Source: an uncultured Comamonadaceae bacterium
Lineage (GTDB): Bacteria > Bacteroidota > Bacteroidia > Flavobacteriales_D > Sanyastnellaceae
Length of the DNA stretch: 64,000 nt
Direction: 5' to 3'
Assembly (NCBI GenBank): GCA_964555295.1
Contig: CAZKRL010000003.1
Coordinates: 9,487 to 73,486 of the forward strand
The position numbers were made by a program, and so were the translations under genes. The notes below the pieces were generated by a model, which saw only the letters and a list, made by a program, of their open reading frames with translations, searched no databases and had not been told where the DNA came from. Of this stretch, positions 1 to 64,000 are shown one piece after another; within the stretch, counting starts at the first letter, position 1; every line of letters starts with the position of its first letter.

Positions 1-1
1 T

Positions 2-895
2 CGCACGGAGATCTACGTGCATGAGGCCCGAAAATGCGGTGCAAATATTTTGTCACCATGCGTACAAGAATCTGATCGGCATGCAGTTCTCAAAGGCCGT
101 GATCTTTATCTCGGTTTTTCCTCCATCAAATCGCTCGACACCCACATCGCTGAAAGAATTGTTCGGCAACGTTTACAGTCGCGGTTTAACGATGTCGATG
201 ATTTTTTGGAGCGGGTGCATCCCGGACTTGAGCAAATGATTCTTTTGATCCGTGCAGGCGCTCTGCAAAGTTTTGGTTTAGGAAAAAAGGAATTGCTTTG
301 GCATGCACATACTCGCCTCACCAAGGCACCTCAAGATGAGATGCAGACATCGATGTTTCGCACTGAGGTTAAAACCTATCAACTGCCTGCACTGGAGCAT
401 CACCGTTTAGAAGATGCGTATGATGAATTAGAACTGCTGGGCTTTCCCTTAGGCAGTCCGTTTGAATGGATGGACCCTGATGCAGTGCAGAGCATTGTTG
501 ATCTTGGTATTCCAATTGCAACCGCAGAGCAGTTACCCAATATCATCGGTTGCGAGGTTATTGTTCTGGGGTATCGCGTTACTTTGAAGCCCACTACCAC
601 CACAGGAGGAAAGTCTATGTACTTCGGAACCTTCCTCGATATGAACGGAGACTTTTTGGATACGGTGCACTTTCCCGGAGCTGCAGAAAAATTCTCTATT
701 CAGGGATGGGGAATATTTTGGTTGCGAGGAAAAGTTTCTGAGGAATTTGATGTGATAACGGTTGAGGTAAGTTCAGCAGGACGGGTCAAGCTTTTACCAG
801 ACCCCAGACACAGTGCGACTGTGGTATCAGCGCGCGACAATCAATCGGGTAATGATCGTTGGATCACTAAATATTTGAAACGAAATATTTCCTGA
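2..895 (+). CDS. dnaE: DNA polymerase III alpha subunit, C-terminal part (5' end outside window)
   Basis: The frame is open to the window edge (codons R-T-E-I-Y precede the listed ORF start). The sequence resembles the DnaE C-terminal region (LELLGFPL, OB-fold-like tail). The call rests on overall resemblance only. Confidence 0.7.
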   Translation, partial: RTEIYVHEARKCGANILSPCVQESDRHAVLKGRDLYLGFSSIKSLDTHIAERIVRQRLQSRFNDVDDFLERVHPGLEQMILLIRAGALQSFGLGKKELLWHAHTRLTKAPQDEMQTSMFRTEVKTYQLPALEHHRLEDAYDELELLGFPLGSPFEWMDPDAVQSIVDLGIPIATAEQLPNIIGCEVIVLGYRVTLKPTTTTGGKSMYFGTFLDMNGDFLDTVHFPGAAEKFSIQGWGIFWLRGKVSEEFDVITVEVSSAGRVKLLPDPRHSATVVSARDNQSGNDRWITKYLKRNIS

Positions 896-900
896 TCTAC

Positions 901-1218
901 CTACTTGCTACGAAGAAACCCGAAATAATTCTTACCGATTATACGACCCAAAACATGAACGTATATCATACATAGTATGGGTAGAATGATAACGACAAGC
1001 TTGTTATACTGCCAAGCCGATTGAAATTCGAAATGAATTGCATGTTGAACGGCACGTGTAAGACCGCAACCAGGGCATTCAAAATTCAAGAATCGTTTAG
1101 AGGGACAAATGGCTGTTCCGCTATCAAAGAAAGTTGCCGGTTGAATGAGTAAAAACAAAGGCAGGGCAAGCCAAACTACCAGTCCGATTATTGTGTACGT
1201 TTTTTTAAACCCAATCAA
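901..1218 (-). CDS. DUF2752-like small membrane protein
   Basis: 105 aa with hydrophobic helices and the CPSKRFLNFECPGCGLTRA motif (CPxCGxTRA) typical of DUF2752. Confidence 0.65.
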   Translation of the reverse strand: MIGFKKTYTIIGLVVWLALPLFLLIQPATFFDSGTAICPSKRFLNFECPGCGLTRAVQHAIHFEFQSAWQYNKLVVIILPILCMIYVHVLGRIIGKNYFGFLRSK

Positions 1219-1244
1219 TAATGCTCCTTAGAAATAAATCGTTC

Positions 1245-3656
1245 CTATCCGCTACACATTTCACAAGAATCAGGATTATCCAGTGAGCATGCAATGGCGG
1301 CTTGCGCGGTCATCTGATCCGTTGTGACGGGTGTAATATCTGCGGCAATGGCAGCAGATTGTGTTTCTGTGGCAAGCTCAGGTTTTTCCACTTTATATTT
1401 CTGATCAACCGTGAACTTGATTGCATCCGTAGCCGCCTTGGTGCGCAGGTAGTACATGCCCGTTTTCAATCCACGCTCCCAAGCGTAAAAATGCATGGAA
1501 GATAGCTTACCAAAATTCGGGCTTTCCATAAATACATTGAGCGACTGACTTTGACAGATGAATGCTCCGCGATCTGCCGCCATTTCAATGATGGCTTTCT
1601 GCGACAACTCCCAAGCTGTCTTATACAACGCCCGCAGATTCTCTGGAATCTCATTGATGCGCTGCACCGAACCATTCGCTGCAATGAGTTTGTTTTTCAA
1701 ATCATCATTCCATAGACCAAGACTTACAAGGTCTTTCAATAGATGTTTATTAACGATAATGTATTCTCCGGCCAATACTCGGCGGGTATATATATTGCTC
1801 GTATAGGGCTCAAAACACTCGTTATTACCTAGGATTTGCGCAGTGCTTGCCGTTGGCATTGGTGCCAGTAGCAGCGAGTTTCGCATACCGTGCGTTTTGA
1901 TTTCATCTTTCAACACATCCCACTCCCAGCGACTCGATGGTGCAATTTCCCACATGTCGAATTGCAAAATGCCTTTGCTCGCTGGAGATCCCGCAAAGGT
2001 TTCGTAGGTGCCATCCCGCTTTGCCAGGTCTTTAGACGCTGTGCATGCAGCATAGTAAATCGTTTCAAATACATCCTTGTTGAGCTGGCGCGCTTCCGCA
2101 CTATCGAATGGAAAGCGCATCAGAATAAAGGCGTCTGCCAAACCCTGAACACCAATGCCGATGGGTCGGTGGCGCATATTGCTACGCTTTGTCTCAGGCA
2201 CCGGATAGTAGTTACCATCAATGATTTTGTTCAAGTTGATGGTAAGCTGATATGCTACCTCGAAAAGTTTATTATGATCAAACTCTCCATCTTTTACAAA
2301 CTTGGGTAGTGCAATAGAACCGAGGTTACAAACCGCAATCTCGTCGGCTGAAGTATACTCAATGATTTCGGTGCACAGATTCGAACTCTTGATTGTGCCC
2401 AAATTCTGTTGATTACTCTTGCTATTTGCGGCATCCTTGTAAAGCATGTACGGAGTGCCAGTTTCAATCTGTGATTCCAGAATTTTGAACCAGAGATCCT
2501 GGGCTTTGATGGTTTGGCGGCCTTTGCCTTCTGCCTCGTAACGCTCGTAAAGGGCTTCAAATTCTGCACCCCAGCAATCGCTGAGTCCGGGGCATTCATT
2601 AGGGCACATTAACGTCCACTCACCGTCTGCTTTCACCCGCTTCATAAACAAATCAGGAATCCATAAAGCGTAGAATAAATCTCTGGCCCTGGCTTCTTCC
2701 TTGCCATGATTTTTCTTGAGATCGAGGAAATCATATACATCCGCGTGCCATGGTTCGAGATAAATAGCGAAAGAACCTTTGCGCTTGCCTCCTCCCTGAT
2801 CCACATATCGAGCCGTATCATTGAACACCTTCAACATTGGAACAATTCCATTGCTGGTGCCATTTGTGCCCTTGATGTAAGAACCCTTTGCGCGAACATT
2901 ATGAATGCTAAGACCAATACCGCCTGCGCTCTGAGAAATCATTGCGGTTTGTTTCAGTGTGTTGTAGATGCCTTCGATACTATCCGACTGCATCTGCAAC
3001 AAAAAGCATGAACTCATCTGTGGTTTGGGAGTTCCAGCATTGAATAAAGTTGGTGTTGCATGGGTAAACCATCCTTCGCTGAGCATATTGTAGGTCTTGA
3101 TAACCTCCGCAATATCCTCCTTGTGTATTCCGACAGCGACGCGCATAAACAATTGTTGCGGACGCTCAGCCACTTTTCCATCAAGCTTCAATAGATAGGA
3201 TCGTTCGAGGGTTTTAAATCCGAAGTAATCGAAATGAAAATCCCTGTCATAGATAATCGTACTATCCAGAATTGGCGCATTCTCAATAATCACCTTATAC
3301 ACGTCTTCAGCTATCAGACCTGCATTCGCTCCGGTTTTCGGATCAATGTAATAATACAAATCCGCCATCACCTGACTAAACGCCTTCTTGGTATTCTTGT
3401 GTAGATTACTCACAGCGATGCGCGATGCAAGTAGCGCATAATCGGGATGCGTGGTGGTATTGGTGGCCGCGATTTCAGCCGCTAGATTATCAAGCTCACT
3501 GGTAGTAACTCCGTCGTAAACCCCCTCGATAACCTTCATGGCTATCTTCACCGAATCCACTATCGGGCTCAATCCATAGCACAGCTTACCAATTCTTGCC
3601 GTAATCTTATCAAACTTAACGGTCTCTTTGTGTCCGTCTCTCTTTACTACAAACAT
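1245..3656 (-). CDS. nrdA: Ribonucleoside-diphosphate reductase, class Ia large subunit
   Basis: 803 aa. It has an N-terminal ATP-cone ([20 protein letters not shown]), the catalytic SSNLCTEI motif and a C-terminal CEMCSG redox-shuttle cysteine pair. It lies directly downstream of nrdB. Confidence 0.95.
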
Positions 3657-3914
3657 GCAACTTCAGTTTTAAAATTTTACTTCCTGCAAATCATTTGATC
3701 ACGGCTGATCTGCATTGCCGTTTTGGTTAGGTTCTCCGAGGGTCAAAATTTTACCGACGAAGTGGTCTGCAATTACGACCATCGAATCACCATTTGTCAA
3801 AGCGGAAAAGTCTATGTTTTGAAAAACTCATCCACAATTTTCCACATCTAAAAAAAATGAAAACTATTGCTTGACAGATGGCAAAAAAAAATTATACGAA
3901 CCGTCGATTGTTCG

Positions 3915-4937
3915 TCAGAAGTCCTCGTCGAGCTTAAAGGTCTGCTTATCCTTATCCGCCATTACACCCGCCTTTTGATACTCCCCTACTCGCTTCTCAA
4001 AGAAGTTGGTTTTGCCTTGCAGAGAGATCATTTCCATGAAATCAAATGGGTTAGGCTTGTTGTATACCTTTTCATTGCCCAATTCTACCAGCAGACGGTC
4101 AGCAACAAATTCAATGTATTGCGACATGAGCTCACTGTTCATACCTATCAGCTTTACAGGCAAGGCGTCAATAATGAACTCCTTTTCGATTTCTACCGCA
4201 TTGATAATAATATCACGAATCCGGTCCTTGGACAATTTCTCCACGATGTGGCGCGTGTAGAGCAAACATGCAAAATCGCAATGCAACCCCTCATCGCGGC
4301 TGATAAGCTCGTTTGAAAATGTGAGGCCCGGCATCAGACCTCGCTTCTTCAACCAGAAAATACTGCAAAACGAACCACTGAAGAATATCCCCTCTACCGC
4401 AGCAAAAGCGACCAACCGCTCAGCGAAGTTTCCATTCTTGATCCATCGCAATGCCCAATCGGCCTTCTTGCGAACACAGTCCAAATTTTCAATCGCCTTG
4501 AACAAGTAGTTCTTGTCGCGCGTATCCTTAATATAAGTATCAATAAGCAGACTATAGGTTTCACTATGGATATTCTCCATCATGATTTGAAAACCATAGA
4601 AAAACTTCGCCTCGGTGTACTGTACTTCTCGCACAAAATTCTCTGCGAGGTTTTCATTCACAATACCATCACTGGCGGCGAAGAAGGCAAGCACATGCTT
4701 TATAAAATGCCGCTCGTCATCGTTCAACTTACCATTCCAATCCACCAAATCTGCCTCCAAATCAATTTCTTCGGCAGTCCAAAAATTCGCCTCGCTCTTT
4801 TTATAAAAATGCCAGATGTCCTGGTGAACAATTGGAAATAGCACAAACCGATCCGGGTTATCCTTAAGAATGGGCTCTATAAAGGCGCTGTTCATCTCCG
4901 TTGAATTCAGTGTTGTTGTATCTGCTTCGGTAGACAT
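3915..4937 (-). CDS. nrdB: Ribonucleoside-diphosphate reductase small subunit
   Basis: 340 aa with di-iron/tyrosyl-radical motifs: [32 protein letters not shown] and SRDEGLH. Confidence 0.95.
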
Positions 4938-5193
4938 TTTTAAAATTTTGTGTGGTTAGTTTTATGTAGGACGTCAAAGGTGTCTTCGAGTTTTGTTGGA
5001 AATCAAAATAAAGAATTCACATCAGAGCGATTTTTTTAACAACCACAGATTTTTCAGGCATTTCAGAGGCATGTGAACATCTTGATGATAAAATGCAATG
5101 CTGTGTGACCGCACTTGTTTGTATGCGACTCTTCCACAGTGATGTTCTACATTTGCCCACCGGAAATTATGTCCCGGTCCATATACGAATTCT

Positions 5194-8100
5194 ATGATTT
5201 CAGCATTTCAAAAAGTACTTAAGAAACTTCTGGGAGATAAATCCAGCAAAGACTTAGCAGCGGTGATGCCCGTAGTTAACGCCGTCAATGCTGCAAGAAG
5301 CGAGTTCAAACATCTCAGCGCCGATGACTTGCGGGAAAAGGTAAACGGCCTTCGCAGCAAAATCAGTGAAGGTCTGAGTGAGTATGAAAGACAGATAGAA
5401 AGCACCAAACAAGAGGCCGAAGCCCTGCCACATACGGAGCTTGAACAAAAAGAGAGATTATATACCGAAGTGGATCGACTCATGACCGAATCGAATCAGG
5501 CGATTGAAAAAGTGCTCGAGGAAATTCTCCCGGAGGCGTTTGCTCTCGTGGTGGAAACCGCCTCGCGCTTCAAGGAAAACGAAGTGATTGAGGTCATCGC
5601 CACTGAACACGACAGAAATCTTTCAGCCGCAGGCCGCGATTATGTTGAAATCAAAGGCGACAAAGCGTATTGGAAAAACTCCTGGTCGGCCGCGGGAAAT
5701 CGCATCGTATGGGATATGGCACACTACGACGTGCAACTCATCGGCGGTATTGCACTGCACCGAGGAAAAGTGGCAGAAATGGCCACCGGTGAAGGAAAGA
5801 CACTCGTTGCTACCCTCCCCGTATTTCTCAATGCCCTCGCTGGCAGAGGCGTGCACGTGGTTACCGTAAATGACTATCTCGCACGAAGAGACTCTGAATG
5901 GATGGGCCCACTTTACGAATTTCATGGGCTCACCGTGGATTGTATCGATAAACATCAGCCCAATAGCCCGGGCAGAAGAAACGCCTACCAGGCCTCCATC
6001 ACTTTTGGAACGAATAATGAATTTGGTTTCGATTACCTGCGCGACAACATGTCGGTAGAATCAGGACAGCTCGTGCAACGCAAACACCATTTCGCTATTG
6101 TAGATGAAGTAGACAGCGTACTTATTGATGAAGCTCGTACTCCGCTCATCATATCGGGGCCAACGCCAAAAGGTGATGATCAGGAATTCGACAACTTCAA
6201 ACCGAAAGTTCAGTTGTTGGTCAACGCACAAAAAGCTGCTGTCAATGATTTTCTGGTGGTCGCTAAAAAACGACTCATGCCCGAGAATGGAGTGTCCGTT
6301 TCCAAGGATGAGCTGCAAGAGGGAAACATGGCTTTACTGCGCGCATATCGTGGACTTCCCCGAACCAAACCGCTGATTAAGTTCTTGAGCGAGGAAGGAA
6401 TGAAGGCGCAGCTTCTCAAAACCGAGGGCCAGTATCTTCAAGATAATCAGCGAGAAATGCCGAAGGTAGATCAGGAGCTGTTCTTTGTTATCGACGAAAA
6501 GAACAAACAGGTAGAACTCACCGAGAAGGGAATACAGCTTATCTCAGCAAATATGTCTGACGAAAAATTCTTCCTTCTTCCCGACCTCGGAAGCGAACTG
6601 GCGGAGATTGAGAATAGCGCAGACAATGCAGAAGAAAAGCTTCGCAAGAAAGATGACCTGATGCGCGATTATGCGCTGAAAGGAGAACGCATTCATACGG
6701 TGCAGCAATTGTTGAAAGCCTACGCGCTTTTTGAAAAGGATGTTGACTACGTGGTGATTGAGAACAAGGTAAAAATCGTTGACGAACAAACCGGTCGTAT
6801 CATGGAAGGCCGCCGTTATTCAGATGGATTACATCAAGCTATTGAAGCCAAAGAAAATGTGAGGGTTGAGGCAGCCACTCAAACCTATGCCACCATTACA
6901 CTGCAGAATTATTTCCGTATGTATCACAAACTGGCCGGTATGACTGGTACAGCTGAAACAGAAGCCGGTGAATTGTGGAGTATCTACAAACTCGACGTAA
7001 TGGTGATTCCCACCAATAGAGCCATATCACGCAAGGACATGGAAGATAAAATCTACAAGACCAAGCGTGAAAAATACAATGCAGTGATTGACGAAATTGC
7101 TGAATTGCGCAATGCAGGTAGGCCGGTGCTCGTGGGTACCACGACCGTGGAAGTTTCAGAACTTCTCTCGAAAATGCTCAGCAGAAAAGGGGTTGATCAC
7201 CAAGTATTGAACGCCAAACTCCACCAGAAAGAAGCAGATATTGTTGCCTTTGCAGGTAAAGCCGGCACGGTGACTATCGCTACGAACATGGCGGGAAGAG
7301 GTACTGATATCAAGTTAGGGCCTGGTGTGAAAGATGCCGGCGGTCTTGCTATCATCGGAACAGAACGACATGACTCGCGTCGCGTTGACCGTCAGCTCAG
7401 AGGTCGCGCCGGGCGGCAAGGTGACCCCGGATCATCTCAATTCTATGTATCACTTGAAGACGATCTCATGCGCCTATTCGGTTCTGATCGCATCGCCAAA
7501 ATGATGGACCGGCTGGGTTTGAAGGAAGGAGAAGTGATTCAACACAGCATGATTACCTCAAGTATTGAACGCGCTCAGAAGAAGGTTGAAGAAAACAACT
7601 TTGGGATTCGAAAGCGTTTGTTAGAATATGACGACGTGATGAACTCGCAGCGTGAGGTGGTATACAAACGGCGCAAACACGCGCTTTTCGGAGAGCGTCT
7701 CACTCTGGATATCGACAACATGTTCTACGACCTTTGCGCCACGGCGTGTGAAAACAACCATGCCATGAAGCAATACGAGAATTATCGTATGGATTTGTTG
7801 CGCATGTTCGGAATCGATGCGCCCTTATCTGCCGATGATTTCAACCGTATTAAGCTAGATGATTTGATACAGCAGACATATGCTGAGGTTAGCGCAAAAT
7901 ACAATCAGAGAATACAAAGCATCAGGGCAGAAGCATTTCCTGTCATTAAGAACATTTACGAAAACAACACGCAAGGTTATACCAATGTAGCTGTACCCTT
8001 CAGCGACATGCGCAAAACCATTCAAGTGGGCGTAAATCTTGAGCGCGCATATCAATCACAGGGAATGGAAATCATTGACGCGCTTCAGAAAGGAATTACC

Positions 8101-8586
8101 CTCGCCATCATTGATCACAACTGGAAACAGCATTTGCGCGACATGGATGATCTGCGAAGCAATGTTCAATTTGCCTCACACGAGCAGAAAGACCCGCTGC
8201 TGATTTATAAGCTCGAAAGTTTCAACTTGTTCAGAAACCTATTGTATCGTATGAATAGTGAGCTTGCGTCATTTCTGATGCACGCCTCGCTTCCTCAAAC
8301 GCAGCCGCAACCCATGAGACAAGCTGCACCGCGGGCAGAACAACCTCGCGTAAGCACCAGCAAAGCCGAGTCTATGAATCTACAACAGAGAGTAGCCGCA
8401 ACATCCAGTCATGTGCAACCCCCACTGGGGCCACCCCCAAAAGTTGAGCCCGTGCGTGTAGAAAAAACCCTCGGCAGAAATGAACCTTGTCCATGCGGCA
8501 GTGGCAAAAAATTCAAAGCTTGTCATGGAGCTGCATCCGATTTGGGAAAAGCGGGAGATTCTTTTACCTCAAACTTCAAAAAATAA
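5194..8586 (+). CDS. secA: Preprotein translocase ATPase SecA
   Basis: 1130 aa. It has DEAD-motor motifs (MATGEGKTLV, IVDEVDSVLIDEARTPLIISG, TNMAGRGTDI) and a C-terminal zinc finger (CPCGSGKKFKACHG). Confidence 0.97.
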   Translation: MISAFQKVLKKLLGDKSSKDLAAVMPVVNAVNAARSEFKHLSADDLREKVNGLRSKISEGLSEYERQIESTKQEAEALPHTELEQKERLYTEVDRLMTESNQAIEKVLEEILPEAFALVVETASRFKENEVIEVIATEHDRNLSAAGRDYVEIKGDKAYWKNSWSAAGNRIVWDMAHYDVQLIGGIALHRGKVAEMATGEGKTLVATLPVFLNALAGRGVHVVTVNDYLARRDSEWMGPLYEFHGLTVDCIDKHQPNSPGRRNAYQASITFGTNNEFGFDYLRDNMSVESGQLVQRKHHFAIVDEVDSVLIDEARTPLIISGPTPKGDDQEFDNFKPKVQLLVNAQKAAVNDFLVVAKKRLMPENGVSVSKDELQEGNMALLRAYRGLPRTKPLIKFLSEEGMKAQLLKTEGQYLQDNQREMPKVDQELFFVIDEKNKQVELTEKGIQLISANMSDEKFFLLPDLGSELAEIENSADNAEEKLRKKDDLMRDYALKGERIHTVQQLLKAYALFEKDVDYVVIENKVKIVDEQTGRIMEGRRYSDGLHQAIEAKENVRVEAATQTYATITLQNYFRMYHKLAGMTGTAETEAGELWSIYKLDVMVIPTNRAISRKDMEDKIYKTKREKYNAVIDEIAELRNAGRPVLVGTTTVEVSELLSKMLSRKGVDHQVLNAKLHQKEADIVAFAGKAGTVTIATNMAGRGTDIKLGPGVKDAGGLAIIGTERHDSRRVDRQLRGRAGRQGDPGSSQFYVSLEDDLMRLFGSDRIAKMMDRLGLKEGEVIQHSMITSSIERAQKKVEENNFGIRKRLLEYDDVMNSQREVVYKRRKHALFGERLTLDIDNMFYDLCATACENNHAMKQYENYRMDLLRMFGIDAPLSADDFNRIKLDDLIQQTYAEVSAKYNQRIQSIRAEAFPVIKNIYENNTQGYTNVAVPFSDMRKTIQVGVNLERAYQSQGMEIIDALQKGITLAIIDHNWKQHLRDMDDLRSNVQFASHEQKDPLLIYKLESFNLFRNLLYRMNSELASFLMHASLPQTQPQPMRQAAPRAEQPRVSTSKAESMNLQQRVAATSSHVQPPLGPPPKVEPVRVEKTLGRNEPCPCGSGKKFKACHGAASDLGKAGDSFTSNFKK

Positions 8587-8633
8587 TAGTGCCATTTTTC
8601 TGAATGTAAGTCCATAGAACTGCTAATAATCAT

Positions 8634-9560
8634 ATGAAAATTTCACCTCCACAATCATTGAAAGACGTTGCGGCAATTATCAAAAGCACAACTTCAGGAA
8701 ACGAAAATCATATGATATATGGAATCAATGAAATTCATCGCGTTGAACACGGAGATTTGGTTTTCGTTGACCACCCCAAATACTACGAAACAGCGCTAAA
8801 ATCAGCAGCAACGACAATTTTAATCAATCAAAGAGTGGATTGTCCTCAGGGCAAAGCCCTTATTTTCTCCGATGACCCTTGCAGAGATTTCAACGTTTTG
8901 CTCAGACATTTTTGTGAACCCAAGCCATGGCCTAATAGTAGGCAAGAGTTTGATAATACAATAGTTCACCCAACTGCAGTTATAGGAAATGATGTGAAAA
9001 TCGGCACCGGTTGCATTATTCACCCCGGAGTGGTTTTATACGACCGTGTAAAAATTGGCGATCATTGTATTATTCATGCCAATAGTGTTATTGGAAGCGA
9101 TGCTTTTTATTACAAATCCCGGGGCACTCATCGCGATAAGATGTACACAGCCGGTGGGGTAAATATTGGCAATCACGTGGAAATCGGTGCTGGATGTACG
9201 ATTGATAGTGGACTAACCGCCGATACGATAATTGGAGATCACTGCAAACTCGATAATCATGTGCATGTGGGTCACGACACAATGATCGGTCGCAATTGTC
9301 TTTTCGCCGCCCAGGTGGGTATTGCAGGGTGCGTGGTGATTGAAGATGATGTAATTCTCTGGGGTCAGGTCGGTGTTCCAAGTGATATTCATATCGGCAA
9401 AGCAGCAATTGTATTGGGCCAGAGCGGAATAACCAAAGATCTTGTTGGTGGAAAAACCTACTTCGGCAGCCCTGCTGAGGAGGCCAGGAATAAATACCGC
9501 GAACTCGCTCTGATCAGAAAACTCCCCGAAATAGCCGCCCAATGGGAAAGAATAAAATAA
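8634..9560 (+). CDS. lpxD: UDP-3-O-acylglucosamine N-acyltransferase (left-handed beta-helix)
   Basis: 308 aa with an LpxD-like N-terminal domain followed by a run of hexapeptide repeats (IGxxxxI/V pattern). Confidence 0.8.
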   Translation: MKISPPQSLKDVAAIIKSTTSGNENHMIYGINEIHRVEHGDLVFVDHPKYYETALKSAATTILINQRVDCPQGKALIFSDDPCRDFNVLLRHFCEPKPWPNSRQEFDNTIVHPTAVIGNDVKIGTGCIIHPGVVLYDRVKIGDHCIIHANSVIGSDAFYYKSRGTHRDKMYTAGGVNIGNHVEIGAGCTIDSGLTADTIIGDHCKLDNHVHVGHDTMIGRNCLFAAQVGIAGCVVIEDDVILWGQVGVPSDIHIGKAAIVLGQSGITKDLVGGKTYFGSPAEEARNKYRELALIRKLPEIAAQWERIK

Positions 9561-9593
9561 TGTGAATCCACCAGATTTGATATTGGCTTCGTA

Positions 9594-10805
9594 ATGGCAA
9601 CTACAGGAAAACTCAACGATAAGGTTAAGATTCGAGATTTCAAACTCAATGCATTACTCGACATTGCCACTGCTATCAATAGTAATTTGTCGGTCGATGA
9701 GCTGTTGCTTCAATACAAACAAATACTAAAGGAACAACTAGCTATTGAGAGACTTAAACTTTATGCAATAAGCAAGGGTTGGCAATGCATATTGAAGTTC
9801 GGTGGTAAAATGGAGACCCCTGATTTTTTTCAAGACGATAGCGTATTCCGCAGACTACAAGGTTCACCAGACGTGTTTGATGAACAAGACATTGTAATAC
9901 CCATTTCACAAAATGAGCAGCCGATTGCCTATTTAGTTGTGGGCGATGATCATGAAGACAAAATCAGCGTAAGCCCCGTTATCAAGCATATGAAGTTTAT
10001 TCAGACGCTTACCAACCTGCTCGTGGTGGCTATCCAAAACCGAAATCTTCAGGAAGAAAATCTCAAACAGGAAAGGGTGAAACGAGAACTGGAACTTGCA
10101 GCAGAAATGCAAGCGATGTTGTTGCCCGGAAAACTTCCACGAGACAAATATTTCGATGTAAGCGCATACTACAAAGCTCATCAACAAGTAGGCGGAGATT
10201 ACTACGATTTTTTTATGGTTGATGACGACGAGGCCGTATTTTGTATGGCCGACGTTTCAGGAAAAGGAATAACTGCAGCATTTGTTATGGCCGGTTTTCA
10301 GGCCTACTTGAGATCCGTTTTTTCCCACGGCGAAAGAAATTTAAAAGAAGCCGCTATCGAATTAAACAATCGCGTTTTCGATATCACAAAAGGCGAAAAA
10401 TTCATAACTCTTTTTTTGGCCTTATATAATATTACTACCCGTGAACTTCAGTATGTGAACTGCGGACATAACCCACCCCTTTTATACTGCCCGGAAGAAG
10501 GTGTACAACTTTTACAAGCCAATATTCCGGGGTTAGGAATGATAGAACAATTACCTTCATTCAGTTTGAGATCATTGAAGCTTCTTCCCGGCAGCATCGC
10601 CGTAACGTTCACCGATGGCCTTATTGAAATCGAAAATCCTCTGTTGGAAGAATATGGAACCGAAAGACTTTCGAACCTTTTACTCAATAGCCTTCAAATC
10701 TCAGCAGCAGAGATGAATAAGCGAATTCTTAACGACGTTAATATGTTTCGCGAAGACTCGCCATACCCTGATGACATTGCAATTTTGTCATGTCGATTCC
10801 ATTGA
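9594..10805 (+). CDS. GAF-like sensor plus PP2C/SpoIIE-family serine phosphatase
   Basis: 403 aa. The C-terminal half carries SpoIIE/PP2C motifs (GGDYYDF, ADVSGKGITAA, TDGLIE, DDIAIL). Confidence 0.8.
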   Translation: MATTGKLNDKVKIRDFKLNALLDIATAINSNLSVDELLLQYKQILKEQLAIERLKLYAISKGWQCILKFGGKMETPDFFQDDSVFRRLQGSPDVFDEQDIVIPISQNEQPIAYLVVGDDHEDKISVSPVIKHMKFIQTLTNLLVVAIQNRNLQEENLKQERVKRELELAAEMQAMLLPGKLPRDKYFDVSAYYKAHQQVGGDYYDFFMVDDDEAVFCMADVSGKGITAAFVMAGFQAYLRSVFSHGERNLKEAAIELNNRVFDITKGEKFITLFLALYNITTRELQYVNCGHNPPLLYCPEEGVQLLQANIPGLGMIEQLPSFSLRSLKLLPGSIAVTFTDGLIEIENPLLEEYGTERLSNLLLNSLQISAAEMNKRILNDVNMFREDSPYPDDIAILSCRFH

Positions 10806-12121
10806 AAAATTCGCTTTGTAAACAAATTGAAAAACAATTTGAGCGTAGTCTGCAAGACTACGGAATCCAAGTAGATGAAAAAATTCTTGTTGCTGTTAGC
10901 GGAGGGTTAGATAGTACAGTATTAGCTCACCTCTGCAAGCATTTCAATCTCAATTTTCACCTCATTCATATGAACTATGGTTTGAGAGGTGAGGCAAGTG
11001 ACCAAGATGCTCAGTTCTGCCATGAGCTCGCAAAAAAAATGAATAGCACTTTCATTTGTTCTGATGTAAAAAAAAGCATTTCCGCTAAAGTGTCTAATTT
11101 GCAATCCTTAGCGCGCGAGCTTAGATATACATGGTTCGAAAATCTTTTAGCAGAATATAATAGTCGATGGGTACTAACAGGCCATCATCTCGATGACCAT
11201 GCAGAAACGCTAATTCATCAGTTCATAAGGGGCGGAGGACCTGATACACTCACCGGATTTTTTCATGGCCGAAAAAATGTTGCTCGACCATTAATGATTC
11301 TGAGAAGATCTGACATCCTTCAATATGCAAAAATTAAGGGAATAGATTGGCTTGAAGATGAAAGCAATTCAATTGATCACTACACCCGAAATAGAATTCG
11401 ACATTCATTGCTGCCAACACTGAAAGAATATAATAATGGAATTGCACAATCCATAATAAAAAGAGCCAAAACCATAAATAACATCATTGAATATGCAGCA
11501 GATTCAATGCAGCGAGAGCTCAACGATAAACTGAAAATTCAAAATGGATTTTTCTCAGTAGATGCCTCGTGGTTGCGCAGTTGCAAATACAAAGAACTCT
11601 TCATCTATACCTGGTGTTCAAATGCGGGTGTTTCACACTGCGATATTGATGCCGTATTAACACTACTGAAGAGGAGACGAGGTGAATTAAGCATAGGAAG
11701 TATGATTTTTCGACTGACCGCAGAGTCACTGCAATTAATGCCTGCGCCTGAGCCCTTAGATCTAAACACCCATATTACCATACCCTTTCGATGGGAAGGA
11801 AGTAATCTTACCGTTGAACTGCTGCCTTACGATCCAGCTGCCACACAACTTCCCTGGGCAATAATGGATAAATATTGGCTTGACGGTCATGTGATCCTCC
11901 GCAACTGGAAACCTGCTGACCGATTTATTCCTTCAGGAATGATCGGGTCAAAAAAAGTGGGTGATTTTTTAACTCATAAAAAAATTCCAATTTCAGAAAG
12001 ATCACGTATTCTGGTAATCGAAAGAGAAGGAGAAATTCTCGCCCTGCTCGGACATCGGCTATCAGAGCAGGTATGTAAGGTGCAAAATCCAGAAAGTGCG
12101 ATTGGTATTTATTTGAGGTAA
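10790..12121 (+). CDS. tilS: tRNA(Ile)-lysidine synthase
   Basis: 443 aa with a PP-loop (VAVSGGLDSTVL) and TilS-like middle and C-terminal domains. It overlaps the upstream gene by 16 nt. Confidence 0.9.
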   Translation: MSIPLKNSLCKQIEKQFERSLQDYGIQVDEKILVAVSGGLDSTVLAHLCKHFNLNFHLIHMNYGLRGEASDQDAQFCHELAKKMNSTFICSDVKKSISAKVSNLQSLARELRYTWFENLLAEYNSRWVLTGHHLDDHAETLIHQFIRGGGPDTLTGFFHGRKNVARPLMILRRSDILQYAKIKGIDWLEDESNSIDHYTRNRIRHSLLPTLKEYNNGIAQSIIKRAKTINNIIEYAADSMQRELNDKLKIQNGFFSVDASWLRSCKYKELFIYTWCSNAGVSHCDIDAVLTLLKRRRGELSIGSMIFRLTAESLQLMPAPEPLDLNTHITIPFRWEGSNLTVELLPYDPAATQLPWAIMDKYWLDGHVILRNWKPADRFIPSGMIGSKKVGDFLTHKKIPISERSRILVIEREGEILALLGHRLSEQVCKVQNPESAIGIYLR

Positions 12122-12246
12122 TTCTTGCGCTTTGCTAATTAACAAAGAGCAATATTCCCACAATTTGAAAATGACATTTACGATCAACAGCACAGGTCCG
12201 CATTAGTCATAACGACTTCGCATTTGATTTGTACATTGCGGTCCAG

Positions 12247-15200
12247 ATGAGAATCTTACTCATATTCATTAGTCTATCTGTATTTTGCAGCGCACAGCCC
12301 ACATTCCCCTACAACGGGGTGTTACCGAAAGACGTGAGCGTGTATGCCATCACTCATGCAACACTATATCAGAATGCGAATACGCGCATCGATAATGCAA
12401 CATTGGTTTTTGCCAAAGGAAGAATCGTTGCCGTGGGCGCAGGTCTCACTCCCCCAAAAGGCGCAGTGGTAATCGACGCCAGCCAACGATATGTCTATCC
12501 ATCTTTCATCGAATCGTTTTGCAACTACGGCATTGAAGCACCTGCAAAACTTTCAGACGCACCCCAAGGGTTAACCTCGAAAAGTGCGCTAGGCTGGAAT
12601 GATGCTGTACATCCTGAATTCAGCGCGGCATCATCCTTTCGCTGTCAAGAGGAAAAAGCGAAGGAGTTGAGAGCGCTAGGTTTCGGAGCGGTTATCACAC
12701 ACCGAACGGATGGCATTTTCCGCGGCACCGGCGCACTGGTTTCGCTCGGGAATAATCCCAATCTGTGTTTGCTAAAAACCACGGCCACACAAGCATTAAG
12801 CTTCAATAAGGGGTCTAGTATCACCAACTATCCCAACTCACTTATGGGTTGTATCGCCTTGTTGCGACAAACCTTTTATGATGCACAATGGTACGCCGCC
12901 GGTGGTAATAAATGGGAGAGAAATCTCTCGCTTGAGGCGATCCACAGTGCTGCTGCATTGCCCGTCATTTTCGATGCTGCCGGCAAGAGAAACCTTCTTC
13001 GCGCGGCCAAAATATTCAATGAGTTCAAACTCTCCGGAGCCATACGAGGCAATGGCAATGAGTATCAATTCCTCGATGATATCGCCGCCAACAAGTGCAA
13101 CGTAATCGTTCCTCTGAATTTTCCCGACGCATGGGATGTAAGTGACCCGTTTGTTTCGCGCATGGTTTCTCTCGACGAAATGAAGCACTGGGAACTCGCA
13201 CCATTCAATTGCGCCATGATGCAGGATAAGAAAATCCCCTTCGCAATTACCACCGCTGATCTTACTGACAAATCCGTTTTTCTCAAAAACCTTCGAAAGG
13301 CGGTGAAATGCGGACTTTCAGAAAGATCAGCCCTGGAAGCTCTCACCACCGCGCCCGCGAAAATGTTGCAGATAGAAAATGAAGTAGGGTCACTGGATGT
13401 AGGTAAATGGGCCAATTTTTTTATCGCATCTGCGAATATTTTTCGGGATGAAGCAGTGCTGCTGGAGAACTGGGTGCAAGGTGAGCAGTATGTTCTTGAT
13501 TCACCACCCCCGGCAGCACTCGCAGGCACGTATCAATTGCAATTGCCCAATCACACATACAATCTGAAAGTGGTCATTGCGGAAGGCAAGTTGAAAGGCA
13601 GCATCCTTCTTCCATCCACCCGAAAAAATGCAGATGGATCAGATTCACCTGATACGATAAAGTATGTTGTCAACCTTCAACTTGTCAACCAACTCTTGAC
13701 CTTGCATTTCACAGCAAAAGATTCTTTTTACTCAGGTGTCATTCGCCTTAGCGGAAATACCGATGCCGCATTAACCCATTGGTCAGGCACTGCTGAGATG
13801 CCCGATGGCACCCTTGCGAAGTGGTCGGCACAACAAACCGAAAACAAAATTCCGGATAACATTGCTGCTAAAAATGAGCCGCTCACCCACGGCAATATCA
13901 TCTATCCTTTCAAGGCATATGGATCAGAGTCATTGCCGATGCCCGAGACGTTGCTGATCAAAAATGCAACTCTCTGGACCTGCGAGAAAGAAGGCAAAAT
14001 TGAAGGTGGCGAAATATTGATTGCCGGCGGAAAGATCATCGCTGCAGGAAAAAAAGTGGATGCATCGGCCTATAAAAACATTACCGTTCTCGATGCGGCA
14101 GGTAAGCACGTCACGCCCGGAATCATCGATGAACACAGCCACATAGCCCTGGAAAGTGTCAACGAATCAGGTCAGGCCAGCAGCGCGGAAGTGACCGAGT
14201 CGTCAGTGATGATGCCCGATGATATCAATATTTATCGTCAGCTATCCGGTGGAGTAACCGGCGCGCAGTTGCTTCATGGCAGTGCCAATCCTATTGGTGG
14301 ACAAAGTGCGTTGGTGAAGCTGCATTGGACTGGAAACGCCGATAAAATGCTCATTCAAAACACCCCGGGGTTTATCAAGTTTGCCCTCGGCGAAAACGTA
14401 AAGCAATCCAACTGGTATTCCGACGGCACACGATTCCCGCAGACACGTATGGGGGTAGAGCAATTCTATTACGATCATTTCATTCGCGCAAGAGAGTACG
14501 CTGCCGCTAAGAAAAACGCAAGTGCAATCCCCTTCCGCAAGGATCTCGAACTTGAGGCGCTGCAAGAGATTCTTGAGAAGAAAAGATTTGTTACCTGTCA
14601 TAGTTATGTGCAAAGTGAAATCAACATGTTGATGCATGTTGCAGACAGCATGCAATTCACCCTCAATACTTTCACCCATATTCTCGAGGGTTATAAAGTG
14701 GCTGATAAAATGAAGCAGCATGGCGCGGGCGCATCATCGTTCAGCGATTGGTGGGCCTATAAGTTCGAGGTGAAAGACGCGATCCCCCACAACGGTGCTT
14801 TGATGTGGAGGGAAGGCATCACGGTTGCGTTCAACAGTGATGATGCTGAAATGGCGCGCCGATTGAATCAGGAGGCGGCTAAAGCAGTGAAATATGGTGG
14901 TGTGCCGGAAGAAGAGGCCCTGAAGTTCGTAACCATCAATCCCGCTAAACTGTTGCACATCGACAACAGAACTGGCAGTTTGAAAGCTGGGAAAGACGCA
15001 GATATTGTCATCTGGTCAGATCACCCATTGAGCATCTATGCAAAAGCAGAACAGACGTTCGTGGAGGGCATCAGATATTTCGATAAAGACCGCGACGAGC
15101 AATTGCGCAATGAAATGAAAACAGAGCGCGCACGACTGATACAAAAAATGCTGAACGCAAAAAACAATGGTGAGGCCGTGCAATCGCCAACCATGAAAGA

Positions 15201-15261
15201 CAAACGTCACTTCCATTGTGACACGATTGACCAAACTGCCGCGGGCATTGATTTCAGATGA
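12247..15261 (+). CDS. Large secreted amidohydrolase-family protein
   Basis: I chose the ATG at 12247, which gives the signal peptide MRILLIFISLSVFCSAQ; the track ORF starts at a TTG 18 nt upstream. It has metal-dependent hydrolase motifs (TPGIIDEHSHI, NSDD, GSLKAGKDADIVIW). Confidence 0.75.
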   Translation: MRILLIFISLSVFCSAQPTFPYNGVLPKDVSVYAITHATLYQNANTRIDNATLVFAKGRIVAVGAGLTPPKGAVVIDASQRYVYPSFIESFCNYGIEAPAKLSDAPQGLTSKSALGWNDAVHPEFSAASSFRCQEEKAKELRALGFGAVITHRTDGIFRGTGALVSLGNNPNLCLLKTTATQALSFNKGSSITNYPNSLMGCIALLRQTFYDAQWYAAGGNKWERNLSLEAIHSAAALPVIFDAAGKRNLLRAAKIFNEFKLSGAIRGNGNEYQFLDDIAANKCNVIVPLNFPDAWDVSDPFVSRMVSLDEMKHWELAPFNCAMMQDKKIPFAITTADLTDKSVFLKNLRKAVKCGLSERSALEALTTAPAKMLQIENEVGSLDVGKWANFFIASANIFRDEAVLLENWVQGEQYVLDSPPPAALAGTYQLQLPNHTYNLKVVIAEGKLKGSILLPSTRKNADGSDSPDTIKYVVNLQLVNQLLTLHFTAKDSFYSGVIRLSGNTDAALTHWSGTAEMPDGTLAKWSAQQTENKIPDNIAAKNEPLTHGNIIYPFKAYGSESLPMPETLLIKNATLWTCEKEGKIEGGEILIAGGKIIAAGKKVDASAYKNITVLDAAGKHVTPGIIDEHSHIALESVNESGQASSAEVTESSVMMPDDINIYRQLSGGVTGAQLLHGSANPIGGQSALVKLHWTGNADKMLIQNTPGFIKFALGENVKQSNWYSDGTRFPQTRMGVEQFYYDHFIRAREYAAAKKNASAIPFRKDLELEALQEILEKKRFVTCHSYVQSEINMLMHVADSMQFTLNTFTHILEGYKVADKMKQHGAGASSFSDWWAYKFEVKDAIPHNGALMWREGITVAFNSDDAEMARRLNQEAAKAVKYGGVPEEEALKFVTINPAKLLHIDNRTGSLKAGKDADIVIWSDHPLSIYAKAEQTFVEGIRYFDKDRDEQLRNEMKTERARLIQKMLNAKNNGEAVQSPTMKDKRHFHCDTIDQTAAGIDFR

Positions 15262-16565
15262 AGCGCATGAAAACATATTGGCTGATGTGCCTGAGTATGA
15301 TCATGGCTATGGTTATAAGCGCGCAACAAATTCCCGGAGTGGCTCCGGTTCAATCACGTTCAGTTCTGATATGGAATGCAACAGCGCATCTGGGTGATGG
15401 CAATCGGGTCGATCAAGCTGCCATTGGTTTCAGGAATGGAAAAATCGACCTAGTTGCGCCAACCAGCAATGCTGACAAGACAAAGTACGAAGTAGTGATT
15501 GACGCCACTGGAATGCACGTATATCCGGGCTTCATCGCTTCTAATTCTACTCTCGGCTTGATGGAAATTGATCAGGTGCGCGCAACAGTAGACCTGGAGG
15601 AAACCGGAACGTATAAGCCCAGCATGCGCTCTGCCATTGCCTATAACACGGATAGCGAAATCATACCTACGGTTCGCAGCAATGGAGTGTTGACCGGACA
15701 AATCGTGCCGCGTGGTGGAGTGATCAGCGGCACTTCATCCGTGATGCAATTCGATGCATGGAACTGGGAAGATGCGATGGTAAAAGAAGATGACGGAGTA
15801 CATCTCAACTGGCCCACGGTCTATCATCGTCATTATGACAAAGGCAAGGTGAATGTAGAGCGCGTGAAAACCTATGAGCAACAGCTTCGTGAGATACACG
15901 CATTTTTCGAGGAAGCCCGCGGCTATGCGGCTTCCAAACGTGAGGTTTCTGAATTGCGATTCGAAGCTATGTTAGGTGTTCTTAGCGGAATTCAAACTTT
16001 GTATGTTCATGCCGACGACATCAAATCCATTCAGGAAGCGCTTAACTTCAAAGATCGGTTTGCTATTGCAAGGATGGTAATTGTTGGAGGATATGATGCG
16101 CATTATGTTGCGGAAGAACTTGTTAAACGTGATGTGCCCGTGCAGTTGCGACGTATTCACGATTTGCCGATCTATGATCAGGATGATGTTGACTTGCCCT
16201 ATCGTTTGCCGAAGTTGCTTTGGGAGAAGGGCGTGGAATTTTGTATCCAGAATGAAGGAGACATGGAGCGAATGGGGTCGAGAAATCTTCCGTTTATGGC
16301 GGGCACTGCTGTTGCTTATGGACTGCCCTATGAACAAGCGGTGAAAGCACTTACGGGAGCGGCCGCAAAAATTCTGCGACTCGATCACCGCCTGGGAACC
16401 TTGTCACCGGGCATGGATGCAACGTTATTTATCTCCGCGGGCGATGCGCTTGATATGCGGACGCTTAACGTAACAAGGGCATTTATTCAAGGTAGAGACA
16501 TTGACCTCTCCAATAAGCAAACTGAGCTTTTCGAGAAATACAAGAAGAAATACGGCCACAAGTAG
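15258..16565 (+). CDS. Secreted amidohydrolase-family protein (partner of the upstream gene)
   Basis: 435 aa with a signal peptide. It has an ATGA start/stop overlap with the upstream amidohydrolase and a C-terminal [13 protein letters not shown] motif. Confidence 0.7.
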
Positions 16566-16566
16566 C

Positions 16567-17307
16567 ATGAAACTTCGCGCAGAAAATATTGTTCGCAAAT
16601 ACGGCCAGCGCATAGTTGTGCGGGGCGTTTCTTTTGAGGTGAATCAAGGAGAAATAGTGGGCTTGCTTGGTCCGAATGGCGCAGGCAAGACCACCAGTTT
16701 TTATATGGTAACAGGATTGGTTCGTCCGAATGAAGGCAAGGTCTTTCTTGATGATAAAGACATAACCACTGAGCCCATGTACCGCAGAGCGCAATTGGGC
16801 GTGGGTTACTTGCCTCAGGAAGCCAGTGTATTTCGTAGGTTGTCGATTGAAGACAATATTCTCGCGGTGCTGGAGATGACGGCTTTGTCGAAAGTTGAGA
16901 GAAAAGAAAAACTCGAAAAATTATTGGAAGAATTTGGCTTGGCGCACAAGCGTAAATTCATGGGCAATACTCTAAGTGGGGGCGAGAGACGAAGAACCGA
17001 GATCGCTCGAGCGCTTGCCACTGATCCGAAGTTCATACTTCTCGACGAGCCATTTGCAGGGGTTGACCCCATAGCGGTTGAAGATATTCAGCGCATTGTT
17101 TTCCAGCTCAAACAGCGTAACATCGGTGTTCTAATTACCGATCACAATGTACAGGAAACACTGTCCATCACCGATCGTGCATACTTGCTATATGACGGCA
17201 GTATTCTAAAGGATGGTACAGCTGAAGAGCTTGCTTCTGACGAGCAGGTAAGAAAACTTTATCTCGGTCAGAACTTCGAATTGCGATCCACAAAATTGAC
17301 CAGCTAG
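16567..17307 (+). CDS. lptB: LPS export ABC transporter ATP-binding protein
   Basis: I chose the ATG at 16567 ([13 protein letters not shown]). It has Walker A (GPNGAGKTT), the ABC signature (LSGGERRR) and Walker B (ILLDEPF). Confidence 0.9.
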
Positions 17308-17387
17308 AACATTGCCAAAAGTGTATTCGCATAATTATCCAGACTATACATTAACTTCGTTCATTCACAACTCATATCAAAATATTC

Positions 17388-17900
17388 ATGAAAACCTACA
17401 CTACCCACTCCAGCTTATTTCGATTACTCTGCGCAGCCATTACTATTTCATGCCTTTCCATTATCTCATGCAAGGAAGACGAAACATGTACAACAGAAAC
17501 TTGTTCTAATGGCAGTTGTTCTACAGGCACATGTGTGTGCAGTAGCGGTTTCGAAGGATCTGATTGCAGCACCGAACAACGAGCTAAATTTATTGGACTT
17601 TTTTCCTTCAATGAAAATTGTAATGGCAGCACTTTCAATTACAACGCATCTATTGGTAAAGGCTCAACGGTAGACAATGTTATCCTATATGATTTTTATG
17701 CACTGCCCAATACAACTATCTCAGCAAGAGTATATGGTCAGAATATTACCATTCCTCAGCAAACCATAGTACACGACGGAAACGAATACAGCATCAATGG
17801 CAGCGGCAGTATCAGCGGAAAAGTCCTGACCCTCAATTACACCATGGATACGCCCAACAAGACGGATTTAAGTTGCTCGGCAACCGGCCAAAAGCAATAA
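17388..17900 (+). CDS. Lipoprotein with an EGF-like cysteine knot
   Basis: 170 aa. It has a signal peptide with lipobox LSIISC, followed by CTTETCSNGSCSTGTCVCSSGFEGSDC (EGF-like C-x-C-x5-G-x2-C spacing). Confidence 0.6.
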   Translation: MKTYTTHSSLFRLLCAAITISCLSIISCKEDETCTTETCSNGSCSTGTCVCSSGFEGSDCSTEQRAKFIGLFSFNENCNGSTFNYNASIGKGSTVDNVILYDFYALPNTTISARVYGQNITIPQQTIVHDGNEYSINGSGSISGKVLTLNYTMDTPNKTDLSCSATGQKQ

Positions 17901-17915
17901 GACCAAAGACAAATA

Positions 17916-18557
17916 TTAGATTCGATTATCCACTTCCGACACTCCGGGAAATTTCCCCTTATCAAATCGGAATTCGGTGTCTGGCAATTCATTGCCGCTC
18001 TTAAAGGATTTGATGTCGTAACTCACGCTCGCGTTTTCCCTGGTCTTCACCTCTACACGAACTATCTCCAGTTTTGCCTTATCGATAAACATTGTAACCG
18101 TGTGGTACGATTTGTTTTTCGGATTGATAGGATTCAATGCAATCTGATAACATGAAACACCTCCTGCAGACGCATTGGTATTTTTCATTTCATGCTTGAA
18201 ATCCTTTTCCCAGATCGTAAACAATTCTGATGGATCAAAACCACCATCTTTAACATCCGCGAGGTTATCGATTGTAACCTCATTGGAGGACTTGTTATAA
18301 TTCCAGACCGTAGTGCCATCGCACCAGATATTGTAATCACCGAGAGTTACCTTGTATTTGGAGCCCTTGATTTTCACAGAACCTTTGTTCGTTTGATTCG
18401 CCCCTGTTTTTGCATTCTGAAGTGTCGAAGTAAAATCGGCAGTGATGGTGCCGTATCCCTTGGCCTTAGCGCTTAACTTATCGAGAATTTCTTTGGAAGT
18501 TTGAGCGTTCAAGTGGAGCGCACTGAGCACAACCACACAAAAAGAAATGAATTTCAT
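17916..18557 (-). CDS. lolA: LolA-like outer-membrane lipoprotein carrier protein
   Basis: I chose the ATG at 18557, which gives the signal peptide MKFISFCVVVLSALHLNAQ. It sits in the ftsK-lolA arrangement common in Bacteroidota and the sequence is LolA-like. Confidence 0.7.
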   Translation of the reverse strand: MKFISFCVVVLSALHLNAQTSKEILDKLSAKAKGYGTITADFTSTLQNAKTGANQTNKGSVKIKGSKYKVTLGDYNIWCDGTTVWNYNKSSNEVTIDNLADVKDGGFDPSELFTIWEKDFKHEMKNTNASAGGVSCYQIALNPINPKNKSYHTVTMFIDKAKLEIVRVEVKTRENASVSYDIKSFKSGNELPDTEFRFDKGKFPGVSEVDNRI

Positions 18558-18570
18558 AGGTGTTGTTTTT

Positions 18571-21066
18571 TTATCCCCGAAGATTTCGCAAGAATTGTTC
18601 CAGGCTTTCCAGATCACTGAACATGACCTTTCTCGCCTTGCTGCCTTCAAACGGACCAATGACACCAGCGGCCTCCAATTGATCAATCAATCGACCTGCC
18701 CGATTGTAACCCAACTTCAACTTTCGTTGCAACATTGAGGCACTTCCTTGCTGAGTTGTCACGACGGTTCTGGCAGCTTCTTCAAACAAATCATCGCGAT
18801 CTTCATCTGCGAAATTACCACCGTCTCCTGCATTTTCATCTACCACTTCAGGTAAAATGAATGCGGAAGGATAGGCCTGTTGTGATCCAATATAATCAGT
18901 GATTTCCTCCACCTCCGGAGTATCCACAAAACCACACTGCAATCGAATCAAATCATTGCCCGTGCTGTAGAGCATATCACCGCGACCTATCAATTGCTCT
19001 GCACCACCCGAATCAAGAATGGTGCGTGAGTCAATTTTCGACGTAACCCTAAATGCTATTCGCGCTGGAAAATTGGCCTTAATGGTACCCGTGATAATAT
19101 TTACCGACGGCCTCTGTGTTGCGATGATAAGATGTATGCCCACTGCTCGTGCCAACTGCGCCAATCGGGCTATGGGCGTTTCAACCTCACGCCCCGCCGT
19201 CATAATCAAATCTGCAAACTCATCGACCACAAGAACGATGTAAGGCAAATAGCGATGTCCGTTTTCCGGATTTAACTGCCGTGATGTGAATTTTTTGTTG
19301 TACTCTTTAATGGTTCTGCACGCCGCAATTTTGAGGAGCTCATAGCGCATGTCCATTTCAACGCACAATGAACTCAATGTTCTTACTACCTTCTGCACAT
19401 CCGTGATGATGGCCTCCGACGCATCCGGGAGTTTGGCTAAGTAATGCCTCTCGATTTTATTGAAAAGGGTCAACTCAACCTTTTTAGGATCTACCAATAC
19501 GAATTTGATTTCCGCAGGATGTTTCTTGTACAGCAATGAAACCAGAATGGCATTCAGTCCAACTGACTTTCCCTGACCCGTAGCACCGGCCATCAGTAGG
19601 TGTGGCATCTTGGTCAGGTCGGCAATGAAGAGCTCATTCGAAATGGTCTTGCCCAATGCCACTGGCAATTCCATATCGGAGTTCTGGAATTTATCCGATT
19701 GAATAAGGCCCCGCATACTCACCACATCTGCCTTAGAATTTGGCACTTCAATACCGATGGTTCCTTTGCCCGGAATGGGTGCAATGATGCGGATTCCCAA
19801 GGCAGCCAGACTCAAGGCAATATCATCCTCAAGGTTTTTGATTTTTGAGATCCGCACGCCAGGCGCAGGAACAATTTCGTAGAGAGTAACTGTGGGACCA
19901 ATAGTGGCTTTGATTTTTGCAATCTCAATTTTGTAGTGGTTGAGGGTTTCGACAATCTTGTTTTTGTTGGCCTCTAACTCGTCCTTATCGATTTGCAAAC
20001 TTCCAGAGCCGTGAGGTTTGAGAATTTCTGTAGGAGGAAATTCAAAACGACTTAGGTCGAGTTTCGGGTCATACGGCCCCATATCTTCTATGGGTCTTGC
20101 CGCGATCACGTCGCCTGACTCTTCAATTTCAGTTGGAATTTCAATCTCTAAGGAAACCTCATCGATGGGCTCTTCAATGATGAGAGGCAAATCATCGGCG
20201 GGTTGTGTGATTTCCGTATCAAGCTCGATTGCAGTGTTGTCTGTTAACTCAATAAGATCAGACTCCGCAGGTGGCTCCGGCTCAGAAGGGAGACTCGTCA
20301 GTAACTCGTTTTTTTTTTCCTCCTCTTGCTTGAGCTCGTTCTTCGGTTTCTTCTTAGGAGCCGGTTCTTCAGCGGGTAAATCCTCTTCAGGCGCTTCCTC
20401 CTCTCGAAGTTTATTCTGTGCTCGTCGTTCCATCCAGCTCGCCCACATCCGCTCGAGGCTATGATTAAAATTGATCACCAAAAATGCTCCAAACGAAAAG
20501 ATGAGCAGCATTAAGGTGCCCGTCCATCCAATGCTGTAGAGACAAGACTCTGTAATCAGATGCGCTATTCCACCGACAAGACTGGGGAAACCTAGCTCAA
20601 TTGATTTGGTATCAGGAATATTATCATGGCTTACAAAAGCGAAGAGCATTGGTACTGCAAGCATACCGAAAGTCACAATTCTCACAGTTTTCCATAGAGG
20701 CCAGATTTCTTTTCTCAGCCAAATTTTACATCCGAGAACAAAGAGTATGAAGGGAAAGAAGAGAGCGCCCAATCCAAAAAGCTTATCCATCATGAGCCAG
20801 CCCGTGTGCGCACCCAAACTACCCATCCAGTTCTTGTAGGTTTCTTGAGCTTCAGACGAAGAGGCCGAGCCCTGAATCAAACGAATATCAGAATTTGAAG
20901 TGAAGGTGTAGGAGAGCGACGCCAGGAAAAGGTAGACACTCAACAATACAACAAAAATTCCTAGTATTTTTCTCGTCCGTACGTCTAGAATCCAGCCGCT
21001 ACTCTCTGCCGTTTTTACCGGCGGTTGCTTTTCCTCCGATGCTTCTGTATTTTTCTTGGTAGCCAA
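18571..21066 (-). CDS. ftsK: DNA translocase FtsK/SpoIIIE
   Basis: 831 aa with N-terminal TM helices, an acidic/Pro-rich linker, Walker A (GATGQGKS) and a C-terminal gamma (wHTH) domain. The start as listed is a TTG. Confidence 0.93.
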   Translation of the reverse strand: MATKKNTEASEEKQPPVKTAESSGWILDVRTRKILGIFVVLLSVYLFLASLSYTFTSNSDIRLIQGSASSSEAQETYKNWMGSLGAHTGWLMMDKLFGLGALFFPFILFVLGCKIWLRKEIWPLWKTVRIVTFGMLAVPMLFAFVSHDNIPDTKSIELGFPSLVGGIAHLITESCLYSIGWTGTLMLLIFSFGAFLVINFNHSLERMWASWMERRAQNKLREEEAPEEDLPAEEPAPKKKPKNELKQEEEKKNELLTSLPSEPEPPAESDLIELTDNTAIELDTEITQPADDLPLIIEEPIDEVSLEIEIPTEIEESGDVIAARPIEDMGPYDPKLDLSRFEFPPTEILKPHGSGSLQIDKDELEANKNKIVETLNHYKIEIAKIKATIGPTVTLYEIVPAPGVRISKIKNLEDDIALSLAALGIRIIAPIPGKGTIGIEVPNSKADVVSMRGLIQSDKFQNSDMELPVALGKTISNELFIADLTKMPHLLMAGATGQGKSVGLNAILVSLLYKKHPAEIKFVLVDPKKVELTLFNKIERHYLAKLPDASEAIITDVQKVVRTLSSLCVEMDMRYELLKIAACRTIKEYNKKFTSRQLNPENGHRYLPYIVLVVDEFADLIMTAGREVETPIARLAQLARAVGIHLIIATQRPSVNIITGTIKANFPARIAFRVTSKIDSRTILDSGGAEQLIGRGDMLYSTGNDLIRLQCGFVDTPEVEEITDYIGSQQAYPSAFILPEVVDENAGDGGNFADEDRDDLFEEAARTVVTTQQGSASMLQRKLKLGYNRAGRLIDQLEAAGVIGPFEGSKARKVMFSDLESLEQFLRNLRG

Positions 21067-21309
21067 TTTGCCTCAATATATTTCAGCGCGGAATTTAACC
21101 GCGCCCGAAAGGCTATTACTACTATCAATGAGGTATTATGAACACCCAAATGTGAGGGCTCATAGAAGGGGCCCTTAAGTTTACTAATTGATAATCAGCG
21201 ATTTATACCAGGCGCCTGTTTCTATGATAAGGGACAATTGTATTTTTTTGCTGAAAAGATAGATAGATACATGATTGGCCCTATCTTCGCGCCCCCATAA
21301 TTCAAAGCA

Positions 21310-21492
21310 ATGGCAAAAAAAGGCAATCGTGTTCAGGTCATTATGGAATGTACCGAGCACAAAGAGTCGGGTAAACCAGGGACTAGTCGGTACATCACCA
21401 CTAAGAACCGTAAGAATACCCCAGACAGACTAGAGATGAAGAAATACAATCCGATTCTCAAGAAAATGACCGTTCATAAAGAAATCAAATAA
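21310..21492 (+). CDS. rpmG: 50S ribosomal protein L33
   Basis: 60 aa ([21 protein letters not shown]...[21 protein letters not shown]), a textbook L33 sequence. Confidence 0.95.
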
Positions 21493-21500
21493 TCTAGACC

Positions 21501-21659
21501 ATGGCAAAGAAAGTTGTTGCGACCCTGCAGACCGGTAGTGGTAAGAATCACACCAAGGTTATCAAAATGGTAAAGTCCGATAAAACTGGCGCTTATACCT
21601 TCAAAGAGGAAATTGTGCACAATGATCAAGTACAAGCATGGTTTTCTTCCAACAAGTAA
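21501..21659 (+). CDS. DUF4295-family small protein (52 aa; not in the ORF track)
   Basis: I translated it by hand as MAKKVVATLQTGSGKNHTKVIKMVKSDKTGAYTFKEEIVHNDQVQAWFSSNK. It lies 8 nt after rpmG and is followed by a terminator. This is the usual position and appearance of DUF4295 in Bacteroidota. Confidence 0.7.
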   Translation: MAKKVVATLQTGSGKNHTKVIKMVKSDKTGAYTFKEEIVHNDQVQAWFSSNK

Positions 21660-21677
21660 ACTAAATTACCTAAACAT

Positions 21678-21714
21678 AAAGAGGCTGTGACCGACGTTAC
21701 GGCCTCTTTTTTTT
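21678..21714 (+). terminator. Rho-independent terminator after rpmG/DUF4295
   Basis: Stem AAAGAGGC...GCCTCTTT followed by a T-run. Confidence 0.6.
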
Positions 21715-21725
21715 GAAACCGTAGC

Positions 21726-22697
21726 ATGAACTTTTTCAAACGGCTTTTTTCCAAAGAGAAAAAGGAGAGTCTGGACCAGGGACTTGAAAAAACAAGGTCC
21801 GGATTTTTCTCACGACTCGCAAGGATTGTCGCCGGGAAAAGCCAAGTGGATGAGGAGGTACTAGACGGCCTTGAGGAAATGCTCATCTCCAGCGACGTAG
21901 GCGTGGAAACCACCCTGAAAATCATTCGCAATATTGAAGAGCGAGTCAAGCGCGACAAGTTCGTTTCAACAAATGAGCTTAACAAAATTCTCCGTGAAGA
22001 GGTTTCATCATTGTTGAAAGGTCACCCCAGTGAAGACCAGGAAGAGCTGATTGTACCCGCGGGTATCAAACCCTATGTTATCATGGTAGTTGGGGTCAAT
22101 GGTGTGGGCAAAACCACCACCATTGGCAAACTTGCCAACCAATTCAAAAAAGCCGGTAAGTCGGTTGTGCTGGGCGCTGCAGATACTTTCCGTGCTGCTG
22201 CTGTAGACCAATTAAAAATCTGGAGCGAACGTGCGGGTGTACCCATTGTGATGCAGGAGATGGGGTCCGACCCCGCGAGCGTAGCCTATGACACGTTACA
22301 AAGTGCCGTTGCTCAGAACGCAGATGTTGTGCTCATCGACACCGCAGGACGATTGCACAACAAAGTCGGACTGATGAATGAACTCTCGAAAATTCGGAGA
22401 GTCATGCAAAAGGTGCTGCCGGATGCACCTCATGAAGTTCTTCTGGTGCTTGATGGAACTACAGGTCAAAATGCATTTGAACAGGCCAAACAATTCACAG
22501 CAGCAACCGAGGTCAACGCATTGGCGGTAACCAAAATTGATGGCACAGCGCGCGGTGGAGTGGTCATTGGCATCAGCGATCAGTTCAGTATTCCTGTAAA
22601 ATATATTGGCGTCGGTGAAAAGATTGCCGACTTTCAGATTTTCAACCGTTACGAATTCGTTGACTCATTGTTCAAGTCATCGGAGCAGACCGATTGA
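21726..22697 (+). CDS. ftsY: Signal recognition particle receptor FtsY
   Basis: 323 aa with SRP-GTPase motifs ([20 protein letters not shown]). Confidence 0.93.
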
Positions 22698-22741
22698 ACC
22701 GCTCATAACCCGAGAGGTATTACTTTATATTTTATACTTGC

Positions 22742-23239
22742 ATGAAACGTATCGGACTGCTCTCCGACACTCACGGATATCTAGACGAGTCTGTATTTAG
22801 ACACTTTGCAAACTGCGATGAAGTTTGGCACGCCGGCGACATTGGTGATGAGTCTATCATTGATTCTCTCAAATCATTCAAATCAACAAGATTTGTATAT
22901 GGTAATATCGACAGCCATAACATTCGATTACGTACACATGAAAATCTCCGCTTTAATAGTGAGGGCATAGAGGTATGGCTGACACATATAGGGGGAAGAC
23001 CTGGCAATTATGCCACCCCAATAAGAAGCGAATTGAAAGCAAACTCCCCGGGGCTTTTTATCTGCGGCCATTCGCACATCTGCCTGATACAGTTTGATCA
23101 TAAACATAATCTTTTATACATGAATCCCGGGGCTGCAGGAAAGCATGGCTTTCATCATGTACGAACATTAATCCGATTCGAAATAGAAACGGCAAAAATT
23201 CAAAACATAGAGGTTATAGAACTTGGAAAAAGAGCCTGA
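22742..23239 (+). CDS. YfcE/MJ0936-type metallophosphoesterase
   Basis: 165 aa with the motifs LSDTHG, GD, GNID, GHSH and NPG. Confidence 0.8.
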   Translation: MKRIGLLSDTHGYLDESVFRHFANCDEVWHAGDIGDESIIDSLKSFKSTRFVYGNIDSHNIRLRTHENLRFNSEGIEVWLTHIGGRPGNYATPIRSELKANSPGLFICGHSHICLIQFDHKHNLLYMNPGAAGKHGFHHVRTLIRFEIETAKIQNIEVIELGKRA

Positions 23240-23279
23240 ATAAGAAAACGTGAAATTCTGCAATCAACAGGCATTATCA

Positions 23280-23642
23280 TCAGCTCTGCGCCAATGGCAA
23301 AAAACACTCCACACTCACCGAATTCACATCACCGCCTGCGGGGGGAGAAATCTTGGTGACTTTCACGCGGGCACTTGCAACATTCACTTCAGCCATGATC
23401 GATGAAGCAATGCGATACGCCACAGTCTCAATCAATTTAGCCCGAATCGCCATCTCTCGGTATATGATGCGCACAACATCCACATAGTCAGCTGTCGCAC
23501 GCAGATCGTCATGTTTTGCTGCCTCGATGAAATCAACCGCCATCTCAACGTCGACGATATAATCACCACCAATGATTTCCTCTTCGCGCCAGCAACCATG
23601 CTGAGCACGAACCTTCACACCGTTTACATGAACCTTCTGCAT
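23280..23642 (-). CDS. folB: Dihydroneopterin aldolase
   Basis: I chose the ATG at 23642 (MQKVHVNGVKVRAQHGCWREEE...), which shares one nucleotide with the glnS stop. The sequence shows the FolB tunnelling-fold pattern, including DYVDV. Confidence 0.8.
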   Translation of the reverse strand: MQKVHVNGVKVRAQHGCWREEEIIGGDYIVDVEMAVDFIEAAKHDDLRATADYVDVVRIIYREMAIRAKLIETVAYRIASSIMAEVNVASARVKVTKISPPAGGDVNSVSVECFLPLAQS

Positions 23643-25312
23643 CAGAGTTTTGCGGCTTCTTTCGACCACGAGTCTTTCAACGTAACGGTACGATTGAACA
23701 CCAATGCACCGGAGCTTGAATGTTTGTCGGGAGTAAAATACCCCATACGTATGAATTGGTAATGTTCTCCGGGCTGAGCAGCTTGAAGCGACGGTTCAGC
23801 CCAGGCCTGCGGAATCACCTGTAAACTGTTCTCGTTGATGTAGTCTTTGAAATCTCCATCTTCTGCTGAAGGGTTGTCTACTTTGAACAGGCGATCATAA
23901 AGTTTGACCTCAACAGCTTTCGCATGAGTACAACTCACAAAGTGAATGGTACCCTTCACATGAATGCCGCTGGTATCATTACCGCTTCGACTTTCCGGGA
24001 TATACGTGCATCGGATCAGAGTGATTTCACCCAGATCATTCTTTTCAAAACTTTCGCACTTGATGATATACGCGTGCTTCAAGCGTACCATCAAACCTGG
24101 CGCGAGTCTGAAATATTTCTTGGGCGCTACTTCCATGAAGTCGTCACGCTCAATCCACAACTCACGCGTGAACGGAATCTCTCGCGAGCCGCCGCCACCT
24201 TCAACTTCCGGATTGTTCTCTCCATGCAGCATCTCCACGCGCCCTTCTTCCAAGTTTTCAATGATTACTTTCACAGGGTTCATCACCACCATTCTGCGCA
24301 TCGCAATTTTGTTGAGGTCCTCGCGAACACAATGTTCAAGTAAGCCCACATCAATCACGTTCTCTCTGCGCGCTACACCCACAAGCTCACAGAAATTGCG
24401 GATGCTGGCCGGCGTATATCCACGTCGACGAAACCCACTGATAGTAGGCATTCTGGGATCGTCCCAACCATCTACGTGTCGCTCATTTACGAGCTGCAGC
24501 AATTTGCGTTTGCTCATCACCGTGTAGCTCAAATTGCGCCGTGCGAATTCATATTGGCGACTCGGAAAAATACCGAGCTTCTCAATGAACCAATTGTAGA
24601 GCGGACGGTGTACTTCAAACTCAAGTGTGCAGATAGAATGCGTGATTTGCTCAATGGAGTCTGATTGGCCATGAGCAAAATCATACATAGGATAGATACA
24701 CCACTTATCTCCTGTGCGATGATGATGAGCGTATTTGATGCGATACATCAACGGATCACGCAGATGCATATTCGGTGAGGCCATATCGATTTTCGCCCGC
24801 AAAGTTTTCTCACCCTCTTTGAATTCCCCTGCACGCATCCGACGGAATAGGTCAAGATTTTCTTCTGAACTGCGATCCCGAAATGGAGAGTTTCTTCCCG
24901 GCTCAGTAGGAGTTCCCTTCATTGCTGCAATTTCTTCAGCAGGGCTGTCATCAACATACGCATATCCCAACGATATCATTTGCTCTGCGAAACTGTATAA
25001 CGTCTCGAAATAATCGCTGGCATAAAATTCTCCCGACCACTCAAAGCCCAGCCAACGGATATCGGTTTTGATACTCTCCACATACTCCGTGTCTTCTGTC
25101 ATTGGGTTGGTGTCATCAAAACGCAAATTGGTTTGACCGCCAAACTTCTTTGCCAGTCCGAAATTCAGACATATGGAAGTGGCATGACCCATGTGCAGAT
25201 AACCATTGGGCTCCGGCGGAAAGCGCGTAAGAACACGACCGTTATGCACGTTGTTGCGAAGATCTTCGGCAACAATATCTTCCAGAAAGTTGGATGACTT
25301 TTCTATTTCCAT
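23642..25312 (-). CDS. glnS: Glutaminyl-tRNA synthetase
   Basis: 556 aa with the HIGH motif (PEPNGYLHMGH) and the KMSKS variant VMSKR. Confidence 0.95.
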   Translation of the reverse strand: MEIEKSSNFLEDIVAEDLRNNVHNGRVLTRFPPEPNGYLHMGHATSICLNFGLAKKFGGQTNLRFDDTNPMTEDTEYVESIKTDIRWLGFEWSGEFYASDYFETLYSFAEQMISLGYAYVDDSPAEEIAAMKGTPTEPGRNSPFRDRSSEENLDLFRRMRAGEFKEGEKTLRAKIDMASPNMHLRDPLMYRIKYAHHHRTGDKWCIYPMYDFAHGQSDSIEQITHSICTLEFEVHRPLYNWFIEKLGIFPSRQYEFARRNLSYTVMSKRKLLQLVNERHVDGWDDPRMPTISGFRRRGYTPASIRNFCELVGVARRENVIDVGLLEHCVREDLNKIAMRRMVVMNPVKVIIENLEEGRVEMLHGENNPEVEGGGGSREIPFTRELWIERDDFMEVAPKKYFRLAPGLMVRLKHAYIIKCESFEKNDLGEITLIRCTYIPESRSGNDTSGIHVKGTIHFVSCTHAKAVEVKLYDRLFKVDNPSAEDGDFKDYINENSLQVIPQAWAEPSLQAAQPGEHYQFIRMGYFTPDKHSSSGALVFNRTVTLKDSWSKEAAKL

Positions 25313-25314
25313 AA

Positions 25315-26850
25315 TTATGTAAGTTGAAGTTGATGAAGCGCCGCGACGATACGCGCAGCGGTTTCTTTTCCGCCCAATAGTTGCATCATACCCATGAGAT
25401 CAACGCCGCCGGAGACGCCGGAGACGAGGATGCGCAAAGGCTGCATCACTTCACCGGTTTTGAATGAGCCGGCCGCGATAAACTGTTTCACCGCCTCTGC
25501 AACATCACCTTCAATAGATGTGATATGAGCCGCTAGCGCATGGAAATACGCCGACATTCCCTCCTTCCATTTTTTATTGAGGGTATCCGTATCAAACTGT
25601 GATGGCGGAAAAAACAAGTACGCACCGGTGGCGAGCAATTCGTTGCAGAAATGAATTCGCGGACGAAGCAATTCAGCTGCGGCTGACAAGTACGCGTCAT
25701 TCACCTGGATGTTGGATGTCTCCCATCCATGTTCAATCAATTGCTGGTGCAAATGTTGACTCAAGATATTCGTGGGTAATTGGTGAACGTATTGCGTATT
25801 GAACCAAACGGCCTTCTCAGGGTCAAATCGCGCTCCCGCTTTTTGAATATTCTCAAAGGAGAAGAGCGTGATGAGTTCTTGCATTGAAAAAATTTCTTGC
25901 TCTGTGCCCGGGTTCCAGCCCAGCAATGCGAGCAGATTGATGAACGCTTCGGGCTCATACCCTTTCTCACGATATCCTGATGAAAGCTCACCTGAGGCGG
26001 GGTCTTTCCAATTGAGAGGAAACACAGGGAACCCGAGTCTGTCGCCATCGCGTTTGCTGAGCTTTCCATGACCATCAGGCTTGAGCAATAGCGGCAGATG
26101 GGCGTAATGCGGCATCTTTTCCTCCCAGCCCAAATAACGATATATGAGAATGTGCGCAGGCGCGCTGGGCAACCACTCCTCTCCGCGCACGGCATGAGAA
26201 ATTTCCATCAGATAATCATCAACAATGTGGGCGAGATGATAGGTGGGCATGCCGTCGCTCTTGAGCAATACTTTATCGTCTACGATATTGGATTGAAATG
26301 AAACCTCACCGCGAATCAGGTCGGTAAAGGTGATGGTTTCACCGGGAGTAACTTTAAGACGAAACACATGCGGAGTATTAGACGCAATGAGACTCGCCAC
26401 TTCTTCAGCCGACAAACTCAAGGAGTTGCGCATAGACATTCGTACTGACGCATCGTATGAAAAAGTTTGTCCGCTCGCCTCTGCGCTCTTGCGACGTCCT
26501 TCAATTTCCTCCGTGGTATCAAATGCGATATAAGCATGACCGCTTTGTAGCAATTGCTGGGCGTATTGGGAATAGAGGGGCTTACGTTCGCTCTGACGAT
26601 ACGGTGCGTGCGGGCCATCACCGAATCCCACTCCTTCATTAGGAGAAATGCCGCACCAACGAAGGGCTTCGATGATATACTCCTCAGCGCCTGGCACGAA
26701 TCTATTTAGATCAGTGTCTTCTATTCGCAAAATGAAATCACCATCATTTTTTTTGGCGAAGAGATAGCTGAAAAGCGCGGTGCGCACGCCACCCATGTGA
26801 AGGGGGCCGGTAGGACTTGGTGCGAAGCGCAGACGAATTCGTTGAGACAT
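25315..26850 (-). CDS. gltX: Glutamyl-tRNA synthetase
   Basis: 511 aa with PSPTGPLHMGG (HIGH) and KLSKR (KMSKS). Confidence 0.95.
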   Translation of the reverse strand: MSQRIRLRFAPSPTGPLHMGGVRTALFSYLFAKKNDGDFILRIEDTDLNRFVPGAEEYIIEALRWCGISPNEGVGFGDGPHAPYRQSERKPLYSQYAQQLLQSGHAYIAFDTTEEIEGRRKSAEASGQTFSYDASVRMSMRNSLSLSAEEVASLIASNTPHVFRLKVTPGETITFTDLIRGEVSFQSNIVDDKVLLKSDGMPTYHLAHIVDDYLMEISHAVRGEEWLPSAPAHILIYRYLGWEEKMPHYAHLPLLLKPDGHGKLSKRDGDRLGFPVFPLNWKDPASGELSSGYREKGYEPEAFINLLALLGWNPGTEQEIFSMQELITLFSFENIQKAGARFDPEKAVWFNTQYVHQLPTNILSQHLHQQLIEHGWETSNIQVNDAYLSAAAELLRPRIHFCNELLATGAYLFFPPSQFDTDTLNKKWKEGMSAYFHALAAHITSIEGDVAEAVKQFIAAGSFKTGEVMQPLRILVSGVSGGVDLMGMMQLLGGKETAARIVAALHQLQLT

Positions 26851-26927
26851 AATTTAGATTAGCGGTCAGCAAATTTAGCCATCCAACTAACCGCTTAGGT
26901 CAGATAGTTTTCACTCAACGTTGATCG

Positions 26928-26955
26928 AAAAAAGAACCAACGAATTCGTTGGTTC
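26928..26955 (-). terminator. Rho-independent terminator of katG
   Basis: A perfect 22-nt palindrome, GAACCAACGAATTCGTTGGTTC (26934-26955), is followed on the minus strand by T6. Confidence 0.65.
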
Positions 26956-27050
26956 CATTAAAAATTCGATCGTTTGAATAAGTCCTACCAACGCCAGGCA
27001 GATTCGGGAATCCTTTACACTTAAGATTCAACTCTAAACTATTGTAAAGC

Positions 27051-29249
<2,199 letters not shown>

Positions 29250-29344
29250 TTATTTTTTTGATAACACAAAAGTTCATTCGAGGTTCAAGCGCAGCAATTT
29301 GCTAAATACCCACTTCCAAATTCCTTCCTTTCAAAGACAGCACC

Positions 29345-30742
29345 TTATTCGTAATACCCCAAAATCTCCAGTATCTCCTTGGGTTTCTGTTCAGGTGCCC
29401 AAAGCTTGTAACGCAATTTCCCCCGAGCGTCTCTGCTGATGAGAACATGCTTGGGCTGAGGCATCAAACAATGATGAATACCACCATAACCCCCTAAGGA
29501 TTCTTGATAAGCTCCCGTATTGAAAAAACCAATGTATTGATCTTGATCGGGATAATACTTCGGCAAATAAATCGCGTTGGTATGTTGCTCAGAGTTGTAG
29601 TAGTCGTCACTATCACACGTTAACCCACCCAGAAAAACTCTCTCATAGGTTTCACTCCAGTTATTGATGGGCAACATCATGAATCGTTTGTTGATGGCCC
29701 AGCTATCGGGCAAGGTGGTCATGAATGACGAGTCGATCATATTCCACTTTTCTCTATCATTTTGTTCCTTCTGATAAAGAATTTTATAAATAGCGCCACC
29801 ACTTTCGCCTACGGTAAATGAACCAAACTCGGTGTAGATATGTGGCACCGGCACGCCCCAGTCATCACATGCCATTTTGATCTGACGTAAAATTTCAGTG
29901 ACCATATATTGGTAATCAAACTGAAACGCCAGTGAATTTTTGATAGGAAATCCGCCACCAATGTTGAGACTATCGAGTGTCGGACAAATTTCTCTCAACT
30001 CACAATAGACCTTCAAACATTTGCTCAACTCGTTCCAGTAATACGCGGTGTCTTTGATTCCTGAGTTAATGAAGAAGTGCAGCATTTTCAGATTGAGCAA
30101 TGGATGCTCGTGGATAGACTTCTTATAGAATTTCACAATCTCGCGGTAACCAATACCGAGACGTGATGTGTAAAATTCAAATTTGGGTTCTTCCTCGCTT
30201 GCGATACGTATCCCCAGATCCATGGGCTCCGTGGCCAATTGTTCGATGGCCTCGTACTCGAATTTATTATCTATTACGGCGATGATATCCTTATAACCAT
30301 CGGCGTGCAAATCCATGATTTTCGCAACGTATTCTTCCTTCTTGAATCCGTTACAGATGATTCTTTGGGTCTTTTCGATTTCGCCGAGAGTACCCAGTCG
30401 GCGAATCAAATCAATATCTACCGCTGAGGATGTTTCCAGGTGAATCTGATTGCGCAACGCCTCCTCCAAAACGTATCTGAAGTGAGAGCTTTTGGTACAA
30501 TAGCAGTAATGATATTCGCCCTCATAACCGATTTCATTGCGAGCAATGCGAAACCACTCCTTTGCGCGCTGAATATTCTTACCGATTTTAGGCAAATAGG
30601 TAAACTTTAGCGGACTTCCGAATTTCTTCACCAAATCCATCAACGGAATGTCATGGAAAAACAACTCATCCTTTTCCAAGCGAAACTCCTCCTGCGGCCA
30701 GTCGAAAGTTTGTTCGACAAGATCTATGTACTTCGTTTTCAT
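29345..30742 (-). CDS. speA: PLP-dependent (fold type III) arginine decarboxylase-like enzyme
   Basis: 465 aa, Orn/Lys/Arg decarboxylase family 2-like, with GGGFP and a C-terminal beta-domain. It resembles the short Bacteroidota arginine decarboxylase. Substrate is not proven. Confidence 0.7.
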   Translation of the reverse strand: MKTKYIDLVEQTFDWPQEEFRLEKDELFFHDIPLMDLVKKFGSPLKFTYLPKIGKNIQRAKEWFRIARNEIGYEGEYHYCYCTKSSHFRYVLEEALRNQIHLETSSAVDIDLIRRLGTLGEIEKTQRIICNGFKKEEYVAKIMDLHADGYKDIIAVIDNKFEYEAIEQLATEPMDLGIRIASEEEPKFEFYTSRLGIGYREIVKFYKKSIHEHPLLNLKMLHFFINSGIKDTAYYWNELSKCLKVYCELREICPTLDSLNIGGGFPIKNSLAFQFDYQYMVTEILRQIKMACDDWGVPVPHIYTEFGSFTVGESGGAIYKILYQKEQNDREKWNMIDSSFMTTLPDSWAINKRFMMLPINNWSETYERVFLGGLTCDSDDYYNSEQHTNAIYLPKYYPDQDQYIGFFNTGAYQESLGGYGGIHHCLMPQPKHVLISRDARGKLRYKLWAPEQKPKEILEILGYYE

Positions 30743-30852
30743 TTTTGCTGAGTGCGCGCGAAGGTAATCAATGTAAAGGCTTTACAGCATCGATATATAA
30801 GTTAAGCCAACCACCGCTAAAGCGGAATGTAAACAAATGGTTCGGCGCATAT

Positions 30853-31896
30853 TTACAGCCATTTCTTTCTCCGAAAAATCAGCAGCATAATCAGAACAAG
30901 CGCGAGCATAGATGCCAATACGATGGGATATGCCATGTGATATTTCAGCTCGGGCATGTATTCGAAATTCATCCCATAAACGCCAACCACAAATGTGAGG
31001 GGTGCGAAAATGGTAGTAATAATGGTAAGCACCTTCATCACCTGATTCATCTTCATACTCTGATGGCTGTGATATAGCTCCAACAAATTGGCCACCATTT
31101 CTCGGTACATGCTCAAGTTCTCAGACTCGTGAATAATATGGTCGTAGAGATCTCGATAGTATTTCGACATATCGTGATCCATCTCGCGCGAAATTGCATT
31201 CACCGCTTCCTTCAATGGATCGACGCTGCGCTTAAAGTCGATAAGCTCTTTCCTAATACCCAGAATACTTTTGAGAATATGCTCGTTGGGTTTACGCATT
31301 ACCATGGTCTCAAGCTGCTGAATGCGATCAGCGAGCTTATCACTCACTACGATATAATTATCAATCACGTGATCCATGATTAGATACGCCAGGTAGTAAC
31401 CATTTTTGCTTCTCACCCTGCCCTTGGATGTTTGGATTCTGTCGCGGATTTCATCAAAGTAATCCCCCGGCCTTTCCTGAAACATCACCACTGAATCTTC
31501 ACGGATAACCAAGGATAATTGCTCCAACTCCAGAGGCCTGCCATATCCTCGCCACTCCATCATTTTCAGCGAAACAAAAAAAAAGTCGCCAAAAAACTCC
31601 ACCTTAGGTCGGGCGGCACTATTCATGATATCCTCCAAAATGAGTATATGAATATTGAGGCTTTGTCCGACATGCTCAATCACACCAGCGTCGTGAATGC
31701 CATCCACATTGATCCAGCTTACCTTATCCTTTTGGCAGAGCAATTTCAAATCCTGAGGCGAACAATTCGCATGAGTAGTGCAGTCATCCTGATGGTATGA
31801 AATGACGTCGATGTGAACCTCATCCTGTCGATCAGGCCCAATGTGTACAAGTGCACCCGGGCCCTTGCCTGCTTTTCCCGAACGGTCTGCGTTCAT
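30853..31896 (-). CDS. corA: Mg2+/Co2+ transporter CorA
   Basis: 347 aa with the YGMNF signature between two C-terminal TM helices. Confidence 0.9.
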   Translation of the reverse strand: MNADRSGKAGKGPGALVHIGPDRQDEVHIDVISYHQDDCTTHANCSPQDLKLLCQKDKVSWINVDGIHDAGVIEHVGQSLNIHILILEDIMNSAARPKVEFFGDFFFVSLKMMEWRGYGRPLELEQLSLVIREDSVVMFQERPGDYFDEIRDRIQTSKGRVRSKNGYYLAYLIMDHVIDNYIVVSDKLADRIQQLETMVMRKPNEHILKSILGIRKELIDFKRSVDPLKEAVNAISREMDHDMSKYYRDLYDHIIHESENLSMYREMVANLLELYHSHQSMKMNQVMKVLTIITTIFAPLTFVVGVYGMNFEYMPELKYHMAYPIVLASMLALVLIMLLIFRRKKWL

Positions 31897-32012
31897 AGGT
31901 GGATAGATATTAAAGTATTATTCAAAATTGACAACGGGAAAACGAAACTTCATTTCAACTTGCTCATGCAAAATAAGAGCTAAATAATTCTGCTTTGCCC
32001 TATGGTCAAAAA

Positions 32013-32345
32013 TCAACGAATCAACGGCGATGAACGTGAGGTCAGCGCCATTTGCCAGGGGAGAATATTGACATCATGAATATGCAATGTTTCGTTTCCG
32101 GTATAAACGACTTCAAGACTGGCTTCAGATCGCAGTGCTTTCCAATAAGTGAGATGTTTCCAATAGTCAGAAGTAGCGGTGCTTCCCACTCTGATTTCGA
32201 TGGCTTTTACATGCCCGTCGAGCTCCTCAAGGAGGTCAATTTCACGACTGTTTTTTTCTCGCCAGAAATAAAACTGAGTAAAGCCACCCGTATGAAGGTT
32301 GTGTTTCCATTTATCTGATACAATCATGTTTTCAAAGAGGGCCAC
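32013..32345 (-). pseudogene. C-terminal remnant of a DUF4143-type AAA ATPase
   Basis: The ...ALFENMIVSDKWKH...FYFWREKNSREIDLL...AIEIRVGS... pattern matches the DUF4143 C-terminus. The sequence just upstream (to about 32450) continues the similarity only through a stop codon and a frame change. Confidence 0.6.
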
Positions 32346-32506
32346 TTTATTGCGGAGAGTTCAGAATTTTACTTTTTATGCTGCTGCTGATGTGGGAGTC
32401 TCATATGTGCTGCAGATACTTTTTCGGGTATTTACCAATGTCAAATTGAAGAAGGAGAATGCCTTCTAGAGTTTCTTCCCCGGCTGCGCTGCACTAAGCC
32501 GGCGCG

Positions 32507-32590
32507 ATGGAGAGTAGTGAAATAGTGAAAAGGTGAAGTGGTGAAATAGAAACTGCAGTGAATCACTCTCTCACCATTTCACCACGTCAC
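32507..32590. repeat. GTGAA-rich imperfect-palindrome repeat, copy A
   Basis: It is about 84% identical by eye over 76 nt to copy B. GTGAA words fall at 8-nt spacing (32517, 32525, 32533, 32541), and the complement TTCAC/GTCAC words lie on the right arm. It ends on the fic stop codon (32587-32589). Confidence 0.75.
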
Positions 32591-33645
32591 TTTTTTCCAA
32601 ACGACAAAGTGTACCAAGCTGTTCTTCCAGCCCCGCGTTGTTGGATAAATCCACGCTCCGATAAATTCCGAAAGTGTTGCTTCAACGTATTGCGATTAAT
32701 GCCGGTTAAAGTTGCGTATTCACCAATAGAAATGCGGCCATGGTGCTTGAGATGCTCGAGAATGCCCAACGAAATCGCCGGTAACAAAAGCGCAAGCGAT
32801 TGCTCTTGCTCAACCTTTTTTCGTAGCAAGTCCTTTTGTGCTTTCAAACTTCTTAGAAAATACACAAGCCATGGCTGCCAGTCGGGCGATTCTGTTCGGA
32901 TTGTTTCCTGGGTTTTACGAAGTGACAGATAATAACTTTCCTTGGATTGTTCAATGACGCTCTCCAACGAACTGTAGGGAACATAGTCATATCCGGCTTG
33001 CAATAAAATGAGTGTGCTCAATGCACGACTAAGCCGCCCGTTGCCATCTTGAAACGGATGGATTTCGAGAAACACCACTGTAAAAATTGCTGTGACAATA
33101 AGTGGATGTATATATTTCCTTGTGGTTTCTTCTTGTATCCATTGCACAAGATCATGCATGAGAAACGGGGTGTCGAACGGGGAGGCGGTTTGAAAAACAA
33201 TACCCAGCTGATTCCCATTTTCATCGAATGCCGCAACTGAGTTGGAGGTTGTTTTATAATTGCCACGATGCCATGCATCCTTTTCGCTATAGATCAATAA
33301 ATCCCTGTGGAGCTGTCGAATGTAACTTTCACTCAGGGGAATGTCGGGCCATTCATTGAAAATGGTCTCCATAACCTTGGAATACCCCGCTACCTCTTGC
33401 TCGTCGCGTGTGGAAAACGTTTGGATTTCGATGCGGCCGAGTAGGCGCTCAACTTCTTTATCTGATAATTTGCTTCCTTCGATACGTGTGGATGAACCGA
33501 TGCTTTCAATTGTCGCTATTTTCCGGAGCGCACGCAGACGCTCTGGCTCGAGCGTTCCCAGCGCGCGCCAGGCACCCTTGAACTCATCGATTTCACTGAT
33601 GAGGCGCAGAATGTCAGAAGTAATGACAAGGCTATCCGTCTTCAT
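32587..33645 (-). CDS. fic: Fic-family protein (class II, N-terminal inhibitory helix, C-terminal wHTH)
   Basis: The Fic motif HPFQDGNGRLSR is at 33025-33060. The inhibitory motif STRIEG ([ST]xxxE[GN]) is at 33475-33492. I chose the ATG at 33645; the track ORF starts at a TTG at 33669. Confidence 0.9.
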   Translation of the reverse strand: MKTDSLVITSDILRLISEIDEFKGAWRALGTLEPERLRALRKIATIESIGSSTRIEGSKLSDKEVERLLGRIEIQTFSTRDEQEVAGYSKVMETIFNEWPDIPLSESYIRQLHRDLLIYSEKDAWHRGNYKTTSNSVAAFDENGNQLGIVFQTASPFDTPFLMHDLVQWIQEETTRKYIHPLIVTAIFTVVFLEIHPFQDGNGRLSRALSTLILLQAGYDYVPYSSLESVIEQSKESYYLSLRKTQETIRTESPDWQPWLVYFLRSLKAQKDLLRKKVEQEQSLALLLPAISLGILEHLKHHGRISIGEYATLTGINRNTLKQHFRNLSERGFIQQRGAGRTAWYTLSFGKK

Positions 33646-33706
33646 AACGACACCCAAATATACACCCAATTACACCCGATTAGGATTGTAGTGAATAGGA
33701 TTGTAG
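33646..33706 (-). promoter_or_regulatory. fic upstream region with direct repeats and a TAnnTTTG box
   Basis: On the minus strand, GGGTGT occurs three times and CTACAATCCTA twice. TATATTTG (33655-33662) lies 10-17 nt before the ATG. Confidence 0.4.
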
Positions 33707-33781
33707 GATTTAGGGAATGGCGAAGTCGCTCCTTTTGTCAACTGAGCGGGTGCCCGGCCCATGTCATTATTTTGCCAAGCC

Positions 33782-33872
33782 ATGGAGAGTTGTGAATTAG
33801 TGAAATGGTGAATTACTGAAACGGAAGCTGTAGTGAAGACTCTCTCACCATTTCACGATTTCACCACTTCAC
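33782..33872. repeat. GTGAA-rich imperfect-palindrome repeat, copy B
   Basis: This is the homologue of copy A and carries one extra 8-nt GATTTCAC unit. A 12-bp perfect stem, GTGAAATGGTGA/TCACCATTTCAC (33800-33811 / 33845-33856), is extendable to about 20 bp. The repeat contains the stop codon (33869-33871) of the truncated ATPase fragment. Confidence 0.75.
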
Positions 33873-34267
33873 CCTACACTCAGCCGCAACGTCGCACCCA
33901 GCATAGCAATTCGTTCCGCCAGGCTCTGACCGATGGATTGTTGCAAGAGAAAATTGTTTGAACCTGTCAATATAAATAGGCCTGTATCATTAGAATTGTC
34001 GAGAATTTCTTGCAGGTAGGAAAACAATTCAGGGGCTTGTTGAATTTCATCGAGAATGGCGCCCTTGGGAAACTGCGCTAGAAATCCGCGCGGATCTGTT
34101 TGTGCCATGAGCCGAGTGTCAGGGTTCTCCAAGCTGGCATATTGCTTGCCCGGAAACACTTGTTTTGCCAGGGTAGTTTTGCCGGATTGGCGCGGTCCTG
34201 TAATGGCGACACTTTTGAATTGAGCAGCTAGCTTTTTAAGTCGCTCAGTAGTCTGTCTCTCAATCAT
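33869..34267 (-). pseudogene. N-terminal fragment of a DUF4143-type AAA ATPase (AAA_14-like)
   Basis: 132 codons with Walker A (ITGPRQSGKTTLAKQ) and Walker B-like (AILDEIQ). It is truncated where family members normally continue, with the stop lying inside repeat B. Confidence 0.65.
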
Positions 34268-34282
34268 TTAGCGAAAATATGA

Positions 34283-34311
34283 ACTTTTCAGGAATCTGAT
34301 TCCCGAAAAGT
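34283..34311 (-). terminator. Hairpin downstream of hemD
   Basis: A 13-bp inverted repeat, ACTTTTCAGGAAT/ATTCCCGAAAAGT (one mismatch, 3-nt loop), is followed on the minus strand by a T-rich stretch. Confidence 0.45.
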
Positions 34312-34376
34312 TTGATATTCGGCTAAAGGGCGGTAATAAAATGAATAGAACTGCAAAGGAGCGGGCAAGTTGATAA

Positions 34377-35036
34377 TCAAATAATCGCGTAAATGCTCCT
34401 TGCCCAAACCAAAGAATCTCCATGAGGCAAATAATGAATATTGGAAATATCCCCGCCTCTGAGAACTTCCGCGGTGGGTTCACCCAGAACAAAAAAAACT
34501 GCTTGATGATGGATACTTGTGTCATCCATAATCACTCGCGCATTCTCGGGGCTGAGAACAACATATACGTCATGAGTTCCAATGATATCATGCGTTCTTA
34601 CGGACTCATAACATACCAAATCAATCACTTGAGAAGCAGGGAAAAATTTCTGTACTGTGCGTAAACTATTGTTGCCACATGGAAAGAGAATCTTGCTAGC
34701 CCCTGCCAATCTTGCAAAATCACGAGCCGTATTTTGAGTGTCGTAATCTGCCCCCGCAAAGCTCACGGGCGCATATTTAGAAAGTTCTTCGGCGGTAGCG
34801 CGACCTATTGCGGCATACGAATAATTTCCTACAGTGGCTTTCTCGAAAAAAAAACGTACCGCGTTTCTACTCGAAAAAAAAATCCATTCCGGGGAATCTG
34901 TTGGCCAAACGAAATTCAATGACTCATAGCGCAACAATGGCTTTGCCACAACCTCAAATCCCTGTTGATTGAGCAATTCAATAAATGGCAAAACCAACTC
35001 GCGCTTGCGCGTAATAAAAACGCTTTTCCTATGCAT
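34377..35036 (-). CDS. hemD: Uroporphyrinogen-III synthase
   Basis: I chose the ATG at 35036 (MHRKSVFITRKR...), which overlaps the hemC stop by 8 nt (ATGCATAG). It sits in the hemA-hemC-hemD order and is about 220 aa, typical of HemD. Confidence 0.75.
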   Translation of the reverse strand: MHRKSVFITRKRELVLPFIELLNQQGFEVVAKPLLRYESLNFVWPTDSPEWIFFSSRNAVRFFFEKATVGNYSYAAIGRATAEELSKYAPVSFAGADYDTQNTARDFARLAGASKILFPCGNNSLRTVQKFFPASQVIDLVCYESVRTHDIIGTHDVYVVLSPENARVIMDDTSIHHQAVFFVLGEPTAEVLRGGDISNIHYLPHGDSLVWARSIYAII

Positions 35037-35916
35037 GAATGCGCTGCATAATGAGGTCAGGCAGTGAGCCAACATGAGATGCTCTGCAAGTGAAGAAAGT
35101 TGATGACCCGCTGGGAGGCGCGTAAAAAACCCTGGCAACGTATTCGCCTTCAGTTCCATATACATACACCCCGAGCGGCAAATGACATCCGCCTCCCAAA
35201 AGCTGAAGAACCCTCCGTTCAGCGTCGGTGCAAATTTGAGTTTGCCGGTGATTCAATTGTGCCACCAAAGGAATCATTGCGTCATTCTCGCGCATTTGAA
35301 TGGCCAAGGCACCTTGAGCGGGCGCTGGAACAAATTCATCAAATGGCATTGTAACGGCTGATAGACCCGAGAGATCAGCATTTATACGTTTCACTCCGGC
35401 AAGAGCAATAACGATAGCATCCAAACCTGATCGCAGTTTATCTATTCGGGTAGGAACATTTCCTCTGAGATCTACCAATTCCAAATCAGGTCGGTAATAT
35501 CTCAACATGGCCTTTCGTCGTAGTGATGAAGTGCCAACGCGTGCGCCAGTTTTGACATGCATCAATCCCTGACCGCTCACAAGACTCTGCGTAGAGAGTA
35601 ATAAGTCATTGGCCTGCTCGCGCTCTGTGATGGCTGCAAGGAGAAGACCGTGCGGCTGAGCAGTAGCCAAATCTTTGTAAGAATGTACCGCGATATCAAT
35701 CTCATTGGTAAGCAATGCTTCCTCAATTTCCTTGGTAAAAAAACCCTTGCCCTCTAATTTGTCGAGACTCAAATGTTGCACCCTGTCACCTTGGGTTGAA
35801 ATCACTTTGATCTCTGTTTCGAGACCAGCATATTTCAATTGAGTAGAGACCCATCGGGCTTGCCAAAGGGCGAGTTCGCTGCCTCGTGAACCGATAATGT
35901 ATTTTCTATTTGTCAG
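35029..35916 (-). CDS. hemC: Hydroxymethylbilane synthase (porphobilinogen deaminase); start codon uncertain
   Basis: The conserved N-terminus YIIGSRGSELALWQA lies upstream of the listed TTG (35838), in an open frame with no ATG, GTG or TTG. The CTG at 35914-35916 is my best guess for the start. Confidence 0.8.
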   Translation of the reverse strand: MTNRKYIIGSRGSELALWQARWVSTQLKYAGLETEIKVISTQGDRVQHLSLDKLEGKGFFTKEIEEALLTNEIDIAVHSYKDLATAQPHGLLLAAITEREQANDLLLSTQSLVSGQGLMHVKTGARVGTSSLRRKAMLRYYRPDLELVDLRGNVPTRIDKLRSGLDAIVIALAGVKRINADLSGLSAVTMPFDEFVPAPAQGALAIQMRENDAMIPLVAQLNHRQTQICTDAERRVLQLLGGGCHLPLGVYVYGTEGEYVARVFYAPPSGSSTFFTCRASHVGSLPDLIMQRIHA

Positions 35917-35927
35917 AAGAGAGGGGG

Positions 35928-37169
35928 CTAATTGGCATCAATGTTAGTGAGCAAAACTTCCTTTGCCAACTTCATCGGAATAGATATATATTTTCTCTCC
36001 ATGTAATCCAGCATGCGCAACATCAGCTCACGAGACTCTTCATTCAGACTATTCATCTCTTTTGAGAAGATCTGTTCAACGGCCTGCTTACGAATTTCCT
36101 TGATAGATTCAGGTATAGCACTCATAGCAATCTCTACTTTCCTGACTTTCAAATTATCCTGTAATTCTCTCTCATGCGCTTCGATTATCGGAACACATTG
36201 TTCCATCATATCTCTGCGATGCTGCAGATTTTTTTCAGCCATTTCCTGAATTTCAGAAAGGCGTAGCAATCTCGTGCCGTATTGCTCTTCTATATGCTCG
36301 TCAATATCAGCGGGATTTGCAAGATCTACGAGAAGATCGGGAGCGATACCTTGCAGAACAAATTGATGAAAACGACTTTGAGTAAGAATGAGCTCAGTCG
36401 ATCCAGTGCATGAAATCAGCACGTGCATTTTATTGCGACATGACCAAAATTCTTCCAGCGCAAGGGCAATACCACCAAATTCCTGAGCCAGTGCACTCGC
36501 ACGCTCAGGGGTGCGATTAACGAATGTGAGGTTCGTGAATCCCGCTTCATGAAAGAACTTAACCAGTGATGCAATGACCTCACCCGCGCCGAGAAAAATA
36601 ATATTCTGATGCGCGTTGATTCCTTGCTGAATGAGTCTTTGCCAACATAGCGAACTGATGCTTACTGCGCCCGTGCCCAAGGGAGTTTGCGTGAATACTT
36701 CTTTAGCAGCGCGGATGGCATGAGACACTGCCATACGCAATAGATCTCCCGTAGAGCCGAGTTTGTTGTACTCTTCATATGCCTTTCGAACTTGCCCAGA
36801 AATTTCCCGCTCACCAATAATTTTTGAATCAAGACCGGATGTAAGAAGAAATAAATGCCGCAATGCGTCAGTTCCATTGAAAATTAGTGCGCTCTTGATA
36901 AGGCCATTCAGATCGTGGGCTGACATTTCGGGATATAGGGCTTCCAAAATGCGCGCAGTAAGCCCTGGACAAAGGAAATGTGACAGTGACGAAATGATTT
37001 CAACCCGGTTACAGGTAGCGAGTATCATACACTCCGTCATACCTGTTTTTCTCATTACATCGTATGTGCGGCGAGACTTCACCTCATCGGATAAATGCAG
37101 TTTACCAATTCCCTCAAGCGAGATATTGTGAAAAGAAAAGGATACGATTTTCAGATGATCAGTTACCAT
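35928..37169 (-). CDS. hemA: Glutamyl-tRNA reductase
   Basis: 413 aa with the catalytic TCNRVEI motif and the NADPH-binding motif FLGAGEV. Confidence 0.93.
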   Translation of the reverse strand: MVTDHLKIVSFSFHNISLEGIGKLHLSDEVKSRRTYDVMRKTGMTECMILATCNRVEIISSLSHFLCPGLTARILEALYPEMSAHDLNGLIKSALIFNGTDALRHLFLLTSGLDSKIIGEREISGQVRKAYEEYNKLGSTGDLLRMAVSHAIRAAKEVFTQTPLGTGAVSISSLCWQRLIQQGINAHQNIIFLGAGEVIASLVKFFHEAGFTNLTFVNRTPERASALAQEFGGIALALEEFWSCRNKMHVLISCTGSTELILTQSRFHQFVLQGIAPDLLVDLANPADIDEHIEEQYGTRLLRLSEIQEMAEKNLQHRRDMMEQCVPIIEAHERELQDNLKVRKVEIAMSAIPESIKEIRKQAVEQIFSKEMNSLNEESRELMLRMLDYMERKYISIPMKLAKEVLLTNIDAN

Positions 37170-37222
37170 ATCGGTGCGAGCAAAAATGCCCAGTTTTCTG
37201 ACTTCACAATGTCATGACTACG

Positions 37223-37909
37223 TCACAGACTCGGACGAGGTCGAAACTTTTTCTTCTTATTCTTGAATTTATGTTTGCCCTTGTTCTTGCCATAGCGTTC
37301 GGTTTCGTATTCCTTGAACCCTCCGGCGGTGAGGGGCTTCACAATCTGTAGCTGGGTCATTTCATCGAGACGAAGTTTTCCGGCCGACATAGAATGTAAA
37401 TCTTTTCGGATGATATCATCATGCACCACATTGCGGTTCCAGTTGGTTGCATTGTACTTCATCAGATTAGCGATACTCAACATAAAATCGTTGCGCTCCT
37501 GACCTTCTTCCATTGCAGAACATTTATCAATCATCGACTGAACATAGTAACCATAATGTCCGAAACGAATGGAGTTCTGAGGATAACGCAGCCGTTCTGG
37601 TTTACTCGCGAGATGCTCACGATCTGGATTGGGATATGGGCTATCAACATCCAATCTAAAACCCGACATAATGTGAAGATGATCCCAAAGCTTGTGATTG
37701 AAATCTTCAATATCTCTGAGGTGAGGGAAGAGCTGACCCATCACACTGATGATGGCACGAACGCATTTGTTCCGCTCTTCACGATCTGAGAGGGTTATAG
37801 CATACTCTACCATGTGCTGGATATTCCTGCCGTACTCGGGAATCACAAGATGCGGTCGATTGCTGTTGTATGGCTGAAAATCGAGTTGATTATTGATAGT
37901 CTCTTTCAT
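37223..37909 (-). CDS. DUF4290-family protein
   Basis: 228 aa. It has PEYGRNIQHMVEY and a Lys-rich tail, and resembles the conserved Bacteroidota DUF4290 family. Confidence 0.65.
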   Translation of the reverse strand: MKETINNQLDFQPYNSNRPHLVIPEYGRNIQHMVEYAITLSDREERNKCVRAIISVMGQLFPHLRDIEDFNHKLWDHLHIMSGFRLDVDSPYPNPDREHLASKPERLRYPQNSIRFGHYGYYVQSMIDKCSAMEEGQERNDFMLSIANLMKYNATNWNRNVVHDDIIRKDLHSMSAGKLRLDEMTQLQIVKPLTAGGFKEYETERYGKNKGKHKFKNKKKKFRPRPSL

Positions 37910-38105
37910 AACGGGTCGGCTAAAATAGAGTGTGACATTTCAAACTGAAAATCAAAGTTCACAGCAACGAAATGACAACCCGTTTTTACTAACAACGTTG
38001 GGTTGAGTTTTTTGCGAATTTCATGTTCACCTCTTCGCATCATATCATTTTCTTCGTGAGGCTTCAATAGATATAAACCAAGCATAATTAACGAATACTG
38101 AACAT

Positions 38106-39767
38106 ATGGAGAAAGCACTGAACTTTGATTTACCCGCAAATACCTCGTCCATCATCAAGGTGATTGGGGTCGGAGGCGGGGGCAGCAATGCCGTAAACTA
38201 CATGTATAACCAAGGCATTAAGGGTGTAGATTTCATCATCTGCAACACGGATGCTCAGGCGCTGGATCAAAGTCCGGTTCCAATCAAAGTTCAACTGGGC
38301 AAAACGCTTACAGAAGGTCGGGGTGCTGGTGCAATGCCTGAAGTGGGAAGAAATGCCGCCATTGAAAGCCTTGAGGATATGAGGGCGATTCTTGCCGATT
38401 CAACCACCATGGTTTTCATTACGGCTGGAATGGGCGGAGGCACGGGAACAGGCGCGGCCCCGGTGATTGCCAAGCTCGCAAAAGAAATGGGAATCCTTAC
38501 CGTTGGCATCGTGACCCAACCTTTTGTATTCGAAGGAAGAAAGCGTACACAGCAGGCCGATTCAGGGCTTCAAGAATTGAAAGAGAGTGTAGACACTCTG
38601 CTCATCATCGAAAATGACAAACTCAGATCGCTCTATGGCAACTTAAAACTCAACGAGGCTTTTGGCCATGCCGATGAAGTTCTTTGCACCGCAGCCAAGG
38701 GCATTGCAGAAGTAATCACACTTGCGGGCACAGTGAACGTTGATATGAACGACGTTAAGACTGTAATGAAGGACAGCGGCAGAGCGATAATGGGTTCAGG
38801 CAAAGCCAGCGGTGAAGGCCGGGCAATGAAAGCGGTTCAAGACGCACTTGAGTCGCCGCTCTTGAACAACGCAGACATCAACGGTGCTCGATTCATTCTG
38901 TTGAATATTACGTTTGGTACAGATGAGTTATTGATGGATGAGGTGAGTGAAATTACCGATTACATTCAACTTCAGGCAGGCAATACCGCAGAGGTGATCT
39001 GGGGATATGGAAATGACCACACACTCGGAGAGGAAATCTGTATTACCGTTATTGCAACTGGATTCTCTGAGAATACAATCCGAAAGGAAATCGCAGCGCT
39101 TCAACCCGAGAAAGTTTGGTTGAATACTGAAGCCCGCGAAATCACAAATAAGGTAGAGAAGCCTGTAAATGATGAAGTGCTGAACGCACAAGTTGAGGTG
39201 GCTGAGGAGAAGGCCTTTGAAATTCAAGAGGTTCAGGAAGAGATTGTTTTTACGGTTCGCCCTGTCATCGAGGAATTGACACATAACGATTCCGAGGTGA
39301 AAATAGAGACTACTTCTGAAGCGCTAATCTCACAAGAGGAGACAGATGTATTGTCCATCCAAGAAATGCCTGACCATATCACTGCCCAAGTTGAAAATGT
39401 AGAGGAAATTTCAAATGTTATGCAAGAAGTGGTTGCTGCGCAACAAACAAATGCGCCCATCACCGCTTCCCTGGAACATAAGACAGAATCAACTACAAAT
39501 CGTCCTAACAGAGATGAATTGGTCATGCGCAACAAGGAGCGCGAAATGAAAATCAGAGAGTTTACCATGAGAGTTAAAACCCCAAATGGTCTTCATGAAC
39601 TCGAGAGCGAGCCTGCATATTTCAGAAAGAAAGTTTCTCTCGACGGTCCAACGCCAAGCCATGAGAGTAGTGTGGCCAGATTTTCGCTTCAGGAATCTTT
39701 AGATGAAAATGGCAGAAAAAAAATTGAATTGAAAGACAATCCATTTCTTCACGACAACGTAGACTGA
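38106..39767 (+). CDS. ftsZ: Cell division GTPase FtsZ with a long acidic linker
   Basis: 553 aa with the tubulin signature GGGTGTGAAP, NTDAQAL and a conserved C-terminal peptide region. Confidence 0.96.
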   Translation: MEKALNFDLPANTSSIIKVIGVGGGGSNAVNYMYNQGIKGVDFIICNTDAQALDQSPVPIKVQLGKTLTEGRGAGAMPEVGRNAAIESLEDMRAILADSTTMVFITAGMGGGTGTGAAPVIAKLAKEMGILTVGIVTQPFVFEGRKRTQQADSGLQELKESVDTLLIIENDKLRSLYGNLKLNEAFGHADEVLCTAAKGIAEVITLAGTVNVDMNDVKTVMKDSGRAIMGSGKASGEGRAMKAVQDALESPLLNNADINGARFILLNITFGTDELLMDEVSEITDYIQLQAGNTAEVIWGYGNDHTLGEEICITVIATGFSENTIRKEIAALQPEKVWLNTEAREITNKVEKPVNDEVLNAQVEVAEEKAFEIQEVQEEIVFTVRPVIEELTHNDSEVKIETTSEALISQEETDVLSIQEMPDHITAQVENVEEISNVMQEVVAAQQTNAPITASLEHKTESTTNRPNRDELVMRNKEREMKIREFTMRVKTPNGLHELESEPAYFRKKVSLDGPTPSHESSVARFSLQESLDENGRKKIELKDNPFLHDNVD

Positions 39768-39789
39768 CTTAAACTGAAAAGAAAGAAAG

Positions 39790-39821
39790 GGGATGACTCT
39801 AATCGAGTTATCCCTTTTTTT
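39790..39821 (+). terminator. Rho-independent terminator of ftsZ
   Basis: A 10-bp stem, GGGATGACTC/GAGTTATCCC (one G-U pair, 5-nt loop), is followed by T7. Confidence 0.65.
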
Positions 39822-39860
39822 ATTACAAAGATTTTTCATCTCTAATTTCACCGACGAAAT

Positions 39861-40643
39861 ATGGAAGCGTATTTAGAAATATTCTACAACCTATCAGGTA
39901 TCATAAGTTTGATGACATTGATAATACTCGAAATCGTTTTGGGTATTGACAATATCATATTCATAGCCATTATATGCAGCTATATCCCGAATAAGAATCA
40001 ACGTAAACAAGCGAGATTCATTGGTTTGCTGCTGGCATTGGTCGTTAGGATCATACTACTATCGACTATTTCGTTTATAACTAAAATGACTCATCCGTTC
40101 TTCTACCTCGGAAATATTCCACTCACCGGCCGAGGGCTTATTCTATTTGCAGGTGGAACTTTCCTCATTATCAAAACGATCGGAGAAATTTATCACAAGT
40201 TTAAAATATCCGATCAAGAGGAAACGGCAAAATCCCGACAATTGAGCTGGACGAAGGCAATAATACAAATCACGCTTATCGATATTGTCTTCTCATTTGA
40301 CTCCATCATTACCGCGGTTGGCGTGACATCTGACCATCCCAATCCATCCGTGGCACTTGCTACAATGATAATGGCTGTAGTTATTTCAATGATAGCAATG
40401 TTACTCTTCGCGCCTTATGTAAGTGACTTCATAGAGAAATTCCCGACCATTAAAATGCTGGCCCTTGCATTTCTAGTGGTAATTGGACTAATCTTAACCA
40501 TCGAGGCACTGGAAGATGCTTCCATATTAACCTTACCGCATGGTGTAAATATTAAGACCTATGCATATGTAGCCTTACTTTTCTCAGGCATTGTTGAATT
40601 TCTGAATGTACGATTAAGACATGTCAAGGGGACTAAAGATTAG
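39861..40643 (+). CDS. TerC-family integral membrane protein
   Basis: 260 aa, multi-TM, with the LEIVLGIDNIIFIAI and SFDSIITAVG motif pair typical of TerC/YjbE-like proteins. Confidence 0.8.
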   Translation: MEAYLEIFYNLSGIISLMTLIILEIVLGIDNIIFIAIICSYIPNKNQRKQARFIGLLLALVVRIILLSTISFITKMTHPFFYLGNIPLTGRGLILFAGGTFLIIKTIGEIYHKFKISDQEETAKSRQLSWTKAIIQITLIDIVFSFDSIITAVGVTSDHPNPSVALATMIMAVVISMIAMLLFAPYVSDFIEKFPTIKMLALAFLVVIGLILTIEALEDASILTLPHGVNIKTYAYVALLFSGIVEFLNVRLRHVKGTKD

Positions 40644-40693
40644 ACCCGTTTTCCTCCAAGAGTTGAGCAACAAAACTGAGTAACGATTTCAAA

Positions 40694-41110
40694 TTATGTA
40701 TGATGCATTGGATGGTACACCGGACCATGATATTCCTCGTTGTAGTCTAGGGCTAAATTCACTACATAAAGAATATTCAAAGCGCAACTCAGGAAAACAT
40801 CCACCTTCGAGTTCTTGCCGAATGCACTTGCGAGCTCAATACATAACAAAAAGTAGAAATAGACATTAAAAAAGGGCAACAAAAAATAGGCAGCATGCGA
40901 CCGAGGTCTTCCAACAATATCTAAAACCACAAGTACATTCCAAACAGGAACAAAAGCAGCCAACCAAGGTTTTCCGGTCTTGTGAAAAAGGCGTGCCGCA
41001 CTCATAGAGCCAATCAAAATAATAAGAAAGAGAGCAAGAAAATAACCAGCGTTTTCACCTGATAATAAGGCATTGATAAATAAGGTATTCATTTGGTTTT
41101 TTAGAGTCAA
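40694..41110 (-). CDS. Small multi-TM membrane protein (DUF5684-like)
   Basis: 138 aa. It has GKPWLAAFVPVWNVLVVLDIVGRP, which resembles the DUF5684 signature. Confidence 0.5.
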   Translation of the reverse strand: MTLKNQMNTLFINALLSGENAGYFLALFLIILIGSMSAARLFHKTGKPWLAAFVPVWNVLVVLDIVGRPRSHAAYFLLPFFNVYFYFLLCIELASAFGKNSKVDVFLSCALNILYVVNLALDYNEEYHGPVYHPMHHT

Positions 41111-41173
41111 TAGTGAAACTCTAAAATATCGACGTCAGTCTTAACCCTTGGTTGCCAAACGCAACAGCATAAA

Positions 41174-41686
41174 TTATTTGTAAATCGGGCCCACCTCCAT
41201 AGAATTGCTCACCTGTAGATCCCTGTCCATAATGCTCACAATAAATTTAACAGTATCAAATTCACTTTCGATTTTCCATGAGGTCAGTGAGATTTCAATC
41301 ACACCTTGTTGCGACTGATCCTGACCTGTAGGCTTTGCCCAGGGGATTTTATAGTAGAAAGGCACATCAGGATCTGGCACTGGATCGTCACACGGATCAA
41401 TTTCTACATGTACCCATTTCCCTCCCTGTAATTCATAATACTCTGCGAATAAATTATAGGCGTTAATGCATCGGCGGAAGATGCCAATAGTGTCGGATTG
41501 TTCCAACCCAAAATTCCCATCACCATCGGTAAATTCCACGTACATTTTAGCATCATTTCCAGTCTCTGTAAATCTGACTTCAATAATTGCAGGTGCATTC
41601 GGTAACACTTCGTGCTTAATACAGCCGGTAAATAAAAACCATGACAGAATCCAACCGAACAGATTCATTATACTTACTTTTCCCAT
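41174..41686 (-). CDS. Hypothetical lipoprotein
   Basis: I chose the start at 41686, which gives MGKVSIMNLFGWILSWFLFTGC (positive n-region plus lipobox). I do not recognise a family. Confidence 0.45.
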   Translation of the reverse strand: MGKVSIMNLFGWILSWFLFTGCIKHEVLPNAPAIIEVRFTETGNDAKMYVEFTDGDGNFGLEQSDTIGIFRRCINAYNLFAEYYELQGGKWVHVEIDPCDDPVPDPDVPFYYKIPWAKPTGQDQSQQGVIEISLTSWKIESEFDTVKFIVSIMDRDLQVSNSMEVGPIYK

Positions 41687-41702
41687 GCGATATAACGCAC
41701 TA

Positions 41703-42704
41703 ATGAGAGAAGAACTCCGTACACGAATTTTCAACGTTGCTAATGATGACGACTTCAACAATCTTGTTCTAGAGATTTTTCAATTTCAATTCAAACACAA
41801 CCTCACATACCAAAAGTACTGTCAAATTTTGCTTCACAACAAGAATGTCATTCAACCACAAAGAATTCAAGACATTCCCTTCCTCCCTGTTTCTCTATTT
41901 AAAAAGCATCATCTGCAAAGTGGCAATTGGACACCAGAAGAAACTTTCCAAAGTAGCTCAACAGGAGGCGAACCTAGCCTTCATCTGGTAAAAGAACTAC
42001 AACTTTATAAAGAGTCATTTTCGAAATGTTTTAATACTTTCTATCATCATCCCAACGAATACGCAATTCTCGGACTAATGCCCTCCTACCTTGAACGAGA
42101 AGGATCATCCCTCATAACAATGTTAACGAACCTCATCCATGAATCGTCTTGCGCCGATAGTGGTTTTTTTCTTTACAATCATGAGCAACTCGCTGAAACA
42201 CTGATCAAAAGGGAAGTCCTTAATCTACGTTCGATACTATTTGGAGTAACCTTCGCCCTGATCGACTTTGCCAATCGCTTCAAACTGAATCTTCCCAATA
42301 CCACTATTATCGAAACCGGCGGAATGAAAGGCCGAGGAAAAGAACTGATACGCGAGGAGTTGCATACATTACTTAAAAACAAACTTGGTGTAAAAGAGGT
42401 ACACAGCGAATATGGCATGACAGAGTTACTTTCTCAAGCTTACATGACGCAAACATCACGGTTCGAGTGTCCACATTGGCTACGCCCGTATGTTCGCGAT
42501 CAACATGATCCCATGTGTATTAATACTCAAGGCAAAGGATTGCTTAATTTTATTGACTTAGCCAATTTAGATTCGTGCTCCTTTCTTGCCACAGATGATA
42601 TCGGTGAAGTATTTGGAAACCACGAATTCTCCGTTTTTGGCAGAGCTGATTTCACTGAACTAAGGGGTTGTAATCTTATGGTCGCCAATTTTTTCAGTAA
42701 CTGA
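41703..42704 (+). CDS. LuxE/PaaK-like acyl-protein synthetase/acyltransferase
   Basis: I chose the ATG at 41703 (MREELRTRIFNV...), giving about 333 aa. It resembles the stand-alone LuxE-like proteins of Flavobacteriia. The N-terminal 79 codons of the track ORF overlap the divergent lipoprotein gene. Confidence 0.6.
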   Translation: MREELRTRIFNVANDDDFNNLVLEIFQFQFKHNLTYQKYCQILLHNKNVIQPQRIQDIPFLPVSLFKKHHLQSGNWTPEETFQSSSTGGEPSLHLVKELQLYKESFSKCFNTFYHHPNEYAILGLMPSYLEREGSSLITMLTNLIHESSCADSGFFLYNHEQLAETLIKREVLNLRSILFGVTFALIDFANRFKLNLPNTTIIETGGMKGRGKELIREELHTLLKNKLGVKEVHSEYGMTELLSQAYMTQTSRFECPHWLRPYVRDQHDPMCINTQGKGLLNFIDLANLDSCSFLATDDIGEVFGNHEFSVFGRADFTELRGCNLMVANFFSN

Positions 42705-42780
42705 GCAACCAATTCATCATTCAAACGTCTTTAAAACGACTTTGGTAGTGTAAACTACCATTCATGATTTCCTAAACAAA

Positions 42781-42810
42781 TAAACCGGGTGCGGATCCGG
42801 TTTATTTTTT
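42781..42810. terminator. Bidirectional terminator between convergent luxE-like gene and tyrS
   Basis: Stem TAAACCGG...CCGGTTTA with a T-run on the plus strand and a T-rich flank on the minus strand. Confidence 0.55.
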
Positions 42811-42888
42811 GCCATCAATCAAATGTCTTGGAGAAAAAATCAATCCAATTTTATCGGCGATTGACCATAGCCAAAAAAGACAGCATTG

Positions 42889-44169
42889 CTAATGGATTGT
42901 TAGAATGTAATATGATTTCTTTCCTCGTTGCAGAAGGATTCTCCCACAGGCCAACACATCCGATTCAAAACATACTTTATCGGCATCCGTCTTTACTTTA
43001 TTCACGGAGATACTACCCTCCTGAATAGCCCGGCGCGCCTCACTATTGGATGACAAGAAACCTGACTTGACCAATAATTCAGTAATTGTCATGCCTTGAA
43101 GCAGCTCTGTGCGAGCCATCACGCCGCTAGGAACACCCTCAAATATTTCGTCAAATGCTTCTGCGCTCAGTTCATTCATCACTTCAGAAGAAGTTTTACC
43201 AAAGAGTATTTCGGAGGCTTCAAGAGACTGCCTGAAATCAGCTTCCGAATGCACCATAGTGGTGATCTCCTTTGCTAATTCCCGTTGAAGGTTTCGCTTT
43301 CCAGGATTCGCCTGATGGTCATTAATAATCAATTCCAATTCTTCCCTTGAGCGCAGCGAGAAAATGCGGATATAGTTGATCGCATCGAGGTCCGCTGCGT
43401 TCAACCAAAACTGGTAGAACTTATATGGAGAGGTCTTTTTAGGATCGAGCCAAACATTTCCTGATTCAGTTTTACCGAATTTCGTGCCGTCTGATTTTTT
43501 TATCAAGGGCGTGGTTAATGCAAAAGCCTCGCCAGCTCCCTTTCTGCGAATCAATTCTGTTCCCGCAACAATATTGCCCCATTGATCACTACCGCCCATT
43601 TGCAATGAAATCCCATGATTCTTCCACAGATAATAAAAATCATAACCTTGGACCAACTGATATGAGAACTCTGTAAATGACATACCGGTTTCCAATCTTT
43701 GTTTCACAGAATCTTTAGCCAACATGTAATTCACCGTTAAGTGCTTACCTACATCGCGAATAAACTCCAAAAAGCCAATCCCCTTAAACCAGTCATAATT
43801 ATTAAATAATTGCGCACTTTTTTCGCCCTTACCAAAGTCCAGAAATTTCTCCAACTGCATTCGCTGACACAACTGATTGTGGCGCAGGATTTCTTCGTCA
43901 AGTAAATTTCTTTCCTGTGATTTTCCACTTGGATCACCCACCATACCCGTCGCTCCACCCATCAATGCAACCGGAATATGACCAGCCCGCTGAAAGTGAA
44001 GCAGCGTCATTATTTGAACCAGATTGCCCACACCCAATGAATCAGCAGTTGGGTCAAACCCAATGTAACCCTTAACAACTTGCCTTTTTAATAACTCCTT
44101 GGTGCCAGGCATTATATCCTGAAGCATGCCACGCCAAATCAACTCTTCTACAAAATCAGAATTATGCAT
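42889..44169 (-). CDS. tyrS: Tyrosyl-tRNA synthetase
   Basis: 426 aa with a HIGH-region variant (GFDPTADSLGVGNL), KFGKT (KMSKS) and a C-terminal S4 domain. Confidence 0.95.
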   Translation of the reverse strand: MHNSDFVEELIWRGMLQDIMPGTKELLKRQVVKGYIGFDPTADSLGVGNLVQIMTLLHFQRAGHIPVALMGGATGMVGDPSGKSQERNLLDEEILRHNQLCQRMQLEKFLDFGKGEKSAQLFNNYDWFKGIGFLEFIRDVGKHLTVNYMLAKDSVKQRLETGMSFTEFSYQLVQGYDFYYLWKNHGISLQMGGSDQWGNIVAGTELIRRKGAGEAFALTTPLIKKSDGTKFGKTESGNVWLDPKKTSPYKFYQFWLNAADLDAINYIRIFSLRSREELELIINDHQANPGKRNLQRELAKEITTMVHSEADFRQSLEASEILFGKTSSEVMNELSAEAFDEIFEGVPSGVMARTELLQGMTITELLVKSGFLSSNSEARRAIQEGSISVNKVKTDADKVCFESDVLACGRILLQRGKKSYYILTIH

Positions 44170-44194
44170 AGCGCGAAATTAAAACCAATTCTAC

Positions 44195-45463
44195 CTAGAG
44201 GTATTCAACAATACGCTCCATCCTCATTCCTCTTGATCCCTTCAACAGAATGCTACAGTTTCTAATTGGATGTTGACCCATGTGATGAATCAAGTCATTC
44301 ATGCTTTTGAAACAATACTTGAATTTACCGAGATCACATTGATAAAAGTTTTCTCCCACAAAAATTGCTTCAAGATTAAGACTTTGAACAAGATTGATTA
44401 CTCCCTGATGCAACTGAAGGCTATCACCCCCTAGCTCCCTCATATCCCCAAGTATTGCAAGTTTTTGTGGAGTTTTCAGGCGGACGAATGAGCTTATCGC
44501 ATGTTCCATACTGCTCGGATTCGCATTGTAAGCATCCATAATCACCCTATTCGAAGTTGTCTGCAATATCTCAGATCTGTTCGAGTCAGGAACATAACTC
44601 GAGATGGCCTCATGAATCCTTTCCTCAGGCACTCTGAAATACCTTCCGATACTAATAGCGGCAGCTATATTCATCAGGTTATAAACCCCTGAAAATTTCG
44701 TGACAACTACATTCGCACCATTGATTCGATAAGACAAACTGGGCTCTTCTGAATGCAATGAAATTCCGATGTCATCCAATGAAGTGGAAACGAAATCTCT
44801 ACCCGCTATCGCTTGAATCATTTTTGGTTGGTGCAAATCCGCAAAAATTACTCCTTTGTTCTGTGAAATGAAATCAAACAATTCAGACTTGCCTCGCAAT
44901 ACTCCTAATTCTCCACCAAAACCCTCGAGATGTGCAAGACCAATATTGGTTATATATCCATAACCAGGTTTTGTGTAGGTGCAATAGCCCTCAATCTCAC
45001 GAAGATGGTTAGCACCCATTTCAATTACCGCAAACTCGCAATCTCGAGGTATTGATAAAAGTGTAAGTGGAATTCCTATGTGGTTATTTAAATTTCCTCG
45101 GGTTGCAGATACTCTAAACTTCTTCGCTAGTACATCTCTAATCAGTTCCTTACAAGTTGTTTTACCGTTACTTCCTGTTACGGCTAAAACCGGTATAGTC
45201 AACAAACTCCGGTAATCTGCCGCCAACTCCTGCAAAGCGATTAATCCATTATTCACACGAACAATCTTCGGGTTTGCGTCTTCCAACTGCTCATCTACCA
45301 CGACCATTTCTGCACCTGATCGAAGCACATCAAGGGCATATAAATTGCCATTGAATTTCTCTCCCTTTAATGCAAAGAAAATCTGACCCTTTTGAATAGC
45401 GCGGGAATCTGTAGAAACTCCCGCCGACTTTAAAAATGCCTCCAAAATGAGACGCCTGCTCAT
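44195..45463 (-). CDS. murF: UDP-MurNAc-tripeptide--D-Ala-D-Ala ligase
   Basis: 422 aa with the Mur ligase P-loop VTGSNGKTT and MurF-like N- and C-terminal domains. Confidence 0.9.
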   Translation of the reverse strand: MSRRLILEAFLKSAGVSTDSRAIQKGQIFFALKGEKFNGNLYALDVLRSGAEMVVVDEQLEDANPKIVRVNNGLIALQELAADYRSLLTIPVLAVTGSNGKTTCKELIRDVLAKKFRVSATRGNLNNHIGIPLTLLSIPRDCEFAVIEMGANHLREIEGYCTYTKPGYGYITNIGLAHLEGFGGELGVLRGKSELFDFISQNKGVIFADLHQPKMIQAIAGRDFVSTSLDDIGISLHSEEPSLSYRINGANVVVTKFSGVYNLMNIAAAISIGRYFRVPEERIHEAISSYVPDSNRSEILQTTSNRVIMDAYNANPSSMEHAISSFVRLKTPQKLAILGDMRELGGDSLQLHQGVINLVQSLNLEAIFVGENFYQCDLGKFKYCFKSMNDLIHHMGQHPIRNCSILLKGSRGMRMERIVEYL

Positions 45464-45475
45464 TCCGTAAAGAGA

Positions 45476-47275
45476 TTACTCCCCAGCAGACATACCCGTT
45501 GGAGACCCTAAACGATCCATAGCGCAACGGAAACCTAAAGTTGATTTTGCGCGTCTTTCATCTAAGAATCTTCTAGTCCCCGGTATAGTATAATATGCTC
45601 GATCCCTCCAGCTTCCACCCTTGTATACACGAGCTCTGTCATTGATTAAGCTCGTTGGATTACCGCCTGCCCACTCATACATTCTATTTTGATCTTTCTG
45701 TTTGCTTTCTTCCATCTCTTCCCAATAGGAATATACACCACCTGCTTCTGTATCGGAATAAAACTTAGAGCTCATTAAATCACCATCCCGAAAATCTATG
45801 TAGTCTGCCTTTCTGTAATTTGTCCTGTCTATGTTTTCCTCGACAGTAACATTTCTATACTTCGCCTGACCAGGTGTGTTGATAATATAATCCGTAACCC
45901 CATCTCTCAAATCCGGGGCGGCTGGCGCATCCGAGTCTACTATCAGGTCCATAAGCTCCTGCATCATATCCTGGGCCTCCTCCGGCTTCCGTTCAGAAAC
46001 CTTCGTACTAGCATTGGTAATCTTTTCCAGGCATTGTCCGATTAAAGTATTATCCGATTCTATAAGTTTAGCTCCAGCTTGCTTTTGATATAGCTCCAGA
46101 AAGCGCTTTACCCCAGCAATATCATAAGCCACCTTATCATGCTTGTCTGCAAAAGAACCATCAGAATTCATGGATCTGGTTTTGTAAACATTCCCCCTAA
46201 AAGGCCTAAAATCACTTTTGTCTTCAGGCGACAACGGACGATATACATCCATTACCCATTCTGACACATTGCCCGCCATATTATAGAGACCGTAATCATT
46301 AGGAGGATATGCATAAACAGGAGCAGTAATATCCGCGTTATCATTGAGGTAACCCGCAACACCCATATAATCTCCACCTCCCCTAACAAAGTTGGCGCGA
46401 ATCGTTCCGTAGAATCTTCCCATATCATCATCATTCCTCACATAGTGTCCATTCCATGGATAGGTACGCCGATCTGTAATAAGCTCTTGAAAGGAATTGC
46501 CAATCAGACCCAGCGCTGCATATTCCCATTCTGCTTCCGTTGGAAGACGGTATCTTGGCAGCAATATGCCGTCCATCATGTTCACGCTTCTCATTCCTGA
46601 GCCCTTTGGATTAAAATCTTTCAATCCTCCAGCGGCGGCATCACCCGAAAATTGGCCTGCGAGATAAGTTTCAGTTGTAAAATGCTCCTCATCCGCCTGA
46701 CCTGTTGGATTGTGAGTTAGAAGACCTTCACGAATCAATACAAATTCATTCACACGATCTGACCTCCAATTGCAGTACTCTGATGCCTGCAACCAATTGA
46801 CTCCAACTACCGGATAATCGCGGTAGGCCGGATGTCTTAGATAATAATCGACCATGGGTTCGTTGTACTCCGTTACCTCCCGCCAAATATTAGTATCTGG
46901 TAATGCACGATTGATAATTTCCGGATACGTATCACCATAAACCAACTTGAGCCAATGCAGGTAATCTAACCAGTATTGATTCGTAACTTCGGTTTCATCC
47001 AGATAAAAAGATGACACAGTTACCCTTCTTGGAATATTGTCCCAATTGTAGTTGAGGTCATCCTCCACCCTTCCCATCGTGAAGGTACCACCTTCAACAA
47101 GTATCAATCCCGGGCCTGTCTCCTGATCTAAGTAATCCTGACGTTCGAATCCGCCGTTCATTTCATCATTGTATGCCCATCCCGTGGCATTTGACGCTTC
47201 CTTTTTGCAACCAAAAAGAGTAAAAATCAAAACTGCTTGCGGAATCAGCAGATTGAGAATAATTGATTTTTTCAT
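45476..47275 (-). CDS. gldJ: Gliding motility lipoprotein GldJ (FGE/SUMF1-like fold)
   Basis: 599 aa with lipobox LFGC. It shows FGE-sulfatase-like motifs (e.g. YKGGSWRD), and murF-gldJ synteny is typical of Flavobacteriia. Confidence 0.88.
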   Translation of the reverse strand: MKKSIILNLLIPQAVLIFTLFGCKKEASNATGWAYNDEMNGGFERQDYLDQETGPGLILVEGGTFTMGRVEDDLNYNWDNIPRRVTVSSFYLDETEVTNQYWLDYLHWLKLVYGDTYPEIINRALPDTNIWREVTEYNEPMVDYYLRHPAYRDYPVVGVNWLQASEYCNWRSDRVNEFVLIREGLLTHNPTGQADEEHFTTETYLAGQFSGDAAAGGLKDFNPKGSGMRSVNMMDGILLPRYRLPTEAEWEYAALGLIGNSFQELITDRRTYPWNGHYVRNDDDMGRFYGTIRANFVRGGGDYMGVAGYLNDNADITAPVYAYPPNDYGLYNMAGNVSEWVMDVYRPLSPEDKSDFRPFRGNVYKTRSMNSDGSFADKHDKVAYDIAGVKRFLELYQKQAGAKLIESDNTLIGQCLEKITNASTKVSERKPEEAQDMMQELMDLIVDSDAPAAPDLRDGVTDYIINTPGQAKYRNVTVEENIDRTNYRKADYIDFRDGDLMSSKFYSDTEAGGVYSYWEEMEESKQKDQNRMYEWAGGNPTSLINDRARVYKGGSWRDRAYYTIPGTRRFLDERRAKSTLGFRCAMDRLGSPTGMSAGE

Positions 47276-47295
47276 GATCTCCTTTGTGTGTTATT

Positions 47296-48285
47296 TTAAA
47301 ATGACGGACACGCGACCGTACGCATTTTCTTTTTCTTCGCTTTACATTCAAAATTGATACCCAATGTTACCTCATGCGACCCGCCGGTAGCCGGGGTTAA
47401 TTCAGAGATGGTAACGTCATAACTATATCCAACGCGTATCATATCCGTTTGAAGGCCTAAAGTTGCGATAAATGCATCGCGATATTTCTCGCCGAAAAGC
47501 AAACCTCTGAACCAAACCCCAAGAACTAAAGGCCCCTTACTAACGTATGTACCAAGGCACATTTGCTTAAACTCTCCTTGGCGCCTATATAAAATATTAG
47601 GAGAAATTTTAGCATCAGAATTGCGACTTCTTTTCTCTATTGGAAGGACAGCCCCCGCGTGAAAAGTAAATTTCATTGGGAGACGGCTCGTAGCCAAAAC
47701 CAATGATTCGTTGGGCTCGTTGAGATGATGAACAGCGAATCCTCCATAGTACTTATCGCTAAAAGCAAGAATGCCAGCACTAAAATCAAGAGCTTTTACA
47801 TTACCTCCTCGCTGCAAATCCTGAGTTTGATAAATGAACCCTTTTCTTGGATCTATCATATCGCCAAATGTTAATTGGCTCCAGTCGAGTGTCTTTTGAA
47901 AATAGGTTGCCTGCAACGCCGCCTTAAGTGAAACTTTCTTTGTTATCGTTTGCTGATAGGAATAAATACCTCCTAATGATGTTGTGTTCAATGTGCCTTG
48001 TGCGGCTCTGTCGTTTACTACGATTACACCTACACCACCTTGAAGTAACTTCACTTGCTGGTCATAACTGGCACTGGTTGTAACGAAGTTACCCGTTAAC
48101 GATGGCCATTGATTTCTGTAGGCCATTACCAGCCTTGGACAACGCAAAGTACCGGCAAATGCCGGATTCAGATACAGCGGGTTGGCATAAAACTGAGTAA
48201 ACTCTGCATCTTGAGCATTCATCACCTCTGTATTCAGAGAGGTCAACGATACAAGACATATTAAAACAAGAAGACTCCGACGCAT
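47296..48285 (-). CDS. PorP/SprF-family type IX secretion membrane protein
   Basis: I chose the ATG at 48285, which gives a signal peptide. The hallmark QFYANPLYLNPAFAG follows immediately after it, and the rest has beta-barrel-like character. Confidence 0.85.
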   Translation of the reverse strand: MRRSLLVLICLVSLTSLNTEVMNAQDAEFTQFYANPLYLNPAFAGTLRCPRLVMAYRNQWPSLTGNFVTTSASYDQQVKLLQGGVGVIVVNDRAAQGTLNTTSLGGIYSYQQTITKKVSLKAALQATYFQKTLDWSQLTFGDMIDPRKGFIYQTQDLQRGGNVKALDFSAGILAFSDKYYGGFAVHHLNEPNESLVLATSRLPMKFTFHAGAVLPIEKRSRNSDAKISPNILYRRQGEFKQMCLGTYVSKGPLVLGVWFRGLLFGEKYRDAFIATLGLQTDMIRVGYSYDVTISELTPATGGSHEVTLGINFECKAKKKKMRTVACPSF

Positions 48286-48400
48286 TCTTAGATTGCAGTT
48301 AAATTTCTTATAATCAGCAATGATACAACAATTTTGTTGAACAAAAAAATTAATCATAATTGGCAATAATTTGCGCCATCATCGTTTCAGCAACACCAAA

Positions 48401-51400
48401 ATGAATTATTCCCCAACCAAACTTTTCGGGACATTGTTGTTCTCTCTCGTTTGCTTCATCGCATCAGCGCAAGAACTCAACTTTCAGAGTAATATTTCGT
48501 GGCAGGCCGACACGGTTTTTAAATCGTGTTCTGGCATTTTCAAAGGGGCATTTTTAAATCCTGATTTCGAAGGCTTACCATGCCTTCACTTCACACAATT
48601 CGTAAGTGACAGAGTGCATTACATTGATGGCATCGAGATATCATCCGCCACATTTCAAAGTTTTCAATGCACAGATGTTAGACTTCAAAACTATCTCGGT
48701 TCCGACTGGGTGATACAATCCAAGATTTCCGACGCCCGTGGAAAATACTTTTTATCTTTAACCCTATTGCCTTTCCGCAAAATCAATGGTCAGATGGAGA
48801 GGCTCGTCAGTTTTTCCATTAACGTAAGGTATTCACAGACACCCAATCTCTCAAATTCTAGGGAAATGCAGTGGAAAGACCACTCGGTTTTAAAAGAGGG
48901 AGAGTGGTACAAATTAGCCATCTCCAAAGACGGAATTTATAAAATCGATAAGAACCTGCTTTCAGCGATGGGGGTGAACACTTCAAGTGTGGACCCAAAG
49001 CTGATTAATATTTATGGCAACGGAGGCCAGCTACTTCCGGAGCTTAATAGCGAATTTCGAGCGGATGACCTAGAAAAATGTGCCATTTTCATTGAAGGCG
49101 AAGAAGACGGTGTATTTGATAACAGTGACTACATCCTGTTCTATGCAAAGGGGGCTGATAGTTGGCAAATGGACAATATTCCGGGGGCTGGAAGAAAGGG
49201 TTGGCTCCACAAAAAACACTACTATTCAGACTCCGCGTATTATTTCCTAAGAATCAATGACACCGAACCAAAACGTATTGAACCGACAACACAACCCGCT
49301 GGAGCAACTCAGTACATAAGCTCCACATTTCAAGATTATCAATTTATTGAAACAGAGTTATACAATCTCGTTCAATCAGGTAGAGAGTTTTATGGAGATA
49401 AATTTGAACAGACCCTCTCTCGTGATTACAATTTCAATTTTCCATCGATTCGATCTGATTACCCGACAACAATTCACGCCGGTTTCGCAATTCGGTCTGT
49501 AGGGGCGTCCAGTAGTTTCAGTGTCAGCAGCAGCGGGGCATCTATCGCGTCTTCTGGAGTTACCAGCGGAACTGGCACACTTGCGAGTGTAGCAAGCAAA
49601 GTCAGTGTTACAACAACCATGAATGCATCCAACCCCAGCTTGTTGGTCAACATTACATTCAATAAATCCGCCAACTCATCTGATGCACAGGGTTATCTGG
49701 ACTTTATCAATATCAATACTACTCGTGATCTAACTTACCACGGCACCCAAATACACATCAGAGACACCAACAATGTGGGCCCTGGCGCATTGACACAGTT
49801 CGAGTTACAAAACGCCACTGGCTTATTCATGCTCTGGGATATTACTAACTTCACCTCACCCCAGAAAATTGATTATACTATTGACGGAACAAGCGCCACA
49901 TGGAAAGCCGCTACAGATAATTTGAGAGAATTTATCGCCTTTCCTAACTTCAATTTCCTCATACCAACTTCATTGGGCAGAGTCGCCAATCAAGACCTTC
50001 ACGGAACACCACCAACAGATTTGGTAATTGTGAGTGCCCCTGCACATCTTGAGGCTGCCCGGCAACTCGCTGAAATTCACGAATCTGAAGGCATGAGGGT
50101 GCTTTTGGTAACCCAAGCACAAGTGTTTAACGAATTCTCTTCGGGAACACCAGATGTAACAGCAATAAGAATGCTAATGAAAATGCTTTACGATAAAGCT
50201 GATGGAAATGACTCTGATCAACCAGAAAATCTTTTGCTTTTCGGTGATGGGAATTATGCTAATAATCGTGGATACAGAGCCCTTAATGGCTCTAATGTAA
50301 TCCTATTTGAGTCGGACGAGTCTTTAGGTCCTGTAACCTCATACGTAAGTGATGATTATTTCGTCATGCTGAGCGATAATGACAACGCCTCACCTACAGG
50401 TTTGTTAGATGCGGGAGTTGGCAGAATCCCTGCTGGGAACGCTACAATGGGGTATGAATACGTAAATAAAGTGCGTCAATATTTAGCATTGAACAACAGC
50501 CCAACCGGTGAAATAAATTGTTTGGGTGAGGCGAGCCAAAATTCATTTGGCCCGTGGCGAAATCTCCTCAGTTTTATCTCTGATGATCAGGATGGCAGTG
50601 GTGCAGCGAATGAGCAAATTCACTTGGAGGATGCGAATACACTGGCAGATAGAATATATAACGAGCATCCGGACTATGATGTAAACAAAATATATATGGA
50701 CGCTTACGTTCAGCAATCAACACCAGGTGGCGAGAGATACCCCGACGGTGAAAGGGCAATACGTGAGCAGATAAATAACGGATCCCTGATTGTAACCTAT
50801 TTGGGTCACGGAGGTGAAAGAGGTTGGGCACATGAGAGGATTTTGGATGTCAACACTATATCGAATTTTTCGAATATCAATAACATGCCCTTATTTCTTA
50901 CTGCCACTTGTGAGCTTGCGAGATACGATAACCCTGACTACTATTCGGCAGGTGAGAGACTTGCCATGAATAGCAACGGTGGAGCCATAGCGCTGCTTAC
51001 TACTACAAGGGTAGTTTTTGCGGGCTCCAACATGCAAATGGATATGGCATTTTTCGATGTGGCACTTTACAATGACTCCATAAGCGATTTGACGTTGGGG
51101 AAAATCAATATGCTTACTAAAAACGGGGTGCCTGTATCAAATTCCAGCAAGCCCAATTTCAGTTTGCTTGGCGACCCCGCGCTTAGATTGAGATACCCAA
51201 AGTATGAAGTAATTACTACCCACATCAACGGAACTTCCGTCAACGATTCCTCTCCAGACACCATTAAAGCCCTACAAGAAGTCGAAATTGTAGGATATAT
51301 ATCTGACGCATCTGGAAATAAATTAGATGATTACAATGGATTTATATACCCCGTTGTATACGACAAAATATCTACTGTTACCACTCTTAATAACGATTTT

Positions 51401-52294
51401 GACGGTGTCTACGGAGAAAGCCAGACTTACAAAGTTTTTAATAAGGTCATCTTTAAAGGAAAATCATCGGTAACTCAAGGTGAGTTCAAATTCAAATTTG
51501 TAGTGCCACTTGATATTAACTACAGTGTTGGATCAGGTCATGTTTCATACTATGGGCTGTCGGGGAGCGAGGATGCACATGGTTTTTTTGACGATGTTTT
51601 CATTGGTAGTTCTCTCAGTGGATCACAATTAAACAAGGTGGGTCCGGAAATAAAAATTTTCTTTAATGACACAACCTTTGTAAATGGCGGTGTCTCGAAT
51701 ACCTCGCCTGTTCTTATCGCTAGGCTAAAAGACGATAACGGCATAAATACCATTGCAAACAGTATCGGACATGACATCGTAGCAATTGTTGATGAAGACA
51801 CTCAAAATCCGATTGTTTTAAATAACTATTATCTCTCAGACCTAGATACATATCGAAGCGGAGAAATCAGGTATCAATTGGAAAAGCTTGAGCCTGGAAA
51901 TCACACCTTAAAAATTCGGGCATGGGATGTGCACAACAATTCTAATACTGAAGCTATAGACTTTGTAGTGGAGGAGGACGCCAATATTGCAATAGAGCAT
52001 TTGTTGAATTATCCCAACCCATTTACTACATCCACAAAATTTATGTTCGAGCACAATCAAGCGTGTCGGAATCTGGACATCCTAATTCAAATATTTACCG
52101 TTTCAGGAAAACTCGTTAAAACCATAGAACAAGCCGCCTACCAAAACGGATTCAGGGCCACACCGATACCTTGGGATGGGAGAGATGACTTCGGAGATAA
52201 AATTGGAAAGGGTGTCTATATGTACCGGCTTTCCGTAAAAAATGAAAACGGCGAGAGTGCAGAACTCTACGAAAAACTCGTCATTCTAAAGTAA
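48401..52294 (+). CDS. porU: Type IX secretion sortase PorU (C25 peptidase-like)
   Basis: I chose the ATG at 48401, which gives a signal peptide. It has a gingipain/C25-like central region and a C-terminal NYPNPFTTSTKF... T9SS-type domain. It is followed by porV. Confidence 0.88.
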   Translation: MNYSPTKLFGTLLFSLVCFIASAQELNFQSNISWQADTVFKSCSGIFKGAFLNPDFEGLPCLHFTQFVSDRVHYIDGIEISSATFQSFQCTDVRLQNYLGSDWVIQSKISDARGKYFLSLTLLPFRKINGQMERLVSFSINVRYSQTPNLSNSREMQWKDHSVLKEGEWYKLAISKDGIYKIDKNLLSAMGVNTSSVDPKLINIYGNGGQLLPELNSEFRADDLEKCAIFIEGEEDGVFDNSDYILFYAKGADSWQMDNIPGAGRKGWLHKKHYYSDSAYYFLRINDTEPKRIEPTTQPAGATQYISSTFQDYQFIETELYNLVQSGREFYGDKFEQTLSRDYNFNFPSIRSDYPTTIHAGFAIRSVGASSSFSVSSSGASIASSGVTSGTGTLASVASKVSVTTTMNASNPSLLVNITFNKSANSSDAQGYLDFININTTRDLTYHGTQIHIRDTNNVGPGALTQFELQNATGLFMLWDITNFTSPQKIDYTIDGTSATWKAATDNLREFIAFPNFNFLIPTSLGRVANQDLHGTPPTDLVIVSAPAHLEAARQLAEIHESEGMRVLLVTQAQVFNEFSSGTPDVTAIRMLMKMLYDKADGNDSDQPENLLLFGDGNYANNRGYRALNGSNVILFESDESLGPVTSYVSDDYFVMLSDNDNASPTGLLDAGVGRIPAGNATMGYEYVNKVRQYLALNNSPTGEINCLGEASQNSFGPWRNLLSFISDDQDGSGAANEQIHLEDANTLADRIYNEHPDYDVNKIYMDAYVQQSTPGGERYPDGERAIREQINNGSLIVTYLGHGGERGWAHERILDVNTISNFSNINNMPLFLTATCELARYDNPDYYSAGERLAMNSNGGAIALLTTTRVVFAGSNMQMDMAFFDVALYNDSISDLTLGKINMLTKNGVPVSNSSKPNFSLLGDPALRLRYPKYEVITTHINGTSVNDSSPDTIKALQEVEIVGYISDASGNKLDDYNGFIYPVVYDKISTVTTLNNDFDGVYGESQTYKVFNKVIFKGKSSVTQGEFKFKFVVPLDINYSVGSGHVSYYGLSGSEDAHGFFDDVFIGSSLSGSQLNKVGPEIKIFFNDTTFVNGGVSNTSPVLIARLKDDNGINTIANSIGHDIVAIVDEDTQNPIVLNNYYLSDLDTYRSGEIRYQLEKLEPGNHTLKIRAWDVHNNSNTEAIDFVVEEDANIAIEHLLNYPNPFTTSTKFMFEHNQACRNLDILIQIFTVSGKLVKTIEQAAYQNGFRATPIPWDGRDDFGDKIGKGVYMYRLSVKNENGESAELYEKLVILK

Positions 52295-52318
52295 GATGTT
52301 AACCCTATATTTGACCAT

Positions 52319-53554
52319 ATGTTTCGCATGCGCCTGCTGACTTTCAGCGCTTTTTTAATGCCACTTGTTTTCAACGGACAATTGAATCAAAACAACAATT
52401 CCAGTAGTACCTGGCAACTCAATACCATAACCACAGCAGTGCCGTTTCTTCAAATCGCTCCAGACTCGCGGAGCGGCGCAATGGGAGATGCCGGTGTTGC
52501 GTTACCAGCCGATGCTAATTCGACATTTTGGAATCCTGCCAAGATGAGTTTTTCCAAGGAAAAATCAGAAATTTCATTCTCCTACTCGCCATGGCTGAGG
52601 GCATTGGTCAACGACATGAGTCTCGCGTATTTGAGCGGATATAAGAAGTTAACTAAAAACCAAGCGATAGGTGCGTCACTCAGATATTTCACTCTCGGAA
52701 ACATCACCTTCACGGATGAAGTAGGAACGAACATTATGGATTTCAAACCTAACGAGTTCGCAGTAGATGCATCATTCAGTCAAAAATTCAGTCAACGCTT
52801 TTCAGGAGGTATTGCAATCCGTTACATATACTCAAATCTCACCGGAGGTCAAACAGTACTTGGGGCCGATAGCAAGCCCGGTATGTCAGTGGCCTCAGAC
52901 ATATCACTTTTCTATTCCAACGAGAATCTTAACCTCGGCAAAAAGGAAGGAATTTTCAATATCGGTTTAAGTGCATCTAATATTGGCAATAAAATCCGCT
53001 ATACGAACTCTGATAAACGCGATTTCATACCAGCAAATTTGCGACTTGGTTCTTACTTCGGTGCCCAGCTTGACAAATACAATCTTCTTGGATTTACGAT
53101 CGACCTTTCGAAACTTCTGGTGCCTACCCCGCCCAAATATGATATCGCAGGAGAAAACATTCTTGCAGGGAAAGACAATGATGTCGGGGTTGCAACGGCA
53201 ATCGTTCAATCTTTCACAGATGCTCCTGGGCAATTGGACGAGAACAATCAAGTTATCCCAGGGTCTGTGCTAAAGGAGGAGTTGCGCGAGATCAATATCG
53301 GCGGCGGCTTGGAGTACTGGTATGACAAACAATTTGCATTTCGAACAGGATACTTCTACGAACATTTTTCCAAAGGAAACAGACAATTCATTACGCTCGG
53401 CGCCGGACTTAAGTATCAGGTCCTAACCATAGACATGTCTTACTTAATAAGTACAACACAACAAAACCCACTCGCCAATACGCTTCGTTTTACTATGCGC
53501 TTTTCGCTTGGCGCCAAGAAAACTGCTGACGAAGAAAGCACAAACAATGATTAA
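52319..53554 (+). CDS. porV: Type IX secretion outer-membrane shuttle protein PorV (LptO)
   Basis: 411 aa with the hallmark TTAVPFLQIAPDSRSGAMGDAGVA. It sits in the porU-porV-cdd synteny. Confidence 0.88.
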   Translation: MFRMRLLTFSAFLMPLVFNGQLNQNNNSSSTWQLNTITTAVPFLQIAPDSRSGAMGDAGVALPADANSTFWNPAKMSFSKEKSEISFSYSPWLRALVNDMSLAYLSGYKKLTKNQAIGASLRYFTLGNITFTDEVGTNIMDFKPNEFAVDASFSQKFSQRFSGGIAIRYIYSNLTGGQTVLGADSKPGMSVASDISLFYSNENLNLGKKEGIFNIGLSASNIGNKIRYTNSDKRDFIPANLRLGSYFGAQLDKYNLLGFTIDLSKLLVPTPPKYDIAGENILAGKDNDVGVATAIVQSFTDAPGQLDENNQVIPGSVLKEELREINIGGGLEYWYDKQFAFRTGYFYEHFSKGNRQFITLGAGLKYQVLTIDMSYLISTTQQNPLANTLRFTMRFSLGAKKTADEESTNND

Positions 53555-53557
53555 TTC

Positions 53558-54034
53558 ATGAAGATTCGAGTTGGGTTCGGATATGACGTGCACCCGTTGG
53601 AAATGGGTAGACCTTTCTATTTGGGAGGTATTCATATTCCGCACACCTCTGGAGCTACTGGACATAGCGACGCGGATGTTCTAATTCATGCCATTTGTGA
53701 CGCTCTTCTAGGCGCTGCGGCTTTAAGAGACATTGGATTTCATTTTCCTAATACCGATGAGCAATACAAAGGAATTGATTCAAAAATTCTATTGAAGCTC
53801 ACTCAAGAGAAACTCAACACTGAGCATTGGCTTTTGGGAAATCTTGATTGTACGTTATGCCTTGAGAAGCCAAAAATTCAAGATTATATTCCGCAAATGC
53901 AGGCGGTTCTTAGTGCGATTCTGAATTGCGATACAGACCAGATTTCCATAAAAGCAACGACAAACGAAAAAATGGGATTCATTGGCAGAGAGGAAGGTGT
54001 TTGCGCGTATGCAGTTGCACTAATTCATTCATGA
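53558..54034 (+). CDS. ispF: 2-C-methyl-D-erythritol 2,4-cyclodiphosphate synthase
   Basis: 158 aa with the motifs GYDVHPL and GHSDADVLIHAICDALLGA. Confidence 0.95.
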   Translation: MKIRVGFGYDVHPLEMGRPFYLGGIHIPHTSGATGHSDADVLIHAICDALLGAAALRDIGFHFPNTDEQYKGIDSKILLKLTQEKLNTEHWLLGNLDCTLCLEKPKIQDYIPQMQAVLSAILNCDTDQISIKATTNEKMGFIGREEGVCAYAVALIHS

Positions 54035-54520
54035 ATGACAAGGCAATACGTGTTTGATTTTTCATGCTATGAACACAAATCATCCCTTAGTGATGATTAC
54101 CAGAAATTACTGAGCGCAGCCGTTGAGGCACAGTCACGTGCTTACGCACCATATAGCCGGTTTACAGTAGGTGCTGCAGTTCTTCTCAAAAACAATGTAA
54201 TAGTTTCCGGGAACAATCAAGAAAACGCGGCATATCCCAGCGGTTTATGCGCTGAGAGAGTATCTGTTTTTTCAGCGATGTCTCAATTTCCTAACCAAAC
54301 AATTTCCGCAATCGCTGTTTACGGAGGAAATCTCGAATTCCCTTTAACCTCGCCCATAAGCCCATGCGGCGCATGTCGACAAAGCCTTTTGGAATACGAG
54401 CTCCTACAATCTCAGCCCATCGAGGTAATTCTCGCCGCAAACCATAGTTCTATCTTTATACTCTCCTCTGTAAAACATCTTTTACCATTGCACTTCGAAG
54501 AGTTAAGATTAAGGAAATAA
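54035..54520 (+). CDS. cdd: Cytidine deaminase
   Basis: 161 aa with the zinc motifs CAERVS and PCGACRQ. Confidence 0.9.
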   Translation: MTRQYVFDFSCYEHKSSLSDDYQKLLSAAVEAQSRAYAPYSRFTVGAAVLLKNNVIVSGNNQENAAYPSGLCAERVSVFSAMSQFPNQTISAIAVYGGNLEFPLTSPISPCGACRQSLLEYELLQSQPIEVILAANHSSIFILSSVKHLLPLHFEELRLRK

Positions 54521-54558
54521 GGAAGGCAATTCAATTCATTTAGTCCAAATCTAACGAA

Positions 54559-54587
54559 CAAAAAAGGCTGCATTAGCAGCCCTCTTT
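54559..54587. terminator. Bidirectional terminator between cdd and the giant gene
   Basis: Stem GGCTGC-atta-GCAGCC (54566-54581), flanked by an A-run on one side and a T-rich stretch on the other. Confidence 0.5.
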
Positions 54588-54607
54588 GATATTGACATAT
54601 AAAATTC

Positions 54608-57600
54608 CTAGTTACACGTTGTTCCGTACTCGGCGATGAAGATCAACAAGTCGGCAACGCTCACAAATCCATCGCCGTTGATATCGGCCGGACAGTTTGG
54701 ATTACCCAGCTCAAATACGCAAGATCCGTCATCAATTGAAGCACCCGGGTCATAGTTGGTAGCATCTGCGTATGTACAGCCGAGGCAAGACTCAAATTCG
54801 CAAAGGTCGCAATCACCAATTACTCCTTGTGCATTATAGTTACATGCTACGGGAATAATACATGCAGGATCGCAGCTCGGTACACCAACCGCAACTGTTT
54901 GAACCTCCGTTGCAGTTCCCGTAGATCCCTCCAAGCTCCAACCAACTTCAACGTTATTGTTACCCCCCAATATTGCTACATCATAACAACCTTCTACTAA
55001 ACAGACCAACTGGGATTCAGTGCTACCATCAGTAAGAGAAGACACATATGCAACAGCACCGCTAACCGCATCAGTTAACTCAATTTCGGCGCCCTCCCAA
55101 CCATTTCCACCTGCATCTGTTAACACTAGGGAAGCGCAACTCGAAAAGCAACAGCCACCATTATCGCAACCGGCCGATTCATCAAAGTTGCAAGCTGCTG
55201 GATCAATACAGCCAGGATATTGACAAGTTCCGTCATCGCAAGCGGCAGTTTCAGCATAGTTACAAGCCAAAGCGTCGGTACAACCGGGATATTCGCAAGA
55301 ACCATCATCCAGAGTCACATCCGCTGAGTAATTGCAAGCGGTAACATCAGAACATCCATAGCATGAGTAATCACAATCCGTAGCACCAACGGGAGCATTA
55401 ACGTCGTAGTTACAAGCAGTTGAATCAGAACACCCTATACAACTTGTGAAATCACAAAGTGTATTGTCCGTAATCAGTGCGTTATCGTCATAGTTGCAAG
55501 CGGTAGAATCACTACAAGCCGGCTCACACACTGCTGATCCCGCAGAAAAACCAAGAGCTGTTTCAGGTGCTTGACCATCCAAAACAACCGCCCCTGAACC
55601 ATCAGTGAGCGTCCAGAGGACCTCGCCTGGGAAAGTACCTGCTGTTACAGAAACACTGTAGCAACCATCGACTAAGCAATAATCTGCGACACCTTCAGAC
55701 GTGCCTGCAGGCAGTGTAGCCGTTCCAATTACGGCACCTGAAACCACATCTGTGAAAGTGGCTACGGCGCCATTCCAGCCATCGCCAAATGTATCTTCCA
55801 TGTTGAAGGAGAAACAATTCGAGTAACAGCATGTGCTATCATCCTGGGTGTTTCCAACTTCATAATTGCAGGCCGTCGGATCTGTACAACCAACACAAGA
55901 AGTGTACTCGCAGTTTCCAATATCCAGCGTAGCATTCGGATTGAAATTACACGCAGTAGCGTCAGTACAGCCGCAAGTTGAACTACTTCCAATAGAGAAC
56001 GGTACACCCGTTTCAGGAGCCCCACCAACTGCCAGTTGTGAACCTGCGCCATCTACCAAATTCCAATCTACTTCTCCCGGGAAGGTGCCAGCCGAAACCT
56101 GAACTTCATAACATCCGTCTACCAAACAAAAATCAGCAGTGCCTTCAGAGGTTCCTGCAGGTAAGGTAGCCGTAGAGATAACCGTTCCTGATGTAAAGTC
56201 AGCAATAGAGGCTACGGCTCCATTCCAACCGTCGCCGAAAGTATCGAACATATTCAATGTCACGCAATTATTGAAGCAGCATGAGCTATCCTCTTGAGTG
56301 GCTGTTGCATCGTAGTTACAAGCGGTAACATCAGTACAACCTTGACAAGATAAGTATTCACAGTTTCCGATATCAACGATAGCCGTTGGGTTATAGTTGC
56401 AAGCAGTTGCATCCGTACATCCACAATCTGCGGATTCACCTACAGAGAATGGCAAATTCGTTTCTGGGGCACCACCTTCGAGCAACAAACTTCCGTTGCC
56501 ATCAGTCAGGTTCCATGAGACCTCGCCAGGGAATGTACCAGAGTTTACAGTAACCTGGTAGCAACCATCTACGAGACAAAAATCAGCGGTTCCCTCCGAT
56601 GTACCCGCGGGAAGAGTTCCAGTTCCTACAGAGGCTCCGCCTGCTCCCAATTCAAAAACATTTGCTACTGCACCATTCCAACCATCGCCGAAACTGTCGA
56701 ACATATTCAACGTAACGCAATTGGAGAAACAACATGCATCAATGTCTGCAATGATTGCTGTATTATCATAATTGCAGGCGGTAGGATCCATACAGCCAGA
56801 GCAAGTCAAGTACTCACAGGTGCCATTGTCAAGCGTAGCGCCATTATCATAATTACAAGCACCTTGGTCTGTGCAACCACAAATTCCGTCACCGATAATG
56901 AAATCAAAAGTTCCCGTACCATTCGGGGATGCTGCCGAAATGATGACGTTACCATCGGCATCCGACATGGACCAAACAACCTCATTTGCGAAAGTACCTC
57001 CCCCAACTGTCATGATGTAACAACCAGGAGCCAAACAGAAAACATCAAAGCCCGCATTTTGGATATCCCCACAAAACGCTGAATTTAAGCTACCCGTAGC
57101 AACAACTTCCCCAGTCGCGTTGGAAATGCTGTAGGTATTTCCATTCCATCCATCGCCGAATGTGTCGCTCATGTCAAACTTAACTACAGTTGAATTCGCA
57201 TCGCAGGCAACGCATGAGAAATATTCGCACGTGTTGTTTTCAATATTCGCTTCAGGCAAATAGTTACATGCACAGTCATCGGTACATCCTTCTACCACCG
57301 GTTCACAAGTGGTGTTCAACACGAATGATCCATCGAATAAATCATCAACGAAATCTCCGTCGGTATCAACTCCCCCTGCCGTTATATACACATAGTAAGT
57401 GGTTCCGGCTTCGGCAATAAATTGAACAGTGGCATCATCAGCATCGAAGAAACCACAATTGGTCGCATCATCGTCGGCGCTAACCTCGCAAGCAAAGACT
57501 CCATTACATCCGTCAGAAGAGGTCAAAACATTTATACGACTATCAATATCCGAACCACAAGTGCTCAGAGTAATGAATTGTCCATCTCCTGCATAGGTAT

Positions 57601-60600
57601 ACCAAACGCCATTATCACCAGAACCTGCAGGACAAACCGTTGGCGCGCCAACAGCAGTTGATGCCCCGGTAGAGCCATTGATACTCGCGTCGCAAACCAA
57701 AGGAATCGCATTAACACAAGAATCATTCTCAACGCTAGGTGCACAAGACGCATACTCGCAAGTGCCATCATTGATTGATGCGTTAGCATCATAATTACAA
57801 GCTGCCAAATCTGTACATCCAACATTCGCCAAGCTCACGTTTAAACTGAAGTTGCCGCATAACTGTGGATTAGAGGTAGTAAGACATAAGTAATAATTCG
57901 TATTTGGAGTGATGGTAATTCCATATTCGTAAGAATTGAATTCAAAACCATCCAATGTGCTTCCATCGTTGGGGTTGGAGTCGAATCCGATACCACCGAT
58001 AACTGGTGTCAAATTAGAACAGTCAGGGCTGCCTGAGAATATTCCGATACCCACATCTAACCCGTCAGCGCCATCGATTCCAGCTCCATTTCCATTGTAA
58101 AACGCAATATCCAATGCGTCAAAATCTGCTGAGTTAATCTGGTACCAAATACCATACTGAGTAGTGAAACCATCCCATGGCGCCATCTCATCGTCGGCAT
58201 TGGAGCAACACAAGCTTCCTGTCGCTTGCACTCCGGAAGTAAGAGAAACGGCATCTGCGCACTCATCATTTACAGCTAAACCATTAGGACATTCCGTACA
58301 TGATGTCGAGAGCGTAAACGGAATGCTTGTTGAGGCCGTTCCGCTGAATAGAGATACAAGAATATAATAGGATTGATTCGCAACTGTAGTAAAGGAAGCA
58401 CTCGACAAAAATCCCGTTCCACAGCCGTCATCATTTTGTGTTACACATTCCAAATTGTTGCAATCTCCAGTAAATATGTGCAGTTTGGTGTCTTGTGCAT
58501 CACCGCTACATGTTTCAACAGAAACTTGACCGCCGTTACCTACCAGTCTGTACCACACACCAGGTGTAGTAATTGCATTGGTAGCATCACAGGAGGTTAC
58601 ACCGGGCTCAAAAGTTGAGTTAGTAAGCACTCCCGTTTCCGCCCAGTTGCATGGGATTAGGGTTGCATTAGCGCAATCATCGTTTGAAGGCGGACAAATA
58701 CATGAGTTATCATTTATCGTGGCAAACGGGTTGTAGTTGTTACATGAAGGGGTTGTGCATCCTTGAACTGAACAACCGGTGGCTCCTCCCCATGGGAAAC
58801 CATAACTCTCATTAGCTATTCCCGTAAGGAGCGCATTACCATCTTGGGTAGTTATTGTCCACTCTACCTGCGCAGGCGCAGTACCGGCAGTGATATTTAT
58901 TGTATAACAGCCCTGGCTGAGACAGCCGGAAAAAGAACCCTCGCTGCCAGATGCAAGTGTACCGGTAGAAATCGTAGCCCCAGCGGATGTAACAATTGTC
59001 CAGTTGGCACCTTGCCAACCGTTATTACCATAATCCACCATATTCACCGTGTACACTGTTTCATTGGCTGCACAAACAAGACATGAACCGTCATCGCAAC
59101 CCGCATTTGGGTTATAGTTGTTGGCCGCCGGATCTGTACAACCTACCTCTAAACCACTTGGGCTTATAATCTGTCCGGCAGGATCATTAGCTACACCGCT
59201 GAAAGTAAAACCCTCTGTATTCGTCAAAGTCCAAGAGATTTCACCATCAAAAGTTCCACCACCAACGACAACGTTGTAGCATTCCGTACCCAAGCAGAAC
59301 TGGGAGGCACCTACTGAACCGTCAAGCAACTCAGCCGCAGCCTCTACTGTACCTGAAGCTAAATTGAAAATCACCGCCGTTGCACCATTCCAACCATCAC
59401 CGAAGGTGTCGAACATATCGAGAGTATAAACTATTTCTCCCGGATCGCAAACGAGACAAGAACCGTCATCGCACGAGGCCGCTGCGTCATAATTCTCTGC
59501 ATCTGGATTAGTACAACCTGGTGTTAAACCGGTTGGACTAAAAATTTGTCCTTGAGGATCATTGGCTTGACCATCGAGAGAGAATCCGTCTGGACCGGAC
59601 AAGTTCCAGCTAATTTGACCATCGTTGAATCCGCCGCCGGCTACTATAGAATAGCATGCTGTGCCGAGGCAAACATCCACTTGACCTTCGCCTCCGCTTT
59701 GCAGAGTCGTGGTAAGGATATTTTGTCCTGAGGCAAGATCAGTAATTACCGCCTGTGCATTCGCTCCCCAACCGTTATTCCCTGTATCGAACATGGTTAA
59801 TGTGTAGCTTGATTCTCCGCCAGCGCAGAAAAGACATGAACCATCGTCGCAATCTGCGAGCACGTTGAAATTGTTGGCGGCCGCATTGGTACAACCCGGC
59901 GTAACACCGCCGAAGGCCAGAACATCGGTTTGAGGACCAGAGCCCGTGGAGAGTGTTCCGGTAGAAAGGGTATTACCGTCTCCGTCAGTAAAAGTATAGG
60001 TTGCTCCATTCCATCCATCACCGAAATTATCGGTCATAATAAACTGGTACGTACAGCCGGGTGTAGGCAAACAGAATGCAAGATTGCTCACAGGTGCACC
60101 TCCCTCGAGAATGACGCTACTATCCAAATCCAAGAACTGCCATCCCACCTCAGCTGGAAATCCGCCACCGGTAACGGTTAAAAACGCACAATTCGAATAA
60201 CAACATTCAGAGTTGTCGGTAATGGTTGCTGCGTCATCAAAGTTACATGCTGCAACATCGGTGCAGCCCGCACAGCTGGTATATTCGCAAGACCCGTCAT
60301 CCGTGATAACAGAAGGAGAGTAGTTACAAGCACCCTGATCGGTACATCCTATGGTTGGAATATCGCAAATCACGTTAAGGGTGTATGCGCCGGTGTTCGC
60401 TAAGTATCCGCCAACTCTTATGAGGTAGACTGTACCCGTGGTCATAGCGAAAGTTACTGATGACAACAAACCTGTTCCGCCGTCATCATCGCCGGTAACA
60501 CAATTCAGGTTGCCGCAGGCTCCCGTATACACGTGCAACTTCGTGTCCCATGTCGGGTTTGTATTTTCCGTATTTATCGTGCAAGTGCCCACACCCGGCG

Positions 60601-60826
60601 CTACCAGAGCGTACCATATTTGACCCGCCGTTCCGACGGTTGTCACACAAGTTGGCGCACCAGAGGTGGCATTATCATTGGTAACACCAACAGTTGAGCC
60701 GTTGACGGTAGCACCGCATGTGATTGGAATTGGACTAGAGCATGTAAAACCTTGAGACCACAAGTTGGAAAATGGCAACAACATCAAGCCCATCATCCAC
60801 GCTGCATTACAGAAAAAATTTTTCAT
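54608..60826 (-). CDS. Giant secreted cysteine-rich mosaic protein (about 2072 aa from the ATG at 60826)
   Basis: One uninterrupted ORF with the signal peptide MKNFFCNAAWMMGLMLLPFSNLWSQ. It contains 4 PPC-like domains, 21 CTDxxACNY...DDGSC knots and 9 [FM]DxFGDGWNG...CLxxGCY...GxFxxEVxW modules. The C-terminus carries a DINGDGFVSVAD loop. Confidence 0.85.
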   Translation of the reverse strand: MKNFFCNAAWMMGLMLLPFSNLWSQGFTCSSPIPITCGATVNGSTVGVTNDNATSGAPTCVTTVGTAGQIWYALVAPGVGTCTINTENTNPTWDTKLHVYTGACGNLNCVTGDDDGGTGLLSSVTFAMTTGTVYLIRVGGYLANTGAYTLNVICDIPTIGCTDQGACNYSPSVITDDGSCEYTSCAGCTDVAACNFDDAATITDNSECCYSNCAFLTVTGGGFPAEVGWQFLDLDSSVILEGGAPVSNLAFCLPTPGCTYQFIMTDNFGDGWNGATYTFTDGDGNTLSTGTLSTGSGPQTDVLAFGGVTPGCTNAAANNFNVLADCDDGSCLFCAGGESSYTLTMFDTGNNGWGANAQAVITDLASGQNILTTTLQSGGEGQVDVCLGTACYSIVAGGGFNDGQISWNLSGPDGFSLDGQANDPQGQIFSPTGLTPGCTNPDAENYDAAASCDDGSCLVCDPGEIVYTLDMFDTFGDGWNGATAVIFNLASGTVEAAAELLDGSVGASQFCLGTECYNVVVGGGTFDGEISWTLTNTEGFTFSGVANDPAGQIISPSGLEVGCTDPAANNYNPNAGCDDGSCLVCAANETVYTVNMVDYGNNGWQGANWTIVTSAGATISTGTLASGSEGSFSGCLSQGCYTINITAGTAPAQVEWTITTQDGNALLTGIANESYGFPWGGATGCSVQGCTTPSCNNYNPFATINDNSCICPPSNDDCANATLIPCNWAETGVLTNSTFEPGVTSCDATNAITTPGVWYRLVGNGGQVSVETCSGDAQDTKLHIFTGDCNNLECVTQNDDGCGTGFLSSASFTTVANQSYYILVSLFSGTASTSIPFTLSTSCTECPNGLAVNDECADAVSLTSGVQATGSLCCSNADDEMAPWDGFTTQYGIWYQINSADFDALDIAFYNGNGAGIDGADGLDVGIGIFSGSPDCSNLTPVIGGIGFDSNPNDGSTLDGFEFNSYEYGITITPNTNYYLCLTTSNPQLCGNFSLNVSLANVGCTDLAACNYDANASINDGTCEYASCAPSVENDSCVNAIPLVCDASINGSTGASTAVGAPTVCPAGSGDNGVWYTYAGDGQFITLSTCGSDIDSRINVLTSSDGCNGVFACEVSADDDATNCGFFDADDATVQFIAEAGTTYYVYITAGGVDTDGDFVDDLFDGSFVLNTTCEPVVEGCTDDCACNYLPEANIENNTCEYFSCVACDANSTVVKFDMSDTFGDGWNGNTYSISNATGEVVATGSLNSAFCGDIQNAGFDVFCLAPGCYIMTVGGGTFANEVVWSMSDADGNVIISAASPNGTGTFDFIIGDGICGCTDQGACNYDNGATLDNGTCEYLTCSGCMDPTACNYDNTAIIADIDACCFSNCVTLNMFDSFGDGWNGAVANVFELGAGGASVGTGTLPAGTSEGTADFCLVDGCYQVTVNSGTFPGEVSWNLTDGNGSLLLEGGAPETNLPFSVGESADCGCTDATACNYNPTAIVDIGNCEYLSCQGCTDVTACNYDATATQEDSSCCFNNCVTLNMFDTFGDGWNGAVASIADFTSGTVISTATLPAGTSEGTADFCLVDGCYEVQVSAGTFPGEVDWNLVDGAGSQLAVGGAPETGVPFSIGSSSTCGCTDATACNFNPNATLDIGNCEYTSCVGCTDPTACNYEVGNTQDDSTCCYSNCFSFNMEDTFGDGWNGAVATFTDVVSGAVIGTATLPAGTSEGVADYCLVDGCYSVSVTAGTFPGEVLWTLTDGSGAVVLDGQAPETALGFSAGSAVCEPACSDSTACNYDDNALITDNTLCDFTSCIGCSDSTACNYDVNAPVGATDCDYSCYGCSDVTACNYSADVTLDDGSCEYPGCTDALACNYAETAACDDGTCQYPGCIDPAACNFDESAGCDNGGCCFSSCASLVLTDAGGNGWEGAEIELTDAVSGAVAYVSSLTDGSTESQLVCLVEGCYDVAILGGNNNVEVGWSLEGSTGTATEVQTVAVGVPSCDPACIIPVACNYNAQGVIGDCDLCEFESCLGCTYADATNYDPGASIDDGSCVFELGNPNCPADINGDGFVSVADLLIFIAEYGTTCN
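55526..56881 (-). repeat. Three in-frame tandem repeats of about 450 nt inside the giant gene
   Basis: The GDGWNG-encoding segments recur at about 55765, 56215 and 56665, an exact 450-nt period. The protein units are residues 1348-1499, 1500-1649 and 1650-1799 (ORF-track numbering). Confidence 0.85.
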
Positions 60827-60890
60827 CAAAAACGATTTTTGGTTGTCAAAAATTAGGTTAAGTACACTTTTCAGTTTCGCAATCGAAGTG

Positions 60891-60922
60891 AAAAAGGTGT
60901 CGCAAGATAATACAAGCGACAC
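60891..60922 (-). terminator. Terminator separating the xrtF module from the giant gene
   Basis: Stem GTGTCGC...GCGACAC (60897-60922) is followed on the minus strand by CTTTTT. It is preceded by a T9-C-A8 tract (60931-60948). Confidence 0.5.
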
Positions 60923-60973
60923 ATTTCAGATTTTTTTTTCAAAAAAAAGACAATCCAACTATCCTCACATAAA

Positions 60974-61459
60974 TCAAGGCAACAAAAACAGCGGAGAATG
61001 AGAAGGCGTCCATGGCCAAGTATTCCGCAATTCGGCTAAGCTATGCGGCATGGGTGAAAAGATGGCTACAGCCGATAACTTCATCTCTTCACGATAAGCG
61101 GAGGAGGTCTGCAACCATCTACTGAAATGCCAATTCTTTTCAGTATCCTTCCACACCACAATACCAGCTTCAAGCGGGCTTAGGTTATATTTTGACAAAG
61201 TTGCCTTTACGTTTAACTGCATGGAATCTATTCCGCAACCCGAAACCTTTTGATGTTCGTTACCTCCTGCGATAAAAAGAAAACGGTTGAATTGCCATTG
61301 AGCAGAGGCTTTTACCGCCATCTGGTGCGAATTCCAAGAATCAATAAAAGGGACTAGGTCGTTTAATACATCTTCACACAATTGATCTGTCAAGACATTT
61401 TCAAATGCAAAACCCCAGACACGTGCCGTATCCTCAAGACTATTCCAATTTGTCAACAT
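60974..61459 (-). CDS. Conserved hypothetical protein, last gene of the xrtF module
   Basis: 161 aa and soluble-looking, with a VSGCGIDS motif. It overlaps the upstream gene by 20 nt. It resembles a roughly 160-aa Bacteroidota family that I cannot name with confidence. Confidence 0.55.
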   Translation of the reverse strand: MLTNWNSLEDTARVWGFAFENVLTDQLCEDVLNDLVPFIDSWNSHQMAVKASAQWQFNRFLFIAGGNEHQKVSGCGIDSMQLNVKATLSKYNLSPLEAGIVVWKDTEKNWHFSRWLQTSSAYREEMKLSAVAIFSPMPHSLAELRNTWPWTPSHSPLFLLP

Positions 61460-61994
61460 ATCCTTGCTGCAATTTCAGTTTAAAAATTATAATAACAATC
61501 AGAGCTGGAATACCCGATTGCCCCGCATTCAAAATTTTCCTCGAGACTGCCACTGAGTACGATTCAATGAAAACAGCTCTTTCCACAACAAAAAAAATAC
61601 TGCCAAGAACAATGATCAGCAAGTATACCAGAGCAAGCCAGCGCAAAGCAGAAATATTGCCAATGATGAGCCAAAGCGAGAAAGCATTCAAAGCGGCGAA
61701 AGCTATAATTGCAATGGCAACTACTGCCCACTTCAAAACAACCAAATCGGAACGCTTGAATGAATGGAAAAAGGATAAAGGTTTATGACTATGATAATAA
61801 TCTGAAGGCGAATTCCGACGATACACCGCCAATTCCACTTCACGTTCCTGAGGATTTAAACTATCATATTCGGGTATTCTGCCGGAGAACTCAATAATAA
61901 AATTCAAAGAGACCTTTACATTTTCAAGTGCAAAGCCGGCCATTATCATCACGACAGCGGTCACAACAACGAAAACAACAGGCCATTGCTTCAT
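61440..61994 (-). CDS. Exosortase F system-associated membrane protein
   Basis: I chose the ATG at 61994, which overlaps the xrtF stop (ATGA). It is 184 aa and multi-TM. Its position and character match the obligate partner gene of xrtF (TIGR04127-type). This is inferred, not searched. Confidence 0.65.
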   Translation of the reverse strand: MKQWPVVFVVVTAVVMIMAGFALENVKVSLNFIIEFSGRIPEYDSLNPQEREVELAVYRRNSPSDYYHSHKPLSFFHSFKRSDLVVLKWAVVAIAIIAFAALNAFSLWLIIGNISALRWLALVYLLIIVLGSIFFVVERAVFIESYSVAVSRKILNAGQSGIPALIVIIIFKLKLQQGYVDKLE

Positions 61995-62518
61995 TTCGCG
62001 AAAGAAAAATATTTGACCCATAACAGCCACAGCAGAAATTCAATTGAATACACCACGGCAGTGAAGGTGTAATCATGATTGAACTGAAGAATAGACTCAT
62101 CGACTTTTGCAATCCACGCCAAAGCCACCACGCGCAAAGTATTTATCCAAAACAAAAACAAGACACCTGTTGGAATGAACCAAAGTTTTTGTTTCACCGG
62201 CCCTGGAAATGCGAGAATGAAGCAGACGAATAGAGCGTACAAAACCACGCCATCACAGGGAGCACCAACCGTTATCACCTTTGCGCCTTTAAGAGCGATA
62301 TGGCGTTTCAAGGGATTATTCCATTGTCCTAAATCTTGCAGTTCGGCGCCCAAAAATGACAACTGAGACTCAGATGTGGAAACGATTGCATGAATTATGA
62401 ACTGATCAAAACGAGAATTTCGTTTAAGGTAAAATTCATGTACACTTAACCAAGCTACGTATGAACCAAAGCCGATTGAGAGAAATCTTATTACGGGATT
62501 ATTGGAGAGAAAAGCCAA
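61991..62518 (-). CDS. xrtF: Exosortase family protein XrtF
   Basis: 175 aa and polytopic, with the exosortase catalytic-triad context: Cys in GAPCDGV, Arg in INTLRVV, His in NHDYTF. The small size fits the Bacteroidota XrtF subfamily. The start is a TTG at 62518. Confidence 0.82.
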   Translation of the reverse strand: MAFLSNNPVIRFLSIGFGSYVAWLSVHEFYLKRNSRFDQFIIHAIVSTSESQLSFLGAELQDLGQWNNPLKRHIALKGAKVITVGAPCDGVVLYALFVCFILAFPGPVKQKLWFIPTGVLFLFWINTLRVVALAWIAKVDESILQFNHDYTFTAVVYSIEFLLWLLWVKYFSFAK

Positions 62519-62529
62519 AAGGTCAAAGT

Positions 62530-64000: not shown

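Follow-up and report, generated by a model that had tools for sequence, protein, structure and literature searches.

In its classical form, homology-facilitated illegitimate recombination relies on a single homologous anchor, and short-patch double illegitimate recombination, as described, involves patches much shorter than the fragment considered here. Among the gene families relevant to this locus, class II Fic proteins are defined by an inhibitory (S/T)xxxE(G/N) motif located N-terminal to the Fic core, and an antitoxin, AS1, has been reported for the Sofic protein of E. coli (PMC12249575); SoFic, or class II Fic, has been reported as a single-gene anti-phage system. PDC-S01 is a 'guilt-by-embedding' defence candidate for which validation is pending (PMC12988326). 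Among repeats, classical REP elements have a terminal tag that reads GTAG or CGTC (PMC3733652). Here, we compare these systems with a locus in a 64,000-nucleotide stretch of DNA from an uncultured bacterium (the whole stretch analysed is referred to as the window), where a Fic gene separates two parts of an ATPase gene. The locus is a cleanly resolved gene swap, ordinary in mechanism.

The original prediction had assigned two open reading frames to the N-terminal AAA_14 and the C-terminal DUF4143 part of one ATPase, and both assignments were confirmed by Pfam: ORF 33869–34267(-) matches AAA_14 (E 6e-23), and the match of ORF 32013–32345(-) is confined to the final third of DUF4143 (profile positions 108–158 of 160, E 2e-8). 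Aligned to intact proteins, residues 1–123 of the truncated ATPase are 97.6–98.4% identical to seven proteins of 389 aa (P0001 and six variants), and residues 281–389 show 96–98% amino acid identity to P0001 and the six other intact 389-aa variants, so that both fragments come from a single P0001-type gene. Paralogues within the same genome were ruled out as their source, as the six intact ones are only 26–46% identical. The central part of the ATPase is indeed gone, but the gap amounts to 157 residues instead of the estimated 130–150, and includes two thirds of DUF4143 along with the portion of the ATPase distal to Walker B. The 3' remnant lacks its own start codon in the native frame context, and the gene is a pseudogene in this genome, the complete AAA_14 and DUF4143 set being absent. 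It is, however, not 'decayed', as had been supposed; no more than 8 and 3 nt set its two remnants apart from intact alleles, and no degenerate remnant is present.

A comparison of the corA–hemD interval, which the original prediction had proposed, revealed an intact ATPase gene at the same site, and not the broken arrangement, in two contigs (L028 and L077) of near-identical organisms (98–99% nucleotide identity), both with the order hemC-hemD-intact 389-aa ATPase-corA. Positions 1–2067 of L028 match window 35966–33900 at 98.2% and free of gaps, positions 2541–3891 match window 32341–30991 at 98.5%, and homology to the intact contigs breaks sharply and gaplessly at 33900 and 32341. Relative to these contigs, 473 nt of the ATPase gene (157 codons, 124–280) have been swapped for 1558 nt of foreign DNA (Table 1). 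The locus is flanked by corA (30853–31896) and, at its opposite end, by hemD, hemC and hemA. The prediction that a small foreign segment has replaced native DNA in a housekeeping neighbourhood, without a cis-encoded recombinase, was upheld. A 92%-identical relative (L029) has the same ATPase in another genomic context. The alleles found, three disrupted and at least eight intact contigs or variants, fall into two states only, with no intermediate. Disrupted and intact alleles coexist in nature, and the allele is polymorphic.

Table 1. Features of the disrupted ATPase locus, in window coordinates
Feature	Position	Strand	Basis
Native ATPase 5' part, codons 1–123, with Walker A GPRQSGKT	33900..34267	-	Colinear with intact alleles to base 33900
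3' end of donor HigA-like HTH antitoxin gene with TGA (first 31 nt of the insert)	33869..33899	-	Three-way alignment
Upstream palindrome R1, built of ~8-nt GGTGAAAT-like units in inverted arrays	33779..33872	-	Repeat and inverted-repeat detection
Fic upstream region	33670..33778	-	Sequence and homology to donor-type loci
Intact Fic-wHTH gene	32587..33669	-	Pfam Fic and HTH_24
Downstream palindrome R2, second octamer-array copy	32504..32590	-	Repeat detection, DNA fold
Donor spacer, non-ATPase	32342..32503	-	Donor-contig alignment, no ATPase signal
Native ATPase 3' part, codons 281–389 and stop, DUF4143 end including EIDLL	32013..32341	-	Pfam, L028 colinearity

When the recipient (L028), the window and donor-type contigs (L054 and L055) are aligned, the left junction, 33899/33900, displays a 3-nt microhomology, GCT. 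The donor antitoxin protein has the C-terminus …ADGLGATLRLSVG*, and the truncated ATPase ORF closes with nine codons (GATLRLSVG*) that derive from the 3' end of this HigA-like antitoxin gene, fused in frame; positions 1–55 of the insert are 87% identical to L054 3457–3511. The left end of the insert sits 27 nt inside the donor antitoxin gene; the right end lies in a donor spacer, about 160 nt past R2, and the junction there is an ambiguous patch (32334–32342). The insert is therefore not the precisely bounded cassette that had been envisaged, and its being cut away from cassette boundaries points to illegitimate recombination. Positions 32410–32503 are approximately 87% identical (85 nt) to the spacer that two donor-type contigs, L047 and L048, have after Fic. 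In contrast to this stretch, the final 68 nt of the insert (32342–32409), which contain a degenerate array end (…AATTCTGAACTCTCC), match nothing, and two metagenome scans for this tail were empty, so that the microhomology described is that of the left junction only.

The original prediction had also described about 100 nt next to the C-terminal fragment as ATPase-like across a stop codon and a frame change. This claim failed: DNA local alignment of 32342–32500 to the deleted segment scored 19, below the shuffle mean of 24, the ATPase family HMM returned only negative bit scores in all six frames, and 85 nt of this stretch are the donor spacer described above. By alignment against shuffles and by the family HMM, the resemblance of 'PKKY…IKSK', near the C-terminal piece, to the ATPase is due to chance.

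The predicted complete Fic gene, with its catalytic motif, STRIEG motif and C-terminal wHTH, was corroborated by Pfam and by comparison with homologues. ORF 32587–33669(-) matches Pfam Fic (E 2e-15) and ends in a wHTH (HTH_24, E 2e-7, residues 299–343); the protein has 360 aa if it starts at the TTG at 33669 or, more likely, 352 aa from the ATG at 33645. Its catalytic motif, HPFQDGNGRLSR, conforms to HxFx(D/E)GNGRxxR, with H196, D200, G201, N202, G203, R204 and R207 (352-aa numbering) invariant in 40 homologues. An inhibitory motif, S52-T-R-I-E56-G57 (SSTRIEG), lies N-terminally on the same chain and is invariant in the same number of homologues. In the structure model it is part of predicted helix H34–55, and it aligns to SSNRLEG of 8uqu, a Bordetella Fido protein that is the best sequence match among solved structures. 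PADLOC calls the protein SoFic (E 2e-46, near-full-length match), and Foldseek, run with an AlphaFold2 model of moderate confidence (pLDDT 75), found full-length SoFic matches (3eqx, 3zcn and 3zec; TM 0.59–0.64, ~355 columns). Motifs, PADLOC and fold together support a class II reading, and homology suggests a class II auto-inhibited AMP-transferase of the SoFic type. The score against the NCBIfam SoFic equivalog NF046030, however, is 60.3 bits versus a cut-off of 550, short of orthology to S. oneidensis SoFic, and the protein should therefore be named SoFic-like, not SoFic. The dN/dS relative to its relatives is 0.08–0.09, i.e., the gene is under purifying selection. By homology, with the PADLOC SoFic match as its support, the protein would probably work on its own as an anti-phage module of the toxin-like or abortive-infection kind.

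Just 5' of the ATG at 33645, a putative TAnnTTTG-type box (TATATTTG) was identified, in line with the promoter-like region that had been predicted. From about 33707 downstream, the upstream region shows conservation with donor-type loci, and GGGTGT occurs there three times in addition to this box, an arrangement that also precedes the Fic gene of another genome (G015). Homology to four donor-type contigs (L030, L047, L048 and L052) begins at insert position 193–209, and 33708–33774 is unique to this allele. Possibly, these GGGTGT repeats are binding sites for the wHTH domain encoded by the gene that they precede.

The insert derives from another freshwater Flavobacteriales lineage, by way of a recent event. 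Its nearest known relatives (87–89% nucleotide identity) are variable Fic/toxin-antitoxin islets in a different genus of the same family; insert positions 209–1490 are colinear with L047 and L048, and the housekeeping genes beside the islets have approximately 82% nucleotide identity to G348 and G342, two array-rich genomes of genus g44. The donor-type islets span 2–3 kb and hold several modules (Gp49-HTH, Fic, DUF6364-PIN, bAvd), each bounded by octamer arrays like those of R1 and R2; module order varies between contigs, homology breaks at the arrays, and some modules (bAvd) are in the opposite orientation. No recombinase or integrase was called within ±6 kb of the islets. The exact Fic protein was found only on the contig of this genome, and the dS between this Fic and its nearest relatives is about 0.5, so that the true donor is unsampled.

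R1 and R2 are repeats of about 90 nt each, 81–88% identical to one another, with DNA fold z-scores of -2.35 (R1) and -2.72 (R2); R1 was picked up in the repeat search as families D1 and D2, along with the inverted repeats I2, I5 and I7. The first G-TGA of R1 is the stop codon of the chimeric ATPase ORF, and that of R2 the stop codon of Fic. No copies beyond these two were detected in the 2.8-Mb genome by BLAST or by a periodic-octamer detector, which rules out a genome-wide MITE or REP there, and Rfam contains no match for the palindromes. The octamer-array repeat is missing from 299 of the 300 sampled genomes of the order, is abundant in G300, G335, G342 and G348, and is patchy across Bacteroidota: pattern matches range from 28 to ~650 in these four genomes and in G349–G353, with reversed-pattern controls near zero except in G353. 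In the donor-like lineage and in other Bacteroidota, arrays bound Fic and toxin-antitoxin modules, often providing the upstream stop codon; they begin exactly at it in 10 of 11 cases. In G300, most arrays separate housekeeping genes that converge, a placement like that of REP or terminator elements. R1 and R2 did not arise through the insertion; they belong to the intergenic elements of the donor lineage and came in with the fragment.

A Y1 (HUH) transposase gene ends within an array in G300, and in G335 an array lies ~140 nt upstream of the Y1 gene; that of G342 and G348 has no flanking arrays. In genus g44, arrays are present in all four genomes that encode a Y1 orthologue and in none of the three that do not, although these genomes are related and the observations hence not independent. 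The orthologue is absent from the distant array-rich genomes G349 and G350, and a general RAYT–array association was rejected, as it holds in genus g44 and fails in distant array-rich genomes. Searches of the literature on the repeat sequence and on REPs in Hymenobacter found nothing relevant.

In our view, it is likely that a foreign fragment replaced the middle of the ATPase gene through illegitimate, microhomology-guided recombination, bringing in a SoFic-type Fic gene and maybe exchanging one defence gene for another. The ancestral order was hemA-hemC-hemD, a 389-aa AAA_14/DUF4143 ATPase and corA, and a 1558-nt fragment consisting of the last 27 nt of a HigA-like antitoxin gene with its stop codon, R1, the Fic promoter region and complete Fic-wHTH gene, R2 and ~160 nt of spacer displaced 473 nt (codons 124–280) of the ATPase gene. 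Entry, presumably guided by microhomology, may have occurred in one double event or as a larger insertion later trimmed by deletion; a double illegitimate event seldom involves a fragment of 1.5 kb, which makes a history of several steps just as possible. Neither the palindromes nor a site-specific enzyme would seem to have been used, given the arbitrary donor ends, a left junction with GCT only, the loss of host DNA, and the lack of another repeat copy, of a Y1 transposase and of Ku, neither of the last two having been found in this genome. Without Ku, end-joining capture of foreign DNA is an unsupported route.

We regard as improbable a specific history in which a larger island, e.g., a whole Fic/toxin-antitoxin islet on an integrative element, entered the ATPase gene and later deletions took most of it together with the 473 nt. 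The insert does start in the middle of a toxin-antitoxin operon remnant, and the spacer at its other end holds a third, degenerate array arm, as though a longer series of modules had been trimmed; related islets are longer and multi-module, and deletions with short microhomology are common. However, the alleles fall into two states with no intermediate, and the remnants are nearly free of extra mutations, leaving little time for a second step. Such a two-step history is a variant of the preferred explanation and does not contradict it.

Similarly improbable is that the Fic gene is a true mobile cassette, the octamer-array palindromes being recombination sites (compare attC or REP/IS200 hairpin ends) for a trans-acting enzyme and the host deletion a side effect. 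The array-bounded modules of variable order, with breaks at the arrays, would agree with this, as would the anchoring of arrays at upstream stop codons, and the Y1 gene that ends inside an array and has orthologues only in the array-rich genomes of its genus; yet distant array-rich genomes lack the orthologue, G300 arrays mostly separate convergent housekeeping genes, and the genome studied here contains neither a Y1 transposase nor a further copy of the element. IS200/IS605-type elements cut some way outside their own hairpins, and the position of the left end, which precedes R1 by 27 nt, might in principle agree with this. Speaking against a cassette, the left end is inside an antitoxin coding sequence that is an uninterrupted gene in donor-type loci, the right end is ~160 nt past R2, 473 nt of host DNA are gone, and the repeats show no RYYYAAC/GTTRRRY core sites.

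The left junction was independently assembled in two other datasets, and is therefore not a MAG artefact: one is an ENA contig (L078) of another haplotype, 99.2% identical and retaining SLAGRIAML, the other a Logan contig (L079). L078 runs through R1 and the upstream region and stops 34 nt inside the Fic ORF (window 33635), and L079 stops where R1 ends (window 33784); a search for independent support of the right junction via the exact CorA protein found nothing on record. Although the genome is a 71-contig assembly and contigs of other assemblies tend to break at these repeats, as L078 and L079 do, a chimeric join from assembly or binning has next to no probability, since two independent assemblies read through the left junction and R1, one of them reaching the Fic start, both flanks are still colinear with the intact locus, and a 3-nt overlap is unable to mislead a k-mer assembler.

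As illegitimate recombination into the ATPase gene is the reading that we prefer, the locus represents a horizontal transfer between genera that is resolved to the base and that proceeded without mobile-element machinery. It may be a defence-gene swap, the destroyed ATPase being a PDC-S01 candidate and the incoming Fic being SoFic according to PADLOC. Both the 'before' and the 'after' allele are present in freshwater populations, which makes them useful for studying the turnover of accessory and defence genes in streamlined aquatic Flavobacteriales. If both genes are defence genes, the PDC-S01 allele and the SoFic-like allele form a natural knock-in/knock-out pair that could be compared for phage sensitivity. 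The octamer-array family, which was not found in the literature searched, is widespread in Bacteroidota, delimits toxin-antitoxin and Fic modules and provides stop codons; it merits separate study. It is conceivable, though unlikely, that the arrays are the sites of an undescribed Bacteroidota-wide system, possibly driven by Y1 transposases of subclass 1.2, that shuffles small defence and toxin-antitoxin modules, the Fic segment being an escaped fragment. Candidates for shuffled modules are Fic, HigBA-like, VapBC-like and bAvd.

Compared with PDC-S01, in which an AAA_14 ATPase is joined to a domain of the DUF4143 / PD-(D/E)xK type, the intact orthologue P0001 is alike in domains (AAA_14 and DUF4143) and is a full-length PADLOC match (E 2e-95), whereas the gene in the window is destroyed, residues 124–280 being gone. 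With SoFic, the window Fic shares the catalytic motif, the same-chain inhibitory motif, the C-terminal wHTH, the PADLOC match and the fold; in contrast, its identity to S. oneidensis SoFic is only 17–18% in the structural alignment, and no AS1-like antitoxin was recognised downstream, unlike in the case of E. coli Sofic (PMC12249575).

As in integron cassettes and CALINs, small promoter-bearing or toxin-antitoxin modules in the donor lineage are parted by imperfect palindromes anchored at stop codons. However, the same palindromes occur between housekeeping genes, some modules are reversed, and the insert is not bounded at palindromes. Instead of the attC core sites R'' (RYYYAAC) and R' (GTTRRRY), the ends of R1, R2 and the L030 copies consist of GGTGAAAT-type and ATTTCACC-type units; without core sites, and with junctions away from the palindromes, an attC reading was ruled out. 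Like REPs and REPINs, the arrays are short, dispersed intergenic palindromes, often between convergent genes and in tens to hundreds of copies in some genomes, and, as in REP/RAYT systems, one genus has a single-copy syntenic Y1 transposase that co-occurs with arrays and abuts one. They differ in being tandem 8-nt units of variable number, GTGA-based, whereas REPs are fixed 20–40-nt hairpins with a GTAG/CGTC tag (PMC3733652). The array-associated Y1 protein has motifs that match subclass 1.2, a subclass without a described REP-like partner (PMC6006769), and in the genome studied here the two copies are passengers only, rather than a multi-copy family.

In homology-facilitated illegitimate recombination one end is anchored by homology, whereas here both ends appear to be non-homologous. 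The locus does resemble illegitimate integration, with which it shares an insert lacking extended junction homology or any mobile-element signature, a 3-nt microhomology at the left junction and the loss of recipient DNA.

The two ATPase-like ORFs that flank the Fic gene are parts of one gene. The coordinates and domain calls of the original prediction proved correct upon ORF calling and Pfam searches (see table), and the catalytic motif HPFQDGNGRLSR and the inhibitory motif SSTRIEG are both in the sequence. Searches with the two ATPase pieces retrieved full-length AAA_14/DUF4143 proteins of 381–400 aa, the best being a 389-aa protein (P0001). The N-terminal piece corresponds to residues 1–123 of P0001 and six allelic variants (97.6–98.4% identity) and the C-terminal piece to residues 281–389 of the same proteins (96–98%), while residues 124–280 (157 in all) are absent from the window. 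In-genome paralogues were rejected as the source of the pieces, the six intact ones being only 26–46% identical.

Features of the window, in gene order, and of the compared contigs
Feature	Sequence	Position	Strand	Description
hemA	window	35928-37169	-	
hemC	window	35029-35838	-	
hemD	window	34377-35165	-	
132-aa ORF	window	33869-34267	-	Pfam AAA_14, E 6e-23
R1	window	33779-33872	-	imperfect palindrome, inverted arrays of ~8-nt GGTGAAAT-like units
360-aa ORF	window	32587-33669	-	Pfam Fic, E 2e-15; winged helix HTH_24, E 2e-7
R2	window	32504-32590	-	as R1
110-aa ORF	window	32013-32345	-	Pfam DUF4143, profile positions 108-158 of 160 only, E 2e-8
corA	window	30853-31896	-	
Array-bounded islet	L048	5722-8229		Gp49-HTH, Fic, DUF6364-PIN
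Array-bounded islet	L052	5670-8035		Fic, Gp49-HTH (same modules in L053-L056)
Array-bounded islet	L030	90-2617		DUF6364-PIN, Fic, bAvd
Array-bounded islet	L047	163-1912		Fic, DUF6364-PIN
Y1 transposase gene	L063 (G300:C41)	131-565		146 aa
Arrays at Y1 gene	L063	546-589, 756-789		

Two contigs carry the ATPase gene intact: L028 (Logan; hemC, hemD, ATPase and the next gene) and L077 (JGI, 30 kb; DUF4290, hemA, hemC, hemD, ATPase, corA, arginine decarboxylase and katG), the latter colinear with the window throughout. Positions 1–2067 of L028 match window 35966–33900 without a gap (98.2% nucleotide identity), positions 2541–3891 match 32341–30991 (98.5%), and L077 gives the same homology pattern. 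These alignments indicate that 473 nt of the ATPase gene were replaced by 1558 nt (window 33899–32342; insert positions below are counted from 33899 along the minus strand). The remnants differ from L028 at 8 of 368 and 3 of 318 nt; the gene was cut rather than eroded, and the cut is recent. The additional claim that about 100 nt beside the C-terminal piece retain decayed ATPase similarity was not borne out: the best local match of this DNA to the deleted segment scored 19 (shuffled sequences: mean 24 ± 4); a family HMM built from 116 members returned nothing but negative bit scores across the six frames; and insert 1406–1490 is ~87% identical to the post-Fic spacer of the unrelated contigs L047 and L048. 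The interval from the hemD stop to the ATPase start (34267–34327) contains an imperfect 30-nt palindrome with a 1-nt loop and 73% complementarity, possibly the hemD terminator; as this region is colinear, the contigs with the intact allele have it too.

The nearest Fic proteins (92–93% identical) come from small, variable islets on contigs of freshwater metagenomes. The housekeeping genes beside these islets have ~82% nucleotide identity to G348 and G342, genomes of g44; this genus is distinct from that of the window's genome but belongs to its family. Insert 209–1490, spanning promoter, Fic, R2 and 85 nt of spacer, is colinear with L047 and L048 (87%), and 193–1337 with L052 (89%); positions 1–55 resemble the 3' end of an HTH antitoxin gene plus the palindrome start in the islet contigs L054 and L055 (87%). 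Neither the fetched loci nor two metagenome scans gave a match to the last 68 nt. Since dS between the insert Fic and its nearest relatives is ~0.5, the true donor is unsampled. In L047 (1575–1700) and L048 (7157–7290), the spacer after the downstream palindrome of Fic also contains a second inverted repeat (GCCGGCTTAGCGCA … TGCGCTAAGCCCGC) around ~90 nt, of which the first arm alone survives in the window, at about 32480–32500.

Aligning recipient, window and donor-type sequences maps the left crossover to a GCT that they share; the antitoxin of L054/L055 ends in …ADGLGATLRLSVG and the truncated ATPase ORF in …RIAML-GATLRLSVG, each followed by a stop codon. This exact chimeric 132-aa ORF is on record from two contigs, and a second 132-aa variant from an ENA assembly. 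Contig L078 (ENA ERZ27275342) aligns gaplessly with window 38459–33635 (99.2%), across the left junction and R1 into the Fic start, and L079 (Logan SRR8942237) is 100% identical through the left junction; at least seven intact 389-aa variants occur in other samples. The left junction is thus real, and the disrupted allele is polymorphic. Codon 33917–33919 encodes Glu in the window's genome (SLAERIAML) and the ancestral Gly (SLAGRIAML) in all intact alleles and the disrupted L078, so the Glu is a substitution later than the gene breakage. The right junction is a 9-nt patch (32334–32342); here every species-level intact allele shows three differences from the window (VALFENMIV in the window, RGSLFENMIV in the intact alleles); a search for an independently assembled contig across it found none.

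Because the insert ends fall within donor coding sequence and donor spacer, the left junction shares GCT only, 473 nt of host DNA were lost, and the window's genome lacks another repeat copy, a candidate enzyme and Ku (none found), we favour illegitimate recombination with a stray piece of donor DNA over site-specific or transpositional insertion. The fragment may have entered either by single-step replacement or by insertion followed by deletion; the R1 and R2 palindromes are passengers. The main inference of the original prediction, replacement by a small foreign segment, was right, given the intact site in L028 and L077 and the donor-type homology, although the term "cassette" overstated the precision of the ends, which lie inside an antitoxin gene and a spacer.

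The Fic catalytic motif and the upstream S-T-R-I-E-G are invariant among homologues, and in the inhibitory-helix region the protein can be aligned with FICD and with a Fido protein from Bordetella. It matches the PADLOC SoFic model over nearly its full length (E 2e-46), and its predicted fold (pLDDT 75) resembles SoFic structures (~355 columns, TM ~0.6); as it falls below the NCBIfam SoFic equivalog cut-off, we consider it SoFic-like, not SoFic. Its dN/dS against relatives (0.08–0.09) is consistent with a functional gene. Downstream of Fic, no credible small ORF was seen at the locus, only array-derived spurious ones. Directly before the Fic ATG lie three copies of GGGTGT and a box of the TAnnTTTG type, TATATTTG (33646–33706, minus strand), which suggests that the real start is ATG 33645 (352 aa) rather than TTG 33669. 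This arrangement, kept in a 70%-identical locus of G015 (L007 ~1490–1525), could be a putative operator for the protein's own wHTH. Fic genes of this type occur in unrelated contexts, both without octamer arrays, in two other genera of the family: intact in G015 (L007, G015:C11, 1115–2593), just downstream of a stretch with a tRNA-like-looking translation, and split into three ORFs in G011 (L008, G011:C45, 609–1736).

In PADLOC, the intact ATPase is assigned to candidate PDC-S01 (E 2e-95), a very common, unvalidated single-gene candidate with an ATPase fused to a PD-(D/E)xK-type domain (PMC12988326); judging from these matches, one defence gene may have been exchanged for another. In another genome, a 92%-identical ATPase orthologue (P0005, L029 10001–11203) lies between aldehyde dehydrogenase and GAPDH genes, indicating that PDC-S01-type genes occupy different loci in related organisms.

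R1 and R2 are direct copies (81–88% identical), of which neither BLAST nor a periodic-unit detector found more in the 2.8-Mb assembly; the palindromes had no match in Rfam. Only one of 300 other genomes sampled across the order had the array pattern: G300 (genus g44; 28 matches), where arrays occupy intergenic gaps, as a rule those separating the 3' ends of convergent housekeeping genes. In the Fic/toxin-antitoxin islets of freshwater Flavobacteriales, arrays of GGTGAAAT-type units bound every module (Gp49-HTH, Fic, DUF6364-PIN, bAvd, HTH), module order varies among contigs and homology blocks stop at arrays. Of 11 ORFs (at least 70 aa) that extend into an array, 10 end at the TGA of its first unit (~1/3 expected at random phase), a count that includes homologous modules and represents roughly 7–8 independent cases; in the window, R1 and R2 both supply the stop codon of the upstream ORF. 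A genome-collection scan (L080–L159) found exact array 24-mers in many Bacteroidota (freshwater Flavobacteriales and "Bacteroidales" MAGs, several Hymenobacter species, Chitinophagaceae, Proteiniphilum) and a few single matches in other phyla. Their distribution in Bacteroidota is widespread but patchy, with a maximum of ~650 pattern matches in one MAG (G349), and many contigs from the scan terminate in arrays.

G300 also encodes a Y1/HUH transposase, adjoining smpB, whose stop codon lies within an array. Its motifs (DHVH, WQ, YFRRQTDYH) fit subclass 1.2, described as low-copy, occurring in Bacteroidetes and Cyanobacteria, and without REP-like partners (Quentin et al., PMC6006769). Orthologues (55–75% identity) were found only in G335, G342 and G348, genomes that are array-rich as predicted (85, 31 and 50 matches); no arrays were seen in the congeners G130 and G184. 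It is a single-copy gene, with the same MFS transporter gene as neighbour in three genomes; an array is adjacent at only two of the four loci. No orthologue was found in the array-rich G349 and Hymenobacter persicinus, the Y1 proteins of the other genomes are only 18–27% identical, and no Y1 transposase was found in the window's genome. The link between Y1 and arrays is suggestive within one genus only.

The searchable literature yielded no description of the octamer-array repeat. The gene replacement is ordinary as a process and well documented in this instance; the octamer-array family, to which the R1 and R2 carried with it belong, is the more unusual element.

Follow-up and report, generated by a model that had tools for sequence, protein, structure and literature searches.

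The window analysed here is a stretch of 64,000 nucleotides from a 2.82-Mb genome (G000; completeness 96%). It contains two gene-less imperfect palindromes, copy A (32507-32590) and copy B (33782-33872), which carry no strand assignment and bracket a fic gene on the minus strand (32587-33645). The 352-residue product combines a Fic domain with a C-terminal winged helix-turn-helix (wHTH); HPFQDGNGRLSR is present, as is a STRIEG inhibitory motif at the N-terminus. Upstream of the gene, on the same strand (33646-33706), lies a box in which GGGTGT occurs three times around TATATTTG, preceded by two copies of CTACAATCCTA; on the plus strand its ACACCC words are found at 33650, 33662 and 33672.

The gene and both palindromes belong to an acquired segment of 1.55 kb (32349-33898, minus strand). 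The segment is made up, in order, of the tail of an XRE/HTH_3 gene (33872-33898, minus strand; the nine codons GATLRLSVG), copy B, a 90-nt spacer, the fic promoter box, fic, copy A and a 158-nt tail (32349-32506). It is flanked by two pieces of one AAA_14/DUF4143 ATPase, both on the minus strand: an N-terminal fragment (33899-34267) covering residues 1-123 of about 390, and a C-terminal fragment (32013-32348) covering about residues 280-380.

The arms of both palindromes consist of tandem 8-nt units, GTGAANNN on one side and the complement on the other. Copy A has four GTGAA units in its left arm (32517-32545) and four TCAC-type units in its right arm (32562-32590), and copy B has four GTGAA-type units (33792-33820) and four TTCAC-type units (33844-33872). 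The two copies are direct repeats in the same orientation, and a non-repetitive loop and left end are common to both. A comparison by eye had put their identity at about 84% over 76 nt, and blastn returned 84.2% across those 76 nt, with E = 1e-6 in a search of the entire genome; the direct repeat family D2 (32504-32562 and 33779-33837) is 81% identical, and family D1 corresponds to the right arms. The original prediction of a strict 8-nt spacing was also correct, with GTGAA words at 32517, 32525, 32533 and 32541, while its description of copy B as copy A plus one 8-nt unit does not fit the length difference of 7 nt. A three-unit GTGAA pattern has six matches in the window against 0.01 expected, so that with four units per arm in strict 8-nt phase the arms qualify as long simple-sequence repeats (STRR), that is, short head-to-tail units beyond chance. 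The arms are complementary as predicted, over 20 nt at 90% in copy A and over 24 nt at 88% in copy B. Both therefore end in inverted repeats that could pair into a long stem, a hallmark of IVS-type elements. Folded as RNA on both strands, A and B reach -30 to -37 kcal/mol, with z-scores of -3.2 to -4.2.

Each palindrome supplies the stop codon of the reading frame that runs into it, and, as had been noticed, the TGA occupies an equal place in both, within the outermost unit. On the minus strand, the first unit of copy A (GTGAC) contains the TGA of fic, which ends ...SFGKK-TGA at 32587-32589. The C-terminus exceeds that of relatives by five codons (SFGKK): where the related locus L162 has the ancestral TAG stop, the window has TCG, a loss visible by comparison with relatives, and fic reads on to the first TGA of copy A. 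The first unit of copy B contains the TGA (33869-33871) that ends a chimeric ORF. This ORF had been taken for a truncated ATPase ending in ...LSVG-TGA; the stop does lie in copy B, but the last nine codons are those of an XRE/HTH_3 C-terminus. Since every unit holds a TGA and a length of 8 does not divide by three, the arm that faces a gene presents a stop in each of the three frames within 24 nt. If our reading is right, this would be a natural translation fail-safe, one that the stop-less fic uses.

The history of the segment can be followed through its borders. The GATLRLSVG codons match without exception the C-terminus of the XRE/HTH_3 gene located before fic in the related locus L165 and are a remnant of the donor locus; they are joined in frame to the ATPase N-terminal fragment, and the stop in the first unit of copy B is the native XRE stop. 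Mapping of the break points shows that codons 124-279 of the DUF4143 ATPase were replaced by the fic segment, with the ATPase-side break point within the XRE tail, 27 nt outside copy B and not inside the hairpin. From 33691 to 32571 the window is 88.5% identical to L162, compared with 72-74% between L162 and G000 housekeeping genes. The repeats are thus foreign: horizontal transfer brought them in together with fic, and illegitimate recombination placed them in the ATPase gene. If our reading of the class is right, it also dates and delimits, for this genome, the acquisition of fic by which the DUF4143 ATPase gene was destroyed. The GC content of the segment gives no sign of foreign origin, and neither the 158-nt tail after copy A nor the 90-nt spacer matched anything in the sequences searched. 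No PF05635 gene or remnant was found in the segment, including the 158-nt tail; at most, then, the two copies derive from an IVS-type element with a PF05635 ORF and have no gene of their own.

Relatives of the locus show how variable the hairpins are. Orthologous hairpins have 4+4 arm units in the window, 7+5 in L162 and 5+7 in L165. These last two are the closest relatives of the locus, and in both a PF05635 gene adjoins fic, between GTGAA and TTCAC arms. In a further relative, L163, fic is bracketed by two inverted hairpin copies that have a non-repetitive loop and left end in common. The cargo of the relatives comprises a PIN toxin-antitoxin pair, fic and a small four-helix-bundle gene, with arms between each, and the gene contexts around fic are mosaic. 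In L162 an arm lies 5 nt past the stop of murF-alr, whose G000 orthologue has the same C-terminus without the arm; this is one occupied and one empty gene end between two different genera, at which no target-site duplication could be made out. The GGGTGT box accompanies fic in all relatives, including those without hairpins. It is also kept at 80 more distant metagenome fic loci (64-68% identity) and in genome G015, none of which has arrays. It follows that the arrays are a property of the host lineage and not of fic. The idea that the GTGAA arrays are the operator of the Fic wHTH was rejected, given that fic loci without arrays retain the GGGTGT box, and the Fic wHTH is an unlikely partner of the arrays.

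A and B are the only two copies in G000 (nhmmer --max); regular expressions, blastn-short, nhmmer --max and a periodic scan allowing one mismatch revealed no others. The absence of further copies, which the original prediction had named as counting against it, thus applies to this genome, but copies in other genomes overturn it. A BLAST search of copy A against 60 relatives gave chance-level matches only, and a metagenome scan for the loop specific to A and B gave 0 matches. Rfam has no match within the window, and at eight related loci it returned merely sub-threshold noise resembling eukaryotic miRNA hairpins. In a full-text search of the literature, we found no description of GTGAA-octamer palindromes.

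The architecture itself is widespread in bacteria and barely described. A scan of genome contigs identified it in at least 119 contigs, where about 0.1 would be expected by chance. More than 100 species, drawn from many phyla, carry GTGAA-octamer palindromes, with Acidobacteriota, Pseudomonadota, Bacteroidota, Chloroflexota, Planctomycetota, Spirochaetes and others among the matches listed. The class is sporadically distributed and sometimes high-copy: among 401 Bacteroidota genomes, 21 carry one match or more and four of these are high-copy, and five carrier genomes contain 15 to 150 three-unit matches each, against 0 to 2 for a reversed-pattern control in four of the five. The GTGAA word is kept (372 of 462 units are exact) while the 3-nt spacer is free to differ between genomes (GGG, CGG, AAA, TGA). 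Likeness to the ParB parS half-site (GTGAAAC), to matS or to SD-like sequences was considered but not retained, since there is no constraint on the three bases that follow GTGAA. Within a copy, spacer triplets recur as the reverse complement in the opposite arm in 58% of cases, compared with 11.6% in permuted arm pairs (500 permutations; maximum 20.8%), and folds across the class have z-scores of -4 to -14.5. The spacers of opposite arms thus co-vary, as arms under a constraint to pair would.

These palindromes with tandem-repeat arms fill the short gap that separates a stop codon from the gene after it. Within 40 nt we counted 91 gene 3' ends and 24 gene 5' ends (p = 2e-10), and a TGA inside the array ends 36 of the 110 abutting ORFs. 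Flanking genes are convergent in 18 cases and divergent in four. The neighbours are ordinary genes, with 87 Pfam families among 74 proteins, and elements abut purA, aroC, frr, tmk, hisF, tatA and the like.

Full-length forms of the class enclose a small PF05635 gene encoding a four-helix bundle of the 23S rRNA IVS or bAvd-like type. At 27 of 32 PF05635 loci in six genomes, the flanking inverted repeats were stronger than in all 30 shuffles; many have arms with a 7-8-nt period, and four are GTGAA-type. Across phyla, the PF05635 proteins whose arms are GTGAA-type did not group with one another, and so do not point to a single coherent mobile lineage.

Anatomy, distribution, gene-end placement, PF05635 link and transfer history are established by these comparisons. 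Together with a role at the RNA level and a mode of spread that we infer, they lead us, with moderate confidence, to regard A and B as gene-less hairpin repeats, imported with fic, which would act as RNA stems at gene 3' ends and spread selfishly. As RNA, each copy would form an imperfect stem of 25-30 bp right after the stop codon. Most likely, the stem would serve as a 3'-end or processing hairpin, forming a barrier to 3' exonucleases and an insulator between neighbouring genes. The element would most likely persist and spread in the manner of a selfish, MITE-like sequence, its arms lengthening and shortening by slippage.

The nearest known parallel to the full-length forms is the 23S rRNA intervening sequence (IVS) with an S23p ORF, which has inverted repeats at its borders and is cut by RNase III (PMC4990558). 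In Leptospira, Coxiella and Brucella these IVSs (PF05635), like the class described here, have a long inverted-repeat stem around a small four-helix-bundle gene and are sporadic and horizontally transferred. Unlike them, A and B are gene-less and lie between protein genes instead of in rRNA helices, and their arms are built of 8-nt units in tandem, each of which contains a stop codon. The IVS stem is cleaved, whereas the stems of A and B may, by analogy, be possible RNase III substrates. Going further, one may tentatively regard the hairpins as non-autonomous copies of pan-bacterial IVS-like mobile elements, though we think this extension more doubtful than probable. The autonomous form would be an arm-PF05635-arm' unit. 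Such elements would insert precisely into the short gap between a stop and the following gene, bring stops in all frames that would make insertion harmless, and be removed from transcripts by processing at the stem, with the bAvd-like PF05635 pentamer as their own factor for handling nucleic acid. If true, this would amount to an undescribed class of mobile elements across many phyla. More generally, if our reading of the class is right, a large share of the post-gene hairpins of Bacteroidota, Acidobacteriota, Chloroflexota and Betaproteobacteria would be IVS-like selfish copies with a grammar that can be recognised, and not terminators, with a bearing on terminator prediction, gene-end annotation and operon models. 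It would also give a testable role to the very common, unexplained genes annotated as PF05635 '23S rRNA IVS protein'.

Alternatively, the hairpins could be plain transcription terminators, bidirectional at convergent genes, that happen to be made of repeats. The position of copies directly after stop codons, the enrichment of convergent and depletion of divergent pairs and the stability of the hairpins would all suit a terminator. However, a run of at least four Ts follows just 14 of 93 gene-facing copies; A and B lack a T-run on the coding (minus) strand, and a terminator scan calls neither. Many copies also lie inside operon-like tandem pairs, with only a few nucleotides from stop to next start, and single arms occur just 5' of start codons, for example at rpmA in L280. 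We consider terminators an unlikely explanation.

We are equally sceptical that the arrays are binding sites for a protein, with the PF05635 pentamer or a global regulator as candidates, that would read GTGAA/UUCAC at an 8-nt phase in DNA or RNA. The constancy of GTGAA beside a free spacer is what such sites would show. In a Cytophagales genome, moreover, the arrays are mostly single arms and not hairpins, with a fixed polarity relative to genes, so pairing cannot explain everything. There is also a precedent in Geobacter metallireducens, whose paired sites of classes 2 and 3 carry 3-5 tandem repeats of 7-9 nt on opposite strands (Aklujkar et al. 2009; PMC2700814). They have the same architecture as the class, being multi-copy and a variable distance apart, and are annotated as sites of global regulators; their units differ (TCTCCGTS[Y] and MTYCTGA), and a link to stop codons or PF05635 is not described in PMC2700814. 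Against this explanation, sites at an 8-bp phase would not fall on one face of B-DNA from one unit to the next, numerous other units of 7-10 nt form the same architecture in the same genomes, and the Fic wHTH can be ruled out as a general partner.

A neutral origin, in which an octamer beside a hairpin is expanded by slippage and the palindrome becomes symmetrical through template switching, with neither function nor mobility, strikes us as improbable. Unit number does vary among the orthologous hairpins of the fic locus, and certain genomes are known to be rich in simple-sequence repeats whose units measure 5-11 nt (Mrazek 2007, cited in PMC4679880). Intergenic heptamer arrays provide a further comparison: besides the STRRs of cyanobacteria, TAACTGA arrays are known from Beggiatoaceae, Cyanobacteria and Bacteroidetes (PMC4679880) and GGGAATC arrays from Xanthomonas and Nostoc (PMC4692102). 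Like our class, these arrays consist of intergenic tandem units whose length is not a multiple of three. They lie flush with starts in one orientation and stops in the other, a polarity rule that the Cytophagales arrays follow, but they are mostly single direct arrays of 7-mers, whereas the GTGAA class arranges 8-mers as a palindrome. A by-product of slippage would not explain why A and B derive from one another, as do the inverted copies of L163, which follows from their common non-repetitive loops and left ends. Nor would it account for the recurrence of the GTGAA unit in many phyla, the tight placement against coding ends or the PF05635 genes bracketed by arms.

The repeated layout of an ORF followed by an imperfect palindrome had also suggested attC-like recombination sites bounding a fic gene cassette; attC sites are likewise imperfect palindromes, of 60-140 nt, after a cassette ORF, and the cargo of the relatives is cassette-like, in mosaic contexts around fic. 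We judge this very improbable. No integron integrase was found in G000: the best TIGR02249 match scores 112.5 bits against a 265-bit cut-off, and the matches are generic Xer-like recombinases, likewise found in all 14 control genomes. On direct reading, RYYYAAC/GTTRRRY cores are absent from A and B. In addition, GTGAA...TTCAC occurs in both orientations with an arm polarity opposite to that of attC, the ATPase-side break lies 27 nt beyond copy B in the XRE tail, elements flank housekeeping genes too, and fic has its own conserved upstream box.

It is least credible of all, to the point of being highly implausible, that these are REP/REPIN elements mobilised by a RAYT (Y1 HUH) transposase: Y1_Tnp (PF01797) was not found in G000, the 12 Y1_Tnp loci of five array-rich genomes are all free of GTGAA arrays within 1.5 kb, the GTAG or CGTC tag is absent, and full forms of the class contain PF05635 and not a transposase, with periodic 8-mer arms and all-frame stops. 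In other respects the class resembles the REPs, BIMEs and REPINs of Enterobacteria and Pseudomonas, as both are short, dispersed, genome-specific extragenic palindromes, mostly at gene 3' ends, with sequence variants particular to each genome. Many dispersed copies per genome are typical of REPs; G000 has two copies and other genomes have tens of loci. REPs near stop codons are said, in work by Liang, Rudd and Deutscher from 2015, to affect mRNA stability and translation. Overall, the sequence observations of the original prediction stand, with two corrections (the length of copy B and the XRE origin of the last nine codons), and its interpretation is partly supported. Its suggestion of a REP-like insulator-terminator lacks a RAYT and a U-tract, and finds its counterpart in the dispersed hairpins that abut stops in many genomes; a REP-like element at ORF ends is the reading it offered that comes closest to the evidence.

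Two imperfect palindromes, A (32507-32590) and B (33782-33872), each with a left arm of GTGAA units and a complementary right arm, do bracket fic, as originally noted. Our best reading is that they are gene-less, stop-codon-rich members of a class of palindromes with tandem-repeat arms, similar to the intervening sequences (IVS) of 23S rRNA, and that they were imported with fic. They are genuine direct repeats: a repeat finder grouped them in direct repeat families at 81-88% identity in the window, and blastn gave 84.2% over 76 nt, matching the ~84% estimated by eye, although B exceeds A by 7 nt rather than by a full 8-nt unit. The strict 8-nt GTGAA phase of the left arms, complemented in the right arms, was also borne out, with six matches to a three-unit GTGAA pattern in the window against 0.01 expected. 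The internal inverted arms span 20 nt (90% complementarity) in A and 24 nt (88%) in B by the repeat finder, and on either strand both copies fold better than shuffled sequences (z -3.2 to -4.2). On the minus strand, the TGA closing each preceding ORF (fic ...SFGKK-TGA in A, ...LSVG-TGA in B) lies within the outermost unit of the repeat.

The fic gene (32587-33645, minus strand) encodes a Fic domain and a winged HTH (wHTH); its catalytic HPFQDGNGRLSR motif and N-terminal STRIEG inhibitory motif place the protein in class II, SoFic-like. Homologues about 68% identical are plentiful in Betaproteobacteria (Ferrovum, Gallionella, Sideroxyarcus), and the gene is therefore highly mobile. The ORFs on either side are two ends of a single AAA_14/DUF4143 ATPase. 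Aligned to full-length homologues of 387-397 aa, its N-terminal part (residues 1-123) ends at 33899 and its C-terminal part (residues ~280-380) starts at 32348; residues 124-279 are absent. The supposed truncated ATPase fragment does end in LSVG-TGA, but the nine codons preceding B (GATLRLSVG) belong to an XRE/HTH_3 gene, being identical to the C-terminus of the one before fic on L165, a contig with a related fic locus (84.6% nucleotide match, from 33902). The TGA in B is the native stop of the XRE gene. The ATPase break points and the XRE tail together delimit a foreign segment at 32349-33898; its GC content was uninformative on foreign origin.

In relatives the Fic protein ends in WYTL-stop (TAG in L162, a second related locus; TGA in L165). 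The window has TCG at this position, so that fic reads on for five codons into A, ending at its first TGA. Between 33691 and 32571, a stretch that takes in the promoter box, fic and A's first arm, the window and L162 run colinear at 88.5% identity; the housekeeping genes of L162 match those of the window's genome at just 72-74%. Our reading of this sequence contrast is that related lineages exchanged the fic segment horizontally, the hairpins being carried along.

No further copies of A or B were found in the window's genome (71 contigs, 96% complete) by regex, blastn-short, nhmmer --max or a one-mismatch periodic scan. What is new here is that two copies hitch-hiked into a genome otherwise without them. 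BLAST matches to A in sixty relatives stayed at chance level, and a set of 80 fic loci at greater distance (315 kb) contained no array. In L163 (also L164), a fic allele 85% identical has another periodic palindrome on both sides, as two copies in inverted orientation (330-480 and 1650-1750), with TCATTCT/AGAATGA units and a loop common to both. Each flank of fic retains its hairpin position, while the sequence family of the hairpin is replaced. AGGAT-type words at 8-nt phase form five arrays of at least three units in the window's genome, the most of any GTGAA-letter permutation.

Across bacteria, the unit is pan-phylum, which is also new. With each species represented by a single genome, we looked for three GTGAA units separated by 20-50 nt from two TTCAC units, and at least 119 contigs matched, against ~0.1 expected by chance. 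By record title, the matches listed include Acidobacteriota, Beta-, Gamma- and Alphaproteobacteria, Bacteroidota, Chloroflexota, Planctomycetota, Spirochaetes and Actinomycetota, among others. Of 401 sampled Bacteroidota genomes, 21 had at least one match, four of them at high copy. Three-unit matches number 15-150 per genome in five carriers; a reversed pattern gave 0 to 2 in four of the five. An arm comprises 3-13 units, and the loop is 5-68 nt long. GTGAA is exact in 372 of 462 units, while the spacer triplet is specific to each genome, is rich in purines (AAA, GGG, CGG, TGA) and recurs as reverse complement in the partner arm in 58% of cases, compared with 11.6% in permuted arm pairs. Folds reach z -14.5.

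These elements adjoin stop codons, as A and B do: 91 gene 3' ends lie within 40 nt of them against 24 5' ends (p=2e-10), with distances from 3' ends concentrated at -20 to +13. For thirty-six ORFs the stop is a TGA belonging to the array, positioned at -4, -12 or -20, one for each of the three frames; a stop in all frames, seen in use by fic, is a further new feature. Flanking gene pairs are tandem (31), convergent (18) or divergent (4). The genes alongside are ordinary ones (87 Pfam families among 74 proteins). At the murF-alr alanine racemase end, L162 and the window's genome have the C-terminus in common; an arm, 5 nt past the stop, is present in L162 alone. Most arrays in a Cytophagales genome consist of one arm, whose outer end (AATTTTGAATGA) is conserved; those that follow a stop read in the GTGAA sense, those shortly ahead of a start in the TTCAC sense (e.g. 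8 nt before rpmA). Single TTCACTCA arrays ending TTCAAAATT stand 6-12 nt ahead of start codons, the one for ribosomal protein L27 among them, in L280 (276-304), L282 and L283, a placement like that reported for TAACTGA heptamers.

The IVS likeness comes from PF05635, a bAvd-like four-helix-bundle gene. In L162 and L165 it lies between GTGAA and TTCAC arms adjoining fic, its stop inside an arm. Flanking inverted repeats scored above all 30 shuffles at 27 of 32 PF05635 loci from five array-rich genomes and the window's own, and were present at 9 of 12 PF13366 loci. Many of the PF05635 arms are 7-8-nt periodic, four of GTGAA type (L295, L298, L303, L307); typically the upstream arm begins at the stop of the gene before, and the downstream arm extends to where the following gene starts. 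PF05635 proteins did not cluster by arm type, and no PF05635 remnant was found in the 158-nt tail after A. The window's genome has two PF05635 genes (C39:25748-26059, C64:5494-5802), the one on C64 preceded by a (GCTGCGT)n array, and so hosts the class with other arm types. In the 92%-identical fic locus of L162, a TTCAC arm (89-117) precedes a DUF6364-PIN toxin-antitoxin pair (164-831) upstream of the hairpin, so that arms divide a succession of three small accessory units.

The GTGAA-octamer palindromes had no description in the literature searched. The closest precedents are 23S rRNA IVS, which RNase III cuts and in which inverted repeats enclose an S23p ORF (PMC4990558); the sites of Geobacter metallireducens made of paired tandem repeats (PMC2700814); and tandem heptamer arrays adjoining start and stop codons (PMC4679880). 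The hairpins may act at the RNA level, as a putative 3' stem, possible RNase III site or insulator, and the class may spread selfishly.

A role for the hairpins as Fic operator was rejected, as it is a box of three GGGTGT around a TATATTTG -7-like motif (33646-33706, minus strand, 4-30 nt upstream of the fic start), not the hairpins, that accompanies fic across phyla, from Bacteroidota to Betaproteobacteria (also L020, L163 and L179-L183; TGGATGT x3 in betaproteobacterial L182). This box is the better candidate operator for the wHTH. A canonical terminator is not supported, the U-tract being absent; a T-run follows only 14 of 93 gene-facing copies. REP/REPIN elements fail on the absence of a Y1 transposase in the window's genome, and 0 of 12 Y1 loci elsewhere are flanked by arrays. 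The attC/gene-cassette reading falls, with no integron integrase in that genome, no core sites, the wrong polarity and an ATPase-side break point outside the hairpin.

The same array-rich genomes also contain many periodic palindromes built on other units, 7-10 nt long. Four weak GTGAA-arm matches ~130 nt apart in a relative (G014:C3:372457-375508; 373698, 373828, 373957, 374103) suggest a longer tandem repeat. Palindromes with tandem 7-nt arms in array-carrying genomes (GTGGAGA, GGGGACT, ATTTCGG, TTAATGG; L047:2292-2374, L044:5995-6145, L072:6067-6180, L096:7911-8000) include several units without a stop codon, and GGGGACT is the complement of cyanobacterial STRR1.

Follow-up and report, generated by a model that had tools for sequence, protein, structure and literature searches.

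A secreted cysteine-rich protein with almost no basic residues

The window, by which we mean the whole 64,000-nucleotide stretch of DNA analysed, carries on its minus strand a real, conserved gene of an uncultured aquatic member of the Flavobacteriales, and the product is a secreted protein of 2072 residues, referred to below as the giant protein (Table 1). Counted from a GTG, the open reading frame (54608..60922) encodes 2104 residues; the ATG at 60826 agrees with the N-termini of homologues and gives a Sec signal peptide. The signal peptides of homologues terminate between ..AQ and xTC, and an N-terminal Gln is the mark of the Bacteroidetes "Q-rule" for signal-peptide cleavage.

The very high cysteine content reported in the initial annotation was borne out, with 148 residues or 7.1% of the chain. 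Lysine, arginine and histidine together make up 9.5-21% of the other 31 proteins of the window, compared with 0.4% here, and they do not exceed 1.2% in any of 60 tabulated homologues. The mature chain holds about 249 acidic and 8 basic residues, for a net charge of about -240. Against a 90%-identical orthologue we obtained a dN/dS of 0.025, and 147 of the 148 cysteines are kept; the gene is under purifying selection, and the signal peptide and the retained cysteines both agree with the earlier view of an exported protein. Thirteen predicted beta-sandwich domains (four PPC-like and nine GDGW modules) account for most of the chain and are joined by 21 short cysteine-bearing loops of the form CxDxxACN[YF], which we call knots. 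No catalytic or peptidase domain was found across all 2072 residues, and the domain map is complete and leaves no room for one.

Table 1. Features of the giant-protein gene and of the genes upstream of it, in window coordinates.
Feature	Residues	Position	Strand	Basis or remarks
Whole open reading frame	1-2072	54608..60826	-	148 Cys; K+R+H 0.4%; D+E 12%
Sec signal peptide	1-25	60752..60826	-	read from sequence; predicted cut between ...LWS and QGFTC, leaving N-terminal Gln
PPC-like domain 1	26-157	60356..60751	-	AF2 + Foldseek; GBD_T9SS_assoc E 0.003, below cut-off
Knots 1-2	161-210	60197..60346	-	regex + HMM
GDGW module 1, permuted, C-terminal half first	211-311	59894..60196	-	reversed HMM halves
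Knots 3-5 with GDGW modules 2-4 (three units, one knot each)	312-689	58760..59893	-	regex + HMM
Knot 6	690-711	58694..58759	-	regex
PPC-like domains 2 and 3	712-845, 846-1003	57818..58693	-	jackhmmer; domain 2 PPC E 0.07
Knot 7	1004-1028	57743..57817	-	regex
PPC-like domain 4	1029-1180 (or from 1026)	57287..57742	-	jackhmmer
Knot 8 + GDGW module 5	1181-1317	56876..57286	-	regex + HMM
Knots 9-14 with GDGW modules 6-8 (three units, two knots each)	1318-1770	55517..56875	-	HMM
Five tandem knots, 15-19	1771-1897	55136..55516	-	regex
GDGW module 9, most divergent	1898-1988	54863..55135	-	HMM i-E 2e-32
Knots 20-21	1989-2039	54710..54862	-	regex
Cys-clamped single dockerin-type putative Ca2+ loop-helix, CPADINGDGFVSVADLLIFIAEYGTTC	2040-2072	54611..54709	-	family profile
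p161, family unknown		60974..61459	-	161 aa; motifs SW.SHG and SGCSID conserved; no signal peptide
Membrane protein, weakly like XrtX-associated		61440..62030	-	NF046082 E 0.005, sub-cut-off; syntenic in related loci
Exosortase X (XrtX)		61991..62518	-	NF046081 170.5 bits (cut-off 170)
Mini-protein, signal peptide + PID-CTERM		62530..62760	-	76 aa; NF046080 E 1.2e-9, 37.8 bits (cut-off 26)
N-terminal 377 aa of a divergent 814-aa protein	1-377	62868..64000	+	tblastn 98% to locus L084

PPC-like domains and GDGW modules

The four PPC-like domains are mutually homologous, as a jackhmmer search started from any one of them retrieved the other three; domains 2 and 3 abut directly, with no knot between them. 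An AlphaFold2 model of domain 1 (pLDDT 93.8) drew Foldseek matches with E values from 1.6e-5 to 7e-4 among collagenase PPC and collagen-binding domains, including the collagenase PPC 5sv5 (E 1.6e-5, TMt 0.74), the ColG collagen-binding domain 1nqj_A (TM 0.79 normalised to target) and 3jqw. The four domains are thus predicted to have the beta-jelly-roll fold of the collagenase PPC/collagen-binding domain. This backs the four PPC/jelly-roll-like domains of the initial annotation, whose boundaries equal ours after subtraction of the 32-residue GTG offset. The domains' own Pfam scores lie below the gathering thresholds (GBD_T9SS_assoc 18.1 bits against 27; PPC 14.4 bits against 25.9), and among 33 family members PPC and GBD_T9SS_assoc matched 10 and 9, respectively, at E<=0.01 (best 4.8e-7 and 9.9e-8). 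Although the predicted beta-jelly-roll is common to these four domains of 130-155 residues, the clostridial collagenase PPC (PF04151) and collagen-binding domains and GBD_T9SS_assoc (PF23759), the copies described here differ in being sub-threshold, in having no peptidase N-terminal to them, and in carrying extra conserved cysteines.

All nine GDGW modules noted initially were recovered, eight as canonical modules that the HMM covers over their full length (i-E 1e-32 to 1e-43) and one as a circular permutation. In the permuted module 1, residues 187-253 fit the C-terminal half of the HMM and residues 259-301 the N-terminal half; the same order occurs in the homologues P0001, P0002 and P0004, whereas P0027, P0038 and P0060 have the canonical one. 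An AlphaFold model of a double-knot plus GDGW unit (residues 1470-1619; pLDDT 94.4, pTM 0.78) predicts that the module folds as an 8-strand beta-sandwich, for which no close PDB neighbour was found (best match E 0.024), nor does a curated model exist in Pfam-A, NCBIfam or PHROGs. In lacking a curated model the module is as unfamiliar as first described; it is nevertheless a widespread uncurated domain not confined to the giant protein, present in about 2814 protein clusters, marine phages and protist subtilases among them. It lies C-terminal to protist subtilases and to an M43 peptidase and also occurs in phage proteins, a distribution that would fit an accessory binding domain. In this it resembles the accessory beta-sandwiches of subtilases, such as the P-domain (PF01483), which are likewise small and, in protists, C-terminal to Peptidase_S8; neither P_proprotein nor any other Pfam family matched the GDGW modules of the giant protein or those of the protist proteins that were scanned. 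The one P_proprotein match checked, in P0038 (residues 156-194), falls upstream of the first GDGW module of that protein (residues 275-373).

Knots as inter-domain connectors

A loose core regular expression found 21 knots in the giant protein, and an HMM built from these found 21 again, while 2000 residue shuffles averaged 0.32 knots and never gave more than 4. The count given in the initial annotation is therefore upheld, but its literal pattern matched only 10 of the 21 and is thus too strict. Knots hold two to five cysteines, and among 1566 of them the commonest patterns were (1,7,20,25), seen 263 times, and (1,20), seen 233 times. These spacings suggest a Cys1-Cys20 disulfide as the probable closure of each knot of about 22 residues, often supplemented by a Cys7-Cys25 bridge. 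Knots had been presented as alternating specifically with GDGW modules; since PPC-like domains and the module at the C-terminus also have knots beside them, we regard knots as general inter-domain connectors.

No curated model for the knot exists in Pfam-A, NCBIfam or PHROGs; the giant protein matched no EGF family, and its knots do not have the six-cysteine 1-3, 2-4, 5-6 pattern. Searched against 177,635 PDB sequences, the knot profile matched MPEG1 (perforin-2) only, at one site in the human (E 5.7e-4) and mouse (E 0.077) proteins. That site is described as a truncated EGF-like hinge (PMC6989145, PMC7593815), which gives the knot a precedent even though it belongs, as first stated, to no named family. 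Both share a 23-residue signature, PGCTDxxxxNFxxxAxxDDGSC (PDB 6U2J, 6SB3), and the hinge, like the knot, is a small and presumably cysteine-closed linker between bigger domains (PMC6989145). MPEG1, however, is a metazoan pore-former in which only one copy occurs, linking MACPF to P2, whereas the giant protein has 21 copies and a frequent second cysteine pair. Because the match is short (23 residues), common descent is unproven, and the resemblance could be convergence.

A dockerin-type module at the C-terminus

The family profile of the C-terminus matched cellulosomal dockerin repeats (2y3n_B, E 7e-10), and a DxNxDGxxxxxD loop followed by a helix is present in the giant protein as DINGDGFVSVAD-LLIFIAEYG. 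Both 2y3n repeats align onto one and the same segment, so that the end of the protein holds one repeat where a type I dockerin has two. In keeping with this, Pfam Dockerin_1 (PF00404, E 0.02) was matched over model positions 36-53 of 57 only, and the GC-type dockerin model NF041540 (E 3e-4 to 8e-4; 19.8-21.1 bits, below its 29-bit cut-off) over positions 30-67 of 67, which is its second half; NF041540 matched 12 of 28 family members at E<=0.01. The DxNxDGxVxxxDL loop and helix at the extreme C-terminus are shared with type I dockerins and NF041540, whereas the two bracketing cysteines set the giant protein apart; among the genes of its cassette, none was recognised as cohesin-like. By analogy, the loop probably binds Ca2+.

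The gene closes an exosortase X cassette

The giant-protein gene is the last of a cassette whose order is PID-CTERM mini-protein, exosortase XrtX, membrane protein, p161, giant protein. This synteny is seen at loci L001-L004, L079-L081, L084 and L085, and p161 is invariably directly upstream of the giant-protein family. Beyond the mini-protein, the gene for the 814-residue protein leads a conserved operon of glycosyltransferase, acetyltransferase, CTP-transferase and aminotransferase genes; its homologue at L083 matches Pfam ParA and AAA_31 and, weakly, GNVR and CbiA, and we read it as a putative Wzc-like protein.

XrtX loci were also collected independently, and 41 had enough downstream sequence to be counted. 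We found p161 in 39 of these and a knot/PPC/GDGW protein near XrtX in 32: following it on the same strand 0.5-3.5 kb away in 28, and 4.5-5 kb away, past one inserted gene, in four more. The remaining nine have no such protein nearby; conversely, XrtX is absent from the orthologue loci L006, L009, L010, L042, L082 and L083, all of which keep p161. The giant-protein family is thus strongly, though not obligatorily, linked to XrtX. The locus resembles exosortase/PEP-CTERM systems in that its neighbours match NF046081 and NF046080 and in that, as is typical, an exopolysaccharide-type operon adjoins it. Unlike exosortase substrates, the giant protein bears no sorting signal, and it is tied to XrtX by synteny only.

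Proposed role and alternatives

We favour, with a probability of roughly 55%, a reading in which the giant protein is a non-enzymatic, Ca2+- and disulfide-stabilised polyanionic fibril of the cell surface or matrix, deployed with the XrtX cassette, whose beta-sandwiches bind polymers or particles. A planktonic Flavobacteriales bacterium would export this fibril-like extracellular protein via Sec. Its knots would serve as short connectors, stiff or hinge-like, comparable to the perforin-2 hinge. Given the excess of acidic over basic residues, the chain should form a strongly polyanionic, cation-loaded rod, and such a rod would withstand proteases that cut after Lys or Arg. The last 30 residues, a putatively disulfide-held dockerin-type loop-helix, are a probable attachment module, and the beta-sandwiches would take polymers or particles, for instance glycans, as their ligands; the initial annotation had likewise put forward possible glycan, mineral or particle binding. 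Membership of the cassette and the adjoining exopolysaccharide-type operon make a surface or matrix component deployed with that system the most likely assignment.

A more specific version, to which we give only a low probability, makes the giant protein the payload of an uncharacterised XrtX system, anchored through its half-dockerin by the PID-CTERM mini-protein or by exopolysaccharide. XrtX would process the mini-protein and fix it, a Pro/Gly/Cys-rich protein of 20-25 residues, in the envelope; the tether to the fibril would be Ca2+-dependent and disulfide-clamped, and p161 would act as an accessory factor dedicated to this route. If true, this would constitute a two-part anchor-and-payload display in Bacteroidota that bypasses C-terminal sorting by the type IX secretion system (T9SS).

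The net charge and the family-wide near-absence of basic residues, along with the Ca2+-loop motif and the related modules in phage proteins, would also suit a soluble polyanion that is released unanchored and acts by charge and not by specific ligand binding, possibly as a Ca2+ or metal buffer, a modulator of mineral nucleation, or a coat that shields the cell from proteases, phages or grazers or acts as a decoy for them. We consider this unlikely: 13 well-folded, conserved beta-sandwiches and a C-terminal module found family-wide suggest specific interactions, and the PPC/collagen-binding fold is typically a binding module.

It seems similarly improbable that the giant protein is an ordinary T9SS cargo adhesin with a non-canonical C-terminal signal, attached by the adjoining PorU and PorV. 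Large secreted proteins of Bacteroidota usually leave the cell through T9SS, SprB and RemA being giant repetitive surface adhesins of this kind, and the giant protein is like them in being very large and all-beta modular, with a signal peptide and no catalytic domain. PorU (NF033707, 1243 bits) and PorV (NF033710) are encoded at a distance of 1-6 kb, and the knot- or GDGW-rich proteins P0003, P0049 and P0055 bear a Por_Secre_tail. Yet no outer-membrane export route was recognised in the giant protein (T9SS C-terminal domain, PID/PEP-CTERM or lipobox): neither type A (TIGR04183/PF18962) nor type B (TIGR04131) T9SS domains were found in the full protein or, even at E 10, in its last 88 residues, and a 30-residue loop-helix is unlike their beta-sandwich of 70-100 residues. 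The PorU and PorV genes, moreover, are on the opposite strand with ispF and cdd in between, and they are syntenic in the closest relatives only (L001, L002 and L084), not at L079, L080, L082, L083 or L085. The repeat families, the extreme cysteine content, the depletion of basic residues and the exosortase-cassette link further distinguish the protein from the SprB/RemA type.

Least probable of all, despite the conserved cassette and a likeness between ...VVCPIDGGVGF... in the mini-protein and ...NCPADINGDGF... in the giant protein, is that the latter is itself an XrtX substrate, cleaved or transferred at a CPxD...G..C end that would be a degenerate form of the CPIDGG motif, since the hydrophobic transmembrane helix and basic tail that define PEP/PID-CTERM do not follow the motif (the protein ends in acidic residues, ...LLIFIAEYGTTCN, with no basic tail), the PID_CTERM HMM matches only the 76-residue neighbour within the window, the profile search places the C-terminus with dockerin repeats, and orthologues occur at loci without XrtX.

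The initial annotation had missed the near-absence of K, R and H, the likeness of the C-terminus to a dockerin, the permutation of GDGW module 1 and the XrtX cassette upstream.

Composition and integrity of the giant protein

The best-supported reading of the 2072-aa product of the minus-strand gene at 54608-60826 (hereafter the giant protein) is that it is a non-enzymatic, extracellular, polyanionic fibril, stabilised by disulfides and probably also by Ca2+. Binding-type beta-sandwiches would be strung on stiff or hinged mini-linkers, and the chain would be attached via a half-dockerin and deployed together with an exosortase X/exopolysaccharide locus. Large surface proteins of modular build are already known; what is new here is a pair of uncurated building blocks, one of which has a precedent in perforin-2, together with an extreme composition and a conserved association with exosortase X.

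Where the initial annotation had placed a giant secreted protein we found one minus-strand ORF, 2104 aa long from a GTG codon. The ATG at 60826 gives the 2072-aa protein, which starts with MKNFFCNAAWMMGLMLLPFSNLWS, a Sec signal peptide; cleavage at the predicted site would leave Gln at the N-terminus (QGFTC). The signal peptides of homologues likewise end in AQ, followed by xTC. The very high cysteine content that had been claimed was borne out (148 Cys, 7.1%), and G, T, A, D, S and N are abundant. Lys, Arg and His together account for 0.4% of the protein (9 residues), compared to 9.5-21% in the other 31 window proteins; the signal peptide accounts for one of the nine and PPC-like domains for seven, four of these in the DTKLH motif. 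This depletion is family-wide, at 1.2% or less in the 60 homologues tabulated. The mature chain (~2050 residues) has 8 basic residues, six Lys/Arg and two His, and 249 Asp+Glu, and therefore a net charge near -240. With Lys and Arg so scarce, proteomics and metaproteomics based on trypsin would be expected to miss the family largely; planktonic Flavobacteriales may therefore have an abundant surface component that has gone unnoticed. That the giant protein is instead a soluble, charge-based protein is less well supported.

The chain is tiled completely by ~22-residue CxDxxACN[YF] loops (knots), ~95-100-residue GDGW modules, four PPC-like domains and a 30-residue C-terminal element, which leaves no space for a catalytic domain. 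We also checked if the gene is a pseudogene in sister strains and found that it is not: a 90%-identical orthologue is full length, with a dN/dS of 0.025 at saturated dS. This orthologue retains 147 of the 148 Cys and a 65%-identical one retains 143. A conserved unpaired Cys forming an intermolecular disulfide with a neighbouring mini-protein was considered and dropped, as the Cys parity of the mature chain is inconsistent among orthologues (odd in 26, even in 15).

The family comprises at least 1358 related proteins and at least 404 loci in GTDB species representatives. The best 80 of these loci are nearly all from uncultured marine or freshwater Flavobacteriales MAGs (Crocinitomicaceae, Cryomorphaceae and unnamed lineages), and no cultured isolate is among the 80.

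Within the 148-nt gap 5' of the giant ORF, a T8-GA-A9 palindrome (tcttttttttgaaaaaaaaa) lies directly past the stop codon of p161, the 161-aa protein encoded upstream. A TAATTTTTG stretch ~25 nt 5' of the ATG is similar, without an exact fit, to the Bacteroidetes TAnnTTTG promoter element. It is possible that the giant gene is transcribed from a promoter of its own.

Knots are general connectors

Both a loose core pattern and an HMM recovered the 21 knots that had been counted from the sequence, in the form GCTDxxACN[YF]xxxAxxDDGxCxY, compared to a mean of 0.32 (maximum 4) in the shuffled protein; the motif originally written for them, taken literally, matches only 10 of the 21. Among 1566 knots in 121 family proteins the commonest Cys patterns are (1,7,20,25) (n=263) and (1,20) (n=233), and from these we infer that a Cys1-Cys20 bond closes the knot core into a loop of 20 residues, a second bridge being optional.

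When a knot-only profile was compared with 177,635 distinct PDB sequences, the sole matches were to perforin-2/MPEG1, always at the same site (a 23-residue human segment, E 5.7e-4; mouse, E 0.077). It has been reported that this segment is a "truncated EGF-like domain" between the MACPF and P2 domains, proposed to act as a hinge for domain rotation (PMC6989145; PMC7593815). The bacterial repeat matches this hinge module by sequence, and the likeness suggests an ancient, reusable disulfide-locked connector. The initial annotation had treated a knot plus a GDGW module as one repeated unit. This view had to be given up: knots border every domain type of the giant protein, except at the junction of the second and third PPC-like domains, and also form one run of five, so that they are general connectors rather than specific partners of the GDGW module.

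An uncurated beta-sandwich and four PPC-like domains

Nine GDGW modules had been described, and our HMM resolved them into eight full copies (i-E 1e-32 to 1e-43) and one permuted copy. The latter, the first in the chain, is a circular permutation because its C-terminal half (aa 187-253) precedes its N-terminal half (aa 259-301); it is also present in the homologous proteins P0001, P0002 and P0004 and absent from P0027, P0038 and P0060. Scans of the whole giant protein and of nine separate pieces against Pfam, NCBIfam and PHROGs gave no match on knots or GDGW modules, in agreement with the earlier remark that neither was recognised as a named family. A PDB sequence search with the whole protein gave no match, and in one with a profile of the knots and module, nothing matched the GDGW part significantly.

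The structure check proposed for a knot plus GDGW unit yielded a confident model without a close PDB neighbour. An AlphaFold2 model of two knots and one module (aa 1470-1619, from a 62-sequence alignment; pLDDT 94.4, pTM 0.78) predicts an eight-strand beta-sandwich preceded by irregular but well-ordered loops. In Foldseek no PDB structure reached E<=0.001; the top matches are generic small sandwiches (MmpS5, E 0.024; PLAT/C2; FlgD; Ig-like), all at E >= 0.02.

When the eight window copies were made into a profile and searched against 1.84 billion proteins clustered at 50% identity, 2814 representative clusters matched at E<=1e-3; tightening the cut-off to E<=1e-10 left 920, and to E<=1e-30 left 128. 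Eukaryotic proteins are included, for example an MMETSP transcript and two proteins of the stramenopile alga Chrysophaeum taylorii; the eukaryotic-looking proteins that we scanned carry three or four modules after FG-GAP repeats or a catalytic domain (Peptidase_S8 or M43). Furthermore, Foldseek against viral models placed the module in marine phage proteins (NIOZ-UU157 virus, E 2.4e-7; an uncultured marine phage, 32% identity over 98 columns) and beside a giant-virus caspase. The GDGW beta-sandwich is an uncurated family. Aquatic Flavobacteriales and marine phages share it with marine protists, in which it comes after subtilases.

Two uncultured megaphage genomes (~640 kb) gave weak tblastn matches to the knot plus GDGW unit (E 2e-3 to 4e-3, ~30% identity); marine phage protein models in BFVD match it more clearly. 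In two protist subtilases (P0152, aa 298-344; P0198, aa 242-281) a sub-threshold EGF_Teneurin-like Cys-rich segment leads from the catalytic domain to the first GDGW module, a recurring grammar of small Cys-rich linker and then sandwich, with a different linker. A CUB_2 match in the protist homologue P0259 was below threshold and was set aside.

The four PPC/jelly-roll-like domains noted initially proved to be correctly called. They lie at aa 26-157, 712-845, 846-1003 and 1026-1180 (130-155 aa each) and are mutually homologous, jackhmmer from any one recovering the other three at 1e-12 to 1e-36. The window copies fall under Pfam thresholds (GBD_T9SS_assoc, E 0.003; PPC, E 0.07), and family members match PPC in 10/33 cases and GBD_T9SS_assoc in 9/33. 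The AlphaFold2 model of domain 1 (pLDDT 93.8, pTM 0.88) matches the collagenase PPC domain 5sv5 (E 1.6e-5) and also resembles the ColG and ColH collagen-binding domains (TM <=0.79, target-normalised).

Export and the exosortase X cassette

The giant protein ends in CPADINGDGFVSVADLLIFIAEYGTTC, with the family-wide consensus CPxDxNxDGxVxVxDLLxFLxxYGxxC. The C-terminal profile matches cellulosomal dockerin repeats (2y3n_B, E 7e-10), both repeats of that dockerin aligning to the single repeat of the giant protein. The NCBIfam GC-type dockerin model was matched by 12/28 family members, below cut-off and over its second half only.

NCBIfam and Pfam models detected no T9SS or PID/PEP-CTERM signal in the giant protein. 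Two further readings, that it is a T9SS cargo with a cryptic signal or a direct substrate of exosortase X (XrtX), are less well supported than a fibril attached via its half-dockerin. PorU and PorV flank the giant gene on the side away from the exosortase X cassette, on the opposite strand; a functional meaning of this adjacency was dropped, as it is kept only in the nearest relatives. The two belong to a T9SS/gliding gene cluster. In the syntenic locus L084, PorP/SprF-family and FGE-sulfatase-family genes accompany them, and we take two window ORFs to be their counterparts; the ORF taken as the latter starts with a lipoprotein-like signal.

Coordinates of the giant ORF, its neighbours and related loci
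Feature	Position	Strand	Remarks
FGE-sulfatase-family ORF (as we take it)	45476-47275
PorP/SprF-family ORF (as we take it)	47296-48366
T9SS/gliding gene cluster	45476-53554		includes PorU and PorV
PorU	48371-52294
PorV	52319-53554
Giant ORF	54608..60922	-	from GTG
Palindrome	60930-60960	-
Exosortase X cassette, complete	60974-62760	-	four close-packed genes directly upstream of giant ORF, same strand
PID-CTERM mini-protein	in cassette	-	76 aa; NF046080, 37.8 bits, cut-off 26
Exosortase X	in cassette	-	NF046081, 170.5 bits, cut-off 170
Membrane protein, putatively XrtX-associated	in cassette	-	weak match to XrtX-associated protein
p161	60974-61459	-	161 aa, unknown family
p161 family, related loci	L079:5198-5698; L080:5272-5766; L082:5268-5747; L083:5056-5535
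814-aa protein, N-terminal 377 aa	62868-64000	+	last 1.1 kb; runs off window end
Megaphage matches, knot + GDGW unit	LR745206.1 581271-581600; LR756502.1 57778-58074		tblastn

The five-gene order of cassette and giant gene is kept in the related loci L001-L004, L079, L080/L081 and L084, XrtX being as little as 42% identical; no exosortase was called in L085. p161 and the giant protein alone are retained in L006, L009, L010, L042, L082 and L083. p161 is the most tightly linked partner, staying even in loci without XrtX, and 13/13 p161-linked proteins carry the dockerin-like C-terminus. Among the invariant residues of its family (~160 aa, without signal peptide) are W, H, R and G-C..D, with SW.SHG and SGCSID as motifs; there is no NCBIfam match, no Pfam match on record and no PDB match.

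As an independent test we retrieved 80 metagenome loci by XrtX alone, 41 of which had at least 2.6 kb downstream. p161 was present in 39 of the 41, and a knot/PPC/GDGW protein followed on the same strand 0.5-3.5 kb from XrtX in 28; four more had one at 4.5-5 kb, past one inserted gene (32/41 in total). PID-CTERM was upstream in 61/69 loci. The conserved cassette offers a concrete, testable candidate partner for exosortase X. Full-text literature searches on the GDGW motif, XrtX, PID-CTERM and GC-type dockerin turned up no relevant paper.

The mature mini-protein is only ~20-25 residues long, Pro/Gly-rich with two Cys (GGEPPCGEPFGxxCPIDGG).

A divergent operon adjoining the cassette encodes an 810-816-aa protein, a GT2 glycosyltransferase, an acetyltransferase, a CTP-transferase and an aminotransferase. 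GNVR and AAA_31 matches in its L083 homologue lead us to read the 814-aa protein as Wzc-like. In relatives the large protein heads an operon of GT2, acetyltransferase, CTP-transferase, aminotransferase and SDR genes, a content that suggests synthesis of a CMP-activated sugar or exopolysaccharide.
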